Shown: positions 1-64,000 of the stretch, piece by piece
Layout of the letters: the number at the start of each line of letters is the position of its first letter
Numbering within the stretch: the stretch's first letter is position 1
Assembly: GCA_964436735.1 (NCBI GenBank)
Contig: CAYTFM010000002.1
Coordinates: 25,352 to 89,351 of the forward strand
DNA from: an uncultured Victivallales bacterium
GTDB taxonomy: Bacteria; Verrucomicrobiota; Lentisphaeria; Victivallales; GWF2-38-69
Direction: 5' to 3'
DNA: 64,000 bases
Notes under the pieces: model-generated
What the model saw: the letters and a program-made list of their open reading frames with translations, nothing else
The model's database searches: none
Told to the model about the DNA's origin: nothing
Program-made: the position numbers and the translations under genes

Positions 1-567
1 GCCGTGCCGCTGCTCTCCCTTGTTTGGTTCTTCGTCTCAAACGAGGTTTTCACCATTACCGTGCCGCTGCTCGGGGAGCGGCAGATCTCGCAGCCGGTGG
101 TGATTCTGCTGGTCGCCAATCTTGTGGCGGGAGCCATGGCGGCTGGAATCGGCCTCTGCCAGATCCAACTGCTCAGTTCCCTGTGCGAGGGCAGGGACAA
201 GGCGATGTGCATCGCCGTCCACTACTCGATCCTGGGGTTGCTCGCCGCTCTCGGTCCGCTGCTCGGCGGCTACTTGATGGACGTGCTTTCCGCGCATCCG
301 TTGTCATGGAACCTCCCCTCCGGCGAACCAGTCTCGTTCTTCCATATTCTTGTTGTCATCTACATACTCGTCGTGTGCGGGATCGGCGCGCCGTGTCTGC
401 TCAAGGTCCGCTTACGCACCGGAGAAATGCCGTTCCTCATGGCCGTGGGCGAACTCAGCGTCGATCCGCTGAAGGGTGGTCTGTCGATGGTATACGGTCT
501 CCTCCTCAACTATGCGGCGATACCCGTCTCGAATTTGTTGACCGGCAAGGATGAAGAAAAGAAGTGA
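1..567 (+). CDS. Polytopic membrane transporter, C-terminal fragment (MFS-like); the 5' end lies outside the window
   Basis: The frame is open from base 1 to TGA at 565-567. The translation is a series of hydrophobic helices (LLVANLVAGAMAAGIGL, ILGLLAALGPLLGGYL, ILVVIYILVVCGIGAP). The MFS assignment is by eye only. Confidence 0.5.
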   Translation, partial: AVPLLSLVWFFVSNEVFTITVPLLGERQISQPVVILLVANLVAGAMAAGIGLCQIQLLSSLCEGRDKAMCIAVHYSILGLLAALGPLLGGYLMDVLSAHPLSWNLPSGEPVSFFHILVVIYILVVCGIGAPCLLKVRLRTGEMPFLMAVGELSVDPLKGGLSMVYGLLLNYAAIPVSNLLTGKDEEKK

Positions 568-584
568 GGGCAAAGATAGGATAA

Positions 585-649
585 GTCATTGGGCATTTGT
601 CAATAGTCATTGGCGGATCGAGCCTTTCCAATGACCGATGTCCAATGAC
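585..649. repeat. Nested inverted repeat: 2x GTCATTGG followed by 2x CCAATGAC
   Basis: GTCATTGG occurs at 585-592 and 606-613. Its reverse complement CCAATGAC occurs at 628-635 and 642-649. The element lies between the convergent stops at 567 and 661. Confidence 0.6.
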
Positions 650-660
650 CGTTGCGACAT

Positions 661-1461
661 TCACCTCGCCGCTTTGGCGACGATCTCCTTGTCGAAGTAG
701 TTCACCGACATGCCGGCGTCGACCACGATCGTCTGGGCGTTGATGCCGCTGGCGCGCGGGCTCAGCAGAAACGCCACCACGTCCGCCGCCTCCTCGGTCC
801 TTAGGGCCTGCTTGCGCAGTGTCGCCTTCTCGGCGAAAAGGTAGGGGTCGATGTAGCCGGGGATGCCAGCGGAGGCTGACGTTTTCAGAAGTCCCGCCCC
901 GACGGCGTTTACCCGTATCCGCGTGTCGAGGCTCAGCGACTTCGCCAAGAAGCAGACGCTCGAGTCCAGGGCCGCCTTGATCGGCGCCATGTAGCCGTAG
1001 CTCTCCGCCGCCATCCGCGTGGTCGAGATCGACATCGCCGCCACCGCTCCGTCAGGGTCCATTAGTCCTTTGAAGGCGTTGACGATGCGGATAAGTGAGA
1101 AACAGGAGACGTCGAAGGCCTTGAGGAAGTCGTCGCTCCTCGTCTGATGGAACGGCTTGATCCCGTCGGAGTAGTTTGCGAAGGCGATCGAGTGGACAAT
1201 GCCATATACCATTCCATCTGCCGCTCCCACAGCGTCGGCGAGCGTCGCGACCGCCGCGTCGCCGGAGACATCGCAGAGGTGGCAGCGGCAGGCGGGGAAC
1301 AACTTCAGTGCGTTCCGCCGCTGCTCCTCGCCTTGGGCGGAGAAGATGAGAAAGGCCCCCGCCTCCTCAAGCGTCTTGGCGACATGATAGGCGACGCTTT
1401 TCCGGTTCGCCAGCCCGAAAATCAGAATCCGTTTTCCCGTCAGTTGAAGAAAATCCGCCAT
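661..1461 (-). CDS. fabI: Enoyl-[acyl-carrier-protein] reductase (NADH), FabI-type SDR
   Basis: LTGKRILIFGLANRKSVAYHVAKTLEEAGA is the nucleotide-binding N-terminus. YGYMAPIKAALDSSVCFLA carries the FabI Y-x6-K pair. I set the start at ATG 1461 (MADFLQLTGKR); an in-frame ATG at 1485 is the alternative. Confidence 0.85.
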   Translation of the reverse strand: MADFLQLTGKRILIFGLANRKSVAYHVAKTLEEAGAFLIFSAQGEEQRRNALKLFPACRCHLCDVSGDAAVATLADAVGAADGMVYGIVHSIAFANYSDGIKPFHQTRSDDFLKAFDVSCFSLIRIVNAFKGLMDPDGAVAAMSISTTRMAAESYGYMAPIKAALDSSVCFLAKSLSLDTRIRVNAVGAGLLKTSASAGIPGYIDPYLFAEKATLRKQALRTEEAADVVAFLLSPRASGINAQTIVVDAGMSVNYFDKEIVAKAAR

Positions 1462-1573
1462 GATGGAGTGCCTTGCAAGGAACATGCAGTATCTGTCTTG
1501 TCAATATAGCACAGACTGGGCGCGATTAGCAAAAGGGTTAGCAGGGGTGGTCAAGAGGAAACTCACCATGCCC

Positions 1574-1906
1574 TCATGTTTGTGACAATTCCTCGGTGGT
1601 GACGTTGCGTCCCCGCCATCCGTGATCCGATCTCTGGAAGGTTTTTATCAGGCGGGTGGATTTCGCATCAATTTCAAACAGTTCCGCCGCATTCATGTCA
1701 CAGGATTCCCGAGAGGTAAGCAACAGCATCACGTCCTCTATGGAGGAAACAGGCACAATCGCCGTCAATCCCGATTTTCTAGTCAGTCTTAGTCTTAACA
1801 TGATAAGTACTCCCCAGCACCCTCCCCATGTTTTCGCATGCGACGTCAATGCAAAAAATCCGATAACCCTTCTCCTTTTTGGAAGGCTATCGGCTCTTAC
1901 TCGCAT
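1574..1906 (-). CDS. Hypothetical protein (weakly supported ORF)
   Basis: This is the only sizeable ORF in the 600-bp gap between fabI and thiG. I recognise no family motif. An internal ATG at 1801 (MLRLRL...) is an alternative start. Confidence 0.2.
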   Translation of the reverse strand: MRVRADSLPKRRRVIGFFALTSHAKTWGGCWGVLIMLRLRLTRKSGLTAIVPVSSIEDVMLLLTSRESCDMNAAELFEIDAKSTRLIKTFQRSDHGWRGRNVTTEELSQT

Positions 1907-2119
1907 GAAGTCTTACCGGCTAATACGGGGCGGCGGCGCGAATTCGGCAGAGAATTCGGCATTAATTTGATTTTTTTTTGTTTTTATGCCTCCCCCCGAG
2001 TTCCTGGTATTCTCTTTCCACTGGCAATTCACCCGAAGTGTTATTTAGTAGTCGTAGCACTTGCGGCAATTATTTTTTTCAAACGCTTTGGGCCTTGAAT
2101 ACGCAAAGGAAATGGCATA

Positions 2120-2899
2120 ATGAGACCATTGACAATAGCCGGTAAACAATTCGCCAGCCGCCTTTTTCTTGGGACGGGGAAGTTCGCGTCGAAGGAGGCA
2201 TTGAGATCGGCGATCGCCGCGTCGGGGACCGAGATTGTGACCTTCTCTCTGCGACGGGTCGAGTTGAACAAATCCGACGACGACAACATTCTTTCGGCGA
2301 TCGATATGAGCAGAATCACGCCGTTGCTCAACACGAGCGGAGCCCGCGAGGCGTCGGAGGCGATCCGCATCGCCGAGTTCGGCCGTGCGGCCGGCTATTC
2401 GTGGATCAAACTGGAGATACATCCCGACCCGAACTATCTCCTGCCGGATCCCATAGAGACGCTCAAGGCGGCTGAGGAACTGGTGAAGCGCGGGTTCGTG
2501 GTGCTTCCCTACATTAATGCCGACCCCGTCCTGGCAAAACGCCTGGAGGACGTCGGCGTCCATGCGGTGATGCCACTGGGCTCGCCGATCGGCACCAATC
2601 TGGGGCTTAAGACGGAGTACATGCTGCGGATCATCATCGAGCAGGCGAGGGTCCCCGTGGTGGTTGATGCCGGGCTGGGGCTGCCCTCGCACGCCGCGGC
2701 GGCGATCGAGATGGGGGCTGACGCCGTGCTGGTGAACACCGCGGTGGCCGCGGCGGGCGATCCTGCGGCGATGGGGGAGGCGTTCGCGCTTGCGGTTCGT
2801 TCGGCGGAGTTGGCTTTGACCGCGCGTCCGGCCGCCCCAGTGCAACTCGCCTCCGCCACCTCTCCGGGCGATCTCTTCTCCGAGATCCTTGGGAAGTGA
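2120..2899 (+). CDS. thiG: Thiazole synthase ThiG
   Basis: ThiG motifs run the full length: [66 protein letters not shown]. Confidence 0.93.
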
Positions 2900-2944
2900 G
2901 GCGGCGTATGTATGGCGAGGCCTGCCGGAAACGCTGAAGCTCGC

Positions 2945-3217
2945 TTAGGCGATTTTGTAGATGCTTGCCAGATCGACCTTCGACTCTGACTCCAATGCGA
3001 TCAGTGTCTTGGTGTGGTTGATCCCGGTCATATGCGGCATGTCATGGGCGACGATCTCAGAGAGTCGGCCGTTGTCTTTGACGCGTAGCATCACCACAAG
3101 GTCGTATTCCCCCGCGACGGTGTAGACCTCGGTAACTCCTTGAACGGCCATGATTTCCTTGACGGCTGATTTGATCTTCGTGCGGTCGATGTTGACGAGC
3201 ACTATGGCGGTGGTCAT
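2945..3217 (-). CDS. Lrp/AsnC ligand-binding (RAM) domain protein without an HTH
   Basis: The 90-aa product (VTEVYTVAGEYDLVVMLRVKD...INHTKTLIAL) matches the C-terminal AsnC-type effector domain. There is no N-terminal DNA-binding part. Confidence 0.7.
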   Translation of the reverse strand: MTTAIVLVNIDRTKIKSAVKEIMAVQGVTEVYTVAGEYDLVVMLRVKDNGRLSEIVAHDMPHMTGINHTKTLIALESESKVDLASIYKIA

Positions 3218-3518
3218 GTCTCCCTCCTCAGTTCGCTATTTGTTGCAGTTTTAAGGTCGGTAATCTATGAAAATTATGGGTGACAGCCTATAATTTTTGA
3301 CGTAACGAACTATGACAATGCCCGTTACAATAGACGGCATTGCGGGTTTATCAACGCCAATTCAACGCTTCTTTGAGGCGTCAGTCGTAGCCGCTCAGTT
3401 TCTGACGGAGGTGTTCACGCTCGGTGGCATGATGCGACGTTGGAGTTCACGCTTCAGCGTGTGCGCGCGCTCTTGAGCACACTATAGCGGGAACTCCAAC
3501 TCTGACAGGCCGCTCATC

Positions 3519-4574
3519 TCACGATCGCCAGGCCACTTCCAGCGCGCGGTGCTCCGTGGCGCTGGTCATGATGTGCTCGATCAATTCATCGACCTCGTAG
3601 CCGGTGAATCTCGATTGCGTTCCCTGTTCGCCTGTTTCGAAGTTGCGGCAGAAGAAGCCGATCGCCTCGTCGAAGGGGGAGATGGCGTCGAAGCGATATT
3701 CCGTGGCGTGGCCGGTGTGATTGTCGTAATGGACGAGCAGCGACGCCTTGTTGTAGGGGTTGTCCCACTGTGAGCTGTAGATCTCAAGCCGTCCCTCAAG
3801 GCCGTTAATCTCAACGCGTTCGTCCCAACTGTCGCGGAGGAAGCCGATCTTTTTGAGGTTGTGGATGAGTGCCTCGTAGTGGACGATCCCGTTGCTCGTC
3901 TCAAGCAGTGCTGCCGCCTGCAGATCGTAATCGCGTCCTTCGGGGGTGTACACCGAACCGTACAGGCGGTGTGGTCTTCCGAGGAAGAAAAGGACGAGGT
4001 CGAGGATGTGGCTGCCTCCTGCATATAGAATGCCGCCGCCGAGATTCTTGCGCAGTGCCGACATGCCGTTTTTCGGCGTGTGGGCCATGCCTTCGTCGGG
4101 CATTTTCGTCCAGAGGTCGCCCCAGCACTGGTAGGCGCGGATGTGGGTGGAGACGATCCGCCCGAGCGATGGCATGAGTTCCTTGGCTTTCGCGGCCGCC
4201 GGAATGAACCGCTTCATGTAGGAGGTGTAGAAGAGCGACTTCTTCGCCTCGGCGGCCTTGACGATCTCGAAGGCGTCGGCCGCGGTGGACGCGAGCGTCT
4301 TCTCGCAGACCACTTTCTTTCCGGCGGCGATGGCGGCGAGGCATATCTCCTTGTGCGACTGGGTGTTGGTCATGATGTCAATCACGTCGATTTCGGGATC
4401 GGCGATAAGTTCCTTGTAGTCGGTGGATGCCTTCGCCCCGTATTTGTCTGCGACCGTCTTCGCCGCCTCCATCCTGACATCGCAGACGCGCGTGATTTTC
4501 GCGGCAGCCTTCTCGTAGCCCGAGCAGTGGAACTTGGAAATGTACCCACATCCGATCAATCCGACTTTAAGCAT
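3519..4574 (-). CDS. Gfo/Idh/MocA family NAD(P)-dependent oxidoreductase
   Basis: The N-terminus is MLKVGLIGCGYISKFH (Rossmann fold). An AAGGAG Shine-Dalgarno lies about 8 nt upstream of ATG 4574. The upstream ATG 4610 lacks an SD. Confidence 0.85.
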   Translation of the reverse strand: MLKVGLIGCGYISKFHCSGYEKAAAKITRVCDVRMEAAKTVADKYGAKASTDYKELIADPEIDVIDIMTNTQSHKEICLAAIAAGKKVVCEKTLASTAADAFEIVKAAEAKKSLFYTSYMKRFIPAAAKAKELMPSLGRIVSTHIRAYQCWGDLWTKMPDEGMAHTPKNGMSALRKNLGGGILYAGGSHILDLVLFFLGRPHRLYGSVYTPEGRDYDLQAAALLETSNGIVHYEALIHNLKKIGFLRDSWDERVEINGLEGRLEIYSSQWDNPYNKASLLVHYDNHTGHATEYRFDAISPFDEAIGFFCRNFETGEQGTQSRFTGYEVDELIEHIMTSATEHRALEVAWRS

Positions 4575-4662
4575 ATCGCCGATCTCCTTTTTATTATATT
4601 CGTCAACCATCTTGAATTATGCGTTACCTGAACCCTGAAACCCTGGGTGCTCATCCAAGGAA

Positions 4663-5697
4663 TCACCCCTTGAAACGCGCGTCCGGCATCACCATTATCT
4701 TGCGGACCTTGCCATGGTCGTTGCGGATCAGGTCGAACGCCTCCGTGATCCGGCTCAGGGGGAAGCGGTGGGAGATGATCTCCGACGCTGGCACGACTCC
4801 TTGACGGAGAAGCTGCAGGGCCTCGGGAAAATAGATCGCAGGGGAGGCGAAGGAGGAGCGGAGCTGCTTCTTGCCGAAGTGCAGGGCGTGGGTGTCGAGT
4901 TGGATCGCGCCACCACCTTCGAAGTCGCTGCCAATGAAGACGATGTACGCCCCGTAAGCCGTGTTCTTCAGGCAGTCGGGAATCACCTGCGGCGGCGCGG
5001 TGATCAGCACCTTGTCGAAGCCGCCGAACTTCTCCCCGCAGGTGGCGAGCGACTCCTTTTTGAGACACACGACATGGTCGGCCCCGAGCTTTTTCGCGGT
5101 GGCGAGTTTTCCCTCGGACGGGTTGGCCGCCACGAGCGGGCCGACGGTCATTTTGCGTGCGATCGCCAATGCCATAAGCCCGATGGCTCCCGTCCCCACG
5201 ACCAGCACCCGGTCAGTGAGTCGTATCTCGGCGGTCTTACACAGGTCCAAAGCGACGCCACACGGCTCCGCCAAGGCCGCCGTCAACGGGTCGATGTCCG
5301 GAGCGGGCACCACCGCGCGCCCCGGGGTGATCATCGCATCGGAAAATCCGAGAGCCGGTCCACCCCAGAAATTCGGGGCCTTGTTGCACAGATCGACCCG
5401 CCCATTGCGGCAGGTCGGACAATCGCCGCAGAATGAGGATGACTCAAGGGCGACCTGATCGCCGACTTTGACGTGTGTGACGCTTGCGCCGACCTGGGTG
5501 ACTTTTCCGCACACTTCATGGCCGATCCCCTTGAAATCAGTCGCCAAAGACCTGGCATTCTCAACGTCGAAACCGCAGATTCCGCAGGCGAGGACGTCGA
5601 TCATGACTTCGCTGGGCTTCACCTCCGGAAGCGTGACATCCCGGATCTCGATCACAAAGGGCTTCTTGACGTGGACCGACTTGACTGTGGCGCTCAT
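4663..5697 (-). CDS. Zinc-dependent alcohol/polyol dehydrogenase (MDR family, sorbitol/threonine dehydrogenase-like)
   Basis: Catalytic Zn ligands are in CGICGFD...GHEVCGKV. The structural Zn cluster is CGDCPTCRNGRVDLC. The Rossmann motif is VVGTGAIGLMAL. I chose the start at ATG 5697 (MSATVKSV); the 61 upstream residues of the ORF look non-coding. Confidence 0.88.
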   Translation of the reverse strand: MSATVKSVHVKKPFVIEIRDVTLPEVKPSEVMIDVLACGICGFDVENARSLATDFKGIGHEVCGKVTQVGASVTHVKVGDQVALESSSFCGDCPTCRNGRVDLCNKAPNFWGGPALGFSDAMITPGRAVVPAPDIDPLTAALAEPCGVALDLCKTAEIRLTDRVLVVGTGAIGLMALAIARKMTVGPLVAANPSEGKLATAKKLGADHVVCLKKESLATCGEKFGGFDKVLITAPPQVIPDCLKNTAYGAYIVFIGSDFEGGGAIQLDTHALHFGKKQLRSSFASPAIYFPEALQLLRQGVVPASEIISHRFPLSRITEAFDLIRNDHGKVRKIMVMPDARFKG

Positions 5698-5844
5698 ATC
5701 GAATTCTCCTATAATGGGTGAAAGGTTGACAGTGTTATATTGTACATGTATTATATAGCAAGGCGGACGATTTGTCAAGATCGCGCCGCATGTTTTGTCC
5801 CACGAGCAAGGTGCGAGTAGGTTATCCAAGAATACGGAGTGCCC

Positions 5845-6954
5845 ATGAAACGAACCACATCCGAGCTGCCCGGCCGCCACCGTTCCCCCGAGGTGATGCG
5901 GTTGGTTGAGGACATGGAGCGAAAGATACGCTCGGGCGAGTTGGCGCCCGGTGATTCACTGCCAGGGGTTCATGCCTTGACGGAATCCTACCATATCGCC
6001 TATGGCACCGCCATACGGGCGTGCAAGACGCTCCGGGAGATGGGACTGGTGGTGACGCTTCCCGGGCGCGGCACGTTTGTGCGCGGGGGGGCGTCGTCCC
6101 TTTCGGCTCTCAGCGTGATCTGGCCAAGCCCGTCGGTCCTTTCGGAATCCGAAAATCCCCATACGAGTTGGGTGTTTCAGCGTCTTCTGGCTGGCATCAA
6201 TGCAGGGTGCCTGGCCCATGAGATCCCCAACCAACTGCTCTTTCTTGACGCCGTTGGCGATAATTGGCGGAAGGCGCTTGACGCCATTCCCGCCGACGTT
6301 GGGGTTCTTTTCGCGATGCGCGCCCCGCCGGCATGGACGATGCGTCTCGCGAAACGGAAGGTTCCCTTCGCCATCGTGCAGCCTGACCGGCTGGACGACC
6401 ACACCCTTGAGCTGCCGCATGCCTATGCCGATTATTTTGGTGGGGTGAGGGAAGGCGTTATGACCGCGCTCCACGGCTCACTGCGGCGCAGGCCGGCGTT
6501 TATTGGCGGTATGGATGCGGGGCAGCACGAATCGCCCCGCCGGGAAGGTTATCTTGCGGCACTTGGCGAACTGGGACTAAAGGAGTCGGCCGTCATCCTC
6601 TGCGACCAGATTACCCGCGAGGCGGGAGCGAAGGCGGTCGATGACTTCCTTGGCGAGGGAAAGATAGCATTTGACTTTCTTTTCGCCGCCAACGATTTGC
6701 GCGCTCTTGGGGCGATGGACGCTCTGCTGCGGCGCGGTGTCCACGTGCCGCGGGACGTGGCGGTGCTCGGGTTCGACGACTATCCGGGATCGGCGTCGGC
6801 GGAGCTTTCGACGGTGAAGCTTCCCATCCGCGAGCTGGGGGAGCAGGCCGTGGGGTGGTTCCTGAGCGCGGTGGCGGGTGGCGGATTGCTGGATGCCATG
6901 CCTTTGAAGGCCGCCTGCCCCTTTGTCGAGAGGACATCCACGAGGCAATTGTAA
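5845..6954 (+). CDS. GntR-family (AraR-subfamily) regulator: GntR wHTH plus LacI/PBP1-type sugar-binding domain
   Basis: The N-terminus LPGVHALTESYHIAYGTAIRACKTLREMGLVVTLPGRGTFV is a GntR wHTH. The C-terminus DFLFAANDLRALGAMDALLRRGVHVPRDVAVLGFDD is the LacI/GalR effector-domain signature. The gene is divergent from the dehydrogenase pair. Confidence 0.8.
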   Translation: MKRTTSELPGRHRSPEVMRLVEDMERKIRSGELAPGDSLPGVHALTESYHIAYGTAIRACKTLREMGLVVTLPGRGTFVRGGASSLSALSVIWPSPSVLSESENPHTSWVFQRLLAGINAGCLAHEIPNQLLFLDAVGDNWRKALDAIPADVGVLFAMRAPPAWTMRLAKRKVPFAIVQPDRLDDHTLELPHAYADYFGGVREGVMTALHGSLRRRPAFIGGMDAGQHESPRREGYLAALGELGLKESAVILCDQITREAGAKAVDDFLGEGKIAFDFLFAANDLRALGAMDALLRRGVHVPRDVAVLGFDDYPGSASAELSTVKLPIRELGEQAVGWFLSAVAGGGLLDAMPLKAACPFVERTSTRQL

Positions 6955-7079
6955 AAAGCCGGTTGATAGTGGAAGGTGGAGGACGAAGACCGAAGGCGAG
7001 CCGCTGTGGGGCGGCCGTGGCGGAAGTGTCTTTTACCGAACGCCGAACACTGAACGCCGGCGTCACCAGGAGAACAACG

Positions 7080-7826
7080 TCACGCCGGTTCGATCTCGAG
7101 AATGTCGCCGTCGTAGATCGCTTTGATCTTCGAGCCCGGGGGGACGATGAGGAACTCTCCGGAGTTCCAGTCCCCTTCGACGAGTCGCCTCAACATTTCC
7201 ATGTCGCCGCGCGTCTTGGAGAATTCCCACCCGCGTTTGGCCGCCTCCCTGCGGGCGTGCTCCTCGTAGCGGGCGTCCGGCTCGATACCCATCTCGATGT
7301 AGGCGAATTTCGTGTAGTTGTGCAGCGTGTCGCAGAGGGTTTCGTAGATATATTTCGCATTCTCCTCGCCGTATTTTTCGATGAGCTGCTCGAGTGACTG
7401 GTCCATGCCGGTCGAATGCGCCACCGTGGCCTGCTTGAGGTCGCCGTCGATGCCGCCGCGCTCGATCCACCCGCTTGTCAGGAAATAGGTGCCGGGGTTC
7501 GCATGGAAAAACTCGGTGTAGCGGTGACGGGATCCAAGGAACATCGTGATGCAGTCGTGCGCCTTGGGCACGACCAGCGGGATCGAGCGTGCCACAAGCC
7601 CCGTCAGACCGTTGTTGCAGAGCCCGTAGCCAAGAGGGATCGCCTCGTATTTCCCCTCGGCCGAGATCCTGTCGACGGCGGCCTGCACGGCGTCAAGCAT
7701 CTTCGCCGCTCCCAGGTCGTGCAGCCCTTTCGGCAGGAATTCAAGGTCGACGATGTTCGTGGATGTGGCGGCGAGCAAACACAATTCCCGGTAGAATATC
7801 TCGCAGCTGAGGATTTTTAGTTTCAT
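7080..7826 (-). CDS. DUF1638 domain protein
   Basis: MKLKILSCEIFYREL...LEFLPKGLHD...IPLGYGLCNNGLTGL...VVPKAHDCITMFLGS matches the DUF1638 pattern as I remember it. The start is set at ATG 7826. Confidence 0.7.
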   Translation of the reverse strand: MKLKILSCEIFYRELCLLAATSTNIVDLEFLPKGLHDLGAAKMLDAVQAAVDRISAEGKYEAIPLGYGLCNNGLTGLVARSIPLVVPKAHDCITMFLGSRHRYTEFFHANPGTYFLTSGWIERGGIDGDLKQATVAHSTGMDQSLEQLIEKYGEENAKYIYETLCDTLHNYTKFAYIEMGIEPDARYEEHARREAAKRGWEFSKTRGDMEMLRRLVEGDWNSGEFLIVPPGSKIKAIYDGDILEIEPA

Positions 7827-7888
7827 GATGTGGCGCGAACCCGCGGTTAAACGATGTACAGAATCCATATTCGACACGCCTCCTGTTG

Positions 7889-8833
7889 TTATTCACGAAA
7901 ACTTCTGACGTCGTCGATACTATGCGCTCCGCAAAGGATCATTGCCAGACGATCAACGCCGAGCGCGCAGCCCGCGCAGTCGGGCAAGCCCCGCGCAAGG
8001 GCGGCGAAGAATTCCTCGTCGACGGGATATGCGGGAAGGCCCGCCGCCTTCCGTCTGGCGGAGACCGCGTCGAAGCGCCTCCGCTGCTCGACGGGGTCGG
8101 TCAGTTCGGAGTAGGCGTTGGCGATCTCGACGCCGCCGAGGTACAATTCCCAGCGTTCCGCCACGCAGGGGTTGTCTGGCTTCAGCCGGGAGAGGGCCGC
8201 CATGGACGCCGGATAGTCTTTGAGGATCACGGGGCGGTCTTTCGGCAATGCCGGCTCGACCTTTTCGACAAGAACGATCTCGAATTCGTCACGGGCGGCG
8301 GCTTCGGCCGCGCCGACGCCTCCGTAGTGCCGAAACGCCTTGTCGACCGTCGTCACCAGCCATTCCGCCTCGAAGTCTATCATGATGTTGTTGTTGAATG
8401 CCGCGCGCGGCGCGCCGTTCACCTGTGTGGCCACGTACGGGAGGAGGGTTTTGACGAACTCCATGAGTTGTTCGTAGGTGGCACCGGTCTCGTACCATTC
8501 GAGCATCGTGAACTCTTCGTTGTGCAGGCGCCCGATCTCGCCTTCCCGGAAGCAGGGGCCGATCTGGAAGACGCGCTCGTAGCCGGCGGCGACGAGTCGC
8601 TTTAAATGCAGTTCGGGAGAGGAGCGAAGAAAATGACGGCCCGCCGGCGGGGCGTTGATGTGATCCTCGGGCGCCGGGGCCCTGACGCGCGTGGGAGTCT
8701 CGATCTCCAGGAATCCCTTGGCGCAAAAAAAAGAGCGCAAGGCTGTTGCCAACCTTGCGCGTTTCTCGAGATGGGGCCTGAGCCACGCGAGCCGTTCTGC
8801 GTCCTCAGCTCTTTTTGCTGACGCGCTCCACAT
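7889..8833 (-). CDS. epmA: EF-P lysine beta-lysyltransferase (class II LysRS paralogue, EpmA/GenX/PoxA)
   Basis: Class II aaRS core motifs are present: FLEIETPTRV, FLRSSPELHLKRLVAAGYERVFQIGPCFREGE, NEEFTMLEWY, ALGVDRL. The gene lies immediately downstream of efp and overlaps it. Confidence 0.85.
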   Translation of the reverse strand: MWSASAKRAEDAERLAWLRPHLEKRARLATALRSFFCAKGFLEIETPTRVRAPAPEDHINAPPAGRHFLRSSPELHLKRLVAAGYERVFQIGPCFREGEIGRLHNEEFTMLEWYETGATYEQLMEFVKTLLPYVATQVNGAPRAAFNNNIMIDFEAEWLVTTVDKAFRHYGGVGAAEAAARDEFEIVLVEKVEPALPKDRPVILKDYPASMAALSRLKPDNPCVAERWELYLGGVEIANAYSELTDPVEQRRRFDAVSARRKAAGLPAYPVDEEFFAALARGLPDCAGCALGVDRLAMILCGAHSIDDVRSFRE

Positions 8834-9374
8834 ACTGGCCGATCCGTGTGTCGATCTTGACGATGTCGCCCTGGTTCACGAAGAGGGGAACCTGAATTTC
8901 ATATCCGTTGTCGATCTTCGCCGACTTCAGGGTGTTGGTGGCGGTGTCGCCGCGGGCGCCCGGCTCGGTTTCAACGATCTTCTTCTCTATGAAGATCGGC
9001 AGGGTGACTTCCATCGGCTGGCCGTTGTAGAAGAGAACCTTGCACTCGGCGTTCTCGATAAGGAAATTAATGTTTTTACCCAGCTTCTCCTTGTGGATGC
9101 GGATCTCCTCGTAGGTGTCGTTGTCGCTGAACACAAGCATGTCGCCCTCGGAGTACGAGAAGAGCAGTTCCTTCTCCTCGAGATTGGGCTTGTCGATGCG
9201 ATCCGTCGGACGGTAGGTGCGATCCATCGTCGAGCCGGTGATGATGTTTTTCAGCTTGCATTTGTAAAGGGCGGTGCCCTTGCCCGGCTTGCAGAACTCG
9301 AACTCGGTGATCACCCATGGCTGATTGTCAACCTCGACTTTCAGCCCTTTCCTCAAATCTGAGGCGTTGAACAT
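8805..9374 (-). CDS. efp: Elongation factor P
   Basis: The N-terminus is MFNASDLRKGLKVEVDNQPWVITEFEFCKPGKGTALYKCKLKNI, with the KPGKG loop. The 189-aa length is typical. Confidence 0.93.
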   Translation of the reverse strand: MFNASDLRKGLKVEVDNQPWVITEFEFCKPGKGTALYKCKLKNIITGSTMDRTYRPTDRIDKPNLEEKELLFSYSEGDMLVFSDNDTYEEIRIHKEKLGKNINFLIENAECKVLFYNGQPMEVTLPIFIEKKIVETEPGARGDTATNTLKSAKIDNGYEIQVPLFVNQGDIVKIDTRIGQYVERVSKKS

Positions 9375-9493
9375 ATTAACCCCGTGAAAAACAGTTGGTG
9401 GATTGCCATTCGAAAGAAATGAAAGTTATAGTATAAAATAGATGAGTGTCTTTTGCAACCTTCTCTTAGCCTTATTTTTAACGAAAAAAAGTG

Positions 9494-10198
9494 ATGCGGC
9501 ACATGAGGAAAAAAGTAGCATGTCCGAGCGTCGGCGGGGCGCGTTTCGCCCGAATCGATCATGGGCGGAACGCCCGTTGCGGATTTCCTGAGTTCGTCTA
9601 TGGGGAGGGCAAGACTGTCGACCAGCTCGCGCGCATTGTCGATGAGATCGTGAAAAGCGGACAACCGGCATTAGTCACGCGGCTTTCCGCGGAGAAATGG
9701 ACGAAGCTGAGGCGGCGCGTCGCCGGAGGCGTCTATGAGGCGCAGTCGCGGACGCTTGTAGTCGAAAGCGGAAAGAAACCGAAATCCAGGGGGAAAGTGC
9801 TTGTTGTGACCGCTGGCACGAGTGACATTCCCGTCGCCCTTGAGGCGGCGCGGACGGCGGAACTGTGCGGGTGCGGCGTGGAGACGCTCTTCGACGTCGG
9901 CGTGGCCGGGATCCATCGACTTCTCTCGGAGGAGGGACGCCTCAGGTCGGCCGATGTCATCATCGCCGTGGCGGGGATGGAAGGGGCGCTGCCGAGTGTT
10001 GTCGCTGGCCTGGTTCCCTGTCCGGTGATCGCGGTGCCGACCAGCGTCGGCTACGGCAGCTCGCTCAACGGTCTTGTCGCCCTTTTCGCCATGCTGAATA
10101 GCTGCGCCAACGGCGTTGTCGTGATGAACATCGACAATGGATTCGGTGCCGGATGTGCCGCCTCGAGGATCATCAACGCAGGGCCCGCGCAGAAATAA
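9494..10198 (+). CDS. larB: Nickel-pincer cofactor biosynthesis protein LarB (AIR-carboxylase-like)
   Basis: RNARCGFPEFVYGEGKT, LVVTAGTSDIPVALEA, DVGVAGIHRL, AVAGMEGALPSVVAGLV.CPVIAVPTSVGYG and MLNSCANGVVVMNIDNGFGA closely parallel LarB. Confidence 0.88.
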   Translation: MRHMRKKVACPSVGGARFARIDHGRNARCGFPEFVYGEGKTVDQLARIVDEIVKSGQPALVTRLSAEKWTKLRRRVAGGVYEAQSRTLVVESGKKPKSRGKVLVVTAGTSDIPVALEAARTAELCGCGVETLFDVGVAGIHRLLSEEGRLRSADVIIAVAGMEGALPSVVAGLVPCPVIAVPTSVGYGSSLNGLVALFAMLNSCANGVVVMNIDNGFGAGCAASRIINAGPAQK

Positions 10199-10247
10199 AA
10201 TTGGCGTTGCCGATCCTTAGTGGTCTGGAACGTGCGGTTCAGATCAC

Positions 10248-12224
<1,977 letters not shown>

Positions 12225-12253
12225 TTTCTACCCTTATAGCGTGCGCGGTTTCT

Positions 12254-12730
12254 CTACAGAGACGTCGCGGTGACGTCAAGCTTGATCACGACCTTTTTGA
12301 CCGTCTCCGTGGTCCGGACGGCGATCTGCGGCGCATGAATGTCGTGCGGGAAAAACACGGCGAAGAGCCCAGGTCGCAGGAGCAATTCCGTCTGTCTGCC
12401 CTCGGAATCAGTGAGTGGAGAATGAAATTCGACGTCTTTTTCTGGATTGTATGAGACCCTCACAGGAAGCTCTCCGAGTGGATGCCAGAGAACAAGTTCC
12501 TCACCGCTCAGCAGCACCTGAATATCTATATAGCGGCGGTGTGATTCGGGGTTTGCGGCCACATGCGGTTTTGTCTCATACGTCATGATTCGGGCGAACA
12601 CCTTCTCGCCAAGAAGCTGACGCTCGCCATCGGCAATGTCGGGAGCAGCGGTCGTGAGAAACTCGAACGCCACACGCCAAGGATCGGTTTTAGCATATGT
12701 TTTCCAGTTCGCAATCGTATCGAAAATCAT
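12254..12730 (-). CDS. YhcH/YjgK/YiaL family protein (DUF386, cupin-like)
   Basis: ESHRRYIDIQVLLSGEE...LRPGLFAVFFPHDIHAP...VKKVVIKL parallels E. coli YhcH. Confidence 0.8.
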   Translation of the reverse strand: MIFDTIANWKTYAKTDPWRVAFEFLTTAAPDIADGERQLLGEKVFARIMTYETKPHVAANPESHRRYIDIQVLLSGEELVLWHPLGELPVRVSYNPEKDVEFHSPLTDSEGRQTELLLRPGLFAVFFPHDIHAPQIAVRTTETVKKVVIKLDVTATSL

Positions 12731-12841
12731 AAAGCATCCTTGATTGTTTCTGAAAATTAGCTTCCCATCTTATATATTCACGGTTGACCGAGAATTTACA
12801 AGGCAGGAATATTGCTTGCAAAAAAAGCGTGACGGGGTTAT

Positions 12842-12908
12842 GGTTACCTTTGGTAACGTTACTTGCGGTCCCGCAAGTGACGCGGCGGAGCTTTCCAGCA
12901 ACTCCGCC
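12842..12908. promoter_or_regulatory. Three consecutive palindromes or hairpins in the leader of the EPS regulator gene (candidate operators)
   Basis: GTTACC-TTT-GGTAAC spans 12843-12857. ACTTGCGG-TC-CCGCAAGT spans 12861-12878 (8-bp arms, 2-bp spacer). GGCGGAG-11 nt-CTCCGCC spans 12884-12908. All lie less than 90 bp upstream of ATG 12931. Confidence 0.35.
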
Positions 12909-12930
12909 TGCCGTTGTCACGTGAAACGCA

Positions 12931-13524
12931 ATGCCCACACTAGACAAAAACGAACAGTTCCAGTTGGAGATCCTCAAGCACGTCGAGGAAAGCCCGCGTC
13001 TGAACAATAGAATGCTGGCCACGAAACTGGGCTGCAGCGTCAAACTCGCCCACAGTCTCCTCAAGAAAATGGTGGACAGGGGCTTTCTTCATGTGAAAAA
13101 GCGGCATTCGCGTCGCTGGGATTACTTTCTCACACCCACGGGAATCACAGAAAAGGCGAAACTCACCTATGAATTCCTCGACTTCTCGCTTTTCTTCTAT
13201 CACGAGGCAAGGAGGAAAAGCTCGCAAGTCTGCCGCGAGATAAAGGAGTCGGGGAAGAAAACCGTGGGGTTTATCGGGGCCGCTGATTTGGCGGAAATAG
13301 TGTATCTTGGCGTGAAAGAATGGAACCTCGAGCTCGTTGACGTGTTCGACGATCAGAAAAAGACATTTCTTGGTCATCCGGTGGGCGCGATGGAGCGTCT
13401 TCCTGCATCTACCGCTGACGTTCTTGTCGTGTGCATGTATGATCCGAAATTCCCGATGGCCCGCGGGTTTCTCCCTGAGAACATTGCCCCGTTACCCCGG
13501 ATGCGCTGGTTATTTTGCAGCTGA
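12931..13524 (+). CDS. MarR-like winged-helix EPS-associated transcriptional regulator with a C-terminal Rossmann-like extension
   Basis: FQLEILKHVEESPRLNNRMLATKLGCSVKLAHSLLKKMVDRGFLHVKK...YFLTPTGITEKAKLTYEFL matches the MarR_EPS pattern (TIGR04176, from memory). It is the first gene of the co-directional glycan cluster. Confidence 0.7.
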   Translation: MPTLDKNEQFQLEILKHVEESPRLNNRMLATKLGCSVKLAHSLLKKMVDRGFLHVKKRHSRRWDYFLTPTGITEKAKLTYEFLDFSLFFYHEARRKSSQVCREIKESGKKTVGFIGAADLAEIVYLGVKEWNLELVDVFDDQKKTFLGHPVGAMERLPASTADVLVVCMYDPKFPMARGFLPENIAPLPRMRWLFCS

Positions 13525-13534
13525 AAGGTTATGC

Positions 13535-14680
13535 GTGAAGGTTTCACAGGTTGTTTCCGTTGTCTTTCCCACATACGAGCGTCCCGCCGACATGGCGGAA
13601 ACGCTCAGACGCCTAAGGGAAAGCGTGACGATTCCGTACGAGGTCGTCATTCTTGACAACTCGTCCACCCCTACCGCTTCCGGCAAAGATTTCGCCGACA
13701 ACGAAAGATACGAGTTTCTTGGCGAGAACCTCGGAACAGTCTCAAGAAATATCGGAGTGGAAAAGTCCCAAGGGACGTTCGTGCTAATGCTTGACGACGA
13801 CTCGCATCCTCTTCCCGGAGCGCTTGAGAAGGCGGTGGCGTTTTTGACGGACCAGCCTGACGAGGTGGTGGGGCTTGGCGCGCGCGTCGAGAGGCTCGAC
13901 GGAGGGCGCGAGGGGCCGCCACTGCTGCCTACTGTTTTTCATGGATGCGGCGCGCTCTTCCGGAAGGACGCCCTTGCCGTCTGCGGGACTCCATACCCCA
14001 AAGAGTTCGGATTCTACGCCGAGGAGTACTGGGTGGCGTTCCTGCTTCACTCCAAGGGGTTCAGCATCGGCTATACTGACGACTTCCGCGTGTGCCATAG
14101 GATGAGCTCCAGCGGAAGATCGAAAAAACGCATCCTTTTCCACCTGGTGCGGAACAACGACTGCATATGGAAGGCTTTCACGCCGGATAGATATCTCGAA
14201 GACGTGCTCTATGACACAAACCGCCGCTATGAGCTCATCGCACGCCACGAGGGGGTGCCTGAGGCCTACGCCGAGGCCAGGCAACAGCGGCTTGTCATGG
14301 GGGAAAGGAAGACGATGAGCGAGTCTGCCTTCAAGAAGGCAAGCCTCCTCAGTTCGTTCGAGAACAGCGTTTTTGGGCGCGGGAAACGCGCGGCGCGGTT
14401 CCCCAATACAATGCTTCTGTGCGGGGTCGGCAAATTCCCTTCCTTGTGGGCGAAGCACCTCCGCGCAGCAGGTGTGAAGGATGTCATTCTCTCCGATTTC
14501 AATAAAGCCTTGTGGGGCAAGGATTTCAACGGCTTTATTGTTGTCAGCCCTGATGAGGCGCTGATGAAGGCACAGGGAGGTGCCATGCCGTACGTGGGTC
14601 ATTCCTCCCGTGCCGATTCCGACACATGGCGGGAATTGCTCGCTGCTAAGAGCCTTACGTATAAGGACATCGTCTTATGA
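13535..14680 (+). CDS. Family 2 glycosyltransferase with a C-terminal Rossmann-like domain
   Basis: VSVVFPTYERPADMAETL...VVILDNSS...VLMLDDDSHP is a GT-A N-terminus with a DxD. I infer an in-frame GTG start at 13535 just after the regulator stop. The longer ORF from 13337 overlaps the previous gene. Confidence 0.8.
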   Translation: MKVSQVVSVVFPTYERPADMAETLRRLRESVTIPYEVVILDNSSTPTASGKDFADNERYEFLGENLGTVSRNIGVEKSQGTFVLMLDDDSHPLPGALEKAVAFLTDQPDEVVGLGARVERLDGGREGPPLLPTVFHGCGALFRKDALAVCGTPYPKEFGFYAEEYWVAFLLHSKGFSIGYTDDFRVCHRMSSSGRSKKRILFHLVRNNDCIWKAFTPDRYLEDVLYDTNRRYELIARHEGVPEAYAEARQQRLVMGERKTMSESAFKKASLLSSFENSVFGRGKRAARFPNTMLLCGVGKFPSLWAKHLRAAGVKDVILSDFNKALWGKDFNGFIVVSPDEALMKAQGGAMPYVGHSSRADSDTWRELLAAKSLTYKDIVL

Positions 14681-15231
14681 TGGCTTCCGGAACCGCGGCG
14701 AAATATGTCATTCTCGACCGGGACGGGACGCTCATTGTCGAAAAGAATTATCTCAGCGATCCAGAAGGCGTCGAGCTACTACCCGGCGCCGTCGAAGGAC
14801 TTCGCCGGCTTGCGGAGGCGGGCTATAGGTTCGTCGTCATCACCAACCAGTCGGGTGTCGGGCGAGGCTACTTCCCGTTGTCGGCCGTGGAAGCGGTGAA
14901 TGAACGGCTTGTGTCGCTGCTTGAAACCGAGGGAATCCGTCTTGACGGCGTGTATGTGTGCCCGCATGCTCCAGACGAGAAGTGCGCCTGCCGCAAGCCA
15001 CAGATTGGAATGATTCGAAAGGCGGCGTCCGAGCTCGGCTTCGACGTATCAGGCTGCTGGGTGGTCGGCGACAAGGCGGTGGATGTCGAACTCGGGAAAA
15101 ACGCTGGTGCGAAAGCCATTCTTGTCCGGACAGGATATGGCGCCAGCCTCGAGTCTTCTCTGCCTGTAGCTCCGGACGCGGTGGCCGACAATCTCGCTGC
15201 TGTGGCGGATGTGATCTTAGGGAGGAGGTGA
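14677..15231 (+). CDS. gmhB: D-glycero-D-manno-heptose 1,7-bisphosphate 7-phosphatase (HAD-IIIA)
   Basis: HAD motif I is ILDRDGTL. VVITNQSGVGRGYF is present. The Zn-finger insert is CPHAPDEKCACRKP. GDKAVDVELGKNAGA is present. An ATGA overlap joins it to the preceding gene. Confidence 0.85.
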   Translation: MMASGTAAKYVILDRDGTLIVEKNYLSDPEGVELLPGAVEGLRRLAEAGYRFVVITNQSGVGRGYFPLSAVEAVNERLVSLLETEGIRLDGVYVCPHAPDEKCACRKPQIGMIRKAASELGFDVSGCWVVGDKAVDVELGKNAGAKAILVRTGYGASLESSLPVAPDAVADNLAAVADVILGRR

Positions 15232-15236
15232 GCAAT

Positions 15237-15758
15237 ATGCCAATCTACGAGTTTCTCTGCGCCGACTGCAACAAGGTTTTCACCTTCTTCAGTCAAACGG
15301 TGTCGACAGATAAAACCCCGGCATGCCCGAAATGTGGGAGCAACTCCATGCGGAAAGCCCTCTCTAAATTCGCCATCTCCGGCGCCGAGCGGAAGTCGTC
15401 TGGCTCGAAGGTGAAAGAACCATCCGCCGGGGGCGACCGGACCGGCGACTCCGGAGCTGACGACAGGTTGTCCGATCCCAAAGTCGAACGGGAGATGATG
15501 CGACTGATGGAAGGCGCCGAGGGCATCGACGAGAACAATCCGCGGCAGCTTGGCTCCCTCCTGCGACGGATGTCCGATGTGACGGGAGAGAAGCTTACGC
15601 CCGGCATGGACTCCGCCATCCGTCGTCTCGAGGCGGGCGAGGACGTCGAGAAAATCGAACAGGATCTGGGCGGCGAAATCGAGGCTGAGATGGGCGAAGC
15701 GGGGCTTGGGGGAGCTTCCGGTTCCCCTTCATACGACGACAACGTTTACAGCATGTGA
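15237..15758 (+). CDS. FmdB-family zinc-ribbon protein with an acidic C-terminal tail
   Basis: MPIYEFLCADCNKVFTFF...CPKCGS is a CxxC...CxxC ribbon. An AGGAGG SD precedes ATG 15237. I reject the 93-residue N-terminal extension of the ORF. Confidence 0.8.
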   Translation: MPIYEFLCADCNKVFTFFSQTVSTDKTPACPKCGSNSMRKALSKFAISGAERKSSGSKVKEPSAGGDRTGDSGADDRLSDPKVEREMMRLMEGAEGIDENNPRQLGSLLRRMSDVTGEKLTPGMDSAIRRLEAGEDVEKIEQDLGGEIEAEMGEAGLGGASGSPSYDDNVYSM

Positions 15759-15768
15759 GGAGAGGAAC

Positions 15769-15972
15769 GTGGAAGCCTCTGCTGAGCGGTATCGAAGAAA
15801 CCTGGTGAAATCCTTTCAACTTATACGGGCCTGCTTCGCGCTCAAGAAGGCATATCTGAGAACGAGACACCCGAATGCCGACGAGACGATGTTGCGTAAA
15901 ATGCTTGCCGAAGGTGTAATGGAAAGAAAGGAAAAACAATGGAATTTGCGGATCTCCTCCTCGCATCCCTGA
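15769..15972 (+). CDS. Small helical protein, putative partner of the downstream nucleotidyltransferase
   Basis: An in-frame GTG at 15769 is preceded by GAGGAGAGGA. The 67-aa product (RYRRNLVKSFQLIRACFALKKAYLRTRHPNADETMLRKML) overlaps the next gene by 34 nt. Confidence 0.4.
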   Translation: MEASAERYRRNLVKSFQLIRACFALKKAYLRTRHPNADETMLRKMLAEGVMERKEKQWNLRISSSHP

Positions 15973-16415
15973 AGGACATTGCCGCCGTCTTCAATGAGGG
16001 GGGATTCAACTACTGTCTGGCCGGAGGACTTGCGGTCGGCATGCTGTCTACTCCCCGAGCCACTGAGGACATTGACCTGGTGGTGGCAATCGACAGGAGC
16101 GAGCGGCACGGAATCGAATCTGCGCTGAGAAGAAAGTTCGTCATTGTCCAAAGCAAGAAAGTTGTGGATTTCTCGTTTTGTCCCATCTGGCGTCTGATTC
16201 TAACGCGCGGTGAGGAGGTCGAAGTGATCGTCTTGGATCTGCTGATCGCTGAGAATGAGATACTGCGAAAAGCGCTCAAGAATCCAATCGTAATTGAAAT
16301 TGACGGTGTTCTTGTTCCCGTGGCCACCAGGGAAAGCCTGATCGCCATGAAGGAACCCTCGCAACGAGCGAAAGACCAAGCTGACATCGAGGCGTTGCGG
16401 CAAGAAACGCAATAA
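15939..16415 (+). CDS. Minimal nucleotidyltransferase-fold protein (MNT-like), paralogue 1
   Basis: The NTase signature is CLAGGLAVGMLSTPRATEDIDLVV (GG-x-A ... R-x-T-x-D-x-D). The C-terminus is LIAMKEPSQRAKDQADIEAL. It shares this pattern with 17318-17817 and 17986-18459. Confidence 0.65.
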   Translation: MEFADLLLASLKDIAAVFNEGGFNYCLAGGLAVGMLSTPRATEDIDLVVAIDRSERHGIESALRRKFVIVQSKKVVDFSFCPIWRLILTRGEEVEVIVLDLLIAENEILRKALKNPIVIEIDGVLVPVATRESLIAMKEPSQRAKDQADIEALRQETQ

Positions 16416-16444
16416 AGGCGTAAAACTTTTTAAGAAATAAAATC

Positions 16445-17308
16445 ATGAGCACCATCAAAGACAAACTGTCCCGATTCACCTTTCAAAAGGCGATCAAACT
16501 TCTTGGCAAGAGTGGCGAAAAGTTGCTGCGCAAGGGCGGCACCGTCGAGTTCGACATCGAGCAAGATGTCACCATCACCACAAAGCAGTTCATCGTGGAG
16601 CGCCCAGGGTGGGGGTGGGTCGAGATCGCCCTCGACCACCAGGCTCCCGGCGGCATCGCCATCAGTTCGAGCGCGGGGAAAGTCGTCTGCCTCGAGGTCG
16701 CCGCAGTCCTCTCTCTCATCCTTGAGGAGAAAGTAGCTTTGGGCCTGGCTGAACCACCACCGGAGGACGTCAAACCTGCCGAACACCTCTCACATGAGGA
16801 ACTCGTCGAGCGGGCAATCACTGAACGCAGAGACAAAGCCTTTGCGGAACGCATGGAGATGACCTCGTCCGATGCTGCCACGCCATGAGCCGACTACGTC
16901 GTCACCAACCGCCAATCCGGCAAAACCTACAAAGTTGCCCTCCGCGGCATGGACGAGCTCAAACGACGGCTCGAAGTGCTCCTTGGGACACCAGAGCCCG
17001 CCCCAGTCGACGCCAGCGTCAAAGCCCACGTCCAAATGGAGGTCGCCAAGAAACAGGATCTTGCGTCTGCCGGCGGGAAACTCGTCTCCGCCGCCTTCGA
17101 GTTCCTCGGCAAACTGGCACCGTCGACACCGCAAACGGCACCGCTCTCATCGCCGCTCTTCGACGCCCTCAAGGCCTGCGCCAGCACTGCGGAAAACGGC
17201 ACCATCAACCTTACCGTGTCGTTTCCTGATGAGTCCGCCCTCAAAGGCATGGCTGACGCCCTCGCGGGCATTCTCGCTCAGTACGGAACAAAAACACCCA
17301 GTGTCTGA
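16445..17308 (+). pseudogene. Remnant of an SNF2-family helicase with a SWIM zinc finger: N-terminal part fused to a C-terminal tail, interrupted by an in-frame TGA
   Basis: ORFs 16445-16888 and 16949-17308 are in the same frame, separated only by TGA at 16886-16888. Reading through gives ...SSDAATP(*)ADYVVTNRQSGKTYKVALRG. That is the segment that precedes the SWIM CxC motif in bacterial SNF2/SWIM helicases (from memory). The SWIM motif and the whole helicase core are missing. Confidence 0.45.
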
Positions 17309-17317
17309 TTTTGGAAT

Positions 17318-17817
17318 ATGACAGAAAATCATTTCCAACGAATCCTGCAAGACATCGCTGAGGGATTGCGGGCAAAACACGTTAAGGCAATTCTGATGGG
17401 TGGCGGTGCTTTGCCCATTTACGGCGTGGAAAGAATGACGTTTGATCTTGACTTTCTTCTTGATGAAAAGGCATTGCCGGTTTTTGCCAAAGTAGTCTCG
17501 GGTATGAGCAAGTCTTGAGAACTATCCAATATGCGAAATTCCGTCATCCGGACGGGGACGCCTTGGACATTGACGTCGTCTTTGTTGACAGCGAAACTGC
17601 CGAACAGATATGGGATGATGGACAGGACGCCCGCCTCGGGCAGGCTATCTTCCATTGCGCCTCACTTAATGTCATGTTGTCAACCAAACGCCACGCCATC
17701 AATTTCAATCTGCAGCGCAGCATCCCCAACCGGGCTTTCTTCCGGCAGCGGCGTCTATCCGAGCGGACTCCCGCCCCTGTTAGATTCGTCTACACTCCCC
17801 CTGGAACCTTCCGATGA
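17318..17817 (+). pseudogene. Minimal nucleotidyltransferase, paralogue 2, frameshifted
   Basis: ORF 17318-17518 carries MGGGALPIYGVERMTFDLDFLL and stops at 17516-17518. The continuation (GYEQVLRTIQYAKFRHPDGDALDIDVVFVD) is open in another frame from 17467. A 1-nt indel therefore lies between 17467 and 17518. The C-terminal KD..D motif of the paralogues is not recognisable. Confidence 0.55.
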
Positions 17818-18011
17818 AAAAGACGGTCAGAATTGGCACGGTTGCGGACCACGAACGCTTCAGGATCGAAGATTGCCGTAAAATGACGCCAAATGAACGA
17901 GTGATGATTGTCTTTGATTTGCAGCGCAGATTTTTTCAATTAGACCGGTATCCGCTTACAAGGGTGGTGTCAGTCAGATATCTTTATGGCAAGACGCAAA
18001 CAAGCAAATAA
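17814..18011 (+). CDS. Small protein, putative partner of the downstream nucleotidyltransferase
   Basis: The product is 65 aa (…DCRKMTPNERVMIVFDLQRRFF…RVVSV). An ATGA overlap joins it to the preceding ORF end. It overlaps the next gene by 26 nt. Confidence 0.45.
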   Translation: MKKTVRIGTVADHERFRIEDCRKMTPNERVMIVFDLQRRFFQLDRYPLTRVVSVRYLYGKTQTSK

Positions 18012-18459
18012 GCTGTCTAAGGACATGCGGGATTTTTTGAATCTCTTGAACTCGCATGAGGTCGAATATCTTGTGTGCGGGGGGCATGCGGTCGGTTTCC
18101 ACGGGTACCCAAGGCTTACAATGGACTTGGATGTTCTTGTCAAACCGACACGGCAGAATGCGGTCAAGGTCATGGCTGCTCTTAAAGATTTCGGGTTCGG
18201 CGAAGCAGGGATTGACATTGTCATGCTCCTACGGAAGGGTGTTGCCATCACGTTGGGCTCGCAACCCAATCAAATAGACATTCTGACTTCTATTTCAAAG
18301 AATGATCCGCCACGTCTTTTCAACAACAAGGTCTGCGGAGTTCTTGACGACATCCCTGTGGGATTTGTGGCAAAGGATGACCTCCTCCGCGCAAAGAGGG
18401 CGGCGGGGCGCGCGAAAGATCTCGCCGATGTCGAAGAATTGGAGAAATTTGGTCGATGA
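17986..18459 (+). CDS. Minimal nucleotidyltransferase-fold protein (MNT-like), paralogue 3
   Basis: FLNLLNSHEVEYLVCGGHAVGFHGYPRLTMDLDVLV is the NTase signature. The C-terminus is LLRAKRAAGRAKDLADVEEL. Confidence 0.7.
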   Translation: MARRKQANKLSKDMRDFLNLLNSHEVEYLVCGGHAVGFHGYPRLTMDLDVLVKPTRQNAVKVMAALKDFGFGEAGIDIVMLLRKGVAITLGSQPNQIDILTSISKNDPPRLFNNKVCGVLDDIPVGFVAKDDLLRAKRAAGRAKDLADVEELEKFGR

Positions 18460-19172
18460 CAAAAACTATCGAAGTCGATTGCCGCGAGAATGCGGATGAC
18501 CTCCTGGCGGTGCTCACGGAGCGGTACGAGTTCGATATTATCGTCAAGCAGCTCAAAATTGGTGATTATCTGATCCATCCGGACACGCTTGTGGAAAGAA
18601 AGACGACCAAGGACTTCGCCGTCTCCATTATAGACGGACGCCTCTTCAACCAGGCGTACAGACTAACCGAGCTTGCGGAAAACTCGATTATCATCATAGA
18701 GGGGGAATCGTTCGCCGAGGCCGGACTCCCGATTCATAGCGTGAAAGGCGCCTTGATCTCCCTTGCGCAGACCTACAGAGTCCCTGTGCTCAGGACGCGG
18801 AATTACGAGGATACCGCCTGGCATTTCAATCAACTGTCTCTCCAAAGGGACCGTATCGGCAGCGGAAGAGGCGCGAAACGAGGTTACAAGCCAAAGCGTC
18901 TCGACAACCAGAAGAAGGCGGTGCTGAAATCGCTTCCCGGCATCGGCGAGAAGACCGCCGTCGCCCTTCTCGAGAAATTCGGCGGCGTGGCCGATGTCTT
19001 CGCCGCAAAGAGGGATGAACTGCTCGCCGTCCCTGGTATCGGCCACAAGACGGTTGATAAGATCAAAGACATCCTTAAAGAGGAACATGAGCGGTATAAT
19101 GGATGTGGAATATCTTCCCGCCTGGGAATGGATGCTGACGGTGGGGGGCGTGAATATGTTTGTGGCCAATAA
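18456..19172 (+). CDS. ERCC4-domain nuclease with tandem helix-hairpin-helix (short XPF/Mus81/Hef-like)
   Basis: The ERCC4 signature GDXn-ERKX3D is intact (IGDYLIHPDTLVERKTTKDF). The (HhH)2 is LKSLPGIGEKTAVALLEKFG and LLAVPGIGHKTVDKIKDIL. An ATGA overlap joins it to the preceding NTase gene. Confidence 0.8.
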   Translation: MTKTIEVDCRENADDLLAVLTERYEFDIIVKQLKIGDYLIHPDTLVERKTTKDFAVSIIDGRLFNQAYRLTELAENSIIIIEGESFAEAGLPIHSVKGALISLAQTYRVPVLRTRNYEDTAWHFNQLSLQRDRIGSGRGAKRGYKPKRLDNQKKAVLKSLPGIGEKTAVALLEKFGGVADVFAAKRDELLAVPGIGHKTVDKIKDILKEEHERYNGCGISSRLGMDADGGGREYVCGQ

Positions 19173-19184
19173 CGGTTTGATAAT

Positions 19185-20894
19185 ATGATACGCACTTTCA
19201 GGCAATTATCCGTTCTGTTCACACGAAGGGAAAAGCTTTTTTGTATCGGGCTGGTTGCGATGATGCTTGCGTCTGCAATAATGGAAATAGTTGGCATCGG
19301 CATGGTCATGCCTGTCATCGCCTTGCTCTCCAAACCTGAGCTTATCGAACAGAATAAGTATTTACGGCTGACAAAAGAGTTCATCGGGCCATCCTCCAGT
19401 GAAAGCTTCATTTTCAATTTATGCCTCGTTCTGATCGTGGTTTTCATTTTGAAGAATGCATTCCTAACTGTCCAGAACTACGTTCAAGCCCGTTTCATTT
19501 ACGCGAAAGGTGCCCGAATCGCTTCGCAACTATTCGACAACTACCTCCATGCACCATACAAGTTTCATTTGACGAACAACGCCGGACAACTCATGGGAAC
19601 ATTATCGCTTGCGAACAACGTCTGCCACGGTGTTCTTATCCCTCTGATGATCCTTCTCACGGAGGCGATTGTCGTTGTTTGCGTGCTCGCCATGCTGCTC
19701 ACCTTGGCCCCTTTGATGACATTATGCCTGGCCTGTGTTGTGCTTGCGATATCCGCTCTCGTATATTTCCCGTTCCGCTCGTTGAACAAATTGATTGGGG
19801 GACAATACACCAAAGAAATCCTTGAGTCCCACAAAATTGAGTTGCAGGGGCTGAAGGCTGTAAAGGAAAGCAAGTTGCGCAATGTGGAGGACTATTTCTC
19901 AGAGGAATATTCCAGGCATATGATAAGGCGCAACGAAGCCTCGGCGAATATTACTTTTATGGGCAATATGCCGCGATTCCTGATTGAGGCCCTTGTCGTC
20001 ACCCTCGGTATTGGAGCATTGGCGATTCTCGTCATTTCAGGAAAAACGCTTGGCTCAATAACCCTCATCCTGTCATTGTTCGCTGTTTCGTTAATACGGA
20101 TCATGCCGTCTATGAGTCGGATACAGTATAGCCTTACGACGATCCGACATCATCAGAACACATTCCAACCGCTGTATGACACACTTTTCTCTTTCGACAG
20201 GGAGGACAAGAAAGCCCAAAGAAGTGATTTGCCCTACAACAAGGAAATACGCATTGACGCAGTAAGTTTCAAATATGGGGAAGAATCTCCTGATATCTTT
20301 AAAAACTTCAGTTTGAATATCCCCAGAAACAGTTCGACAGCGTTTATCGGGCCGACTGGTTGTGGGAAAACCACGTTGGTTGACATTGTTCTCGGACTCT
20401 TGAAGCCCAATGAAGGAGCCATCAGGTGTGATGGGGTAAACATTGAAGAAAATCTCCCAATCTGGCAGAAACGTATTGGGTACGTTCCACAATTCATCTT
20501 CCTGCTCGATGACACCGTCAAGGCAAATGTCGCTTTTGGGCTGCCGCCGGACAAGATAGACGAAGATCGTGTGCGGGAATGTCTGCGGATGGCACAGATA
20601 CTTGATTTCATTGAAACGTTACCGAAGGGTGTAAACAATCTGGTTGGTGAGAACGGGATACGGCTGTCCGGAGGGCAGCGGCAACGGGTCGGCATCGCCA
20701 GAGCGCTCTACCACAACCCCGAAATTCTTGTCCTCGATGAGGCGACTTCCGCTTTGGACAACGATACAGAGAGGGCTTTTGTCGATGCGCTACAAACTCT
20801 TAAAGGAACGCTTACTATTCTCATGGTCGCGCACCGAATGAGTACCGTTCAGAACTGCGACAGCATCGTCACAATTGGGCAATCAAAAGTTTGA
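19185..20894 (+). CDS. ABC transporter, fused permease/ATPase, PglK/WlaB-like lipid-linked oligosaccharide flippase
   Basis: The 569-aa product has Walker A GPTGCGKTT, signature LSGGQRQR and Walker B ILVLDEATSALD. The N-terminal and TM regions parallel C. jejuni PglK: MPVIALLSKPELIEQNKYL vs MPFITLASDFSYFDRNKYL, LIRIMPSMSRI vs LYRLMPSANRI, and LVDIVLGLLKPNEGAI vs LVDLIIGLLKPKEGQI (PglK recalled from memory). Confidence 0.8.
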   Translation: MIRTFRQLSVLFTRREKLFCIGLVAMMLASAIMEIVGIGMVMPVIALLSKPELIEQNKYLRLTKEFIGPSSSESFIFNLCLVLIVVFILKNAFLTVQNYVQARFIYAKGARIASQLFDNYLHAPYKFHLTNNAGQLMGTLSLANNVCHGVLIPLMILLTEAIVVVCVLAMLLTLAPLMTLCLACVVLAISALVYFPFRSLNKLIGGQYTKEILESHKIELQGLKAVKESKLRNVEDYFSEEYSRHMIRRNEASANITFMGNMPRFLIEALVVTLGIGALAILVISGKTLGSITLILSLFAVSLIRIMPSMSRIQYSLTTIRHHQNTFQPLYDTLFSFDREDKKAQRSDLPYNKEIRIDAVSFKYGEESPDIFKNFSLNIPRNSSTAFIGPTGCGKTTLVDIVLGLLKPNEGAIRCDGVNIEENLPIWQKRIGYVPQFIFLLDDTVKANVAFGLPPDKIDEDRVRECLRMAQILDFIETLPKGVNNLVGENGIRLSGGQRQRVGIARALYHNPEILVLDEATSALDNDTERAFVDALQTLKGTLTILMVAHRMSTVQNCDSIVTIGQSKV

Positions 20895-20909
20895 GTAGCG
20901 AGGCGTAAC

Positions 20910-21923
20910 ATGCGAAAACATGCGTTAATCACTGGCGTCACTGGGATGGTGGGCAGCCATCTTGCAGATTTTCTACTTGCCAATACCGATTGGAATGTGT
21001 TCGGTATGTGCCGGTGGCGCAGTCCCTTGGACAATGTTGAACACCTTCTTGACAGGGCCAACCGCAAAGACAGGCTGCATTTCGTGGATGGAGATCTTTG
21101 TGACTACCTTTCCCTCCAGAGGGTGGTTGCGGAAACGAGGCCTGATTATGTGTTCCACCTGGCGGCACAGAGCTATCCGAAAACAAGCTTCACTTCACCT
21201 TTGCAGACATATGATGTGAACATACTTGGAACAGAACGACTTCTGGAAGCGTTAAGATTTTGCGAAGGCATCGATCCGCTGATACATGTGTGTTCATCCT
21301 CGGAAGTTTTCGGCAGAGTGCCCCGTGAGAAGCTTCCGATAAATGAGGACTGTTCTTTTCATCCTGCATCCCCCTATTCGATCTCGAAGATCGGAACAGA
21401 TCTCATCGGACGCTTTCATGCGGAAGCATATGGACAGAAAGTGATGATCACACGGATGTTCACTCATACCGGACCACGTCGCGGAGACGTGTTCGTAGAG
21501 TCTACGTTTGCTAAGCAGATAGCGATGATTGAGGCGGGGCTTTTGCCTGCGGTGGTCAAGGTGGGGAACCTTGAGTCCCTGCGGACATGGGCGGATGTCC
21601 GCGACGCGGTGCGTGCATACCACATGCTCCTGACGGTCAACCCTATGCCTGGCGAGGTCTACAATATTGGAGGCAGCCATACGTGCTCAGTCAGGCAGAT
21701 GCTGGAATTTCTAGTTTCCTGCTCGATGCGGAAAGACATCGCTGTCGAGGTGGATCCCGAGCGCCTTCGTCCTCTCGACGCCGATCTGCAGGTCCCCGAC
21801 CTCCGCAAATTCAAAGAGCACACAGGATGGGAGCCGCACATTCCCTTTGAGACGACGATGCGCGACCTGCTTGACTATTGGCGGAACAGAATCCAGTCAG
21901 GGAAAAACTTTCTTCTGCGATAA
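20910..21923 (+). CDS. GDP-mannose 4,6-dehydratase family SDR (candidate GDP-heptose 4,6-dehydratase, DmhA/WcbK-like)
   Basis: ALITGVTGMVGSHLADFLL is the Rossmann motif. SPYSISK is the YxxxK. MFTHTGPRRGDVFVE is the GMD-type GPRRG motif. Confidence 0.75.
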   Translation: MRKHALITGVTGMVGSHLADFLLANTDWNVFGMCRWRSPLDNVEHLLDRANRKDRLHFVDGDLCDYLSLQRVVAETRPDYVFHLAAQSYPKTSFTSPLQTYDVNILGTERLLEALRFCEGIDPLIHVCSSSEVFGRVPREKLPINEDCSFHPASPYSISKIGTDLIGRFHAEAYGQKVMITRMFTHTGPRRGDVFVESTFAKQIAMIEAGLLPAVVKVGNLESLRTWADVRDAVRAYHMLLTVNPMPGEVYNIGGSHTCSVRQMLEFLVSCSMRKDIAVEVDPERLRPLDADLQVPDLRKFKEHTGWEPHIPFETTMRDLLDYWRNRIQSGKNFLLR

Positions 21924-21993
21924 TGCTCCATCCCCTCTGAGAGGGTGGAAAATGCAAAACTAAAAGGGTACAAATTGAGAAAAAAGAGGAACC

Positions 21994-22803
21994 ATGTCTG
22001 ACACAATCACATTATTGACCAAAAAATCAAAAGATGTATTTAGAGAGACCCTGCTGTTGCACAAGAGGGCTCCCTCAACCCGTATTGCGTCCGCCTTATC
22101 GACGGTCGAAGTGTTCACCGTTCTCGCCTATGGCGGGTTCTTCGACATCACCAGCAAGAAAGACAGATTCATAATAAGTAAAGCGCATGGATGCTTTTCC
22201 CTCTATCCAATTCTTGCGGATATGGGGATTTTCAGTAAGGATGAGTTAGTCAACATCGGGCGGGAAGGGGCGCTTTTGGGAACGATTCCTGACTGTAATG
22301 TGCCAGGAATCATCAACAACGGAGGCGCTCTCGCCAACGGTTTGGGGCTGGCCTGCGGAATCGCTCTTGCGATGAAACGCAAGGAGCGACCTGACAACGT
22401 GTGCGTGTTTCAAGGTGATGGAGAGTGCAACGAAGGAGCTTTTTGGGAAGCCATGATTTTTGCGGCATTCCATCGCTTAGACAATATCGTGCTTATCATC
22501 GATGACAACAAACTTTCAATGCTTGGCCGTCAGGAGGAGATACTTGGGCTCAATCCGATGGACAAGAAGTTTCGCGCGTTGGGGTGGAATGCTCAAACTA
22601 TAGACGGTCATAATATAAAGGCCCTCTATACGAAATTGAAGGAGTTAATCCCAGCACGTCGTGAAAAGCCTAAAGTACTGATCGCCAATACGGTAAAAGG
22701 GAAAGGTATCCCTGCGCTTGAGGGTAATCCGCTGTGTCATATTGTGTCGATGACGGCGGCGGAGGTAGATAATGCGATATCCAAGATGGGAGTATCTCAA
22801 TGA
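21994..22803 (+). CDS. Transketolase, N-terminal (ThDP pyrophosphate-binding) subunit, pair 1
   Basis: SKAHGCFSLYPILADMG is present. The ThDP-Mg motif is GDGECNEGAFWEA. LIIDDNKLSM is present. The 269-aa length is typical of split transketolases. Confidence 0.85.
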   Translation: MSDTITLLTKKSKDVFRETLLLHKRAPSTRIASALSTVEVFTVLAYGGFFDITSKKDRFIISKAHGCFSLYPILADMGIFSKDELVNIGREGALLGTIPDCNVPGIINNGGALANGLGLACGIALAMKRKERPDNVCVFQGDGECNEGAFWEAMIFAAFHRLDNIVLIIDDNKLSMLGRQEEILGLNPMDKKFRALGWNAQTIDGHNIKALYTKLKELIPARREKPKVLIANTVKGKGIPALEGNPLCHIVSMTAAEVDNAISKMGVSQ

Positions 22804-23717
22804 AATATATGCGTGACAGTTTTTTGGACTGCGTCTTCCAAGAGATGGGCGTCAGGAATGATACGTTTGTGCTGTCTGCCGATGTGGGAGCCCCAGCACT
22901 GGACAAGATCCGAACTCAATATCCGTCAAGATTCATAAACACAGGAATAGCTGAGCAGAATACTATTAACGTGGCGGTGGGACTTGCGCTTGAAGGTTTT
23001 CACGTCTATGTCTATGGTATTGCCACATTTTTTCTTCGGGCTGTTGATCAAATCCGGAATTCATTGCTGTTGACTCATCAACATACTCCCCTTCGCGTCA
23101 CTATTCTTGCGACTGGCAGAGGGATAAGCTATGAGACAGCCGGACCCACTCATCATTGTCTGGAAGACCTCCCAACATTCAGCGCATTTCCTGGTATTGA
23201 ATTATATGTGCCATCCGACGCTCTCATGGCTGGCGCGATGGCCAAGTGGATTTCAGGCAAAGGTGTGCGATATGTGTGTTGTGACGGGAAAAAGGTCCCG
23301 TCCATCTACCAAGATGGTCATCAGTTCGATTTCTCTGACGGATTCGTTGTCAGACGCGGCGGTGCGAAGTCGTGCATAGTTTCTCTTGGAGGTATGCTTG
23401 CCCTTGCCGAGGAGGTGACAGCGTTTATGCGGTCAAAAGGAATTGACGTCGGGGTGATCGATTTATTTGCTCCAACTGAGTTCAATAAAGAAAAGTTGCT
23501 GCTCGCACTTCAGACATATAAAAGTGTTGTTACCCTTGATGAGGGATACCGAGAGGAGGGCATTTTGGCCGTCCAACTCCAAAATCTACTTTTCGGAACG
23601 GGTGTCACGTTGCATAAATTCGGTTTTGAAAGAAAATATATTTTTGAGCCAGGCCCCCGTGAAATGCATTATAAAAATGCGGGAATAACTATTGACAACA
23701 TTGTGACGGCTCTGTAA
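22800..23717 (+). CDS. Transketolase, C-terminal (pyrimidine-binding) subunit, pair 1
   Basis: FINTGIAEQNTINVAVGLALEGFHVYV and GPTHHCLEDLPTFSAFPGIELYVPSD are present. An ATGA overlap joins it to the N-terminal subunit. Confidence 0.85.
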   Translation: MKYMRDSFLDCVFQEMGVRNDTFVLSADVGAPALDKIRTQYPSRFINTGIAEQNTINVAVGLALEGFHVYVYGIATFFLRAVDQIRNSLLLTHQHTPLRVTILATGRGISYETAGPTHHCLEDLPTFSAFPGIELYVPSDALMAGAMAKWISGKGVRYVCCDGKKVPSIYQDGHQFDFSDGFVVRRGGAKSCIVSLGGMLALAEEVTAFMRSKGIDVGVIDLFAPTEFNKEKLLLALQTYKSVVTLDEGYREEGILAVQLQNLLFGTGVTLHKFGFERKYIFEPGPREMHYKNAGITIDNIVTAL

Positions 23718-23777
23718 TCCCCCGAAGGGATCGTTCCATTTCCGCGTTCGAAGTTCACTCATTTATGGGCACCATTG

Positions 23778-24605
23778 ATGCACAACCAGTTTGAACAACT
23801 TGCGGCTGAAACAAGGCTAAGGATCTTTCAGGCCATTATGGCCGCTGGCAAAGGCCATATCGGTGGGGCATTATCCTGTGTCGACATCCTGGTTGCCCTC
23901 TATGACGGAGGCATCATGAACATCACCCCTCAAACACTCAAGGATCCCTGTCGAGACCGTTTTATAATGAGCAAGGGGCATGCGGGGGTTGCCTTATACT
24001 GTGTATTGTCGCGGAATGGTTTTTTCGCTGATTCGGAGATTGATTCCATGGGCCGAGGCGGATCAATGCTCGGTGAGCATCCCGATCACTTCATTCCTGG
24101 CGTCGAGGTTTCGAGTGGTTCATTGGGGCATGGTTTGGCTATTGGTGCAGGGATAGCCAAGGCTGCGAAACTCGACGGCCTCCCCTACCGTACTTTTGTG
24201 CTGATGGGTGATGGGGAGTGCCATGAAGGTAGTGTGTGGGAAGCCGCCATGGTGGCTGCCCACCACCGACTCGACAACCTCGTCGCCATAGTTGACCGCA
24301 ATGGACAAATCACCCTGGACTACACCGAAGACTGTCTTGCGTTGGAGCCATTAGACGCAAAATTCTCCGCATTTGGGTGGCAGGTCATTCAGGTTGACGG
24401 GCATGACATGAATGCTTTACTGGAAAGCCTTGCGGCGGCGAAGTCTGCCAATGCCGGTAAGCCGATTGCGATCATTGCAAAAACGATTAAGGGAAAGGGT
24501 GTCAGTTTTATGGAAGGATCGTTGAAGTGGCACCATGGCATGCCATCGCAGGGCGAGGGCAAATTCATTTTTGATGAACTCACCAAACAAACGAAAATAT
24601 TATGA
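23778..24605 (+). CDS. Transketolase, N-terminal subunit, pair 2
   Basis: GHIGGALSCVDILVALY, SKGHAGVALY, GDGECHEGSVWEA and IVDRNGQ are present. It is a paralogue of 21994-22803. Confidence 0.85.
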   Translation: MHNQFEQLAAETRLRIFQAIMAAGKGHIGGALSCVDILVALYDGGIMNITPQTLKDPCRDRFIMSKGHAGVALYCVLSRNGFFADSEIDSMGRGGSMLGEHPDHFIPGVEVSSGSLGHGLAIGAGIAKAAKLDGLPYRTFVLMGDGECHEGSVWEAAMVAAHHRLDNLVAIVDRNGQITLDYTEDCLALEPLDAKFSAFGWQVIQVDGHDMNALLESLAAAKSANAGKPIAIIAKTIKGKGVSFMEGSLKWHHGMPSQGEGKFIFDELTKQTKIL

Positions 24606-25600
24606 TGTGCGACACTGATACTCCTCAGAAAGCATATGATCTCCGCGATGCAGTGTTCGAAACGTTTCATGAACTCGCACGGGCTGATTGCAATTTGCTG
24701 TTCCTGACGGCCGACATGGGGGCGTGGAGTCTTTCGGAATTTAGAAAAGAGCTGCCTGGGCAATTTTTCAATGTCGGTATTGCCGAACAGACAATGATTG
24801 GCATGGCTGCCGGACTTGCGCACTCAGGGAAAAAGGTGGTCGTCTATGCGATCGCCCCATTTCTCGCCTTGCGGTGTCTCGAACATATCAAAATTGATTT
24901 ATGCCTGATGAATCTTCCCGTCACTGTTATTGGAGGAGGAGCGGGCGTGGCCTATGCGGGGGACGGGCCGACGCATTACGCGCTAGACGATTTGGCCGGT
25001 TTGATGGCTCTACCCGGTCTACGGATCTTCAATCCTGCTGATCCAGTCACAGCCCAGTCTGTCGCCCGAAGTGCCTACTGGGGTGGCGGCCCTTGCTATA
25101 TTCGTCTGGACAAGGGAGCATTCCCTCCCCTCGTCTCGCCCGAGTCCATCTCGCCCACTGGCTTCAGCACCTTGGCAAAAGGCGAGGGCTTGCTTCTGAT
25201 TGGCACAGGCACGTTGTCGCATGAATTGAAGTCTGTGTGCGCCGATTTAGCGAGTATGGGGATAGACACCAGCCTCCTGGACGTCTGGCAGCTTAAACCT
25301 CTTCCATTGACGCAACTCGTCGAACTCTGCAGAAAGTCGAAAGCGGTTGCCGTCGTAGAGGAGCACGTCTTTGCCGGTAGCTTGGCCGCTAACCTTGCCT
25401 GCGCCCTACTGGAGGCCGGTGTTAACGTCACGTACCTCCCCCTCTGCGCTGAAAGCTCCCTGGCTTTCAAATATGGGAACAGGGACTTCCTGCGTAGTCT
25501 GCTTGGCTTGGACATCAAAGCACTCCCATTAAAACTCAGTGAGTGGTTTCGCTCCGCCGCAGATCAGGTGGGCAACATCAAGCGGGCTTCAGCGATTTAA
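24602..25600 (+). CDS. Transketolase, C-terminal subunit, pair 2
   Basis: FFNVGIAEQTMIGMAAGLAHSGKKVVVYA and GPTHYALDDLAGLMALPGLRIFNPAD are present. It overlaps the N-terminal subunit stop. Confidence 0.85.
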   Translation: MMCDTDTPQKAYDLRDAVFETFHELARADCNLLFLTADMGAWSLSEFRKELPGQFFNVGIAEQTMIGMAAGLAHSGKKVVVYAIAPFLALRCLEHIKIDLCLMNLPVTVIGGGAGVAYAGDGPTHYALDDLAGLMALPGLRIFNPADPVTAQSVARSAYWGGGPCYIRLDKGAFPPLVSPESISPTGFSTLAKGEGLLLIGTGTLSHELKSVCADLASMGIDTSLLDVWQLKPLPLTQLVELCRKSKAVAVVEEHVFAGSLAANLACALLEAGVNVTYLPLCAESSLAFKYGNRDFLRSLLGLDIKALPLKLSEWFRSAADQVGNIKRASAI

Positions 25601-25659
25601 GGGGCGGCATTTTTCTGGAAATTCACAAAGTCATTACATTTGATTAAGGGGGACACTCT

Positions 25660-26421
25660 ATGACAGGCGCATCGAAACTGGGTGATGTCTCATACGAAAG
25701 CACACTTGAGCAAGAAGTTCGGCTTCAAATGGAGGCACTGTACAAGAATTGCCCCATACCTGATGATGAGATCATGAAAAATCTTGGGCTTTTTATAAAT
25801 TCTAAGAATCTTGCTCGTCTTCTTTTTTTCAACCATATTTACCAACAAATCATCGAAGTCCCCGGGGTGGTCTGCGAATTTGGTACTCGTTGGGGCCAGA
25901 ACCTGACTATGCTTGCCGCTCTCCGTGGCCTCTATGAACCTTTCAATCGGCACAGGAAACTTGTTGGCTTTGACACATTCGAGGGGTTTCCACAAGTTGA
26001 CGCAAAAGATGGGAATAGTGCGTTGATGAAAGCTGGAATGCTTTCAACAACGGCTTGTTATCATGAGTATCTGGAAGCACTCATCAAGTGCCACGAATTG
26101 TGCAATCCGCTGAGCCATATAAAAAAATTCGAAATAGTCAAAGGGAATGCCATAATAGAATGCCCGCAGTACATAGCGCGTCACCCCGAGACAATTATTG
26201 CATTTGCGTATTTTGACTTCGACATTTACGAGCCGACGAAAAAGTGTCTTGAGATCATCCGCCCCAGGCTTGTCAAAGGCAGTGTTGTGGGTTTTGATGA
26301 ATTGAATGATCCCGACTCCCCTGGAGAGACCTTGGCGCTTATGGAGGTGATTGGGTTGCCAAACATCCGGTTGCGACGGTTCCCCATCACGTCACGAGTC
26401 TCGTACTTCGTTGTAGAATAA
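25660..26421 (+). CDS. TylF/MycF (macrocin O-methyltransferase) family class I SAM methyltransferase
   Basis: PGVVCEFGTRWGQNLTMLAALR...LVGFDTFEGFP...AYFDFDIYEPT...LVKGSVVGFDE matches the TylF family pattern. Confidence 0.75.
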   Translation: MTGASKLGDVSYESTLEQEVRLQMEALYKNCPIPDDEIMKNLGLFINSKNLARLLFFNHIYQQIIEVPGVVCEFGTRWGQNLTMLAALRGLYEPFNRHRKLVGFDTFEGFPQVDAKDGNSALMKAGMLSTTACYHEYLEALIKCHELCNPLSHIKKFEIVKGNAIIECPQYIARHPETIIAFAYFDFDIYEPTKKCLEIIRPRLVKGSVVGFDELNDPDSPGETLALMEVIGLPNIRLRRFPITSRVSYFVVE

Positions 26422-26449
26422 GCCTCTACCTGTGGCAAAGGTGGATACC

Positions 26450-27505
26450 ATGCATTGTCGTGTAGGACAGGGTACAGCGGGTAAAATTCCTGTAGAGGAG
26501 AATAAGTGGATCTCTGTGCTCACACGTGGCATTGATTTGGGGATGACGCTTATTGACACGGCCGAAGCCTACCTCGATGGATTCGCTGAGAAAGTGGTGG
26601 GGAAGGCGATCTCCGGAAAGCGGGATCAAGTTTTCTTGTGCACAAAAGTTAGTCCTGAACATGCGGACAAGTGTGGCACGATTCACGCTTGCGAGCAAAG
26701 CTTGCGCCGCCTGGGAACTGACCATGTCGACTGTTACTTTATCCACTGGCCTTCCACAACAATACCACTTGAGGAGACCGTGGAAGCGTTTATGGCATTG
26801 CGTCAGCAAGGGAAGATCCGGCATTATGGGTTGAGTAATTTTGGGCTTGCGGCTTTTAAGCCACTCCGTGAAAAACATGGGGATGTGCTTTGGGGGCTTG
26901 AGCTTGAGTACAATTTGACATGCCGTCTGCCAGAGGATGAAATACTGCCATTGGCGGAGAGCGATGATTTTATGTTTTTGGCTTACACTCCCTTGCGAAT
27001 GCCGCAACATGGTCAAGACGTTCTGACACGCATCGCCCGGAAATATGACTGTTCGATCCAGCAACTTGCCATCCGATGGGTCATGCGCTACCCTAATGCC
27101 ATCCCCATACCGATGACCTTTGCTATGGATCACGTTCAACAAAATGCCGCCGCAGCGAATTTGGAGATAAGCAACCAAGATCTGTTCTCTATATCTGAAA
27201 GATTTTCTGCCACACGTATAATGGTTGCCCCTTCGCTCATACGAATTGCTTCAGGCGGCGATCAATCTGTTTATACGACGCTTGAAGAGGCCGTAGCCAA
27301 TCCGGCGAACCTCTCCCCTAGTCCTCTGGCGATAGCGGAGGACTTCCGTAACGGTGGCGAAGCCCTTATGCCAGTGAAACTCATTGTTGCTGAAAATGAC
27401 CCCTCTGGAGCAGCATACTACCTCGTTCAAGGGCGAGTGAGATATTGGGGGTGGGTCATCGCATTTGGATGGGAGAGACCTATTCCGGCTCTCATTCTTC
27501 CATGA
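26450..27505 (+). CDS. Aldo/keto reductase with a C-terminal extension of about 100 aa resembling a ParB/sulfiredoxin-fold domain
   Basis: The AKR tetrad context is LIDTAEAY (D, Y), VFLCTKV (K) and YFIHWP (H). After about residue 250 comes IMVAPSLIRIA...SPSPLAIAEDFRNGGEALMPVKLIVAEND..AAYYLVQGRVRYWGWVIAFGWERPIPALIL. This fits the ParB N-terminal domain pattern (I-x-V, L-A-x-S-I, G-x-L-x-P-V, Y-x-L-V-x-G-x-x-R, G-x-x-x-I-P-A). The start could also be GTG 26432. Confidence 0.75.
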   Translation: MHCRVGQGTAGKIPVEENKWISVLTRGIDLGMTLIDTAEAYLDGFAEKVVGKAISGKRDQVFLCTKVSPEHADKCGTIHACEQSLRRLGTDHVDCYFIHWPSTTIPLEETVEAFMALRQQGKIRHYGLSNFGLAAFKPLREKHGDVLWGLELEYNLTCRLPEDEILPLAESDDFMFLAYTPLRMPQHGQDVLTRIARKYDCSIQQLAIRWVMRYPNAIPIPMTFAMDHVQQNAAAANLEISNQDLFSISERFSATRIMVAPSLIRIASGGDQSVYTTLEEAVANPANLSPSPLAIAEDFRNGGEALMPVKLIVAENDPSGAAYYLVQGRVRYWGWVIAFGWERPIPALILP

Positions 27506-27572
27506 CAAAGATGAGGTATCTGCAGGCGATTATGCCCAAGTTCGAAGTTATATTACGTTTATTAGGCGACTT

Positions 27573-28616
27573 ATGAGAATGAATAAAGCAGTCAAGTCGA
27601 TCGTTAGAAAATTATTCATGTATTACGGTTTTAACCTGATAAGGAATCCTGTTGCTTGCCAGCGAATCCCGTTCGCCTCCTTCATGAACTCCAACAATTT
27701 AAGGTTTGATCTTATCAAGGGATATCGTCATGCCACCTGGCCATTGTCGTGGAGTGCCTTGTTTGATGACCGAGCAATACCAAACGGAGAGACAGTTCGC
27801 AATTTATGCTTTGCCGAAAAAGGAAGGCTCCAAGTTCGAGAGTTGGCCCGTTTTCTACAATTATGGGGGATTGAGCTTGCACAGAAGAAGATATTGGAGA
27901 TCGGATGTTTTTGCGGATCGGCATGTTATGCGTTGGTAGAGGCCGGGGCAAAGCAAGTTGACGGGATAGATGTGGCCGCCCATTTCACGCATGTGAAACA
28001 TCCCACAGATGAGGCTGTGAGAGAGCAATTCTGTTACCTCGACCAACTCAGGCATGCTGTGGCAGGTGAGTTTTTCCAGCATTCGGCAGTGGATATAAGC
28101 GAGAAAGTTCGATTCAGCAGTTGTGATGTTGTCGACTTAACAAATCATGACGCATATGACTTGATAATAAGCTGGGGGACCATGGAGCACATCAGCGACC
28201 CCCGAAAGGCTTTACGAAAGATATATGACGCATTGCGGCCGGGGGGGGTTACCGTGCACAACTACCAATCTTTTTTTTGCGAAACAGGCGCTCATTTCGA
28301 CACGCTTGATTTCCCTTGGGGGCACGTGAGGCTTTCATCTGAAGATTTCCGTCGCTATATCAGCCAATTCCGCACCGATGAGGCCGAGGTGGCGGAATGG
28401 CGTTTTTTCGACACCTTAAACCGAATGACCGTTGCAGACGTCAAGGAGTATGTCGAAAGCGCAGGATTGGAGCTCATTGACTTTGTGACTCTGACATCTC
28501 CGGACATCATGTCGCTTGATGCTGACATTCTGCCCCAGTCCCGCCAAAATTACCCGAATGTGGTGATTGCCGATCTTCTCGGGAAAAACAACTGGCTGAT
28601 CGCACGGAAACCATAG
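27573..28616 (+). CDS. Class I SAM-dependent methyltransferase
   Basis: Motif I is ILEIGCFCGSACYALVEAG. The post-I motif is VDGIDV. LRPGGVTV is also present. The start is set at ATG 27573, after the AKR stop. The gene contains a G8 run (28241-28248) and a T8 run (28271-28278). Confidence 0.75.
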   Translation: MRMNKAVKSIVRKLFMYYGFNLIRNPVACQRIPFASFMNSNNLRFDLIKGYRHATWPLSWSALFDDRAIPNGETVRNLCFAEKGRLQVRELARFLQLWGIELAQKKILEIGCFCGSACYALVEAGAKQVDGIDVAAHFTHVKHPTDEAVREQFCYLDQLRHAVAGEFFQHSAVDISEKVRFSSCDVVDLTNHDAYDLIISWGTMEHISDPRKALRKIYDALRPGGVTVHNYQSFFCETGAHFDTLDFPWGHVRLSSEDFRRYISQFRTDEAEVAEWRFFDTLNRMTVADVKEYVESAGLELIDFVTLTSPDIMSLDADILPQSRQNYPNVVIADLLGKNNWLIARKP

Positions 28617-28738
28617 TTGCGCGACAAGGTGGCGGATGCCCTGTGGCGGCATGTTAATGTTTCATTGGGGAATTGAATGATGCGAGCACGTTCACATCAT
28701 TTAGCTCTGCACGTAGGCAACGATTGGGAGGTTGACGC

Positions 28739-29743
28739 ATGCTACCTGACTCAGTTTTGTCCGATTTTGCCAAATCCAGCTGCTTGGTCACGGGAGGCAC
28801 AGGATTGATTGGACTGCAAATAGTTAAATTGCTGTTTGATGCAGGCGCAAAAGTGAAAGTGGCTTCGCTAGACCGCCTCGTCGTTGATTCTCGTGCGGAA
28901 CATGTAATTGCGGACTTGACCGACATGAGCATGTGCCTGGAGTTAACGAAAAGCATTGAGTATGTGTTTCATGTCGCAGGCATCAAAGGATCTGTCGAGG
29001 TCACCAAGTCCAAACCAGCCAGCTTCTTTGTTCCCTTGTTGCAGATGAACACAAACATGCTGGAGGCAGCCCGTCGCAACAATGCGCGCAAGGTTGTTTA
29101 CACAAGTTCCATTGGAGCATACCCAGCCGCGGAGGTGTTCGAGGAAGGAATGGGGATGGATGGACCACCGATGGACATGTTTCCGGGGTGGGCGAAGCGC
29201 ATGGCTGAATTACAGGTGGAAACCTACCGGATCCAGTATGGGTTGAAAAACTTCTCAGTCGTTCGCCCGTGTAATGTCTACGGTCCAGGCGATAATTTTG
29301 ACCCGGGAAATGCGATGGTAATTCCCACACTCATGGCCCGCATACGACGTGGTGATGATCCTGTTCCTGTGTGGGGTGACGGCTCGGCTGTGCGCGATTT
29401 CGCCTTCAGCCGTGATGTGGCCGAAGGGGTTATTCAGGCACTGTATCACGAAACAGGCGGATATCCTTTCCTGAACTTGGCAAGCGGCTCTGGTTACAGC
29501 GTCCGTGAATTGGTGGAAACGTTGCAGCGAATCGTGCCATTCAACGCCTTCTTTGACACAACCAAACCAAGTGGTTTCCCACGTCGCGTCATGTCAATTA
29601 CTGCCGCCCGAGAAACTATCAATTACAATCCATCCACGAGTTTGGAGCAAGGTTTGCGAGAGACATGGGAATGGTATGTGGCGAATGCAGACGAGTTCAA
29701 ACAAAAAAAGAACTATTTCAGAGAGGGGGATTTGGAACAGTGA
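28739..29743 (+). CDS. NAD-dependent epimerase/reductase, GDP-L-fucose synthase (Fcl/WcaG)-like SDR, copy 1
   Basis: CLVTGGTGLIGLQIV is present. YTSSIGAY...WAKRMAE is a YxxxK-like motif. VRPCNVYGPGDNFD and WGDGSAVRDFAFSRDVA are present. A GGGAGG SD precedes the ATG. Confidence 0.75.
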   Translation: MLPDSVLSDFAKSSCLVTGGTGLIGLQIVKLLFDAGAKVKVASLDRLVVDSRAEHVIADLTDMSMCLELTKSIEYVFHVAGIKGSVEVTKSKPASFFVPLLQMNTNMLEAARRNNARKVVYTSSIGAYPAAEVFEEGMGMDGPPMDMFPGWAKRMAELQVETYRIQYGLKNFSVVRPCNVYGPGDNFDPGNAMVIPTLMARIRRGDDPVPVWGDGSAVRDFAFSRDVAEGVIQALYHETGGYPFLNLASGSGYSVRELVETLQRIVPFNAFFDTTKPSGFPRRVMSITAARETINYNPSTSLEQGLRETWEWYVANADEFKQKKNYFREGDLEQ

Positions 29744-30252
29744 TCGCGGTTGAAGCAACAAAACTTGACGGAGTACGCCTCGTACGTCTTTCCCCCTACG
29801 AGGATTTTCGTGGATGGTATATTGAGACATATAATGAGGACATGTACCGTGAAAATGGAATCGACATGCACTTTGTGCAAGACGATATTTCCATTTCGGC
29901 ACGGAATGTCCTGCGCGGAATTCATGGAGATGCTGAAACATGGAAATTAATCTCCTGCCTCGAAGGACAATTCTACTTGGTGGTGGTGAATTGCGATGAA
30001 ACCTCTCCGCAATTTAAGCAATGGCAAGCATTCACGTTATCGGAACACAATCGAATTCAAATTCTCATCCCCCCAAAATTCGGGAATGGGCATCTTGTGC
30101 TCAGTGAGCGAACGATTTTCCATTACAAGCAAACGACATACTACAACCCCAAAGGACAGTTCACCTATAGGTGGAACGACGAGTCGCTTGGCATCTGGTG
30201 GCCAAGCAAAACCCCGATCGTATCTCAACGTGACGAGCGTGGACATTTCTAA
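29740..30252 (+). CDS. RmlC-like cupin, NDP-4-keto-6-deoxy-sugar 3,5-epimerase family
   Basis: FEDFRGWYIETYN...RGIHGD...KLISCLEGQFYLVVVN...LIPPKFGNGHLVLSE matches the dTDP-4-dehydrorhamnose 3,5-epimerase fold. The GTG start overlaps the previous stop (GTGA). Confidence 0.8.
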   Translation: MIAVEATKLDGVRLVRLSPYEDFRGWYIETYNEDMYRENGIDMHFVQDDISISARNVLRGIHGDAETWKLISCLEGQFYLVVVNCDETSPQFKQWQAFTLSEHNRIQILIPPKFGNGHLVLSERTIFHYKQTTYYNPKGQFTYRWNDESLGIWWPSKTPIVSQRDERGHF

Positions 30253-30270
30253 CTTTTTGGAGTGAGTATC

Positions 30271-31224
30271 ATGTTTGTGGGTAAAAAAATACTTGTCGCC
30301 GGCGCCGCTGGCTTTATTGGGGTAAACCTGATCAGCCGTCTGCTACGGACGGACGCATTCGTAAGGGGCACGCTTCACAAGCGCGGTGCAATTGTCGATA
30401 ATCCTCGCATCGAGTATGTCCGCGGCGACCTAACCACCGAAGAGGCTTGCAGGGTGGCTTGTGCGGGAATGGATTACGTCTTTGTCTGCTCTGCCGTCAC
30501 CTCCGGTGCGGCTGTCATGGAGAAAACGCCGTTGTGCCACCTCACGCCCAATCTGGTCATGAACGCCAGGCTGCTTGAGGCCGCCTATGCGGCGGGCGTG
30601 GAGAAATTCCTCTTCGTAAGTAGTAACACGGTGTATCCTGTCTCCGAAGCGCCCATGGCCGAAAATGACTGCACGAATGAGTTCTTCGAGAAATACCATA
30701 TCGTAGCTTGGATGAAACGGTTTTCGGAGATCATGTGCGACATGTATGCGCGGCGCATCAAGAAGCCGATGACGACGATTGTCGCCCGCCCGGCGAACTG
30801 CTATGGCCCATATGACAAGTTCGACTGGGAAACATCACATGTCCTTCCGGCACTTATCCGTAGGGTCGTCGAGCGGCACAATCCCATGAACATCTGGGGT
30901 GATGGACGGGATATCAAAGACTTCATCTATGTGGACGATCTTGTTGAAGGACTCGTGCTCGCCATGGATCGCATCACCGGTTACGAAGAGATCAACATCG
31001 CCAGCGGTAATGAATATTGCCTGCGCGAAATGCTTGATTTGTTGCTGGACATTGATGGGTTCAAGGAGGCGCGGATTATTTTCGACCCCAGCAAACCGAC
31101 CATGATCCCCAAACGCTTGATTAATCCCGGGAAGGCTGAATCACTGCTTGGGTTCAAGGCGAAAACCTCCATAGAGGAAGGGTTCCGACGAACTCTCGCC
31201 TGGTATAGGAGCACACTCGCATGA
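30271..31224 (+). CDS. NAD-dependent epimerase/reductase, Fcl-like SDR, copy 2
   Basis: ILVAGAAGFIGVNLISRLL, FVSSNTVYP, YHIVAWMKR (YxxxK), RPANCYGPYDKFD and WGDGRDIKDFIYVDDLV are present. Confidence 0.78.
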   Translation: MFVGKKILVAGAAGFIGVNLISRLLRTDAFVRGTLHKRGAIVDNPRIEYVRGDLTTEEACRVACAGMDYVFVCSAVTSGAAVMEKTPLCHLTPNLVMNARLLEAAYAAGVEKFLFVSSNTVYPVSEAPMAENDCTNEFFEKYHIVAWMKRFSEIMCDMYARRIKKPMTTIVARPANCYGPYDKFDWETSHVLPALIRRVVERHNPMNIWGDGRDIKDFIYVDDLVEGLVLAMDRITGYEEINIASGNEYCLREMLDLLLDIDGFKEARIIFDPSKPTMIPKRLINPGKAESLLGFKAKTSIEEGFRRTLAWYRSTLA

Positions 31225-32210
31225 TCATCAGTCGTACCCCCTTTCGCATTTCATTTTTTGGCGGTGGAACTGATTATCCCGCTTATTATAACGAACACGG
31301 CGGAATGGTGCTCGGGACCACCATCAACAAGTTCTGTTACGTGACCACCCGCTATCTACCTCCCTTTTTCGACCATGCCTACCGGATCCGCTACACCAGA
31401 CGCGAGGAGGTTCGAACAGTGGACGAGATCCAGCATCCGTCCGTACGTGAATGCCTTAAGTATACGGCTCTGGAGCGTGGGGTGGAAGTGGTTCACACAA
31501 GTGATATTCCGGCGATGTCGGGTATTGGGTCAAGCTCCGCGTTCACTGTTGGCTTACTTCATACGCTGTACGCCCTTCAAGGGAAAATGGTCACTAAGCG
31601 CAAACTTGCCTTTGACGCAATTCATATTGAACAAGATATGATACAAGAGTCGGTTGGGTCTCAGGATCAGGTTGCGGCGGCGTTCGGCGGTTTCAATATC
31701 GTCACCTTTGGGGGGAGCGAGGGCATTTTTGTTCAACCTGTGACGATTGGCGAAGAGCGACTTCAACACATTCAGTCCTGTCTCATGCTCTGTTTCACAG
31801 GTTTCTCGAGGTACTCCTCCGATATCGCTCGAGAGCAGGTCAAGAACACGTCCTCCCGCCAAGTCGAACTGCGTCGTATCCACGAAATGGTCGACGAGGC
31901 CAGAGAGATACTCTCCAGTCACTCAGGTTCTCTTGATGAGTTTGGCCGACTATTGGGTGAGTCCTGGGAAGTCAAGCGTGGACTGAGCAGTAAAATCACC
32001 ACGACGGAAATCGACCAGATCTACGACACCGCCATTCGAGCCGGAGCGTTGGGTGGGAAACTGTGCGGAGCCGGAGGTGGCGGCTTCATGTTGCTGTATG
32101 CTTTGCCGGAAACACATCGGAAAATCAAGGAAGCTCTCAAGAATCTGCTTTTTGTTCCGTTCAGGTTTGAGACCTTGGGGTCGCATATCGTATTCTATGC
32201 GGAAGAATGA
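31221..32210 (+). CDS. hddA: D-glycero-alpha-D-manno-heptose 7-phosphate kinase (GHMP kinase, HddA/WcbL-like)
   Basis: MIISRTPFRISFFGGGTDYPAYYNEHGGMVLGTTINKFCYV is the characteristic HddA N-terminus. GHMP motif II is SDIPAMSGIGSSSAF. GAGGGGFMLLY is present. Confidence 0.82.
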   Translation: MIISRTPFRISFFGGGTDYPAYYNEHGGMVLGTTINKFCYVTTRYLPPFFDHAYRIRYTRREEVRTVDEIQHPSVRECLKYTALERGVEVVHTSDIPAMSGIGSSSAFTVGLLHTLYALQGKMVTKRKLAFDAIHIEQDMIQESVGSQDQVAAAFGGFNIVTFGGSEGIFVQPVTIGEERLQHIQSCLMLCFTGFSRYSSDIAREQVKNTSSRQVELRRIHEMVDEAREILSSHSGSLDEFGRLLGESWEVKRGLSSKITTTEIDQIYDTAIRAGALGGKLCGAGGGGFMLLYALPETHRKIKEALKNLLFVPFRFETLGSHIVFYAEE

Positions 32211-32236
32211 TTTGCTCAAATATAGGATAGTCCGCC

Positions 32237-33214
32237 ATGCATGACGAAACCATGCCTTGCGATTTACTTGAAGGAAAGAGAGTTCTTGTCACCGGGGCCA
32301 CCGGACTGGTTGGAGTTCACACACTTTCGCGGCTGCAGAACCGGAAAGGCGTTTTCATCAGAGCGGTTGTTCACACAAGAAAGCCTAGTGTATCCGCCCC
32401 AAATATCTCTTATGTCGATGCTGACTTGACACAAGCGGCTGATTGCCGCCGAGCGGTCGAGGACATTGATTATGTCCTCATGTTCGCGGCGAAGATCGAC
32501 CGCAGAAACACAGGTTTAGAATCCGCTTTGCAAACCCTTTTTATTAACACACATATGCTTGAGGCATCATATCAGGCAGGCGTGAAAAAGGTTCTTTGGC
32601 TCAGTTCCGCGACAGCGTATCCTGTGTCAACCTCCCCACTCAAGGAGGAGCAATTGTTCGAAGGCAACCCTCACGAATCCTATTTTGCATTAGGGTGGAC
32701 GACCCGCTACATCGAGAAACTGTGCGAGACCTATGCGTTGAGATTACCGCGCCGCATGCCAATCGTCGTTCTGCGCCCTACAACCATATACGGCCCGTGG
32801 GGGGATTTCGAATTCGCCACGTCTCACGTGCTCTCCGCACTTATTCGCAGAGTTGCGGAACGTCAGTCACCACTCGAAATCTGGGGAACGGGTGAGACAC
32901 GCCGTGACTTCATTTACGTTGATGATGTCGTGGACGCCTGCCTGCTTGCTCTTGAGAAAGTGGACGCATATGGGGTCTTCAATATCGGCACAGGGGTGAC
33001 CTATAGCGTCAAGGAGTTGATTGATTATATTCTGGCAGTTGACGCCCTCCCGCTGGTGGAGGTTGTATACGACGCCTCGAAGCCGGTGAAGGCACCGTCG
33101 ATCGCCGTTGATTGCGCAAAAGCCAGGACAGAGCTTTGTTTCACCGCTAAGACGTCGTTGACCATAGGTATTAGGAAGACAATGGAGTGGTTGAAGAAGC
33201 ACTACCGCCTTTGA
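32237..33214 (+). CDS. NAD-dependent epimerase/reductase, Fcl-like SDR, copy 3
   Basis: VLVTGATGLVGVHTLSRL, WLSSATAYP, YFALGWTTR, LRPTTIYGPWGDFE and WGTGETRRDFIYVDDVV are present. Confidence 0.75.
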   Translation: MHDETMPCDLLEGKRVLVTGATGLVGVHTLSRLQNRKGVFIRAVVHTRKPSVSAPNISYVDADLTQAADCRRAVEDIDYVLMFAAKIDRRNTGLESALQTLFINTHMLEASYQAGVKKVLWLSSATAYPVSTSPLKEEQLFEGNPHESYFALGWTTRYIEKLCETYALRLPRRMPIVVLRPTTIYGPWGDFEFATSHVLSALIRRVAERQSPLEIWGTGETRRDFIYVDDVVDACLLALEKVDAYGVFNIGTGVTYSVKELIDYILAVDALPLVEVVYDASKPVKAPSIAVDCAKARTELCFTAKTSLTIGIRKTMEWLKKHYRL

Positions 33215-33228
33215 CAGGAGGGCACGCA

Positions 33229-34539
33229 ATGGTTTCCATCGCTCTTGTAGTTCCAAGCTGGCATTACTGGCTGGATCCAACACGTTTGCAACCGTTATAC
33301 GAGATGTATTACGCGACAATCCTCGAATCGTATTTTCATGGAAAGACGGTTCGGGTCACTATAGTCGACTTGCGGGGAATTGCCCTTGACCAGCAGGCGA
33401 GGCATGTCGCAGAGCATGATGCGTATATATATTGGATCATGAAAAGCGGCGATTATGCCGAAATAGCTGGTTTGATCAAAGAGTTGCGAAAGCATTATCC
33501 ATCTGCGAAACACGTCGCCGGTGGCACACATGTGGACATGTGCGCCGATGAGTGCGCAGCGGTGTTTGACGCTGTTGTGACAGGTCCAGGCGAGGAAACG
33601 CTTCCTATAGTCATTAAAGATCTGCTTCGGCGACGCCTTAAAAAAAGGTATGCGGACAGCTTCAACAGAATCCATTATGGAAAATACCCTTTCATGCTGA
33701 GGCATTTCCTGCCGACGACCGCAATAATCAATTATGATCTGTTCGGGAAATACGGAAAGGACATACGTGCCACGTGCGTCTTGTTCTCGCGCGGGTGTAA
33801 CTTCAAATGTGCTTACTGTGTGTATAATGTTCCCGGCAAAGTCCAGATGAAACCCTTGCCAATGATTGCTGAGGAAATTGAGTACCTGAAAAAACAATAC
33901 CGTGTGCAAGCAATCAACCTGAAGGATGAAATCGCTCTGCCTATGTCTCGCAGAGTTTGCATCCCATTTCTTGAGACTATCAAGCGAGCCAAAGTCATGT
34001 GGCGAGGTCAGACGACCGTGTGGGGCGCAACGAAGGAGCAGCTCAAACTTGCAGGCGAATCCGGCTGTGTGGAATTGGCCATTGGTGTTGAAAGTTCTTC
34101 AGAACTAGTCCGCGAGATAGTGAATAAGAGAATCAAAGACAATCAAATAAAGTCATTCATCGACACCTGTCATCAATATGGCATAAAAATTAAAATGTGT
34201 CTTATTCTCGGTTTACCAGGCGAGCCGCGAAACATCGTATCTAAAACAATACAGTTTATTGAGAAAATGCGTCCCGACTATGGCAGCGTTTCAGGCTTCG
34301 ACCCCTTTCCTGGTTCGCCGATTTACAACAACATGAAAGAATATGGCATAAAATACGTCGACTCTGATTGGGGGAAACATGCCCACCTTCTTTTCCGGTT
34401 TTCCAACAAGGAGGATGTGGGATTACCCTTCGAATACGAGAAACAGAACAAATGGGGGAAGACCTTCACTAAGCAGCAGATCGTTGATAACATCTGCGCC
34501 GTGCAAAACTATCTGCGCGAAAATGGAATGACATATTAA
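33229..34539 (+). CDS. B12-binding-domain radical SAM protein (class B-like), copy 1
   Basis: The radical SAM cluster motif is RGCNFKCAYCVYN (Cx3Cx2C). The N-terminal region of about 150 aa (VSIALVVPS...HVAGGTHV) resembles a cobalamin-binding Rossmann domain. A CAGGAGG SD precedes ATG 33229. Confidence 0.78.
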   Translation: MVSIALVVPSWHYWLDPTRLQPLYEMYYATILESYFHGKTVRVTIVDLRGIALDQQARHVAEHDAYIYWIMKSGDYAEIAGLIKELRKHYPSAKHVAGGTHVDMCADECAAVFDAVVTGPGEETLPIVIKDLLRRRLKKRYADSFNRIHYGKYPFMLRHFLPTTAIINYDLFGKYGKDIRATCVLFSRGCNFKCAYCVYNVPGKVQMKPLPMIAEEIEYLKKQYRVQAINLKDEIALPMSRRVCIPFLETIKRAKVMWRGQTTVWGATKEQLKLAGESGCVELAIGVESSSELVREIVNKRIKDNQIKSFIDTCHQYGIKIKMCLILGLPGEPRNIVSKTIQFIEKMRPDYGSVSGFDPFPGSPIYNNMKEYGIKYVDSDWGKHAHLLFRFSNKEDVGLPFEYEKQNKWGKTFTKQQIVDNICAVQNYLRENGMTY

Positions 34540-34558
34540 CTAAAGGGGCACTGTTCGC

Positions 34559-35449
34559 ATGGGTAAACCAGGCATCTCGCTTTTCGCATCTGCCTATAGA
34601 ACCAAGTATTGGCTGGATTTGTACAATAGTATTGGAGAAAACAGTGTCGATTTTGAACTGGTTTTTGTAGGCCCAATCAAACCAAGTTTCACTTTGCCCC
34701 GTAATTTCAAATATATCAAGTCAAACACAAAGCCATCCCAGTGCTTTGAAATCGCTCGTCGGCATACGTGCGGCGAGCTTTTAATGCACATAGGAGATGA
34801 CTTCGAGTTCAAAACCAAAGCGCCAATCGACATATTGTATAACACGTATAAGTCGCATGACAAGGGCAAATTGATAGTCTCGTGTAAGACGATGGTTGAC
34901 GGGAATGACAGGACGACTACTGATCATCGGTTTTTTGTTGGCGATGTTAATTCTCCCGTAATGCCGCAAGCTGGACTTTTGTCGAGAGAGTTATATGACG
35001 AAGTTGGCGGTATTGATAAGAATTTTGTTGCGGTTTTATGGGATATGGATATTGCCATGCGGGTTCATGCGTTAGGGGGAGACGTGATCATGGCTGACGT
35101 CTTTGCCGATGAGTTGAAATGCAAAAGTGAGGGAAGCATTCTGTGCACTGAGTATTGGCATCACGACCGAGTTTTACTGGAAGATCTTTGGGTTGCCAAC
35201 GGGAAGGTTCGACACAAGAGAGCAAAACCGTTTGAACCCTTTACAGACCATACTATCCTCGAATATTCCCAGGGGCCAAGAGGGAGATGGCGCGGTACCT
35301 CGCCGCTTTGGGTGGAACAGTCATTGGACTATTGGAAGGCCCATTTCCCTCGTCTTCATAGGATCATCCGTTCCATTGCGACTCCACGCAAATACCCGTA
35401 TTATCTCAAAAAACTTGAACAAGCGCTACACGCACAAAAACCATCTTGA
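34559..35449 (+). CDS. Putative glycosyltransferase (GT-A fold, divergent)
   Basis: ISLFASAYRTKYWLDLYNSI...LMHIGDDFEF (DxD-like)...GGIDKNFVAVLWDMDIAMR resembles GT2-like enzymes. The sequence is divergent, so the call is tentative. Confidence 0.45.
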   Translation: MGKPGISLFASAYRTKYWLDLYNSIGENSVDFELVFVGPIKPSFTLPRNFKYIKSNTKPSQCFEIARRHTCGELLMHIGDDFEFKTKAPIDILYNTYKSHDKGKLIVSCKTMVDGNDRTTTDHRFFVGDVNSPVMPQAGLLSRELYDEVGGIDKNFVAVLWDMDIAMRVHALGGDVIMADVFADELKCKSEGSILCTEYWHHDRVLLEDLWVANGKVRHKRAKPFEPFTDHTILEYSQGPRGRWRGTSPLWVEQSLDYWKAHFPRLHRIIRSIATPRKYPYYLKKLEQALHAQKPS

Positions 35450-35542
35450 TGCAATCGACGCTCAACACTCACCCAGTTTGGCGCATCCGCTGCTTCTCCG
35501 TAGTACTGTGAAGACAAGCTTTGCGCAGTTGAAGGAGTGTGT

Positions 35543-36265
35543 ATGCTTGCAGTGACAGACGTTACAGTAGTGATTCTTGCGGGAGGATTAGGGACGAGGC
35601 TGAAAAGTGCGCTCCCGGATCGACCCAAGGTGCTGGCGCCAGTCAACGGACGACCTTTTCTTGCGTACATTCTGAGGCATCTTGATCGAGCGGGTTTCAC
35701 GCGCGCCGTCATGTGCGTGGGTCATCTTGGCGGACTTGTCCAGGATGCCATGGGGGAGCGGTTCGGCGGAATTCATATAGCCTATTCCGAAGAAGCAGCA
35801 CCCTTGGGAACTGCGGGCGCGCTGCGTCTCGCGTCAGACAAGATACAATCAGAATGTGTTTTAGTAATGAACGGGGATTCATTCATTGACGTGAATTTCC
35901 ATTTTTTTCTAAAGTGGTACGACACGCATTCGCCATTTATCGGGATGTTACTCTCTTGGCAATCTGACACCAACCGGTATGGACGGGTCGGGATTGACGA
36001 TTGTGGACGGATTATGAGCTTCGAGGAAAAGTGCCGTGAAGCGGGATCCGGCTTTATTAACGCCGGGGTGTACCTCTTCAAGAAACACTTGCTCACTACT
36101 ATCCCGCAGGGAAGGGCATTCTCGCTGGAGCGTGAATGGCTACCTCAATTCATGAATGGAACCATGCAGGGATTCAAGTGCACTGGCAGCTTCATTGACA
36201 TTGGCACCCCAGAATCATATGCGGCCGTCGCCTCCTTTTTCCGTGACGAGAGGTTCAATGACTGA
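35543..36265 (+). CDS. hddC: D-glycero-alpha-D-manno-heptose 1-phosphate guanylyltransferase-like sugar nucleotidyltransferase
   Basis: VVILAGGLGTRLKSALPDRPKVLAPVNGRPFLAYIL is the G-x-G-T-R-L nucleotidyltransferase motif. The 240-aa length and the context with hddA and gmhB support the call. A GAAGGAG SD is present. Confidence 0.75.
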   Translation: MLAVTDVTVVILAGGLGTRLKSALPDRPKVLAPVNGRPFLAYILRHLDRAGFTRAVMCVGHLGGLVQDAMGERFGGIHIAYSEEAAPLGTAGALRLASDKIQSECVLVMNGDSFIDVNFHFFLKWYDTHSPFIGMLLSWQSDTNRYGRVGIDDCGRIMSFEEKCREAGSGFINAGVYLFKKHLLTTIPQGRAFSLEREWLPQFMNGTMQGFKCTGSFIDIGTPESYAAVASFFRDERFND

Positions 36266-37166
36266 CCAGAAAAAAGATATACTGCTCTCCATCTGCCTGA
36301 ATGGTCGTAACGACAACTATGGCGGACGATTCAAGCAAAGGCTTGAGCAGTCCATCAATTACCTTGCAGCGCAGGCTGAACGAATAAAGCGTCTTCAAGA
36401 TATTGAAGTCGTATTAACTGATTGGAACAGCGATGTTCCCTTGTCCGATGTTTTACAGTTATCGGCCGTGGCGGCAGAAATAACCCGTGTGATCATTGTG
36501 CCACCGGAGATTGCCAAGCCGCACAACCATCCAGGAACCGCGTTTCACACGACCATGTCTTTAAATGTCGGAATACGGCGTTCCAAAGGATCATATGTTT
36601 GTGTAATGCCAGGAGATGTGTTGATACCGCAATTCGCTTTGTCGCAGTTGTTGAATTTGCTTGATGGAAAGCTTGATCCGCCGTTTGATGTCCCAAGAAG
36701 CGTCATGCTTGTTCCCCGGAAACTTCTCCCGTGCGAGTTCGATGTGACGACCAACAAATTGAGTGATCTTGATAGGAACCTCTTGCTTATCGACTCGAAC
36801 TTGCCATTGGATCCGCAGCACGTTGGCGAAGTCGGTGGCTCTGGAGCAATTATTGTCCACTCGGATATGTTGCGGAGGTTTCATGGGTTCAACGAAAGGC
36901 TGGGAGGTTGGGGCAGGAGTGATGTTGATTTTGGGATCAAGGCGAATGTGGATTGCCCCACGATATCCCTTTCATTTTACGGTATTACAATGTATGATTT
37001 TCAGCTTCCCGCTAGGACTTTAGTTGAGAAGTTTAGTAGAGCGAATGACGTCTCGCATTTTGAGTTTCTTCCGAATAATCCGCAATGGGGTTTGCCAGAA
37101 ACTGTATTTCAGGAACGTAAAGTTGTGGCGGCAGTTCCTTTGCGACTGGCCACCTTATCAACGTGA
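36258..37166 (+). CDS. Putative glycosyltransferase-like protein (GT-A-like, divergent)
   Basis: LLSICLNGRNDNYGG...VVLTDWNSD...VCVMPGDVL resembles the N-terminal part of GT2/galactosyltransferase-like proteins. The start at ATG 36258 overlaps the hddC stop by 8 nt. Confidence 0.4.
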   Translation: MTDQKKDILLSICLNGRNDNYGGRFKQRLEQSINYLAAQAERIKRLQDIEVVLTDWNSDVPLSDVLQLSAVAAEITRVIIVPPEIAKPHNHPGTAFHTTMSLNVGIRRSKGSYVCVMPGDVLIPQFALSQLLNLLDGKLDPPFDVPRSVMLVPRKLLPCEFDVTTNKLSDLDRNLLLIDSNLPLDPQHVGEVGGSGAIIVHSDMLRRFHGFNERLGGWGRSDVDFGIKANVDCPTISLSFYGITMYDFQLPARTLVEKFSRANDVSHFEFLPNNPQWGLPETVFQERKVVAAVPLRLATLST

Positions 37167-37250
37167 TGGCATGAAGGAAGTGCGCATCGGCAAAAAAAAC
37201 ATTTATCCAGCGTAACCAGGCAGGAAGTCGCGCTTGTAATCGTAGATCAC

Positions 37251-38021
37251 ATGGTACGGCATATTCCATCTCACACCTTTCCCGTATATTGGTATGTCAA
37301 AAACTTCCACTGTCGTAGATACCTCGACATTGGGGGAGAATGCCTGGGCTCGTCGCTGGCAGTTAATCACTTTGACTCCTGCGCGGAGATGTATTTCTCC
37401 TTATGTCTTTCTTCAGGCTACCTGCATTCCCATAATATGATGTTCGATACCATCTCCACAGTCCTTGCGAGACACAAGCATCGTGGACAAGTTCGCTTTA
37501 TAGCAGGCGATCCGAATACATCTTTGCCACGGTTGGCACACAATTTTCTGGGAGAAGTATCCTTTGACCTTGCATTGTGCAATGCGAGTGTGCTATCAAA
37601 TCCTGTAGAGACGATTACACAACTTGCACCACTTATTTCCTGTGCGGGGGTGATCATTATTTCGCAGTGTGATCAGTGTCAGATGAATGAAGTGCGTGCT
37701 AAACTGAACTCCGATGGACAGGATTGGAGTTTGCTATTCGTTGCCGTGCACAAAACAGGCATTCTTTATAGAAGTAGCGATGAGACTGTAGCGTCAGCAC
37801 TCCGCATGGCAGATATCACTCGACTCAGTCGCGAATGGCAACCCATCCCATGTAATCGGCTCTTGCGGGCACTTTGCACTGTGGTCGCCTATATAGGCAA
37901 ACTACTCGATTATTGTGAGAGGCTTCTTCAAAATTTGTCCTTTGTACCATGGTATCACTGGCCGATCTCAGCATGGATTATAGTCAAAAGACGTATAGAC
38001 AATTATTCGACAACAGAATAG
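37251..38021 (+). CDS. Hypothetical protein, possibly methyltransferase-fold
   Basis: This is a long ORF in an AT-richer segment with no competing frame. YLDIGGECLGSSLAV weakly resembles SAM motif I. I see no firm family match. Confidence 0.4.
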   Translation: MVRHIPSHTFPVYWYVKNFHCRRYLDIGGECLGSSLAVNHFDSCAEMYFSLCLSSGYLHSHNMMFDTISTVLARHKHRGQVRFIAGDPNTSLPRLAHNFLGEVSFDLALCNASVLSNPVETITQLAPLISCAGVIIISQCDQCQMNEVRAKLNSDGQDWSLLFVAVHKTGILYRSSDETVASALRMADITRLSREWQPIPCNRLLRALCTVVAYIGKLLDYCERLLQNLSFVPWYHWPISAWIIVKRRIDNYSTTE

Positions 38022-38041
38022 GCATACTGTTTGCGGTTGAA

Positions 38042-38971
38042 ATGACAAAAAGATCTTATTCTCGTAACACCCCGGTCATTGTTTTCGCTTATAACCGTTC
38101 TACTCATCTGGCGAAGACGATAGAGAGCTTAGCGCGCAATGAACTTGCTCAGGAAAGTGATCTGACGATCTACTCCGATGGCCCGCGAAACGAAGCCGAT
38201 AGGGTGAAAGTTGCAGTGGTGCGGGATTTGTGCAAGAGCGTGAAGGGATTCCGCACTGTTTCATTAATCGAAAGGCACGAGAATTTCGGACTCGCCAAAT
38301 CGGTGATTGACGGTGTTACCGAGACTGTCGAAAAGCATGGAAGCGTCATCGTGCTTGAGGACGACATGGTGACCTCGACCTATTTCCTTCGTTTCATGAA
38401 CGAGGCACTCGAGTTCTACAAGGATGACGAGAAAGTAATCAGCATTCATGGATATGTGTTTCCTGTGAAGAGAGAGCTTCCAGAAACCTTTTTCCTTAAG
38501 GGAACTGATTGCTGGGGATGGGCGACATGGCGGAGAGGCTGGCAACTCTTTGAGCAAGACGGAAATGCGCTTCTCGGTAAACTAACCGCAAATGGCTTGT
38601 TGCGAAGATTTGACTTCGAGGGTTCCGCCGCCTTCTCCACCATGCTCCGCTCTCAAATCACGGGCAAGGTCGATTCATGGGCGGTCAGGTGGTATGCCTC
38701 AGCGCTTGCGCATGACAAGTTGACCCTCTATCCGGGAAGAACGCTCATAAGGAACATCGGGAACGACGCCAGCGGCACGAACTATTCGAAAACCGCCCGA
38801 TACGACAGCGAACCATCTCCGACGCCGATCCATATAGGGGGAATCGCCGTCGAGGAAGAACAGTCCGCCTACAATGCGTATGTCGAGTTCTATCGCTCCA
38901 TCCAACCCGGTATGATTGAAAACTCCCGCCGTATGTTGAACTCCGTCAAAAAACGGCTCCTGGGCATATGA
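38042..38971 (+). CDS. Glycosyltransferase (GT-A, GT2/GnT-I-like)
   Basis: TPVIVFAYNRSTHLAKTIESL...NFGLAKSVIDGV...VIVLEDDMV (DxD) is present. The start is set at ATG 38042, after the previous stop. Confidence 0.65.
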   Translation: MTKRSYSRNTPVIVFAYNRSTHLAKTIESLARNELAQESDLTIYSDGPRNEADRVKVAVVRDLCKSVKGFRTVSLIERHENFGLAKSVIDGVTETVEKHGSVIVLEDDMVTSTYFLRFMNEALEFYKDDEKVISIHGYVFPVKRELPETFFLKGTDCWGWATWRRGWQLFEQDGNALLGKLTANGLLRRFDFEGSAAFSTMLRSQITGKVDSWAVRWYASALAHDKLTLYPGRTLIRNIGNDASGTNYSKTARYDSEPSPTPIHIGGIAVEEEQSAYNAYVEFYRSIQPGMIENSRRMLNSVKKRLLGI

Positions 38972-39795
38972 GGAAGTCGCAGTTGCGTCAAATAGCGGAA
39001 GCAATGCTGCCGCCCGCACTCGTGAAGGCGGCGAAAAGCGTGATGCGCCCGGGGATCCGCTTCACCGGTCCTTATGTCACCTGGGAGAAGGCCCTTCAAT
39101 ACTCTACCGGATATGACGACTCTGATATTATGGATAAAGTTCTCACGTCCACGCGAGCCGTCAAAGAGGGAAAGGCCTTTTTTGAAAGAGACTCAGTTCT
39201 ATTTTATGAACGACAATTTGTCTTTCCACTGCTTTCCGTAATCCTTCGCGCCGCGGTCGACCATGGAGGGGCAGTGACCACCCTCGACTTTGGAGGTTCT
39301 CTGGGGAGCCTCTACTTCCAGCACAAGGAGTTCCTCTCTGGCGTCAAACTGAGATGGCATATCGTTGAGCAGGACAGGCTGGTTGAAATTGGACGAGAAA
39401 ATTTTGAGGATGACACGCTCAAGTTCTTCGCTTCTATCAAGGAAAGTCTTTTCGTGGCGAAGCCGGACATACTTGTCCTGTCCGGTGTTCTCCAGTATCT
39501 ACAACAGCCGCACGATGATCTTTCCCAGATGCTTGCCGCCATGCCGGACTACATCGTCATCGACAGAACGCCTTTTGCGGAAGTGGACTCTGACACGCTT
39601 CTTGTCCAACACGTCCCCGCGGCCATCTACAAGGCCAGCTATCCTTGCTGGGTGCTCTCCAGGCCGCGCCTTGTCAGTGAGTTGAGCGGGAAATTCGAGC
39701 TCGTCTGCGGGCATGACAGCTTGGAGTTTCCAGCCCTCGCTCGCCGTGGAGCAGGTTATGTGGGAATGATTTGGCGCAGGAGACCCGTCTCATGA
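38968..39795 (+). CDS. Methyltransferase, TIGR04325 family
   Basis: FTGPYVTWEKALQYSTGYDD...ERDSVLF...LDFGGSLGSLYFQHKEFL...WHIVEQ...LSGVLQYLQQPH...IVIDRTPF...VQHVPAAIYKASYPCWV follows the TIGR04325 pattern as I remember it. It is common in O-antigen loci. Confidence 0.75.
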   Translation: MRKSQLRQIAEAMLPPALVKAAKSVMRPGIRFTGPYVTWEKALQYSTGYDDSDIMDKVLTSTRAVKEGKAFFERDSVLFYERQFVFPLLSVILRAAVDHGGAVTTLDFGGSLGSLYFQHKEFLSGVKLRWHIVEQDRLVEIGRENFEDDTLKFFASIKESLFVAKPDILVLSGVLQYLQQPHDDLSQMLAAMPDYIVIDRTPFAEVDSDTLLVQHVPAAIYKASYPCWVLSRPRLVSELSGKFELVCGHDSLEFPALARRGAGYVGMIWRRRPVS

Positions 39796-40739
39796 ACCCG
39801 CTGTTCACAAAGATTCTCTCCCGGGATGAATTCAAAGACGATCCGCCGGTTCTTGTTGACATCGGTTCGTCCGGCGGCTTGAACAAAGCGTGGTTGCCGA
39901 TCGCGAAACATTCGGTCTGTGTCGCGTTTGACGCGGACGAGCGGGAACTCGCCTGCGTCGAAGAGGAGGGGGGAAGGTACAAGAAGTTGTATCTCTACAA
40001 AGCCCTCGCGACGCCCGGAAGTGACGGGAAATCTCAGTTCAACCTCACCAAAAACCCCTTTTGCTCAAGCCTGCTCAAACCGAGGGCGGCACAGCTTGAA
40101 GACTGGGCCTTCGCCGAACAGTTCGAAGTGGTCGATGTCATCGAACGTCCCGCCATCTCGCTTACCACTGTCCTAAAGGAGCGCGGGCTGCGCCGTATCG
40201 ACTGGTTTAAAACAGACTCCCAGGGCATGGATTTACGGCTTTTCTCAAGCTTAGACGCCTCTGTCCGCAAGGGTGTCCTGGCAGCCGAGTTCGAGCCAGG
40301 GATCATTGACGCCTACGACGGGGAGGACAAGATGCACGCGGTTCTTTCCGCAATGAGCGGCGAAGAGTTTTGGTTAGCCGACATGCGCATGAAGGGGACT
40401 CAGCGGATACGGGGTGATATCCTGGATTCGCTGCCTCGTCATGAGCGCCGCCTCATTCATCACTGCGTCAGGCCTTCGCCTTGCTGGTGCGAACTTTTAT
40501 TCATGAACACGTTCCGCCACGCCGACACTTCTCGGGACTTTCTGCTGGGATGGTGCTTCGCCATGATGAATGGGCAAATCGGCTTTGCCCTGCAGCTTGC
40601 CGTCGACGGCTCGAAAACCACTGGCGACGGGGTGTTCAAGGAGCTGGAGCGGTACGCTCGCCGCAACCTGCGGCTCCGGATGCTGGTATCACCCTTCCGC
40701 CATCTGTGGGGGAAACTCGGGGGGAAGACATGGGGATGA
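39792..40739 (+). CDS. FkbM-family methyltransferase
   Basis: VLVDIGSSGG...VAFDADERE...IDWFKTDSQGMDLRLF resembles FkbM-type SAM methyltransferases. An ATGA overlap joins it to the previous gene. Confidence 0.6.
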   Translation: MNPLFTKILSRDEFKDDPPVLVDIGSSGGLNKAWLPIAKHSVCVAFDADERELACVEEEGGRYKKLYLYKALATPGSDGKSQFNLTKNPFCSSLLKPRAAQLEDWAFAEQFEVVDVIERPAISLTTVLKERGLRRIDWFKTDSQGMDLRLFSSLDASVRKGVLAAEFEPGIIDAYDGEDKMHAVLSAMSGEEFWLADMRMKGTQRIRGDILDSLPRHERRLIHHCVRPSPCWCELLFMNTFRHADTSRDFLLGWCFAMMNGQIGFALQLAVDGSKTTGDGVFKELERYARRNLRLRMLVSPFRHLWGKLGGKTWG

Positions 40740-42262
40740 ACACACCCAAGTCCTCACAGTTCAGCAAGGGGCCGGTCGTGCTCGTTTCACGGCGCATCGC
40801 CTACACGTTCCCGCTCTCATACGCGTATCTTGCAGGACACCTCAAAGCGTGCGGCGAGGAAGTTCGGATCTTGTTTAGAGGCGGAGACAATCAGAAACTT
40901 GCCGCAGAGATAATGAGAGAGGAACCACTTTTGGTGGGATTGGGGAACCTCTACCCCGAGTTGGCCGAGATCCGGGAAATCATTGCCCTTCTTGACAGGG
41001 CCGGACGCCGCTTCCCCGTGGTGGTTGGTGGACAGATGGTCAGCCCGACACCGGAGTTCGCCGTGAGGATTACCGGTGCGGATTATGGCGTCATTGGAGA
41101 GGGAGAACTTATTCTGGCCGACTTGGTGAGGGCGCTGCGGAACGGCGGCGACACCCGCGCGGTGAAAGGGCTGGCTGTCAGGGAGGGCGATGACATCGTC
41201 CTCACCGGGCCCGGTGAGTACATTCAAGACCTCTCCACGCTCCCCAGGATACCCTATGAGCTTTTCCCGACGCGGGAGTGGCTCGATGTCGGTCGCTGGT
41301 ATGCGGAAAACGCGCCTCAACCCCACTGGCGCTTCGACGACAAAGTTATAAACGTGCATGGCGGGCGCGGGTGCCCTTTCAACTGCAACTTCTGCTACCA
41401 TCACAGCAGACCCCGCTACCGGCCAATGGACATAATGATGGACGAGGCGGCGGAGGCGCTCGACCGTTTCGGCGGCACGATGCTGTATTTCTCCGACGAC
41501 CTCGTGCTGTCCTCCCCCGCGAGGGCCCGGCAACTTGTCGATGGGGTGCGCGGACTAAGGCGACCGGTGAGCTACTCCGGTTCGGCGCGGTTTGACACAC
41601 TTGCAAGGATGGATGACAGCCTTCTTGCCGAAATGAAGGCGAGTGGATGCAGAATGATGGGACTCGGCATCGAGTCAGGTTCGGACAGGATACTGAACGT
41701 CATCGGCAAGAATTGCACCGCTAACAGCATGCGCACGGAGTTGTCCCGTCTCCACAAAGCGGGGATTCTCGCCACCGGCAATATCATGCTTGGGCAGTAC
41801 ACAGAGACGCGGGAAGAGGTGGGGGAATCCATTCGATTTGTCCAGGAAACGATCCGCGAGGATCCAAATCTCCAGTACGCTTTTTCCCTCACCACGCCAT
41901 TCCCCGGATCTAAACTCTATGGAACGATTTTCGTGAACAACATTTTGCGCGACGACCAGGAGTTTTATGAGAGATACTTCTCTCCCTCGAGAGATGGCGA
42001 CTGGAATCTTGTCGTCAATCTCTCTGCGATGCCTGATAAGGAAGTCGGCGAATTATTCAAGGAGATTCAGTGCTGCTACAAGAAGGCGAAGGCGGACACC
42101 GCGGGAAGGCGAGCCGTGTTTCTGGACTCGGCGCGGATAGCCCTTGGCAAAGGACGGCGTCTGCTGGAGAGGTCCGCCCGCCGCCCCGTGGCTCCACGCC
42201 TCTTCGCCTGGGCACACCGGCGCATGGAGTACGCCTCGCTCAAAGTCCGGGGAGTGTGCTGA
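40730..42262 (+). CDS. B12-binding-domain radical SAM protein (class B-like), copy 2
   Basis: GGRGCPFNCNFCYHH is the Cx3Cx2C motif. The N-terminal region (VVLVSRR...LAGHLKACGEEVRILF...VVVGGQMVSPTPE) is B12-binding-like. The start at ATG 40730 or 40736 overlaps the previous stop. I reject the upstream 83 codons of the ORF. Confidence 0.78.
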   Translation: MGMNTPKSSQFSKGPVVLVSRRIAYTFPLSYAYLAGHLKACGEEVRILFRGGDNQKLAAEIMREEPLLVGLGNLYPELAEIREIIALLDRAGRRFPVVVGGQMVSPTPEFAVRITGADYGVIGEGELILADLVRALRNGGDTRAVKGLAVREGDDIVLTGPGEYIQDLSTLPRIPYELFPTREWLDVGRWYAENAPQPHWRFDDKVINVHGGRGCPFNCNFCYHHSRPRYRPMDIMMDEAAEALDRFGGTMLYFSDDLVLSSPARARQLVDGVRGLRRPVSYSGSARFDTLARMDDSLLAEMKASGCRMMGLGIESGSDRILNVIGKNCTANSMRTELSRLHKAGILATGNIMLGQYTETREEVGESIRFVQETIREDPNLQYAFSLTTPFPGSKLYGTIFVNNILRDDQEFYERYFSPSRDGDWNLVVNLSAMPDKEVGELFKEIQCCYKKAKADTAGRRAVFLDSARIALGKGRRLLERSARRPVAPRLFAWAHRRMEYASLKVRGVC

Positions 42263-42264
42263 CA

Positions 42265-43233
42265 TTGAGATACTTCTGCACCATGTTCGACAGTGCCTAT
42301 CTGACGCGGGGAATAGCCCTGTACCGTTCACTGGCGAGGACAAATTCCGATTTCACCCTTTTCGTCGTTTGTCTTGACGAGGACTCGCTGAAGCTTCTCG
42401 ATGCGCTCGCCGAGCCGTCCATCCGGTCGATACCACTTGCCGAAATCGAGGCCACCGACCCGGAGTTCTATGCGACCAAGCAGACCAGAGGAGTTGTTGA
42501 TTATTATTTCACGCTCAGCCCCGTGCTTCCCCTCCACATTCTACGGACTCATCCTGAAATCGACATCATTACGTGTCTTGACGCAGATCTGATCTTCTAT
42601 GCGAATCCTGATATTTTGTATGAAGAACTTGGCGACGGAGCTGTTTTCATTGTTCCGCATCGCTTTGCCGATCATTTGAAGTGGCGCGAGCAATGTGGTT
42701 TGTACAATGTCCAGTGCCAGATGTTCAGGAACGACGCCAGGGGACTCGCCTGCCTGAACTGGTGGCGTGAGAGGTGCGTTGAATGGTGCAGGAACGAGCT
42801 TGTTGACGGCAAATACGCTGACCAGAAGTACCTTGACGAGTTCCCACGACGTTTCGACGGCGTGGTCGTTTCACAGGTGAAAGGCGCGGGACTTGCCCCG
42901 TGGAACTGGATGCGGTATGACATCGACATTGCTGACGCCGGGAAACCGACGGTCGACGGCGAACCTCTCGTGTTCTACCATTTCCAGGGGGTGAAACTGC
43001 TTTCACGGCATCTCGTGATGAACAACATGGGGTATTATGGGAGGGTCATGCCCCGGAAGCTTCGGTACTGGTTTTACGCACGCTACGTCGAGGAGTTGAG
43101 GGCGGCGGCGGAATGGATCCAACAGCGGACAGGGCGTGAGGCCTCCAACTCGTTTAGCAGCAAACGCGAGGGACTTTCACGTCTGCGGACATATGCGTCC
43201 GCTATGTTGAGGAACAGTCTGATGTGGGTATAG
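42265..43233 (+). CDS. Nucleotide-diphospho-sugar transferase-like protein (GT-A, GT8-like)
   Basis: RYFCTMFDSAYLTRGIALYRSL...TCLDADLIFYANPD (DxD)...KYADQKYLDEFP is present. The start is uncertain: TTG 42265, GTG 42256 or ATG 42283. Confidence 0.5.
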   Translation: MRYFCTMFDSAYLTRGIALYRSLARTNSDFTLFVVCLDEDSLKLLDALAEPSIRSIPLAEIEATDPEFYATKQTRGVVDYYFTLSPVLPLHILRTHPEIDIITCLDADLIFYANPDILYEELGDGAVFIVPHRFADHLKWREQCGLYNVQCQMFRNDARGLACLNWWRERCVEWCRNELVDGKYADQKYLDEFPRRFDGVVVSQVKGAGLAPWNWMRYDIDIADAGKPTVDGEPLVFYHFQGVKLLSRHLVMNNMGYYGRVMPRKLRYWFYARYVEELRAAAEWIQQRTGREASNSFSSKREGLSRLRTYASAMLRNSLMWV

Positions 43234-43256
43234 CCTCACTGCTGTTTCATTCGTAG

Positions 43257-43290
43257 ATGCGGCATCTTGCCGCATGCAAGCGGCAAGATG
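43257..43290 (+). terminator. Two mutually exclusive hairpins downstream of the GT8-like gene (terminator- or attenuator-like, no U-tract)
   Basis: ATGCGGCA-TCT-TGCCGCAT spans 43257-43275 (8-bp stem). CATCTTGCCGC-ATGCAA-GCGGCAAGATG spans 43263-43290 (11-bp stem). They share bases 43263-43275. Confidence 0.3.
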
Positions 43291-43370
43291 TCGATTCTAC
43301 AAAAGTGGGATCAGCAAAAAGTAAAAATGCGCCTGTGCAGAGCTTGTGGGCTGGCATGGTCTGAAATAGA

Positions 43371-44366
43371 ATGAGGGAGAATATGAATGAAAACCAATTT
43401 GAAAACCGGAAAATACTGATCACAGGTGGGCTGGGTTTTATCGGGTCGAACTTGGCGCGGCGGCTTGTGGAACTTGGGGCCGTCGTCACACTTGTCGATT
43501 CTTTGATTCCGGAGTACGGTGGGAACCTGTTCAATGTCGAGGATATCAAAGACAAGGTGCACATAAACATATCAGACGTGCGTGACTCTTACAGTATGCG
43601 GTACCTTGTCAAGGGGCATGACTATTTGTTTAATCTTGCAGGGCAGACAAGCCATCTCGACTCGATGAGCGATCCGCTCACTGATCTTGAAATCAACAGT
43701 CGAGCGCAACTGTCGATATTGGAGGCTTGCAGAAAGTACAATCCTGAAGCCAAGATAGTTTTCGCCAGCACGCGACAAATATATGGAAAGCCAGAATATC
43801 TCCCTGTTGACGAAAAACATCCTCTCAGGCCAGTTGATGTGAACGGTGTGAACAAGATCGCTGGTGAGAATTACCATATCCTTTATTATAATGTCTACGG
43901 TATTCGCACATGCGCATTGCGTCTGACCAACACCTATGGACCCCGAATGAGAATCAAAGATGCCCGGCAAACCTTCGTGGGCGTCTGGATACGTAATGCC
44001 CTGCAAAAACAGCCTATCGAGGTATGGGGGGGAGGGCAGCTTAGGGACTTCACCTATGTCGACGATGCGGTCGACGCATTCCTGGCAAGCGCCGCAAGCG
44101 ACAAAACCTGTGGTCGGGTGTTTAATCTGGGAGGGGATCAAGTCATAAGCCTGCTCGGTTTGGCGAAATTGTTGGGGACCCTTACACATAATGATTATAT
44201 CGTGAAAGAATTCCCTTCTGAAAGAAAAATTATTGATATTGGCGATTATTACTCCGACTTCAAGTTGATTACCTCCGAACTTGGCTGGAATCCTCGAACA
44301 ACGCTGAAAGATGGAATTCAACGAACCGTGGATTATTATCGTAGTTGTAGCGCGCAGTATTTATGA
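43371..44366 (+). CDS. NAD-dependent epimerase/dehydratase (extended SDR)
   Basis: ILITGGLGFIGSNLARRLV, FASTRQIYG, YGVNKIAGE (YxxxK) and LRLTNTYGPRM are present. Confidence 0.8.
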   Translation: MRENMNENQFENRKILITGGLGFIGSNLARRLVELGAVVTLVDSLIPEYGGNLFNVEDIKDKVHINISDVRDSYSMRYLVKGHDYLFNLAGQTSHLDSMSDPLTDLEINSRAQLSILEACRKYNPEAKIVFASTRQIYGKPEYLPVDEKHPLRPVDVNGVNKIAGENYHILYYNVYGIRTCALRLTNTYGPRMRIKDARQTFVGVWIRNALQKQPIEVWGGGQLRDFTYVDDAVDAFLASAASDKTCGRVFNLGGDQVISLLGLAKLLGTLTHNDYIVKEFPSERKIIDIGDYYSDFKLITSELGWNPRTTLKDGIQRTVDYYRSCSAQYL

Positions 44367-45484
44367 ACATGATCAACATTCCCCAATGCAATCCCAAGTC
44401 AAACTATCTATCCTATAAGGCTGAGGTAGACGCCGCCGTCTCCTCGGTCCTCTCCAGCGGCAGATATATTCTTGGAGAGAATGTTGAGTTGTTTGAAAAA
44501 GAATTCGCCGACTATCTTGGGGTTGGGCATGCTGTCAGCGTTGCGAGCGGCACTGACGCAGTGGAGTTGTCGCTCAGGGCCCTTGGAATTGGCAGGGGTG
44601 ATTATGTGGTGACGGTCTCGCACACCGCCGTGGCCACTGTTGCGGCTATCGAGCGCGCGGGAGCACTTCCTCTTTTCGTTGACATTGACCCAGTCACTTT
44701 CAACATGGATCCGAATTCTTTAGAGGCTCTTTTCGATAAAACGAACGATAAGAAAATCAAGGCGGTAATTCCAGTCCATCTCTATGGATGCCCTGCTGAC
44801 ATCCCAGTCATTGCCAGGATCGCGGCGAAACGAAATGTGAAAATTATCGAGGACTGCGCCCAAGCGCATGGTGCGATGATTGGGAATAGTAAAGTTGGCA
44901 CATATGGGCAGACCGGAGCCTTTAGTTTTTATCCGACAAAAAATATGGGAGCGGTGGGCGACGGAGGCATGATTGTCGCGAAGGATCCTGAGATAGCCCA
45001 TTCGTTGCGACTGCTCAGACAATATGGCTGGGAACAAAGATATGTGAGTTCGATATCTGGCGTGAACTCACGGCTTGACGAGATGCAGGCGGCAATCCTC
45101 AGAGTAAAACTTCGTCACCTGGATGAGGACAACGATAAGCGCAGACGCATAGCTGGTATCTACGACGAGAAGCTATACAAGACCAGTGTGATCATTCCTG
45201 GGGTTCCTAGGGGCATGACCCATGTGTATCACCAATACGTCATTCGACATCAGAGACGAGATCAATTCATGCAGCATCTTGCAGGTGAGGACATTGGTAC
45301 CCTTATTCATTATCCTGTTCCCGTGCATCTTCAACCCGCTTACTCGGGCGTGCCACGAATAGTCTCACTTGAGCATACGGAAAAGGTTGTCCAAGAGATT
45401 GCGAGTCTCCCAATGTATCCTGAATTGTCAGAGGACGATGTGCGTACTGTTGTCGATACAATACGTCGAATACCTTCTACATGA
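44363..45484 (+). CDS. DegT/DnrJ/EryC1/StrS family PLP-dependent sugar aminotransferase
   Basis: LGENVELFEKEFADYLG, AVSVASGTDAVELSLRALG, IIEDCAQAHGA and SFYPTKNMGAVGDGG (PLP lysine context) are present. Confidence 0.88.
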   Translation: MNMINIPQCNPKSNYLSYKAEVDAAVSSVLSSGRYILGENVELFEKEFADYLGVGHAVSVASGTDAVELSLRALGIGRGDYVVTVSHTAVATVAAIERAGALPLFVDIDPVTFNMDPNSLEALFDKTNDKKIKAVIPVHLYGCPADIPVIARIAAKRNVKIIEDCAQAHGAMIGNSKVGTYGQTGAFSFYPTKNMGAVGDGGMIVAKDPEIAHSLRLLRQYGWEQRYVSSISGVNSRLDEMQAAILRVKLRHLDEDNDKRRRIAGIYDEKLYKTSVIIPGVPRGMTHVYHQYVIRHQRRDQFMQHLAGEDIGTLIHYPVPVHLQPAYSGVPRIVSLEHTEKVVQEIASLPMYPELSEDDVRTVVDTIRRIPST

Positions 45485-45524
45485 TAAGTCGACACCAGCA
45501 GCCTGCAGCCTTGACGATAATCTG

Positions 45525-46307
45525 ATGTCACATATGCATGATCGAATAAGGAGTTCAATTTCTCCGGTATCAGTGACGGACAAGCAGCTTCCAAGTCCAA
45601 CTATCTCGATTATCACTCCTTCCCTCAACGGCGCCTCGACGATTGGGCGTACCATCGACAGTGTCGCAGTCCAAACGCTCCAACCAATGGAGCATATACT
45701 AATCGATGGCGGATCCACTGATGGAACAGTCGATATTATCAAACGGTACGAGGACAAAATCACTCACTGGGTCAGCGAACCGGATTTCGGTCTCTATCAT
45801 GCGATGAATAAGGGGATTCTCGCTTCGAAGGGGGACATCATCGGAATTGTCAATGCGGATGACTATTACTTCCCCAGAGCTTGTGAAATGGCAGTAGAGG
45901 CGTTCAAGGGAAAGACCCTCGATGAGCATATTGTCTGGGGCGATGTCATGTATGGTAAAAAGAGAGTCAAGGGATGGCGGGCATGGAATCTCAAACGGGG
46001 GGCGTTCGCACCGCATCCGTCAATGTTCTGTCCACGGAAGGTGTATGATAAAATAGGGCTGTATAAGCTCTGCTACAAAATATCCGGCGACTATGAGTTC
46101 ATGTACCGGGCAGTGAATGCGTGCGGTATAAAGCCTCTTTACGTGGCAGAGCCGTTCGCCTACTTCAGTGATGGGGGACTCGCATCGAGAAACGTATTCC
46201 GAGCGTTAACGGAGGAAATGCTGATCAAAATCGAACATGGCCAGTCTATTGGCACTGTCTTTCCTTTGTATTTGTTAAAAGTTTTGAAGAATATGGTGCG
46301 ACTATGA
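45525..46307 (+). CDS. Family 2 glycosyltransferase
   Basis: ISIITPSLNGASTIGRTIDSV...ILIDGGSTDGT...IGIVNADDYY is present. The start is set at ATG 45525, after the aminotransferase stop. Confidence 0.85.
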   Translation: MSHMHDRIRSSISPVSVTDKQLPSPTISIITPSLNGASTIGRTIDSVAVQTLQPMEHILIDGGSTDGTVDIIKRYEDKITHWVSEPDFGLYHAMNKGILASKGDIIGIVNADDYYFPRACEMAVEAFKGKTLDEHIVWGDVMYGKKRVKGWRAWNLKRGAFAPHPSMFCPRKVYDKIGLYKLCYKISGDYEFMYRAVNACGIKPLYVAEPFAYFSDGGLASRNVFRALTEEMLIKIEHGQSIGTVFPLYLLKVLKNMVRL

Positions 46308-46319
46308 CGGAGGGAATGC

Positions 46320-46365
46320 TCCTTACTTGATTATAACTGCTTGGTGAAATATAATAAAGTAAGGA
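46320..46365 (+). promoter_or_regulatory. Sigma70-type promoter of vapBC bracketed by a 9-bp inverted repeat (candidate VapB operator)
   Basis: The -35 TTGATT is at 46327-46332, followed by a 17-nt spacer and the -10 TATAAT at 46350-46355. The inverted repeat is TCCTTACTT (46320-46328) and AAGTAAGGA (46357-46365). An AAAGGAG SD lies at 46369-46375. Confidence 0.6.
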
Positions 46366-46379
46366 ATAAAGGAGTTTGT

Positions 46380-46622
46380 ATGACAACTATAACCGTGTCA
46401 AGCAAAGGGCAAATCACCCTCCCTGCCAGTTTTCGCAGAAAGGCGAATATAACCGCGGGCAAACGGCTTCAGGTTAGGGTGCAGGGAAAGACGCTGCTTC
46501 TTCAAGTAGCCCCTGACTTTTTTTCCATGAAGGGTTGCTTAGGAAAGGGGAAAGCGGAATCTGAACGAAGCGATGCCGAAGATGAAGCGGCACAGCATGT
46601 CATGGGGAATATGCATTCGTGA
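46380..46622 (+). CDS. vapB: AbrB/MazE/SpoVT-family antitoxin (VapB-type)
   Basis: MTTITVSSKGQITLPASFRRKANITAGKRLQVRVQGKTLLL is a SpoVT/AbrB swapped-hairpin motif. The gene overlaps the PIN gene start. Confidence 0.85.
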   Translation: MTTITVSSKGQITLPASFRRKANITAGKRLQVRVQGKTLLLQVAPDFFSMKGCLGKGKAESERSDAEDEAAQHVMGNMHS

Positions 46623-47020
46623 AAATCTTTGTAGACACCAACATCTTCCTTCGCTTCCTTACGAAAGACGATTCGGGGCAGTCAACACAGGCAGAAGAAA
46701 TTTTGCGGGCTGCATCGAATGGCAAGCAAAGAATTGTTGTCGGTCCGCCTGTATTCTTCGAGTTGGCATGGACTCTCAAGCGGACATATCGTGTCGCTCC
46801 TGAGCAAGTTCTAACCATGCTGGAAGCAGTTGCGTCATTACCGGGGCTCGATCTGCTTGACGAGGCGACGGTGCGGGCGGCCTTATCGATGGCACGCGAG
46901 CATCAAATGGAGTTTGCCGACGCATATATAGCGGCCACTTTGCATACAGAGGGTTTGGACGCATTGGCGACATTCAACACAAAACATTTCCGAAAAACCG
47001 GCATCAGGATTCTACCGTGA
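46619..47020 (+). CDS. vapC: PIN-domain ribonuclease toxin (VapC-type)
   Basis: VKIFVDTNIFLRFL (Asp), FFELAW (Glu), FADAYIAAT (Asp) and TFNTKHF are present. The GTG start overlaps the vapB stop. Confidence 0.85.
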   Translation: MKIFVDTNIFLRFLTKDDSGQSTQAEEILRAASNGKQRIVVGPPVFFELAWTLKRTYRVAPEQVLTMLEAVASLPGLDLLDEATVRAALSMAREHQMEFADAYIAATLHTEGLDALATFNTKHFRKTGIRILP

Positions 47021-47102
47021 TTCTTACAAGAGCATGTGCCGGGTTTCCGATTATCTCGTCCTTACTATTCTCCAGGCATTGAGTCCGCATCGGAAATGGT
47101 TA

Positions 47103-48137
47103 ATGAATCTTTCTATCTTCACCCGCTACACGAGTCTTGGGGCGTCAAGCCGACTGCGCTATTTCGCCTATCTTGATGGACTGATCAAGAACGGGATCAA
47201 TGTCGATGTGGACTCGTTTCTGCCTCACTCCTATCTTGTCGACTTATATGCGAAACGTCAGCCGAAGATTCTGCCTATCTTGAGGGCGTATGCCAAGCGG
47301 ATCCATGCGGTGTTAAACACCGGGGACAATCTGCTTATTGAATACGAGTTGCTGCCTTTTGCCCCATACTGGCTGGAGAAGCGGTTGATAGGCAGCAGGC
47401 GGTATGTCCTGAACTTTGATGACAATGTGTGGTGCAACTATGTCGGGAAGCGACTGCTTGCGGACAAATACGACAAACTGGTCAAACATGCGGCAGGCGT
47501 TATTGTCGCCAATGACTATCTTTATGAGAAGACCAGACACTTGAATACCAACATCATCAAAATCCCCACAGCGGTTGAGTTACGCGGTTATGAGGGTAGT
47601 TACGAGAAATACAAGAATCCCACAATTGTCTGGATTGGGACGCCTGTGACCTTCGCCTTTCTTGAGGCCTTCGCGGAAGTCTTCGAACGTTTGTCCGAGC
47701 AGGTCGAGTACGACTTACTCGTTGTGGCGTCATCAAGTCTGAAAAGTGGCAAATTCAAAAAAACAAAGATCAGATTTGTGGATTGGACGGCTGATGGCGA
47801 GGCCGAATGGCTGATCCGTTCTCACGTGGGGGTGATGCCACTCACCTCCGACGACTTTGCCGCTGGTAAGTCGGCGTATAAAATCATCCAATACTTTGCG
47901 GTGGGGTTGCCTGTTGTCGCAAGCGCGGTCGGCGAGAACAAGAACGTGGTGCGGCAGGGCGTCAATGGATTTCTCGCGGAAACGCCGGAAGCATTTGGAG
48001 AATCGTTGCGTAAACTTCTTATTGATAAAAGTTTGTATGCAGATTTAGCATTGTCCGCACGTATGACTTCGCAAGAGTTCTCGCTCGAGCGGCAAATACC
48101 GGTATATGTCGAGTTCTTAAAGAAATCACTTTGTTAA
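47103..48137 (+). CDS. GT-B glycosyltransferase (GT4/GT1-like)
   Basis: SSRLRYFAYL...VWIGTP...GVMPLTSDDFAAGKSAYKIIQYFAVGLPVVAS..GENKNVVRQGVNGFL is the C-terminal GT-B nucleotide-sugar-binding pattern. The start is set at ATG 47103. Confidence 0.75.
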   Translation: MNLSIFTRYTSLGASSRLRYFAYLDGLIKNGINVDVDSFLPHSYLVDLYAKRQPKILPILRAYAKRIHAVLNTGDNLLIEYELLPFAPYWLEKRLIGSRRYVLNFDDNVWCNYVGKRLLADKYDKLVKHAAGVIVANDYLYEKTRHLNTNIIKIPTAVELRGYEGSYEKYKNPTIVWIGTPVTFAFLEAFAEVFERLSEQVEYDLLVVASSSLKSGKFKKTKIRFVDWTADGEAEWLIRSHVGVMPLTSDDFAAGKSAYKIIQYFAVGLPVVASAVGENKNVVRQGVNGFLAETPEAFGESLRKLLIDKSLYADLALSARMTSQEFSLERQIPVYVEFLKKSLC

Positions 48138-48152
48138 GGGAATAGGTGGCAG

Positions 48153-49640
48153 ATGGAGGTGCGCAAAGAGGCAGCGGTGGATTTAGGTTCTCCGTCTATT
48201 GTCGAGTGGGGGCCTGCCGCTTTGTCGGCAAGGGCGGAGCGGAGCCGTCAGCGTCAAGCGCAGTATGCCGGCATGCGAGAACGCTGGGTCACGCGCAACA
48301 GCTACTATTACAAGCTGATGAGGCGAATGATTGCATTTCTTGTCGAGCCCGGCAAAAGAGTTCTTAACATCCGCTCACAAACAGGGTTCTTCCTCGACGC
48401 TATGCGCCCATCGAAGGGGGTTGGTGTTGAGCTGACAGAGGAGATGGTTGCCGCCGCCAAAGAGGTTCGACCCAGTCACGAGTATCACGCCTGTCTGCCA
48501 GAGGAATTCACGTGTGATGAGACATTCGACTACATTCTACTAAACGATCTTGGTGACACGGTCGACATCCAGAAGACGCTTTTGCATCTTCGGCAGTTCA
48601 GTTCACGGCATACAAGAATAATAATCTACACGTACAATCATCTTTGGGAACCGCTGTTGCGGTTTGGCGATTGTGTGGGTCTTAGAATGCCGCAGCCAGA
48701 AATGAACTGGCTTTCGGAGGGGGACGTTCAAGGGCTTCTTCATCTATCCGGCTATGAACCTCTTAAAGCATATCGTTCGATTCTATGCCCGAAATATATG
48801 CCATTGCTTGCTCCACTGCTTAATGGGGTAATAGCCAAACTACCGTTGATCAATCAACTGTGCATGTCAAAAATGATTGTCGCGCGGCCGGTGTTAGAGT
48901 CGATTCCCGCAGAGAGTCTTTCAGTCTCGGTTGTGATACCCTGCAAGAATGAGGCTGGCAACATCGCCGACGCCGTTCGGCGAATTCCTTCACTGGGACG
49001 ATCGACCGAGATCATTTTTTGCGATGACAAGTCGACGGACGGTACGGCAGACGAAGTTCGAAAGATGCAGGGGCTTTTCCCTGAGAAGATCATTAAACTT
49101 GTCGAAGGCCCCGGCATCAGCAAGTCGAAGAATGTCTGGACTGGGTTTGGTGCCGCCAGTGGGGACGTGCTGATGATACTCGATGCAGATCTCACCGTGA
49201 TGCCTGAAGAACTGCCCTATTTTCTTGAGGTGCTTGCAAGCGGACGTGCGGAGTTCGTCAATGGCTCCCGTCTTGTGTATCCGGTCCCGAAAGAGGCCAT
49301 GAAAGGAATGAACATGATAGGGAACAAATGTTTCAGTGTGCTGTTTTCGTTCATTCTCGGTCAGCGCGTCAAAGACACGCTGTGCGGCACCAAGGTGCTC
49401 TGGCGTTCTGACTGGGAGAGGATGCGTCCTTTGGTGGGAACGTGGGGGATTTTCGATCGCTGGGGCGACTATGAACTGCTTTTTGGAGCGGCAAAGTTGA
49501 ATTTGCGGATAGTCGATTTGCCTGTCCACTACCAGGAGCGGATCTACGGGGTGACGAAAATGACGAAGGTTTTCAGCAATGGGCTCATCATGCTGAGAAT
49601 GTGTTTTTTCGGTTGGATCAAGTTGAAATGTGGTTATTGA
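48153..49640 (+). CDS. Fusion protein: methyltransferase-like N-domain plus GT2 polyprenyl-phosphate glycosyltransferase-like C-domain
   Basis: The N-domain GKRVLNIRSQTGFFLDAM...VGVELTEEMV is a degenerate SAM motif I. The C-domain is VSVVIPCKNEAGNI...IIFCDDKSTDGT...VLMILDADL...TLCGTKVLWR (DPM1/GtrB/ArnC-like). Confidence 0.75.
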   Translation: MEVRKEAAVDLGSPSIVEWGPAALSARAERSRQRQAQYAGMRERWVTRNSYYYKLMRRMIAFLVEPGKRVLNIRSQTGFFLDAMRPSKGVGVELTEEMVAAAKEVRPSHEYHACLPEEFTCDETFDYILLNDLGDTVDIQKTLLHLRQFSSRHTRIIIYTYNHLWEPLLRFGDCVGLRMPQPEMNWLSEGDVQGLLHLSGYEPLKAYRSILCPKYMPLLAPLLNGVIAKLPLINQLCMSKMIVARPVLESIPAESLSVSVVIPCKNEAGNIADAVRRIPSLGRSTEIIFCDDKSTDGTADEVRKMQGLFPEKIIKLVEGPGISKSKNVWTGFGAASGDVLMILDADLTVMPEELPYFLEVLASGRAEFVNGSRLVYPVPKEAMKGMNMIGNKCFSVLFSFILGQRVKDTLCGTKVLWRSDWERMRPLVGTWGIFDRWGDYELLFGAAKLNLRIVDLPVHYQERIYGVTKMTKVFSNGLIMLRMCFFGWIKLKCGY

Positions 49641-49706
49641 TAAGTTTGCTGAAGGTTCAAATACGGAATTAGTTCTTTGGCAAGGCGAACACAGGAGAAA
49701 GCTTGG

Positions 49707-51461
49707 ATGAGAGATAACTGGAAAGGGTGGCGATGTGAATTAGAGTCGTGGTCTGTGCGGGCGGTGCTTTTAGGTGTTAGTCTGATCGCCTGCTTTCTTC
49801 TCATTTATGGTATTGGAGTGGGAGTGCCATCAGCGGAACGGCTTGACGTCTCCCTCGGTGGGCCTGAGGGAGTTGAGAGAGGACTTCTTGTGATCCAGCA
49901 AGCCCTTTCGACGAAAATCTCTGATAGATCTGAATTTTTGGAGATTGAGAAGAAAGGGGATCTTGCGGCGGCGTCTCCCTACTTCGACCAACTGAGAAGC
50001 TTTTTCCCCGACGAGGGGTATGCCATAAAAGTTCTTGGAAGAATGGCCCGTGACAAAGATCCTCTCCCGCGGAGCTACATATATGGACCGTTTTTCATTT
50101 ATCAGATTGGGGCGGGAGTGGGTGCCGCCAAGGCATGCGGATTCCTTGGCGGTGGAACCGATGTCGTTTGGTTCATGAAGCATCCCGGCCAATTTGCACC
50201 CGCATATGTGGCTGCCCGACTTGTCTGTGCTGCATGTGCCGTGGCGGCGGTAGGTCTAACCTTTCTTATCGGTCTTCGTCTTGGTGGGATGTGGCTGGGA
50301 ACGGTGGGGGCATTGCTGCTCGCCTGCATGCCGATGACGGTGCTGGCGGGGAAATATGTGAAGTCCGATGCTCCGGCAATGTGTTGGGCGACGTGTGCCC
50401 TTTTCTTCGCGGTGCCCGTTCTTGCCCGTACCCAATGGAAAGACTACCTCCTCTCGGGGGTCTGTGTGGGGCTTGCCGCCGGTTGCAAATATCCCGCCGC
50501 TATCACGGGCTTGTATTTGGCAGCTTTTCATATCGCAAAGCGGCTGACCGATGACAGGCAACAACCTCGGTTCTCTTTTCAACGATGTGATTTGATGCTC
50601 GTGGGGGGAGGGGTGGCCTCTATTGTCGCATTTGTCGTTTGCTGCCCTTCCTTCTTTCTCGACTGGAACGTTTTCTGGAAGGATGTCCTGTGGACTTCAG
50701 TTGCGATGGAGTCATCCTTCATAGACAATCTCATGTCGTTTTTGCGAGAGATGTGTTCGCATACAATGGGGCCGTTCGCCTTGTTCGCTTCAATATGCGG
50801 TGTTGTCCTCGCCTTCGTCAGACCCCACAAGGCTTGGACCGCTATGGCGGTGGCATTTCTTGGATTCGGTGCGTTTGTCTGTCTGGGCAGCATGGATAAG
50901 GACTATTATCTTCTAACCGTCTACCCGGCGATGTGCCTGCTTGCGGCAAGGGCGGTTCTGATGCCGAAGAGCGGACTCGTGAAGTGTCTCCTTTGCGTTG
51001 GCATGCTGCTAAGCACGTTCAGCTATTCGCTGGCCTACTGCCGTTGCGCAGCGGCCGAGAATACACGGGTGACCGCCGCACGATGGATGAACGAGAATAT
51101 ACCCGAGGGAAGCTCCATTGGGTCATGGAAATATCCCGTTGGATATCGGATTCCAATGGTGAGTCCAACGCGCTATTCCCTGAGAAGCTCCGACTTCAAT
51201 CAGGACACATTGATGTCGGACTACTTCGTAGAAGGTTCTTGGGAGTGGATTCCGCAAACCTTCCGGAGGTTTCTTGCCGGAGAAAAGGACTTCCCCAATC
51301 CTGCGTTACGCGATTATAGAGTGCTGAAAGTTTTCGAATCCCCCCCTCGGGCGTTCTTCGGCTTGCTCCCCCTCAGCCACGATAGACGGCTTTCGCCCTT
51401 TATTGAAGTGGTCTCACCTAAAATTTTTGTCTACAAGAGAAACCTCGCCCCACAGCAATGA
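49707..51461 (+). CDS. GT-C fold membrane glycosyltransferase (GT39/GT83, PMT/ArnT-like)
   Basis: The protein is polytopic, with more than 10 hydrophobic helices. The first loop carries FFPDEGY (a DE motif). KYVKSDAPAMCWATCALFF is present. It lies immediately downstream of the GT2 fusion. Confidence 0.65.
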   Translation: MRDNWKGWRCELESWSVRAVLLGVSLIACFLLIYGIGVGVPSAERLDVSLGGPEGVERGLLVIQQALSTKISDRSEFLEIEKKGDLAAASPYFDQLRSFFPDEGYAIKVLGRMARDKDPLPRSYIYGPFFIYQIGAGVGAAKACGFLGGGTDVVWFMKHPGQFAPAYVAARLVCAACAVAAVGLTFLIGLRLGGMWLGTVGALLLACMPMTVLAGKYVKSDAPAMCWATCALFFAVPVLARTQWKDYLLSGVCVGLAAGCKYPAAITGLYLAAFHIAKRLTDDRQQPRFSFQRCDLMLVGGGVASIVAFVVCCPSFFLDWNVFWKDVLWTSVAMESSFIDNLMSFLREMCSHTMGPFALFASICGVVLAFVRPHKAWTAMAVAFLGFGAFVCLGSMDKDYYLLTVYPAMCLLAARAVLMPKSGLVKCLLCVGMLLSTFSYSLAYCRCAAAENTRVTAARWMNENIPEGSSIGSWKYPVGYRIPMVSPTRYSLRSSDFNQDTLMSDYFVEGSWEWIPQTFRRFLAGEKDFPNPALRDYRVLKVFESPPRAFFGLLPLSHDRRLSPFIEVVSPKIFVYKRNLAPQQ

Positions 51462-51630
51462 CCCCTGTCGTCCGTCCGCATCATTCATTTCCGTTTCGTG
51501 TTCTACCATGACATGGTTTGGTTGCGGGCGTGCGCCTCCTTGGGAACGATGAATAGAGGACGCAGCGTCGAAATAAAGTCAACCCACGCTATATTGCTTG
51601 ATAAGAGATACCGCGGGGAGGCGGCAGAGG

Positions 51631-52413
51631 ATGGGGGAACTTTTTCTTGCAGTGTTGGGGAGCGGGAGCTCCGGCAATTCCATACTGATCCGAAATGGCG
51701 GTGACGCGCTGCTTGTCGACGCTGGATTCAGCCTCAAGGAGACGGTCTCGCGTCTGCGGGCGATCGGCGAATCTCCCGACACCATAAAAGCCATTCTCAT
51801 CACGCATGAGCATGTGGATCACGTCCGAGGGGCCAGAGTGCTTGCGGACGAACTGGGGATCGCGACCTATGCGACCCCGTCCACGGCGCGATACATGGAG
51901 CATAAGAAGCTGCTCGGGGAGAGAAGGGTGCTCTTTGACGCCGGCTCGCCTTTCCTGATAGACGATTTCGCCGTCCAACCCTTCAGCGTGCCGCACGACG
52001 CCGTTGATCCGGTCGGCTTCGTGGTCACCATCGGAGAGAGGCGGATTGGCATCGCCATGGATCTTGGCGTGATCGATCGTCTTGGACGCTGCAGAATGCG
52101 GGGATGCGACGCCCTCATGCTTGAAAGCAATTATGACCCCGTCCTGCTAAGGAACTCCAAGCGGCATCCTCGGCTCATTCACCGCATTCTCGGAAGAAAC
52201 GGGCATTTGAGCAACGAGGCGGCCCTTGAGGCGCTGGGCGACCTGCTGACCGAGAGCACGCGGCACCTGTTCTTCGGACACGTCAGCGAGGAGTGCAACG
52301 ACTACGCCCTCGTCGAGCGGAACGCCCTCGCGCGGCTCGGGGAGATGGGGCGTTCCGATATCACCTTTGCCATGATGAGGCAAGACACCCCGCTCGCCGC
52401 TGTCGCGCTCTAG
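51631..52413 (+). CDS. MBL-fold metallo-hydrolase
   Basis: LAVLGSGSSGNSILI...LLVDAGFS...ILITHEHVDHVRG is the HxHxDH motif. A GGAGG-like SD precedes ATG 51631. Confidence 0.85.
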   Translation: MGELFLAVLGSGSSGNSILIRNGGDALLVDAGFSLKETVSRLRAIGESPDTIKAILITHEHVDHVRGARVLADELGIATYATPSTARYMEHKKLLGERRVLFDAGSPFLIDDFAVQPFSVPHDAVDPVGFVVTIGERRIGIAMDLGVIDRLGRCRMRGCDALMLESNYDPVLLRNSKRHPRLIHRILGRNGHLSNEAALEALGDLLTESTRHLFFGHVSEECNDYALVERNALARLGEMGRSDITFAMMRQDTPLAAVAL

Positions 52414-52479
52414 TTTTTCTGGCACATAGTTCCGCAGCTGGCTGTGAAACTATGTGGCAGAGAAATTATTAGGATTTGT

Positions 52480-53970
52480 ATGACTGAGCGCAAAAAACCG
52501 TATCCCGGCGACATTCCTTCCGCGCCTGGCGTTTATGTTTTCCGCGACGCCTTTGGCGAGGTGATCTATGTTGGCAAGGCGAGCAACCTACGCCGCCGCG
52601 TCTCGCAGTATTCCCATCCGTCACGGCGGACACGCGCCGACCCCAAGTCCCGCTCGCTGATAAACTCCATCGACGGCTGGGAATTCCATGTGGTCCGCAG
52701 CGAGGCGGAGGCCCTTCTGCTCGAGTCGCGGCTGATCAAGGAGTATGCGCCTCACTACAACGTCCTCATGAGGGACGACAAGCGATTTCTGCTCGTCAAG
52801 ATCAATCCGGCGGACGCCTCTCCGAAGTTGTCGCTTGTCAGGATTCGCAAGAACGACGGGGCGAAATACTACGGGCCTTTCCCGCAGACCAGGGCCTTGA
52901 AGGAGACCGTCGAGTTCCTGACCCGCCACTTCCAGTTGCGCCCCTGTCGTTTCCCGTGTCCTGGTCCCGAAGAGCGTCGCCACTGCATGGACGCCAGGGT
53001 CAAATACTGTCCTGAGCCGTGCGTCGGGAAAATCACCCGGGAGGAGTATCTGGAACGCGTCCAGCGGCTTGCCGGCGTGTTTGAGGGGGACACGGGGGAG
53101 ATCGTCCAGAAGCTGACCGACGAGATGGCGGTGTTCTCCGCCAAAATGGACTTCGAGAAGGCGGCCCTGCGGCGGGACATGATCCAGAACATCGCCGAGA
53201 TCTTCGGCGCGCGGAACAGGACCTTCCGGTTCGCCTCGCTCTCCGTCGATGGCGGCGACGATGCGGTCGAGGATTTGCGGAAGGCTCTCGGTTTGGAGCG
53301 TCCTCCAACGGTCATCGAGTGTTTTGACGTGTCCACTCTTGGCGGACTGGCCGCGGTCGGCAGCCGCGTCTGTTTCTCCGGCGGCCGCCCCGATCGAAAG
53401 AACTATCGGCGCTTCAGGATCAAGACGGTCGTGGGGATTGACGACTTCGCCATGATGGAGGAGATCGTCCAAAGGAATTTCGCCCGGAAGCTCGCCGAGG
53501 GACAGGCACTGCCTGACCTTGTTCTGGTGGACGGGGGGAAGGGGCAGTTGGCGGCGGCCATCCGAGGCGTCGTGAAGGCCGGCGCGCCGCCGCTCCCGGT
53601 GGCCTCGCTCGCCAAGAGGAACGAGGAGCTGTTTATCCCGGGCAGAGATGAACCTATCCAGTTAGACGAGCATCGTCCGGCCTCGCGGCTGGTGCGGGCG
53701 ATCCGCGACGAGTCGCACCGCTTCGCCGTCGCCTACAACCGCGAGCTCCGCGACAAGCGGATCAGTGAGTCCGTGCTTGACGACATCCCCGGGGTCGGCG
53801 AGACGAGGAAGAAAGCACTGCTCAACGTGTTCGGCTCCGTCGCCGAGCTCCGTAAAACCTCCTCCGAGGAGATCGCCGAGGAGGTCCCCGGCATCGGCGA
53901 GGAGCTCGCCCGGCAGATTCTCCAGCATCTTTCCCGCCCTAGGCGCAGCAGTCCGCGCGCAAAGGACTGA
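52480..53970 (+). CDS. uvrC: Excinuclease ABC subunit C
   Basis: The GIY-YIG motif is PGVYVFRDAFGEVIYVGKASNLRRRVSQY. A UVR-domain segment (MDFEKAALRRDMIQNI) is present. IECFDVS...DDFAMMEEIV...LVLVDGGKGQL is present. The C-terminal (HhH)2 is IPGVGETRKKALL...VPGIGEELARQI. Confidence 0.9.
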   Translation: MTERKKPYPGDIPSAPGVYVFRDAFGEVIYVGKASNLRRRVSQYSHPSRRTRADPKSRSLINSIDGWEFHVVRSEAEALLLESRLIKEYAPHYNVLMRDDKRFLLVKINPADASPKLSLVRIRKNDGAKYYGPFPQTRALKETVEFLTRHFQLRPCRFPCPGPEERRHCMDARVKYCPEPCVGKITREEYLERVQRLAGVFEGDTGEIVQKLTDEMAVFSAKMDFEKAALRRDMIQNIAEIFGARNRTFRFASLSVDGGDDAVEDLRKALGLERPPTVIECFDVSTLGGLAAVGSRVCFSGGRPDRKNYRRFRIKTVVGIDDFAMMEEIVQRNFARKLAEGQALPDLVLVDGGKGQLAAAIRGVVKAGAPPLPVASLAKRNEELFIPGRDEPIQLDEHRPASRLVRAIRDESHRFAVAYNRELRDKRISESVLDDIPGVGETRKKALLNVFGSVAELRKTSSEEIAEEVPGIGEELARQILQHLSRPRRSSPRAKD

Positions 53971-54067
53971 ACACCGCCCGTGTGAACGTTTCCCGTGGTT
54001 TTTCTCACCTGGCCGGAGGCATGCCTGCGCAGGAATCTGCCGCCGCCAAGGCGGCGGACGGCGGGTG

Positions 54068-54096
54068 TTGACAAGCGTGACCGGATGTGTTATAAT
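54068..54096 (+). promoter_or_regulatory. Consensus sigma70-type promoter upstream of the LacI-family gene
   Basis: TTGACA is at 54068-54073, followed by a 17-nt spacer and TATAAT at 54091-54096. The promoter is followed by direct GTTATAT repeats at 54097-54103 and 54110-54116. Confidence 0.55.
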
Positions 54097-54127
54097 GTTA
54101 TATGGAAACGTTATATTAGGAAAGAAA

Positions 54128-55258
54128 ATGGCCATCGCCTCCTCCCGAATCTCGATCAAGGACGTCGCCGCCGCCGTCGGCGTCTCGATTGGCACCGTCA
54201 GTCGTGTCATCAACCACAAGCCCAACGTCGATCCGGAATGCGCCCGCAAGGTGAGAGAGGCGATCCAGTCGCTTGGTTTCACGCCGAATCCGATGGCGGC
54301 GAATCTTCCGCGCAAGACGGAATCCCTTGGCATGCGTTCATCTTTGTCCGCTCGGGGCGCGATAGGGTTCCTTTCCGTCAACACGAGTGGCGAGTTGTTC
54401 GCGAGGGATGACTTCAACGCGGGGTTTTTGTCGGGGAGCGAGATGGTGGCGGGGGAACGGGGGATGGATTTGCTGTTCGCCGCATGCGGCGAACAGATGC
54501 AGCGGTGTGAGATTCCGAGGATGGTGGCGAAAGGACTGGTCGACGGCGTGATCGTGAAGTCGGGCGGCTCTCTTCCGTCCGCATGGGTGGAGAGTCTGGC
54601 GGCGTTGACGCCGGTGGTGCTGCTGTCGTGCCGCCACGATACGCCGAAGGGATCGATCTCGTCGGTCATGAACGATAACGCCGGCGGAATCCGCAAGCTG
54701 ATGCGGCATCTGTTCGAGCTCGGTCATCGCAACGTCGGCTTTCTTTCCGTCAGGGATCTTCCTCTCAGTCCCAGTTTTGACCATGAGCAGCGGCATGCCG
54801 CCTTTCTCACTTCCGTCACGGAACTGGGATTGTCGGTCTCTCATTTGAATGTCCAGCTTCCTACTCGGGATTGGTCGACGCAAAGCTTGGACGAGGTTGT
54901 CGCCGGCGCGCTTGACGCGTGGCTCGCTCTTGGCGCGCGGCGGCCGACAGCGATATGCTGCGCCACCGACATCTATGCGATCACCTTGATGAGGGAGGCT
55001 CGAAAACGAGGTCTCAGCATTCCAGCCGACTTGAGCGTCACGGGGTTCATGGACTCGACGGACGCCAAACTCTGCGAACCGCCGCTGACGACCGCGGCGG
55101 TGCTCAGTAGCGAGCATGGCAAGGCCGCCACCTCGTTGCTGCTTGACATCATCGGCGCATCCAGTGGAACATCGCGGCATGTGCTGGTGGACTGTCCCTT
55201 GATGCTCCGTCAGTCATGCGATAAGCCTAAAGATACTCACAGGAGGAAGACGCGATGA
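54128..55258 (+). CDS. LacI-family transcriptional regulator
   Basis: ISIKDVAAAVGVSIGTVSRVINHKPNVDPECARKVREAIQSLGFTPNPMA is the LacI HTH. The C-terminal PBP domain is CCATDIYAITLMREARKRGLSIPADLSVTGF. I reject the upstream 121 codons of the ORF. Confidence 0.88.
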   Translation: MAIASSRISIKDVAAAVGVSIGTVSRVINHKPNVDPECARKVREAIQSLGFTPNPMAANLPRKTESLGMRSSLSARGAIGFLSVNTSGELFARDDFNAGFLSGSEMVAGERGMDLLFAACGEQMQRCEIPRMVAKGLVDGVIVKSGGSLPSAWVESLAALTPVVLLSCRHDTPKGSISSVMNDNAGGIRKLMRHLFELGHRNVGFLSVRDLPLSPSFDHEQRHAAFLTSVTELGLSVSHLNVQLPTRDWSTQSLDEVVAGALDAWLALGARRPTAICCATDIYAITLMREARKRGLSIPADLSVTGFMDSTDAKLCEPPLTTAAVLSSEHGKAATSLLLDIIGASSGTSRHVLVDCPLMLRQSCDKPKDTHRRKTR

Positions 55259-55268
55259 GGAAGTTCCT

Positions 55269-58241
55269 ATGAAACTAACCACCACAAGACCTAAGCGCGC
55301 CCACGGGAGCGCGGCGAAGCCGAACGCTCTCCGCGCCTTTCCGGGATGCCACAGGTTTCTTTCATGGTTGAACATCTCCTCGGCGGAAGTGGGCGCGCTG
55401 AACAGACTTGTGGGATGTTGTTCACGATGGCTCAGTCTTTCGGGACTCGCCTTCTTTGCCGTATGCGGCATCACGATACAGGGAGATGACATGAGAAATG
55501 AAGCCAGTCTTACAAAGGAAGTCGTGCTTGGTCCATTCGCACCGCAGCCGTCTTTTACGATATATGTGGTCGCCGACGGTGGCGCTGGTTCCGCCAAGGT
55601 GGCCATCCGCCGCGGAGCCCGTCCAGATGGTGACCGTCTGATGGTCCGCGCCTTCGGTCCCGACGAGCGACTAAGTTTCTGGGAATATGCGGAGCTGGGG
55701 ACGCCCCAGGCGCAGACTCCCGGGGACGTGGAGATCAACAATATCCCGCTGTTTGTGCCAGTGAAGCCAGTCCCCGGCGATCTGCTCGCCGAGTTCGAGA
55801 TTCCTCTCATTGGGAATGGAGTCAACCAGATTCGTGTCACCGCCGGAGCGTGCAACAGCCTTGTCTCCATAACCTTGCCAAGGGCGATGCCGTATGGCGT
55901 CTCTTTCCAGAACGGGACATTTTCCGCATGGGAGGGGCAGCCTGCGGAACTGTACGCCTTCGTCCCGCCGCATGCCGAGGAGTTGTGCGTGAGCAAGGGG
56001 CCGCTGCGAGTTGCGGACGAGGGGGGAGCGGAGCTTCTCTCGATGGTTGACGACAAATCGGCGCAACCGGGAAAAATCGTCATCGGGAAGGCGAAAAGTA
56101 TGTGGAAGTTCATTTTCCCGGAGCCTGCAAAATGGAGTTTTCGAGCCTATGGCTTCCCACTGATCCTATGCCCGACACCCGATGCGGCGCGGACCATCCA
56201 TGCATCCGTGGAGGAGTTGCCCGACGGAACGGTGGTATGCCACAAATTCCAGCGCTGGATCGCCGATCTATTACCGAAGCATTTGGCACAGGAGAACGTG
56301 GGATTGGCTGAAGAGTTGATTGTGCCGGTGAGCTCGCGCCAAGAGGAATGGCTAAAGAACCCTCTGCGCACCAGTATACTGCTTAGCCCGTACAGCGCGT
56401 TCAGCGCGGTGGAGCAGGCCTTGCGCAATCAGAATGTCGAACCAACGAGTCATTGGGGCGGAGCGACGGGAAGCGTTGTCGGAGGTGGAACCGGTGGCTG
56501 GATCGCCATGGAGAAACTTGCGCCGCCCGAGAACCGCTGGGATCGGTATAAAACCATTCCTGGCTTGTATGCCGGAGCCTCGCCGCAAAGCATGGACTCG
56601 GAGGCGCTGGCGATAGCCGCGACGCTTGATGCGCCGTGTAATCCGTATTTCGGCAAAAAGGAGATCTTGAACCGGGCCGCGGCGGCGGCATTGCGCGACT
56701 TGATGGCGCTGGGAGAGGACGAGGTCTGGCGGGGCGGCGGAGCGGATTCGGATCCCTATCCGGGATTCATGGGCTTCCAACTCGGACAGAAGACGCTGCC
56801 GGCGTATGCGCTGGTGGCGCCACGCCTGCCTCCCGAGATTCGGGATCTGTGGACCGAGGGACTGCGTCACATCATTGACAGATCCTACCCCGACGGCCTC
56901 GTCTCCTGCCGCAACCAGTCATCGCACTATCTTGTGGTCTACCAGGATTTCGCCGAGGGATCAGGCGATCAGCGGTATGCGGAGCTTGCGAAGGCTTACG
57001 CCGACAGGTTCATCCAGGGTCTGCATCCCGCGGGGTTCGCGGTGGAGTCGCAGGGCCCGGACGGCACGTACAACGGTATGACTCACTGGCATATGGCCGT
57101 CTATGCGCGGAAGTCGAACAATCCGCGCATGATTGAAGCGTTGAAAAAATCATACAATTTATTCCATCACACTGTTGCTCCCGAGCCGGATGGAAGCATG
57201 CTTGGCGCGTCGAACTATGGACATCGCACAGCGGGCTCGTTTGTCCAGGAGCAGTGGGGCGGGGGGCGGGGCATTCTCGATGGAGTGTTGCCGGAGGTGG
57301 CGTTGTGGGCTCTTAAGATGTCAGACGAGCAGAAGTCGAAGGTGGAGAAGGAAACCGCAAGCAGCCTGTCCCGTAATCTTGACGCCCCGCGCAAGCCCGA
57401 GTCTCCTGGCGCGTCGTATCCTCGATACCTCTACTTCGAGGAGCCGAAGGGCGGCGCGGCGTGGCCGGCGACAGAGGGGAAATCGTTCACGAGGAATCTG
57501 GGAGGTGAACTCATCGCCGTCAAGCGTCCCGCTTACTACACCGCCGTGTATGTGGGCAAGCCTGCTCCCGACAAGCACTACATTAGCGGGAAGGAGAATT
57601 TCCGCCTTCCTTATCCGGATGATGCGGAGAGCAAAAGCGGGGAAGTCAACGCCCGCAAAGTCACACCCTATCTTGGGGGCGGTCTTTCCTTGTTTTGGAC
57701 GCCGTCCTACGGCAGTTCCATCCTGGCGATGAACTGGGCGCCGACCGCGCATCACGGTCTGATCGCCACGCAGGCGGATGGCAAACGGTATTGGGAGGAT
57801 TATTTTTCCTCGAGCTATAAACTGAGTGCGGACAATTCGGAACTGGTGGTGACAGGGCGGATCGAGAACCAGCCTGTGTCGTATGTCCGCCGGTATACAT
57901 TCCTCGACGACAGAATCGAGGTCTCCGTCACCTTGACGCCGGAAAAGAACGTCTCCTTTGCCAGCCTTGTCGAGAACATCCCTGTTGTTCTTGGGGCTTG
58001 CAAGAAGAGCGGGCCTATTATCGTCGCGGCATCGGAGAAGACCCCAGAGGCGGTGGAAGTCAAAGACTCCCGCGGCGGCGGGGTCGATATCATGTTGGAC
58101 GCCGTTCTTCCCTTTCGCATTCAGAAGGATGGCTTGAAGTACGGAGACATACAGATTGGTAGAATCGAGATCCCACTCCCTGGCGAGCTTGCGCAAGGGC
58201 GGCCCGTGTCGTTCTCATACAAGCTCATACCGCGTTTATAG
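55269..58241 (+). CDS. Large (990 aa) protein of unknown family, possibly a secreted glycan-active enzyme
   Basis: The ORF is uninterrupted and starts 7 nt after a GAGGAAG SD. A hydrophobic segment (LSLSGLAFFAVCGITI) lies near the N-terminus. The central region (YPDGLVSCRNQSSHYLVVYQDF...GPDGTYNGMTHWHMAVYA) vaguely recalls alpha/alpha-toroid lyases or hydrolases. I see no firm match. Confidence 0.6.
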   Translation: MKLTTTRPKRAHGSAAKPNALRAFPGCHRFLSWLNISSAEVGALNRLVGCCSRWLSLSGLAFFAVCGITIQGDDMRNEASLTKEVVLGPFAPQPSFTIYVVADGGAGSAKVAIRRGARPDGDRLMVRAFGPDERLSFWEYAELGTPQAQTPGDVEINNIPLFVPVKPVPGDLLAEFEIPLIGNGVNQIRVTAGACNSLVSITLPRAMPYGVSFQNGTFSAWEGQPAELYAFVPPHAEELCVSKGPLRVADEGGAELLSMVDDKSAQPGKIVIGKAKSMWKFIFPEPAKWSFRAYGFPLILCPTPDAARTIHASVEELPDGTVVCHKFQRWIADLLPKHLAQENVGLAEELIVPVSSRQEEWLKNPLRTSILLSPYSAFSAVEQALRNQNVEPTSHWGGATGSVVGGGTGGWIAMEKLAPPENRWDRYKTIPGLYAGASPQSMDSEALAIAATLDAPCNPYFGKKEILNRAAAAALRDLMALGEDEVWRGGGADSDPYPGFMGFQLGQKTLPAYALVAPRLPPEIRDLWTEGLRHIIDRSYPDGLVSCRNQSSHYLVVYQDFAEGSGDQRYAELAKAYADRFIQGLHPAGFAVESQGPDGTYNGMTHWHMAVYARKSNNPRMIEALKKSYNLFHHTVAPEPDGSMLGASNYGHRTAGSFVQEQWGGGRGILDGVLPEVALWALKMSDEQKSKVEKETASSLSRNLDAPRKPESPGASYPRYLYFEEPKGGAAWPATEGKSFTRNLGGELIAVKRPAYYTAVYVGKPAPDKHYISGKENFRLPYPDDAESKSGEVNARKVTPYLGGGLSLFWTPSYGSSILAMNWAPTAHHGLIATQADGKRYWEDYFSSSYKLSADNSELVVTGRIENQPVSYVRRYTFLDDRIEVSVTLTPEKNVSFASLVENIPVVLGACKKSGPIIVAASEKTPEAVEVKDSRGGGVDIMLDAVLPFRIQKDGLKYGDIQIGRIEIPLPGELAQGRPVSFSYKLIPRL

Positions 58242-58288
58242 GTATATACATATCATGAACTTTAACGATTGATGGAGGGAGCAAGCGC

Positions 58289-59017
58289 ATGCGTACCAAC
58301 TTATCGTTTGAACGGCGGAGTATAGTAATTAATAATAATTCTATTAGCGTGAAGGTGACAACCTTCCCGCTGATAGAATTATTAGTGGTGATCGCCATCA
58401 TCGCCATCCTCGCCGCTCTTCTTCTTCCCGCGCTGAACAACGCCAAGTCGACCGCCAAGCAGGCGCTTTGTCAGTCGAACATGCGGCAGGATTACACGGC
58501 GATGATCAACTACGCTGACGACTACGGCGGTTGTATCCCGCCATCCGGCATCCAGCTCACGGGGACGGAGATCATCTACTGGACCGATCTGTTGAAGCCG
58601 TACCTGGGCGACAGGACGCCTGAGTTGGGAAAAGACCCGCTGGCTTGGTTTCACAACTGGGGCCCTGTCCCCAAAGTACTGACGTGCCCCTGCGAGGAGG
58701 ATGTGACCAATGTATGGAACGGCATCGGGCTCAACAATTATGCGATCACCACCAGCCTGTGGCCGACCAACTGGGTGCGCGTGAGCCGCATCCGCCAGCC
58801 GTCGGGGTTGATCATGTTCGCCGACGCCTTCTACATACATCCTCCCGACAACACGGAGATGGGAGGTAGTAGCCTAAATGGCGGCGACAGAGTTAGTTGG
58901 CGGCATGCGGGGAAGTCCAACTTCCTCTACTGCGATGGACATCAGGAGCCCTCTCCCTACCGGACATTCGAATGGGTCAAATATCCGATGTACGAATGGC
59001 CGCTGCCGTCGCAGTGA
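58289..59017 (+). CDS. Prepilin-type N-terminal cleavage/methylation domain protein, DUF1559 (H-X9-DG) family
   Basis: [28 protein letters not shown] is a type IV pilin-like leader and helix. The C-terminus [15 protein letters not shown] carries H-X9-DG. Confidence 0.85.
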
Positions 59018-59080
59018 GAGGCGTAAAACAAAAAACGTAAAGCGTAAAACATAACGTCATGAAGACATGAGGGCGAAACT

Positions 59081-62077
59081 ATGAGGTGGAAACTGTTGGC
59101 CGTGTTGGCGGTGTCAATGTTGTCGGGAAGCGCATGGTCGGAGGAGGTAGGGAAGGCACTGCCCACGTCGCGGATCACGCTCGTCGGCGATACCAACCGT
59201 CCCGAGATGAGCTTCTACGTTCTCGGCGAACCGGTGAAGCTGCGTTTCACGGTCGACGGTCTTGATCCGAAGGACAAGGATGTGGTGCTCAATGTCCGCG
59301 TCGTCGACGCCAAAGGCTTTGAGATCGACCGCCGCGCGCTGCAGGTGTCGAGTGAGAAGCCGAAATGGGAGATTGAGTTGGACGCCCCGGTGATCGGTCT
59401 CGGCTACTATCGTGTGCACGCGGACTTGTCGAATGGCGTGACGCTCCCGCAGTTCGGCAATCGTTGGGCGGGCTTCCTCACCTATGCAGTCGTCCCTGAT
59501 CCTGCCACGAGGAAGGTCTTTCCCATCGGACAGACCTACTTTGGCATGCAGGGCGGCTTCAATCAGAACGTCAACGCATTGCCATATCTTGGCGTCCGCT
59601 GGGTGATGGACGGGCAGTTCGGGTGGTCGAGGGTGGAGCCCGATCGGGCAGGGCAGATCACCGAGAAGCTTGCCACCGGCGTGAAGGAGAAATTTCCGGT
59701 CCGCGATGACGAGTCATGGAAGTGGTGCCGCGTTCCCGGAAAGGACGGAGGAACTCCCTGGACGGTCTACACATTCGCATGCGGTATTGTTTCGCCCGCG
59801 CCGAAATGGGCACAGGTTGATCCGGCGCGCTTTCCGCGGCAGGGGCCGTTGTCCGCCGAGGGAGAGAAGGCCTTCCGCGAATATTGCCTTGCCATCGGCA
59901 AGGCGTACGCCGCGCTCTATCCAGAACGTGAACGGCACTGCTTCGAAATCACGTGGGAACCCTGTGTTCCGTGGAATTTTAAAGGGACAATCGACGACGT
60001 CGTGAAGATATATGAGATCGCGTATCCCGCGTTGCACGAGGCCGATCCGAAGGCGTTTGTGATCGGCCCTTGCGCCGCGGGAATTGGTCCCGGTGGCCTT
60101 CAGGAGTTGGAGGAGCATCTGAAGAGGGGCATCGGGAAATATCTCGACGGCTACTCGGTGCATCCCTACCATGCGCAACCCTGCGAGAGCGAGGGGATCG
60201 TCACGCATCTGCGCGCCACGAAGGAGTTGCTGCGCAAGTATGTCGGCAAGGATATTCCGATGTTCGGCACCGAGATGGGGTACTCGCACTGGGGAAGCCC
60301 GGGCTTCGACCTTGAGCACGCCCAGCGGCTTACGCGGGAGAACTTGATCATGTTCGGCGAAGGCTTCCAATTCAACATGGCCTTTTATTTCCATGACATG
60401 GGGACCTCGGTTTTCTCGCATGACAGCGGTTATGGCTTCGTCCATAACCTGATACCTGGGTCGCCGTTTGGTCCAGGCAAAGTGAGTCCGAAACCGGCAG
60501 CGGCGGCGCATGCGGCGATGAGTTGGCTGCTTGAAGGCCACCAGTCCGCTGGCGCCATCGAGTGGCTTGGCGACACTGCCTGGGGGTATGCCTACGAGAA
60601 CAGTGATGATGTCGTGCTGGCGCTGTGGGATTTTGGCGACCAGCCGCGGCAAGTGTCGATTCCCGTCGGGACGGCAGAGGTCGAGTTATTCGACTGGATG
60701 GGCAACGGTTCGAAAGTCAACGCCTCCGAAGGCAGCCTCGCGGTCACGCTCTGTCAGGATCCTTTGTATATCCGTGGCGTTTCGCGGGAGCTGTGGAGCA
60801 GGAACGCCGTCAAGCCGATCACGATAACGGGTGGGCGGCTTGCGGGCTTCCCGGGGGCGGAGACGACGCTCGCGGGGACGTTGCGCTGTCCCTCCGCCGA
60901 TAAGCCGTTCGAGGGCACGCTGGTCATGGAGCCCGACCAGAAGTCGGGTATCCGCAAAGCGTCGAAACCTGTCACACTGGAGGGAGGAAAGACCATTCCC
61001 CTCTCATACGTTCTTGCCGTTCCGCCAGACACCGGACGCGGTTCCTATTCGGTGAAACTGGTACTCGAGGACAAGACTGGTCGAAGTGTCGCTGCCGCGG
61101 GCGTGCGGCTTGAGGTCGAGCCGCCAGTCGCCGTGGAGCGCATCGCTCCGGTCGTCAAGCCGAATGGCGTGAAAGGTTTTGCCGTCACGCTGAAAGATTC
61201 GCAGGGCAAGGGTCTTGAAGGGGACATCAAAGCGCGGATCGAGCGGGTTCCCGAGTCCGAGCTTTCGACTGCGTTCTCTTTGGGCAAGAACGATACGAAA
61301 ACGTTCACGGTGGAGTACAAGGATCTCGCGGTCTCTCCCATTGCCTCCTATGACGCCATCGTAAGCCTTGCCCTGAAGAACGGCTATTCCTTCTCCGAGA
61401 AGGCAAGGGTCAATTTCCTCGCCGCAACGAAGCTTGCGAGCTCGCCGGACATGAACGGCGATCTTGCGAAATGGAAAGACATTTCGCCTGTCGAGCTCAA
61501 GGGACTCGACAATGTGGTCCGTTCTCCGAAATACTATTCTGGCGAGAAAGCGGACGTCAGGTTCGCCTGGGATGCCAAGGCGCTGTACTTCGCCGTCGAG
61601 GCCGAGGACAAGGCGCACGTCCAACCTCACACTGGCAACATGGTCTGGCAGGGCGACTGCCTTCAGTTCGGCTTCAACATCGACCACGGCAAGAAGTTCG
61701 AGCTGAGTGGCAATGGCCTTGCCGACATGTCTCAGCGGGCTCGCTCCAGCGAAGTCGCCTTCGCCCTCACCAAAGAGGGGCCACAGGTCTACCGTCATAT
61801 GACATACGACCCCGAGAAGCTCAAGGAGGGGCTTGTGGCTAAGGAATCCATACAGCTCGCCGCCTCATGGAAGGATGGCAGGCTTGTCTACGAGGCGGCT
61901 ATTCCGTGGAAGGAGTTGGGATTCGATGCTCCGCCCAAGGAGGGAGATGTCATCGGAATATCATTGAGCATCAACGATTCCGACGATCCGGCCCAGCCCG
62001 ATCCGACGGCTCTTGGCATATTCGACCTCAAGAAGGTCGACCGCTTCGGCATGCTGACCCTCGGCGGCGCGCGGTGA
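59081..62077 (+). CDS. Secreted multidomain glycoside hydrolase-like protein (clan GH-A TIM barrel plus Ig-like repeats plus C-terminal CBM9-like domain)
   Basis: The signal peptide is MRWKLLAVLAVSMLSGSAWS. The acid/base-like motif is FEITWEPCVPWN. The nucleophile-like motif is MFGTEMGY. The C-terminus DVRFAWDAKALYFAVEAEDKAHV...WQGDCLQFGFN is CBM9/DOMON-like. Confidence 0.65.
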   Translation: MRWKLLAVLAVSMLSGSAWSEEVGKALPTSRITLVGDTNRPEMSFYVLGEPVKLRFTVDGLDPKDKDVVLNVRVVDAKGFEIDRRALQVSSEKPKWEIELDAPVIGLGYYRVHADLSNGVTLPQFGNRWAGFLTYAVVPDPATRKVFPIGQTYFGMQGGFNQNVNALPYLGVRWVMDGQFGWSRVEPDRAGQITEKLATGVKEKFPVRDDESWKWCRVPGKDGGTPWTVYTFACGIVSPAPKWAQVDPARFPRQGPLSAEGEKAFREYCLAIGKAYAALYPERERHCFEITWEPCVPWNFKGTIDDVVKIYEIAYPALHEADPKAFVIGPCAAGIGPGGLQELEEHLKRGIGKYLDGYSVHPYHAQPCESEGIVTHLRATKELLRKYVGKDIPMFGTEMGYSHWGSPGFDLEHAQRLTRENLIMFGEGFQFNMAFYFHDMGTSVFSHDSGYGFVHNLIPGSPFGPGKVSPKPAAAAHAAMSWLLEGHQSAGAIEWLGDTAWGYAYENSDDVVLALWDFGDQPRQVSIPVGTAEVELFDWMGNGSKVNASEGSLAVTLCQDPLYIRGVSRELWSRNAVKPITITGGRLAGFPGAETTLAGTLRCPSADKPFEGTLVMEPDQKSGIRKASKPVTLEGGKTIPLSYVLAVPPDTGRGSYSVKLVLEDKTGRSVAAAGVRLEVEPPVAVERIAPVVKPNGVKGFAVTLKDSQGKGLEGDIKARIERVPESELSTAFSLGKNDTKTFTVEYKDLAVSPIASYDAIVSLALKNGYSFSEKARVNFLAATKLASSPDMNGDLAKWKDISPVELKGLDNVVRSPKYYSGEKADVRFAWDAKALYFAVEAEDKAHVQPHTGNMVWQGDCLQFGFNIDHGKKFELSGNGLADMSQRARSSEVAFALTKEGPQVYRHMTYDPEKLKEGLVAKESIQLAASWKDGRLVYEAAIPWKELGFDAPPKEGDVIGISLSINDSDDPAQPDPTALGIFDLKKVDRFGMLTLGGAR

Positions 62078-62095
62078 AAGAAAGTAAGATGAATA

Positions 62096-62123
62096 GTCAG
62101 TGGTCATTAGTCATTAGTCATTG
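62096..62123. repeat. Four tandem heptamers GTCAGTG-GTCATTA-GTCATTA-GTCATTG ending 3 nt upstream of the start codon
   Basis: I read these directly at 62096-62123. The ATG of the next gene is at 62127. The core GTCATT is the same as in the 585-649 repeat. Confidence 0.7.
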
Positions 62124-62126
62124 TCT

Positions 62127-63815
62127 ATGAAGAATATTCTTGTGATCATTGGTGTATGCGTCAGCTTTGCGGCGATGTCGCAGGAGATCCGCTTCTCGGG
62201 CGTCATCGGACAAAGCCAGCCGTCGGCCAGCGAGCCATGTGCCACACTCTGGTTCCAGGGGGTCGCCATGGACGCCGCCGGTCGGCTGTGGGCCGCACCA
62301 GGCGGCAACCGCCTCCTCGTTTTCTCAAGAGACAGCGGGAACGCATGGAGGATGGACGGCTCAGTCAGTCTTCCCGCGACTACTGCGGGACGGACGGCGG
62401 TGTGGTTCAATGGCAATGATATTATCGCATGGCTTGGCGACAACCGTGTGGCGTTGATTGCTCCAGAGGCGAAGTCGGTTACGAAGACGGTTCCACTTCC
62501 GGAGAAGACGTCAAGCGTATTCGTGCCCTCGTCGCCAGGGACGGGTGCGGGACGCTTCTCACTGCTCGCTCTCAGCGGTCGCACTGTTTTCGGCGTGAGA
62601 TTCGATGGTTCACCAACGGAGGAGTTGTTGACGATGCCCGATCTGCGCGAGGTGTTGTACACATCGGTCGGTCTCGATCCGGCGAGCGGAGACATCATCG
62701 CGGGAACTCCTTATCCTTTTCAGAAGATCTATCGTTTCGCGGGTGATGGATCGCAGGTTGGAAAAGACAGTTGGCCGAGGCAGGGATGGCCAGTCCAATT
62801 CATTGCCTCGCAAGGTGTGGCGTGGTTTGTGAATCAAAATGGAAATGTGTCACCTCTTTCCTCATCCGCTTCTCAGCGTAAAGGCGCCGCCTCGGCGCTT
62901 CAGGTTGAATTCGGCACATCTTGTCAAGGTGCCGCTTTCGCCGCGGATGGCACCTGGTGGTGTGCGACATCGCAAGGATTGTTGAACATTGGGTCGGATG
63001 GGGTCGTCATCACCCGGCTCGGCGGCGTGACCGATGTCCGCTGTCTTGCCATCACTCGGGCTGGCGAGATTGTGGCGATGGTTGAGAAGGGGCAGCGCGC
63101 CATCCGCTTTCTGATCGACGATTCCGCATGCTCGGCGCCGCGGTCCCGTGGCAACGAACCGTGGCGTGTTGGCGGCAACTGGAAGGACCGCGGGGCGTCA
63201 ATCGCGCCTGACGGCGGCGGTTACTTCGTCCTGGACGAGGAGGAGCGGCGGCTGTGGCGGTTCGATCCTGAACGCACTGTCTGGGGCGACTTGCCGTGGA
63301 CGCCCTTGAATGATGCGGCCTCGTTTGAAAAACCAACATCGCTCACCGTCGGCGATCTTTTCGTTTGGGTCGTCGACAACGGAAAACTATTACAATCAGA
63401 TCGCCGTTCAATACACTTTACGGCTACGCAAACCGTCTATCCTGAGGGGTTCTCACCGATACACTCCGCCGCTGCCGATGACAGTAGCATTTACCTTGCA
63501 TCGGAAACCAAAGTGATTGCGCTTGAGCGGAAAAGCGACGCCTCATATGCCATTCGGTGGGCATCTCCAGTACCTATCAAGAAAAGTGTCGCCATCGCGG
63601 CTGATGAACGGTGTGTCGTTGTCGCCGACGCGGAAGCCGCGGAGCTTGTCGTCCTTGATTCAGCAAACGGAGCGGTGCGTGCGAAGATCACTGCCAAGGA
63701 TGTTCCCGGCATGCGGTTCGCGCCTTCAGCGTTAGCTTTCCGGTCGCCATGGCTTGTCGTCGCCGACCAGGCGGGGGCACGGCTTCTTAGATTCAGGGTC
63801 ATCGATTCACATTAA
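62127..63815 (+). CDS. Secreted repeat protein, probable beta-propeller (NHL/SMP-30-like), unknown function
   Basis: The signal peptide is MKNILVIIGVCVSFAAMSQE. Short strand-like motifs recur (G..WA...GN.LLVF, G.IIAGT, DG.WWCAT.QGLL). I see no catalytic motif. Confidence 0.55.
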   Translation: MKNILVIIGVCVSFAAMSQEIRFSGVIGQSQPSASEPCATLWFQGVAMDAAGRLWAAPGGNRLLVFSRDSGNAWRMDGSVSLPATTAGRTAVWFNGNDIIAWLGDNRVALIAPEAKSVTKTVPLPEKTSSVFVPSSPGTGAGRFSLLALSGRTVFGVRFDGSPTEELLTMPDLREVLYTSVGLDPASGDIIAGTPYPFQKIYRFAGDGSQVGKDSWPRQGWPVQFIASQGVAWFVNQNGNVSPLSSSASQRKGAASALQVEFGTSCQGAAFAADGTWWCATSQGLLNIGSDGVVITRLGGVTDVRCLAITRAGEIVAMVEKGQRAIRFLIDDSACSAPRSRGNEPWRVGGNWKDRGASIAPDGGGYFVLDEEERRLWRFDPERTVWGDLPWTPLNDAASFEKPTSLTVGDLFVWVVDNGKLLQSDRRSIHFTATQTVYPEGFSPIHSAAADDSSIYLASETKVIALERKSDASYAIRWASPVPIKKSVAIAADERCVVVADAEAAELVVLDSANGAVRAKITAKDVPGMRFAPSALAFRSPWLVVADQAGARLLRFRVIDSH

Positions 63816-63848
63816 GTAATTGTGCGAAACCATCCTCAGGGAGGGAAC

Positions 63849-64000
63849 ATGAAGAGCAGCATCAACCGAAGCGTGATGGCGACCGTTCTTGCCGTCGGTG
63901 TCTGCGCGGCGTCCGGCGCGGCCGAACCGTCGGGCGAGATCCAACTCACTCCGCCATGCGTGCCCTATGGCAGCCGCATTCAGCGGACAATGCATCTGCT
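63849..64000 (+). CDS. Secreted protein, N-terminal fragment (runs off the window)
   Basis: ATG at 63849 follows GGAGGGA. The translation MKSSINRSVMATVLAVGVCAASGAAEP is a signal peptide. The frame stays open to the window end. Confidence 0.45.
   Translation, partial: MKSSINRSVMATVLAVGVCAASGAAEPSGEIQLTPPCVPYGSRIQRTMHL

Follow-up and report, generated by a model that had tools for sequence, protein, structure and literature searches.

Two split transketolase-fold gene pairs in a GDP-heptose-type glycan locus as candidate dedicated ThDP carboligases

In the yersiniose A pathway of Yersinia pseudotuberculosis, the ThDP enzyme YerE (with YerF) branches a nucleotide-activated 3,6-dideoxy-4-keto sugar by attaching to its C4 ketone a C2 unit that comes from pyruvate, and a reductase then acts on the product. 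AviB1/B2 of avilamycin is presumably an E1 alpha/beta sugar-branching enzyme. Enzymes of this type (alphaKADH2) are described from the actinomycete natural products aldgamycin, kosinostatin and kibdelomycin (KbDH-alpha/beta), and the known enzymes of pyruvate-dependent acetyl branching of deoxy-keto sugars are E1 alpha/beta pairs (PMC12247030, in which AviB1/B2 does not occur). They consist of two subunits, with one chain carrying the PP domain and the other the Pyr and TKC domains. Split-gene transketolases have been proposed to place a hydroxyacetyl branch on the keto sugar of the higher-carbon sugar core of miharamycin and amipurimycin; all 13 predicted examples come from Streptomyces secondary metabolism (PMC12247030). 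The GDP-6-deoxy-heptose pathways of Campylobacter jejuni and Burkholderia comprise GmhA, HddA/WcbL, GmhB, HddC, DmhA, MlghB and MlghC. To our knowledge, they include neither a ThDP enzyme nor an aldo-keto reductase (AKR).

The 64-kb window (the whole stretch of DNA analysed here) resembles the latter pathways in having a heptose kinase, a guanylyltransferase, a Gmd-like 4,6-dehydratase, an RmlC-like epimerase, Fcl-like reductases and an O-methyltransferase, but GmhA is missing from it. The earlier note had described two consecutive N- and C-subunit pairs of split transketolases, each with the ThDP motifs GDG(X)nN and GPTH and with overlapping subunit genes, and the open reading frames, Pfam matches and translations confirm this description (Table 1). 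The motifs are intact in both pairs (GDGECNEGAFWEA, GDGECHEGSVWEA, GPTHH and GPTHY), and an ATGA overlap couples the subunit genes at 22800-22803 in pair 1 and 24602-24605 in pair 2. A Shine-Dalgarno-like AAGAGGAA lies 5' of the pair 1 start, and the N subunit of pair 2 has two possible starts, TTG 23775 or ATG 23778. The N subunits are 36% identical and belong to different clades, which rules out a recent duplication.

Table 1. Features of the locus, with coordinates as positions in the window
Feature	Coordinates	Strand	Evidence
GmhB-like heptose 1,7-bisphosphate 7-phosphatase (HAD-IIIA), outside the low-GC block	14677..15231	+	NCBIfam NF006506 171 bits (cutoff 178); TIGR00213 123 bits; Pfam HAD domains
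PglK/MsbA-like ABC exporter (flippase-type), opens the low-GC glycan block	19185..20894	+	Pfam ABC_tran and ABC_membrane; NCBIfam PglK 327 bits, under cutoff
GDP-sugar 4,6-dehydratase (Gmd/DmhA-like)	20910..21923	+	PF16363 (GDP-mannose 4,6-dehydratase family) E 2.6e-76; TIGR01472 gmd 180 bits (cutoff 415)
Pair 1 N subunit (PP domain), non-canonical TK-like family 'TK1'	21994..22803	+	Pfam Transketolase_N E 1.7e-22
Pair 1 C subunit (Pyr and TKC domains)	22800..23717	+	Pfam Transket_pyr E 1.1e-20; Transketolase_C E 2.1e-11
Pair 2 N subunit (PP domain), glycan-locus split-transketolase clade 'TK2'	23778..24605	+	Pfam Transketolase_N E 6.6e-39
Pair 2 C subunit (Pyr and TKC domains)	24602..25600	+	Pfam Transket_pyr E 1.1e-28; Transketolase_C
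CalS11-like nucleotide-sugar O-methyltransferase	25660..26421	+	PDB 4gf5/3tos CalS11 E 2.5e-61; TylF weak, E 3e-4
Aldo-keto reductase, candidate reducer of the ketone from the ThDP step	26432..27505	+	PF00248 E 9e-49
Class I SAM methyltransferase	27465..28616	+	Pfam Methyltransf_23/12/25/11
Fcl/MlghC-like SDR (C4 reductase or epimerase-reductase type)	28739..29743	+	Pfam Epimerase E 5e-44; NCBIfam GDP-L-fucose synthase 145 bits, under cutoff
RmlC/MlghB-like cupin 3,5-epimerase	29665..30252	+	PF00908 E 1.2e-48; TIGR01221 146 bits (cutoff 156)
Second Fcl-like SDR	30262..31224	+	
HddA/WcbL-like heptose kinase (GHMP)	31221..32210	+	Best PDB matches are heptose kinases: 3k85 (E 2e-44), WcbL 4usk, HddA 4n3o; NCBIfam HddA 149 bits, under cutoff
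Third Fcl-like SDR	32237..33214	+	
B12-binding radical SAM enzyme (methyltransferase or dehydratase type)	33187..34539	+	Pfam B12-binding and Radical_SAM; NCBIfam PhpK, HpnJ and AprD4 all under cutoff
HddC-like heptose-1-phosphate guanylyltransferase	35537..36265	+	NCBIfam NF049965 HddC 152 bits (cutoff 300); Pfam NTP_transferase

As had been noted earlier, a 4,6-dehydratase gene lies upstream of the pairs and an AKR gene downstream; the label 'TylF-type' for the intervening methyltransferase has to give way to CalS11-like on the E-values in Table 1. CalS11 is a TDP-rhamnose 3'-O-methyltransferase, and orthologues of the window enzyme (61-66% identity) are present in loci L003, L049, L078, L095 and L096. 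Orthologues of the 4,6-dehydratase with 70-79% identity lie immediately 5' of pair 1 in L001, L003, L004, L010, L014, L021, L063 and L078, and those of the first Fcl/MlghC-like SDR in loci with the module are 64-72% identical. The true start of the cupin epimerase is probably 3' of 29743; its PF00908 match begins at residue 32.

For all four subunits the best structural relative is ChTK of Carboxydothermus hydrogenoformans (PDB 6yak/6yaj), a housekeeping split transketolase (E-values of 6e-36 and 2e-24 for the N and C subunits of pair 1, and of 2.3e-61 with 6yak and 4e-38 with 6yaj for those of pair 2), and it shares with them the alpha2beta2 split architecture and the ThDP motifs. However, ChTK has His26, His100, His461, Asp469 and Arg520, whereas pair 1 lacks all five and pair 2 is without His461 and carries Lys in place of Arg520. 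Against NCBIfam NF004559, the best transketolase equivalog (cutoff 488), pair 1 reaches 286 bits and pair 2 401 bits with N and C scores summed, so that neither qualifies as a canonical transketolase. The explanation that fits best, and which we hold to have about an even chance of being correct, is that both pairs are ThDP carboligases dedicated to a GDP-(6-deoxy)heptose tailoring module, pair 1 for an acetyl and pair 2 for a glycolyl unit, and not housekeeping transketolases.

The pair 1 family forms a monophyletic clade in the tree, with relatives spread over many phyla. It differs from the E1 alpha/beta enzymes, which are known from antibiotic clusters and not from surface-glycan loci, in this clade of its own and in the better match of its N subunit to Transketolase_N (80 bits) than to E1_dh (36 bits). 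The N subunit retains the GDG...N motif, His66 and His261, and the C subunit Glu411, His473 and Arg358. In the donor site, His100 is replaced by Ile in 83 of 85 relatives and His26 by Arg in all 85, the latter call coming from a MAFFT alignment, in an N-terminal stretch that is weakly conserved and that HMMER left unaligned. The acceptor/phosphate site is changed as well (His461 to Gly, Asp469 to Ala and Arg520 to Gly). Scores against DXS models (cutoffs 395-466) are 36-44 bits for the N subunit and 68-102 bits for the C subunit. DXS differs in being a single chain that holds glyceraldehyde 3-phosphate by two arginines, and it retains the His26 equivalent. It is nevertheless a pyruvate user of the transketolase superfamily with a hydrophobic residue at the His100 position (Phe, as against Ile in pair 1), and the H100L/F replacements in Geobacillus transketolase raised pyruvate use (PMC7661550). 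Pair 1 is thus missing the residues by which the C1-hydroxyl of a ketol donor would be held, and pyruvate is its predicted donor, giving an acetyl-type C2 unit as in DXS, YerE and the E1-type branching enzymes.

The gene neighbourhoods of pair 1 relatives were counted in the 44 loci with at least 8 kb on each side. Heptose-activation genes accompany the pair in 40 of these (HddA-like kinase in 38, HddC-like transferase in 37) and B12-radical-SAM genes in 29, with GmhA in only four and GmhB in only six. Most relatives share with the YerE system an upstream 4,6-dehydratase followed by a ColD/E1-type 3-dehydratase. The latter is a DegT-family neighbour whose best NCBIfam model is RfbH, and His replaces the catalytic Lys, the signature of ColD/E1 3-dehydratases, in 57 of 64 such proteins and in all 39 of those within 2.5 kb. 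The order of 4,6-dehydratase, 3-dehydratase, ThDP enzyme and reductase thus appears to mirror the yersiniose route. However, YerE is a single-chain enzyme of the acetolactate-synthase/decarboxylase type acting on a CDP-hexose, whereas pair 1 has the transketolase fold divided between two subunits and lies among GDP-heptose genes. No ColD/E1-type 3-dehydratase is present in the window, where the sole DegT gene (44363-45484) retains the Lys.

Pair 2 retains His26, His66, His100 and His261 in its N subunit and Arg358, Glu411, Asp469 and His473 in its C subunit, and of the two pairs only this one looks capable of ketol transfer, as judged from its residues. Its nearest precedent, likened by description, is the miharamycin and amipurimycin enzymes (PMC12247030). 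The phosphate pocket is altered, with Gly for His461 in all six clade members and Lys for Arg520 in five of the six, while His26, His100, Asp469 and His473 are retained throughout the clade. This glycan-locus clade stands apart from the general split transketolases, whose contexts are non-glycan and to which pair 2 is 44-54% identical.

That identity, the complete set of donor-site and catalytic residues, Arg358, the YIR motif's first Arg and the Lys that stands for Arg520 would also suit an ordinary transketolase, and the cluster does produce heptose. One or both pairs might thus be recruited transketolases that increase the sedoheptulose 7-phosphate available for making GDP-heptose, the duller alternative of the earlier note, and in locus L178 pair 2 directly follows GmhA and GmhB homologues. 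We consider this unlikely. Pair 1 would be incapable of canonical ketol-donor or aldose-phosphate binding, with both donor and acceptor residues lost, making a supply role improbable for it. For pair 2 the idea is weakened by the loss of His461 in every clade member and by the constant company of AKR, CalS11-like and SDR tailoring genes. GmhA, required to use the product, is missing from the window, from 40 of the 44 well-flanked pair 1 loci and from nine of ten pair 2 loci, and bacteria such as the hosts of the module would normally have a housekeeping tkt.

The double-pair module recurs in L003, L006 and L078. Where pair 1 would be expected, between the dehydratase and pair 2, five of the ten pair 2 loci (L094, L095, L096, L177 and L179) have a related E1 alpha/beta pair instead. 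This swap, the conserved module, the non-canonical active sites and the ColD/E1-type partner together point to nucleotide-sugar dedication, a GDP-heptose-type sugar and C2 addition to a 4-keto-6-deoxy intermediate. The earlier proposal that one or both pairs add C2 units to a GDP-keto-(deoxy)heptose accordingly remains the most coherent on the comparative evidence, except that the pairs can no longer be treated as equivalent transketolases, pair 1 having lost its ketol-donor residues.

In the dedicated-carboligase scheme, the HddA-like kinase, GmhB-type phosphatase and HddC-like guanylyltransferase would provide GDP-heptose, which the Gmd/DmhA-like enzyme would convert to GDP-6-deoxy-4-keto-heptose. 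Pair 1 would decarboxylate pyruvate to hydroxyethyl-ThDP and add an acetyl-type C2 unit to a sugar carbonyl, so that a transketolase fold would carry out a reaction of the YerE or E1 alpha/beta kind. For pair 2 the donor would be hydroxypyruvate or a ketose phosphate, and the glycolaldehyde (hydroxyacetyl) unit taken from it would go to the carbonyl of a nucleotide sugar and not to an aldose phosphate. The AKR and Fcl-like SDRs may then reduce the new ketones, and the CalS11-like and other methyltransferases may decorate the product before transfer and export. We infer the donors, the acceptor, the position attacked, the order of the pairs and the product, and we favour attack at C4.

Several observations count against this scheme. 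Both pairs would compete for one C4 ketone, so that a sequential scheme needs a second carbonyl, for which no candidate was found. The window lacks the 3-dehydratase typical of pair 1 relatives, and the position of pair 2 in L178 fits a supply role. Downstream of pair 2, the loci L003, L078, L094, L095, L096, L177 and L178 have one or two AKRs, and their number per locus does not match that of the ThDP pairs. Simple C4 branching should work on hexoses too, and therefore fails to explain the near-exclusive tie of pair 1 to heptose-activation genes.

This tie and the frequent B12-radical-SAM genes, whose products weakly match the AprD4 diol-dehydratase model, would suit a scheme in which an SDR or a B12-radical-SAM diol dehydratase created an aldehyde or ketone on the exocyclic C6-C7 of GDP-heptose and the pairs lengthened it to a C9 (or C11) sugar. 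Transketolase-fold enzymes usually favour alpha-hydroxy aldehydes, and pair 2 retains Asp469, the reader of that hydroxyl. However, the 4,6-dehydratase immediately upstream in the window and in the closest relatives removes the C6 hydroxyl and makes a C4 ketone, the ColD/E1-type partner likewise works on 4-keto sugars, and no known C7-oxidising enzyme was found; chain extension therefore seems to us as doubtful as precursor supply. Least probable is that the pairs leave the sugar skeleton untouched and make from pyruvate and a ketol a small substituent or acyl donor (an acetoin- or dihydroxybutanone-like unit, or an acetyl or glycolyl group) for later attachment to the glycan: a C4 acyloin could be assembled by two ThDP enzymes that differ in their donors and then reduced by AKRs, and phosphoketolase, of the same superfamily, can form acetyl-ThDP, but conserved acyl carriers, ligases or acyltransferases are missing beside the pairs, all conserved neighbours are nucleotide-sugar enzymes, and the yersiniose parallel and the E1 alpha/beta swap indicate a sugar as the acceptor.

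If both pairs are indeed dedicated carboligases, their addition of C2 units to an activated keto-sugar would be a chemistry yet to be shown for the transketolase fold.

All four of the split transketolase-fold genes described in the earlier note are real, with Pfam matches at E-values from 1e-20 to 7e-39, and the motifs quoted there are found in the translations of both pairs. The overlap that it had seen between the subunit genes of each pair is an ATGA stop/start in both cases. The domain architecture consists of Transketolase_N on one chain and Transket_pyr plus Transketolase_C on the other; the active site of transketolase is located between two chains. The best solved relative of each of the four subunits is the characterised split transketolase of Carboxydothermus hydrogenoformans (ChTK). 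The ThDP/metal-binding GDG(X)nN motif, the cofactor-activating Glu411 and His66 (E. coli transketolase numbering) are present in both pairs and invariant across both families. The N subunits of pair 1 and pair 2 share 36% identity and the two pairs are, judged from their sequences, different enzymes. No third transketolase-like gene is present within the 64-kb window. The ERCC4-HhH gene of the window prompted us to consider the archaeal housekeeping form of split transketolase, which was rejected because the matches of the flanking 990-aa protein (closest to Armatimonadota, Planctomycetota and Lentisphaerota MAGs) and the nearest relative of pair 1 (Lentisphaeria) are bacterial; these matches make the host a bacterium, probably a member of the PVC group, and the split architecture here is not that form.

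Both pairs fall under the cutoff (488 bits) of the transketolase equivalog NF004559, with 170 + 116 bits for pair 1 and 265 + 136 bits for pair 2, the sum of the N and C halves being a rough measure. DXS models give 36-115 bits against cutoffs of 395-510, and the genes are split while DXS is a single polypeptide (PP, Pyr, TKC); a DXS-like hydrophobic residue at the His100 position is present in pair 1 (Ile) and absent from pair 2 (His). The N subunit of pair 1 matches Transketolase_N with 80 bits as compared to 36 bits for E1_dh (PF00676) and is not a member of the E1_dh family. A true E1 alpha from the related locus L095 matches BCKDH/PDH E1 alpha (E 2e-36) and is the outgroup in our tree. 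The YerE-type architecture, which is a single chain with TPP_enzyme_N/M/C, is seen in neither pair. In the tree, which is neighbour-joining and without bootstrap, the relatives of pair 1 form one clade outside the group that holds the pair 2 clade, the general split transketolases, ChTK and human transketolase.

Segments from HMMER outputs were used to align both pairs with ChTK, human transketolase and E. coli DXS, and residues were counted over 85 related loci. Pair 1 retains the cofactor machinery (GDG...N, His66, Glu411, His261 and His473). At its ketol-donor site, His26 is replaced by Arg in 85/85 relatives and His100 by Ile in 83/85, while His473 is kept in 80/81. His100 helps to hold the ketol donor by its C1 hydroxyl, and structures of the yeast, E. 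coli and human transketolases have His461 and Arg520 binding the acceptor phosphate and Asp469 binding the acceptor C2 hydroxyl. His461 is Gly in 79/81 relatives of pair 1, and in this family Asp469 is changed to Ser, Ala or Thr and Arg520 to Gly, Ser or Ala. Pair 1 retains Arg358 alone from the canonical acceptor sugar-phosphate site (Arg358, Ser385, His461, Asp469 and Arg520), the alignment column of Ser385 being poor. Because the residues of both sites are changed, the donor of pair 1 is predicted to be a non-hydroxylated 2-oxo-acid, most simply pyruvate, and an acceptor other than an aldose phosphate is predicted. The His100 position is Phe in DXS, and in Geobacillus transketolase the changes H100L or H100F raise the use of pyruvate to one third or one tenth of the activity of DXS (PMC7661550). 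Arg for His26 together with Ile for His100 would therefore be a simple sequence signature predicting a pyruvate donor. The C subunit of pair 1 in the window has Cys-Cys where 76/81 relatives have the first Arg of 'YIRL'; of the 81 copies compared, only three others have Cys here, and this sub-clade may bind its acceptor differently.

Pair 2 retains His26, His66, His100, His261, Asp469, His473 and Arg358, and the canonical ketol-donor set (His26, His100 and His473) is complete in pair 2 and incomplete in pair 1. Its His461 is Gly, as in all six clade members, and its Arg520 is Lys, as in five of the six, while among 70 general split transketolases His461 is present in 44 and Arg520 in 58. These general enzymes are 44-54% identical to pair 2 and lie in unrelated gene contexts. 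They made up most of a pattern-based genome scan with pair 2, which was used as a baseline and is not a census of the pair 2 clade.

GC content is 0.47-0.53 over the glycan block (about 18-50 kb of the window, 18000-50000) and 0.57-0.62 in the flanks, and this drop suggests that the block was horizontally acquired. The same glycan module is present in several phyla. A long series of glycan genes occupies one strand of the block from 19185 onward; these genes are listed in the table together with features of related loci. The methyltransferase following pair 2, called TylF-type in the earlier note, is instead closely homologous (E 2.5e-61) to the nucleotide-rhamnose 3'-O-methyltransferase CalS11. 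As the HddA-like kinase, the HddC-like transferase and the GmhB-like phosphatase all score under their equivalog cutoffs, the sugar of the cluster is assigned as GDP-heptose at the family level only. GmhA was not found in the 64-kb window by tblastn with an approximate E. coli sequence (best E = 2), a query which finds homologues in six other loci. The LegB/RmlB-like and PseC/DegT-type genes are a second, separate branch of the cluster, predicted to serve an amino-deoxy sugar. The two small ORFs upstream of the block may be toxin-antitoxin remnants at the island edge, and the ERCC4 nuclease is unusual for a bacterial glycan locus. The four ORFs lacking a family match show no conservation among the related loci compared.

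Features of the window and of related loci from other genomes (handles beginning with L)
Locus	Feature	Position	Match or context
Window	GmhB-like phosphatase	14677-15231	
Window	Two small ORFs	15939-16415, 17986-18459	Weak AbiEii-toxin and DUF6036 nucleotidyltransferase matches; between GmhB gene and glycan block
Window	ERCC4 nuclease with HhH motifs	18456-19172	XPF/Hef-like; immediately upstream of ABC exporter
Window	PglK/MsbA-like ABC exporter	from 19185	
Window	Gmd/DmhA-like 4,6-dehydratase	20910-21923	
Window	Pair 1 (N, C subunits)	21994-22803, 22800-23717	After Gmd/DmhA-like gene
Window	Pair 2 (N, C subunits)	23778-24605, 24602-25600	After Gmd/DmhA-like gene
Window	CalS11-like methyltransferase, 253 aa		After pair 2
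Window	Aldo-keto reductase (AKR)		Glycan block
Window	Class I methyltransferase		Glycan block
Window	Three Fcl-like SDRs		Glycan block
Window	RmlC-like cupin		Glycan block
Window	HddA-like GHMP kinase	31221-32210	Best PDB matches heptose kinases 3k85, WcbL, HddA
Window	Two B12-radical-SAM proteins		Glycan block
Window	HddC-like nucleotidyltransferase	35537-36265	Best NCBIfam model HddC
Window	Four ORFs, 256-387 aa	34559-35449, 37251-38021, 38968-39795, 42070-43233	No Pfam/NCBIfam match
Window	Glycosyltransferases		Glycan block
Window	LegB/RmlB-like dehydratase and Lys-containing PseC/DegT-type aminotransferase	43371-45484	
Window	PMT_2 membrane glycosyltransferase		Glycan block
L003	YerE/acetolactate-synthase-type ThDP enzyme (TPP_enzyme_N/M/C) and aminotransferase	13090-14745	Between pairs; three ThDP enzymes in cluster
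L178	Pair 2/AKR/CalS11-like module	2286-18828	Directly downstream of flagellin, FlaG, FliD, FliS genes
L096	Pair 2 C subunit fused to ~300-aa extra domain	9831-11717	Weak Methyltransf_25 match
L177	Pair 2 C subunit fused to ~300-aa extra domain	9780-11705	
L028, L059, L177, L179	Xylose-isomerase-like TIM-barrel gene (AP_endonuc_2)	17699-18556, 17875-18756, 17780-18691, 17524-18315 (in this order)	Absent from window
L018, L057 (Patescibacteria)	His-type (3-dehydratase-like) DegT fused to extended SDR domain	11669-13927, 10830-13076 (in this order)	Directly after pair 1

A scan with the N subunit of pair 1, taking one genome per species, gave 561 tblastn-confirmed relatives in the genome collection, and the Arg/Ile signature was counted in 85 inspected loci. 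The best 80 of the 561 are all from MAGs, belonging to Omnitrophota, Planctomycetota, Verrucomicrobiota, Lentisphaerota, Nitrospirota, Desulfuromonadales/Geobacterales, Elusimicrobiota and Patescibacteria with a few from Campylobacterota, Nanoarchaeota and Methanoperedenaceae; the closest is a Lentisphaeria MAG (71% identity). Among the 44 pair 1 loci with at least 8 kb on either side, the neighbours are an extended SDR of any kind (39/44), the HddA-like kinase (38/44), the HddC-like transferase (37/44), a DegT-family gene (32/44), a B12-radical-SAM gene (29/44), GmhB (6/44) and GmhA (4/44), and their orientation is nearly always that of pair 1. All-against-all ORF clustering of the 85 loci revealed no further conserved unknown gene accompanying pair 1, returning only glycosyltransferases, ABC-2 transporter parts, methyltransferases and antisense shadow ORFs.

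An aminotransferase role of the DegT-family partner, which would imply amination of the new ketone, was rejected for most loci since its catalytic Lys is His in 57/64 copies, among them all 39 that lie no more than 2.5 kb from pair 1 (motif FSFYFAHHMSTIE). The 3-dehydratases ColD and E1 (RfbH/AscC/DdhC) are recognised by their His in place of Lys, and RfbH is the best NCBIfam model for one of the His-type partners. With a partner of this ColD/E1-like type, the usual pair 1 cassette reads as a putative order of activation, 4,6-dehydration, C3 deoxygenation, ThDP enzyme and reduction. The same logic is seen in the synthesis of yersiniose, in which CDP-3,6-dideoxy-4-keto-glucose receives from YerE a C2 unit derived from pyruvate. 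The window groups with a sub-clade of loci that have no 3-dehydratase; here the gene directly upstream of pair 1 is a highly conserved Gmd-like one (70-79% identity). The sole DegT gene of the window keeps its Lys, and because it is located 19 kb from pair 1 and beside its own dehydratase, it probably serves another sugar.

The pair 2 clade was analysed in ten loci, nine of which have a second ThDP pair upstream of pair 2, following a Gmd-like gene and often accompanied by a NUDIX gene. This upstream pair is pair 1 in four loci (the window, L003, L006 and L078) and a true E1 alpha/beta pair, with PF00676 and with BCKDH and PDH E1 alpha as best PDB matches, in five (L094, L095, L096, L177 and L179). 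It directly adjoins pair 2 in all of these loci but L003, in which it is separated from pair 2 by an aminotransferase and a YerE-like gene. Downstream of pair 2 there are typically one or two AKRs, the CalS11-like gene and an Fcl-like SDR, and farther on an RmlC-like gene, another SDR and a heptose kinase. E1 alpha/beta pairs are the second known enzyme class that adds a pyruvate-derived acetyl branch to deoxy-keto sugars (PMC12247030). Since such a pair takes the same slot beside the 4,6-dehydratase, the swap supports by analogy, and independently of the residue argument, a pyruvate (acetyl) role of pair 1; the likeness is one of function and not of family membership. In the tenth locus, L178, pair 1 is absent, and the modified heptose probably decorates flagellin in this organism. 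No homologue of the extra domain fused to pair 2 in two of the loci was found in the window. The xylose-isomerase-like gene of four related loci could be an isomerase or epimerase of the pathway sugar.

From the genes, residues, conservation and neighbourhoods observed here we infer a putative pathway of five steps. GDP-heptose would be dehydrated to GDP-6-deoxy-4-keto-heptose, and pair 1 would place a pyruvate-derived hydroxyethyl-ThDP unit on the sugar carbonyl. A ketol donor would supply pair 2 with a dihydroxyethyl (glycolaldehyde) unit for transfer to a nucleotide-sugar carbonyl, the ketones so formed would be reduced by the AKR and the SDRs, and the methyltransferases would complete the sugar. 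Extension of the chain is a possible alternative, as the strong tie of pair 1 to heptose genes leaves room for a reaction at an exocyclic carbon, and the synthesis of a non-sugar substituent is possible as well. The earlier note had also raised a supply of sedoheptulose 7-phosphate. For pair 2 this explanation is kept alive by L178, where pair 2 comes immediately after GmhA and GmhB, but it is weakened by the remodelled phosphate pocket, by the tailoring enzymes constantly alongside and by the general absence of GmhA; for pair 1 it is practically excluded by the active site. The family of pair 1 is large and spread over many phyla, and its boldest reading, offered tentatively and with the odds rather against it, is that of a third, transketolase-fold class of pyruvate-dependent enzymes C-acylating nucleotide sugars, which would be specialised for GDP-heptose. 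In the window and similar loci, a ketol-transferring transketolase would work in series with it; one heptose would then carry two different C2 units, and a bacterial surface or flagellin glycan would contain a C9-C11 sugar that is doubly extended or branched.

To our knowledge, only two folds are established for the ThDP-dependent C-branching of nucleotide keto-sugars, namely the YerE-type enzymes and the E1 alpha/beta pairs. Sugar branching by the transketolase fold has been put forward as a proposal for 13 uncharacterised candidates, every one of them from Streptomyces (PMC12247030). The nearest precedent for pair 2 is among the split-gene transketolases of miharamycin and amipurimycin synthesis, for which hydroxyacetyl transfer is proposed and unproven (PMC12247030). 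Our search of the literature on GDP-heptose, O-antigen, Leptospira rfb and flagellin-glycosylation loci returned no description of transketolase-like pairs in a GDP-heptose or surface-glycan locus, and the 2025 review (PMC12247030) alone was relevant. ThDP-dependent C2 addition to nucleotide keto-sugars is in itself a known reaction type; what would be new is its occurrence on another fold, in other organisms and with another sugar. That two different ThDP pairs are used in tandem is an interesting feature. The findings point to a much larger reservoir of candidates in the surface-glycan loci of uncultured bacteria, with relatives also in a few archaea. If the proposal is true, hundreds of glycan-cluster genes now named 'transketolase' would gain a function, new higher-carbon or branched heptoses would be predicted, and new carboligases for tertiary alcohols and extended sugars would become available.
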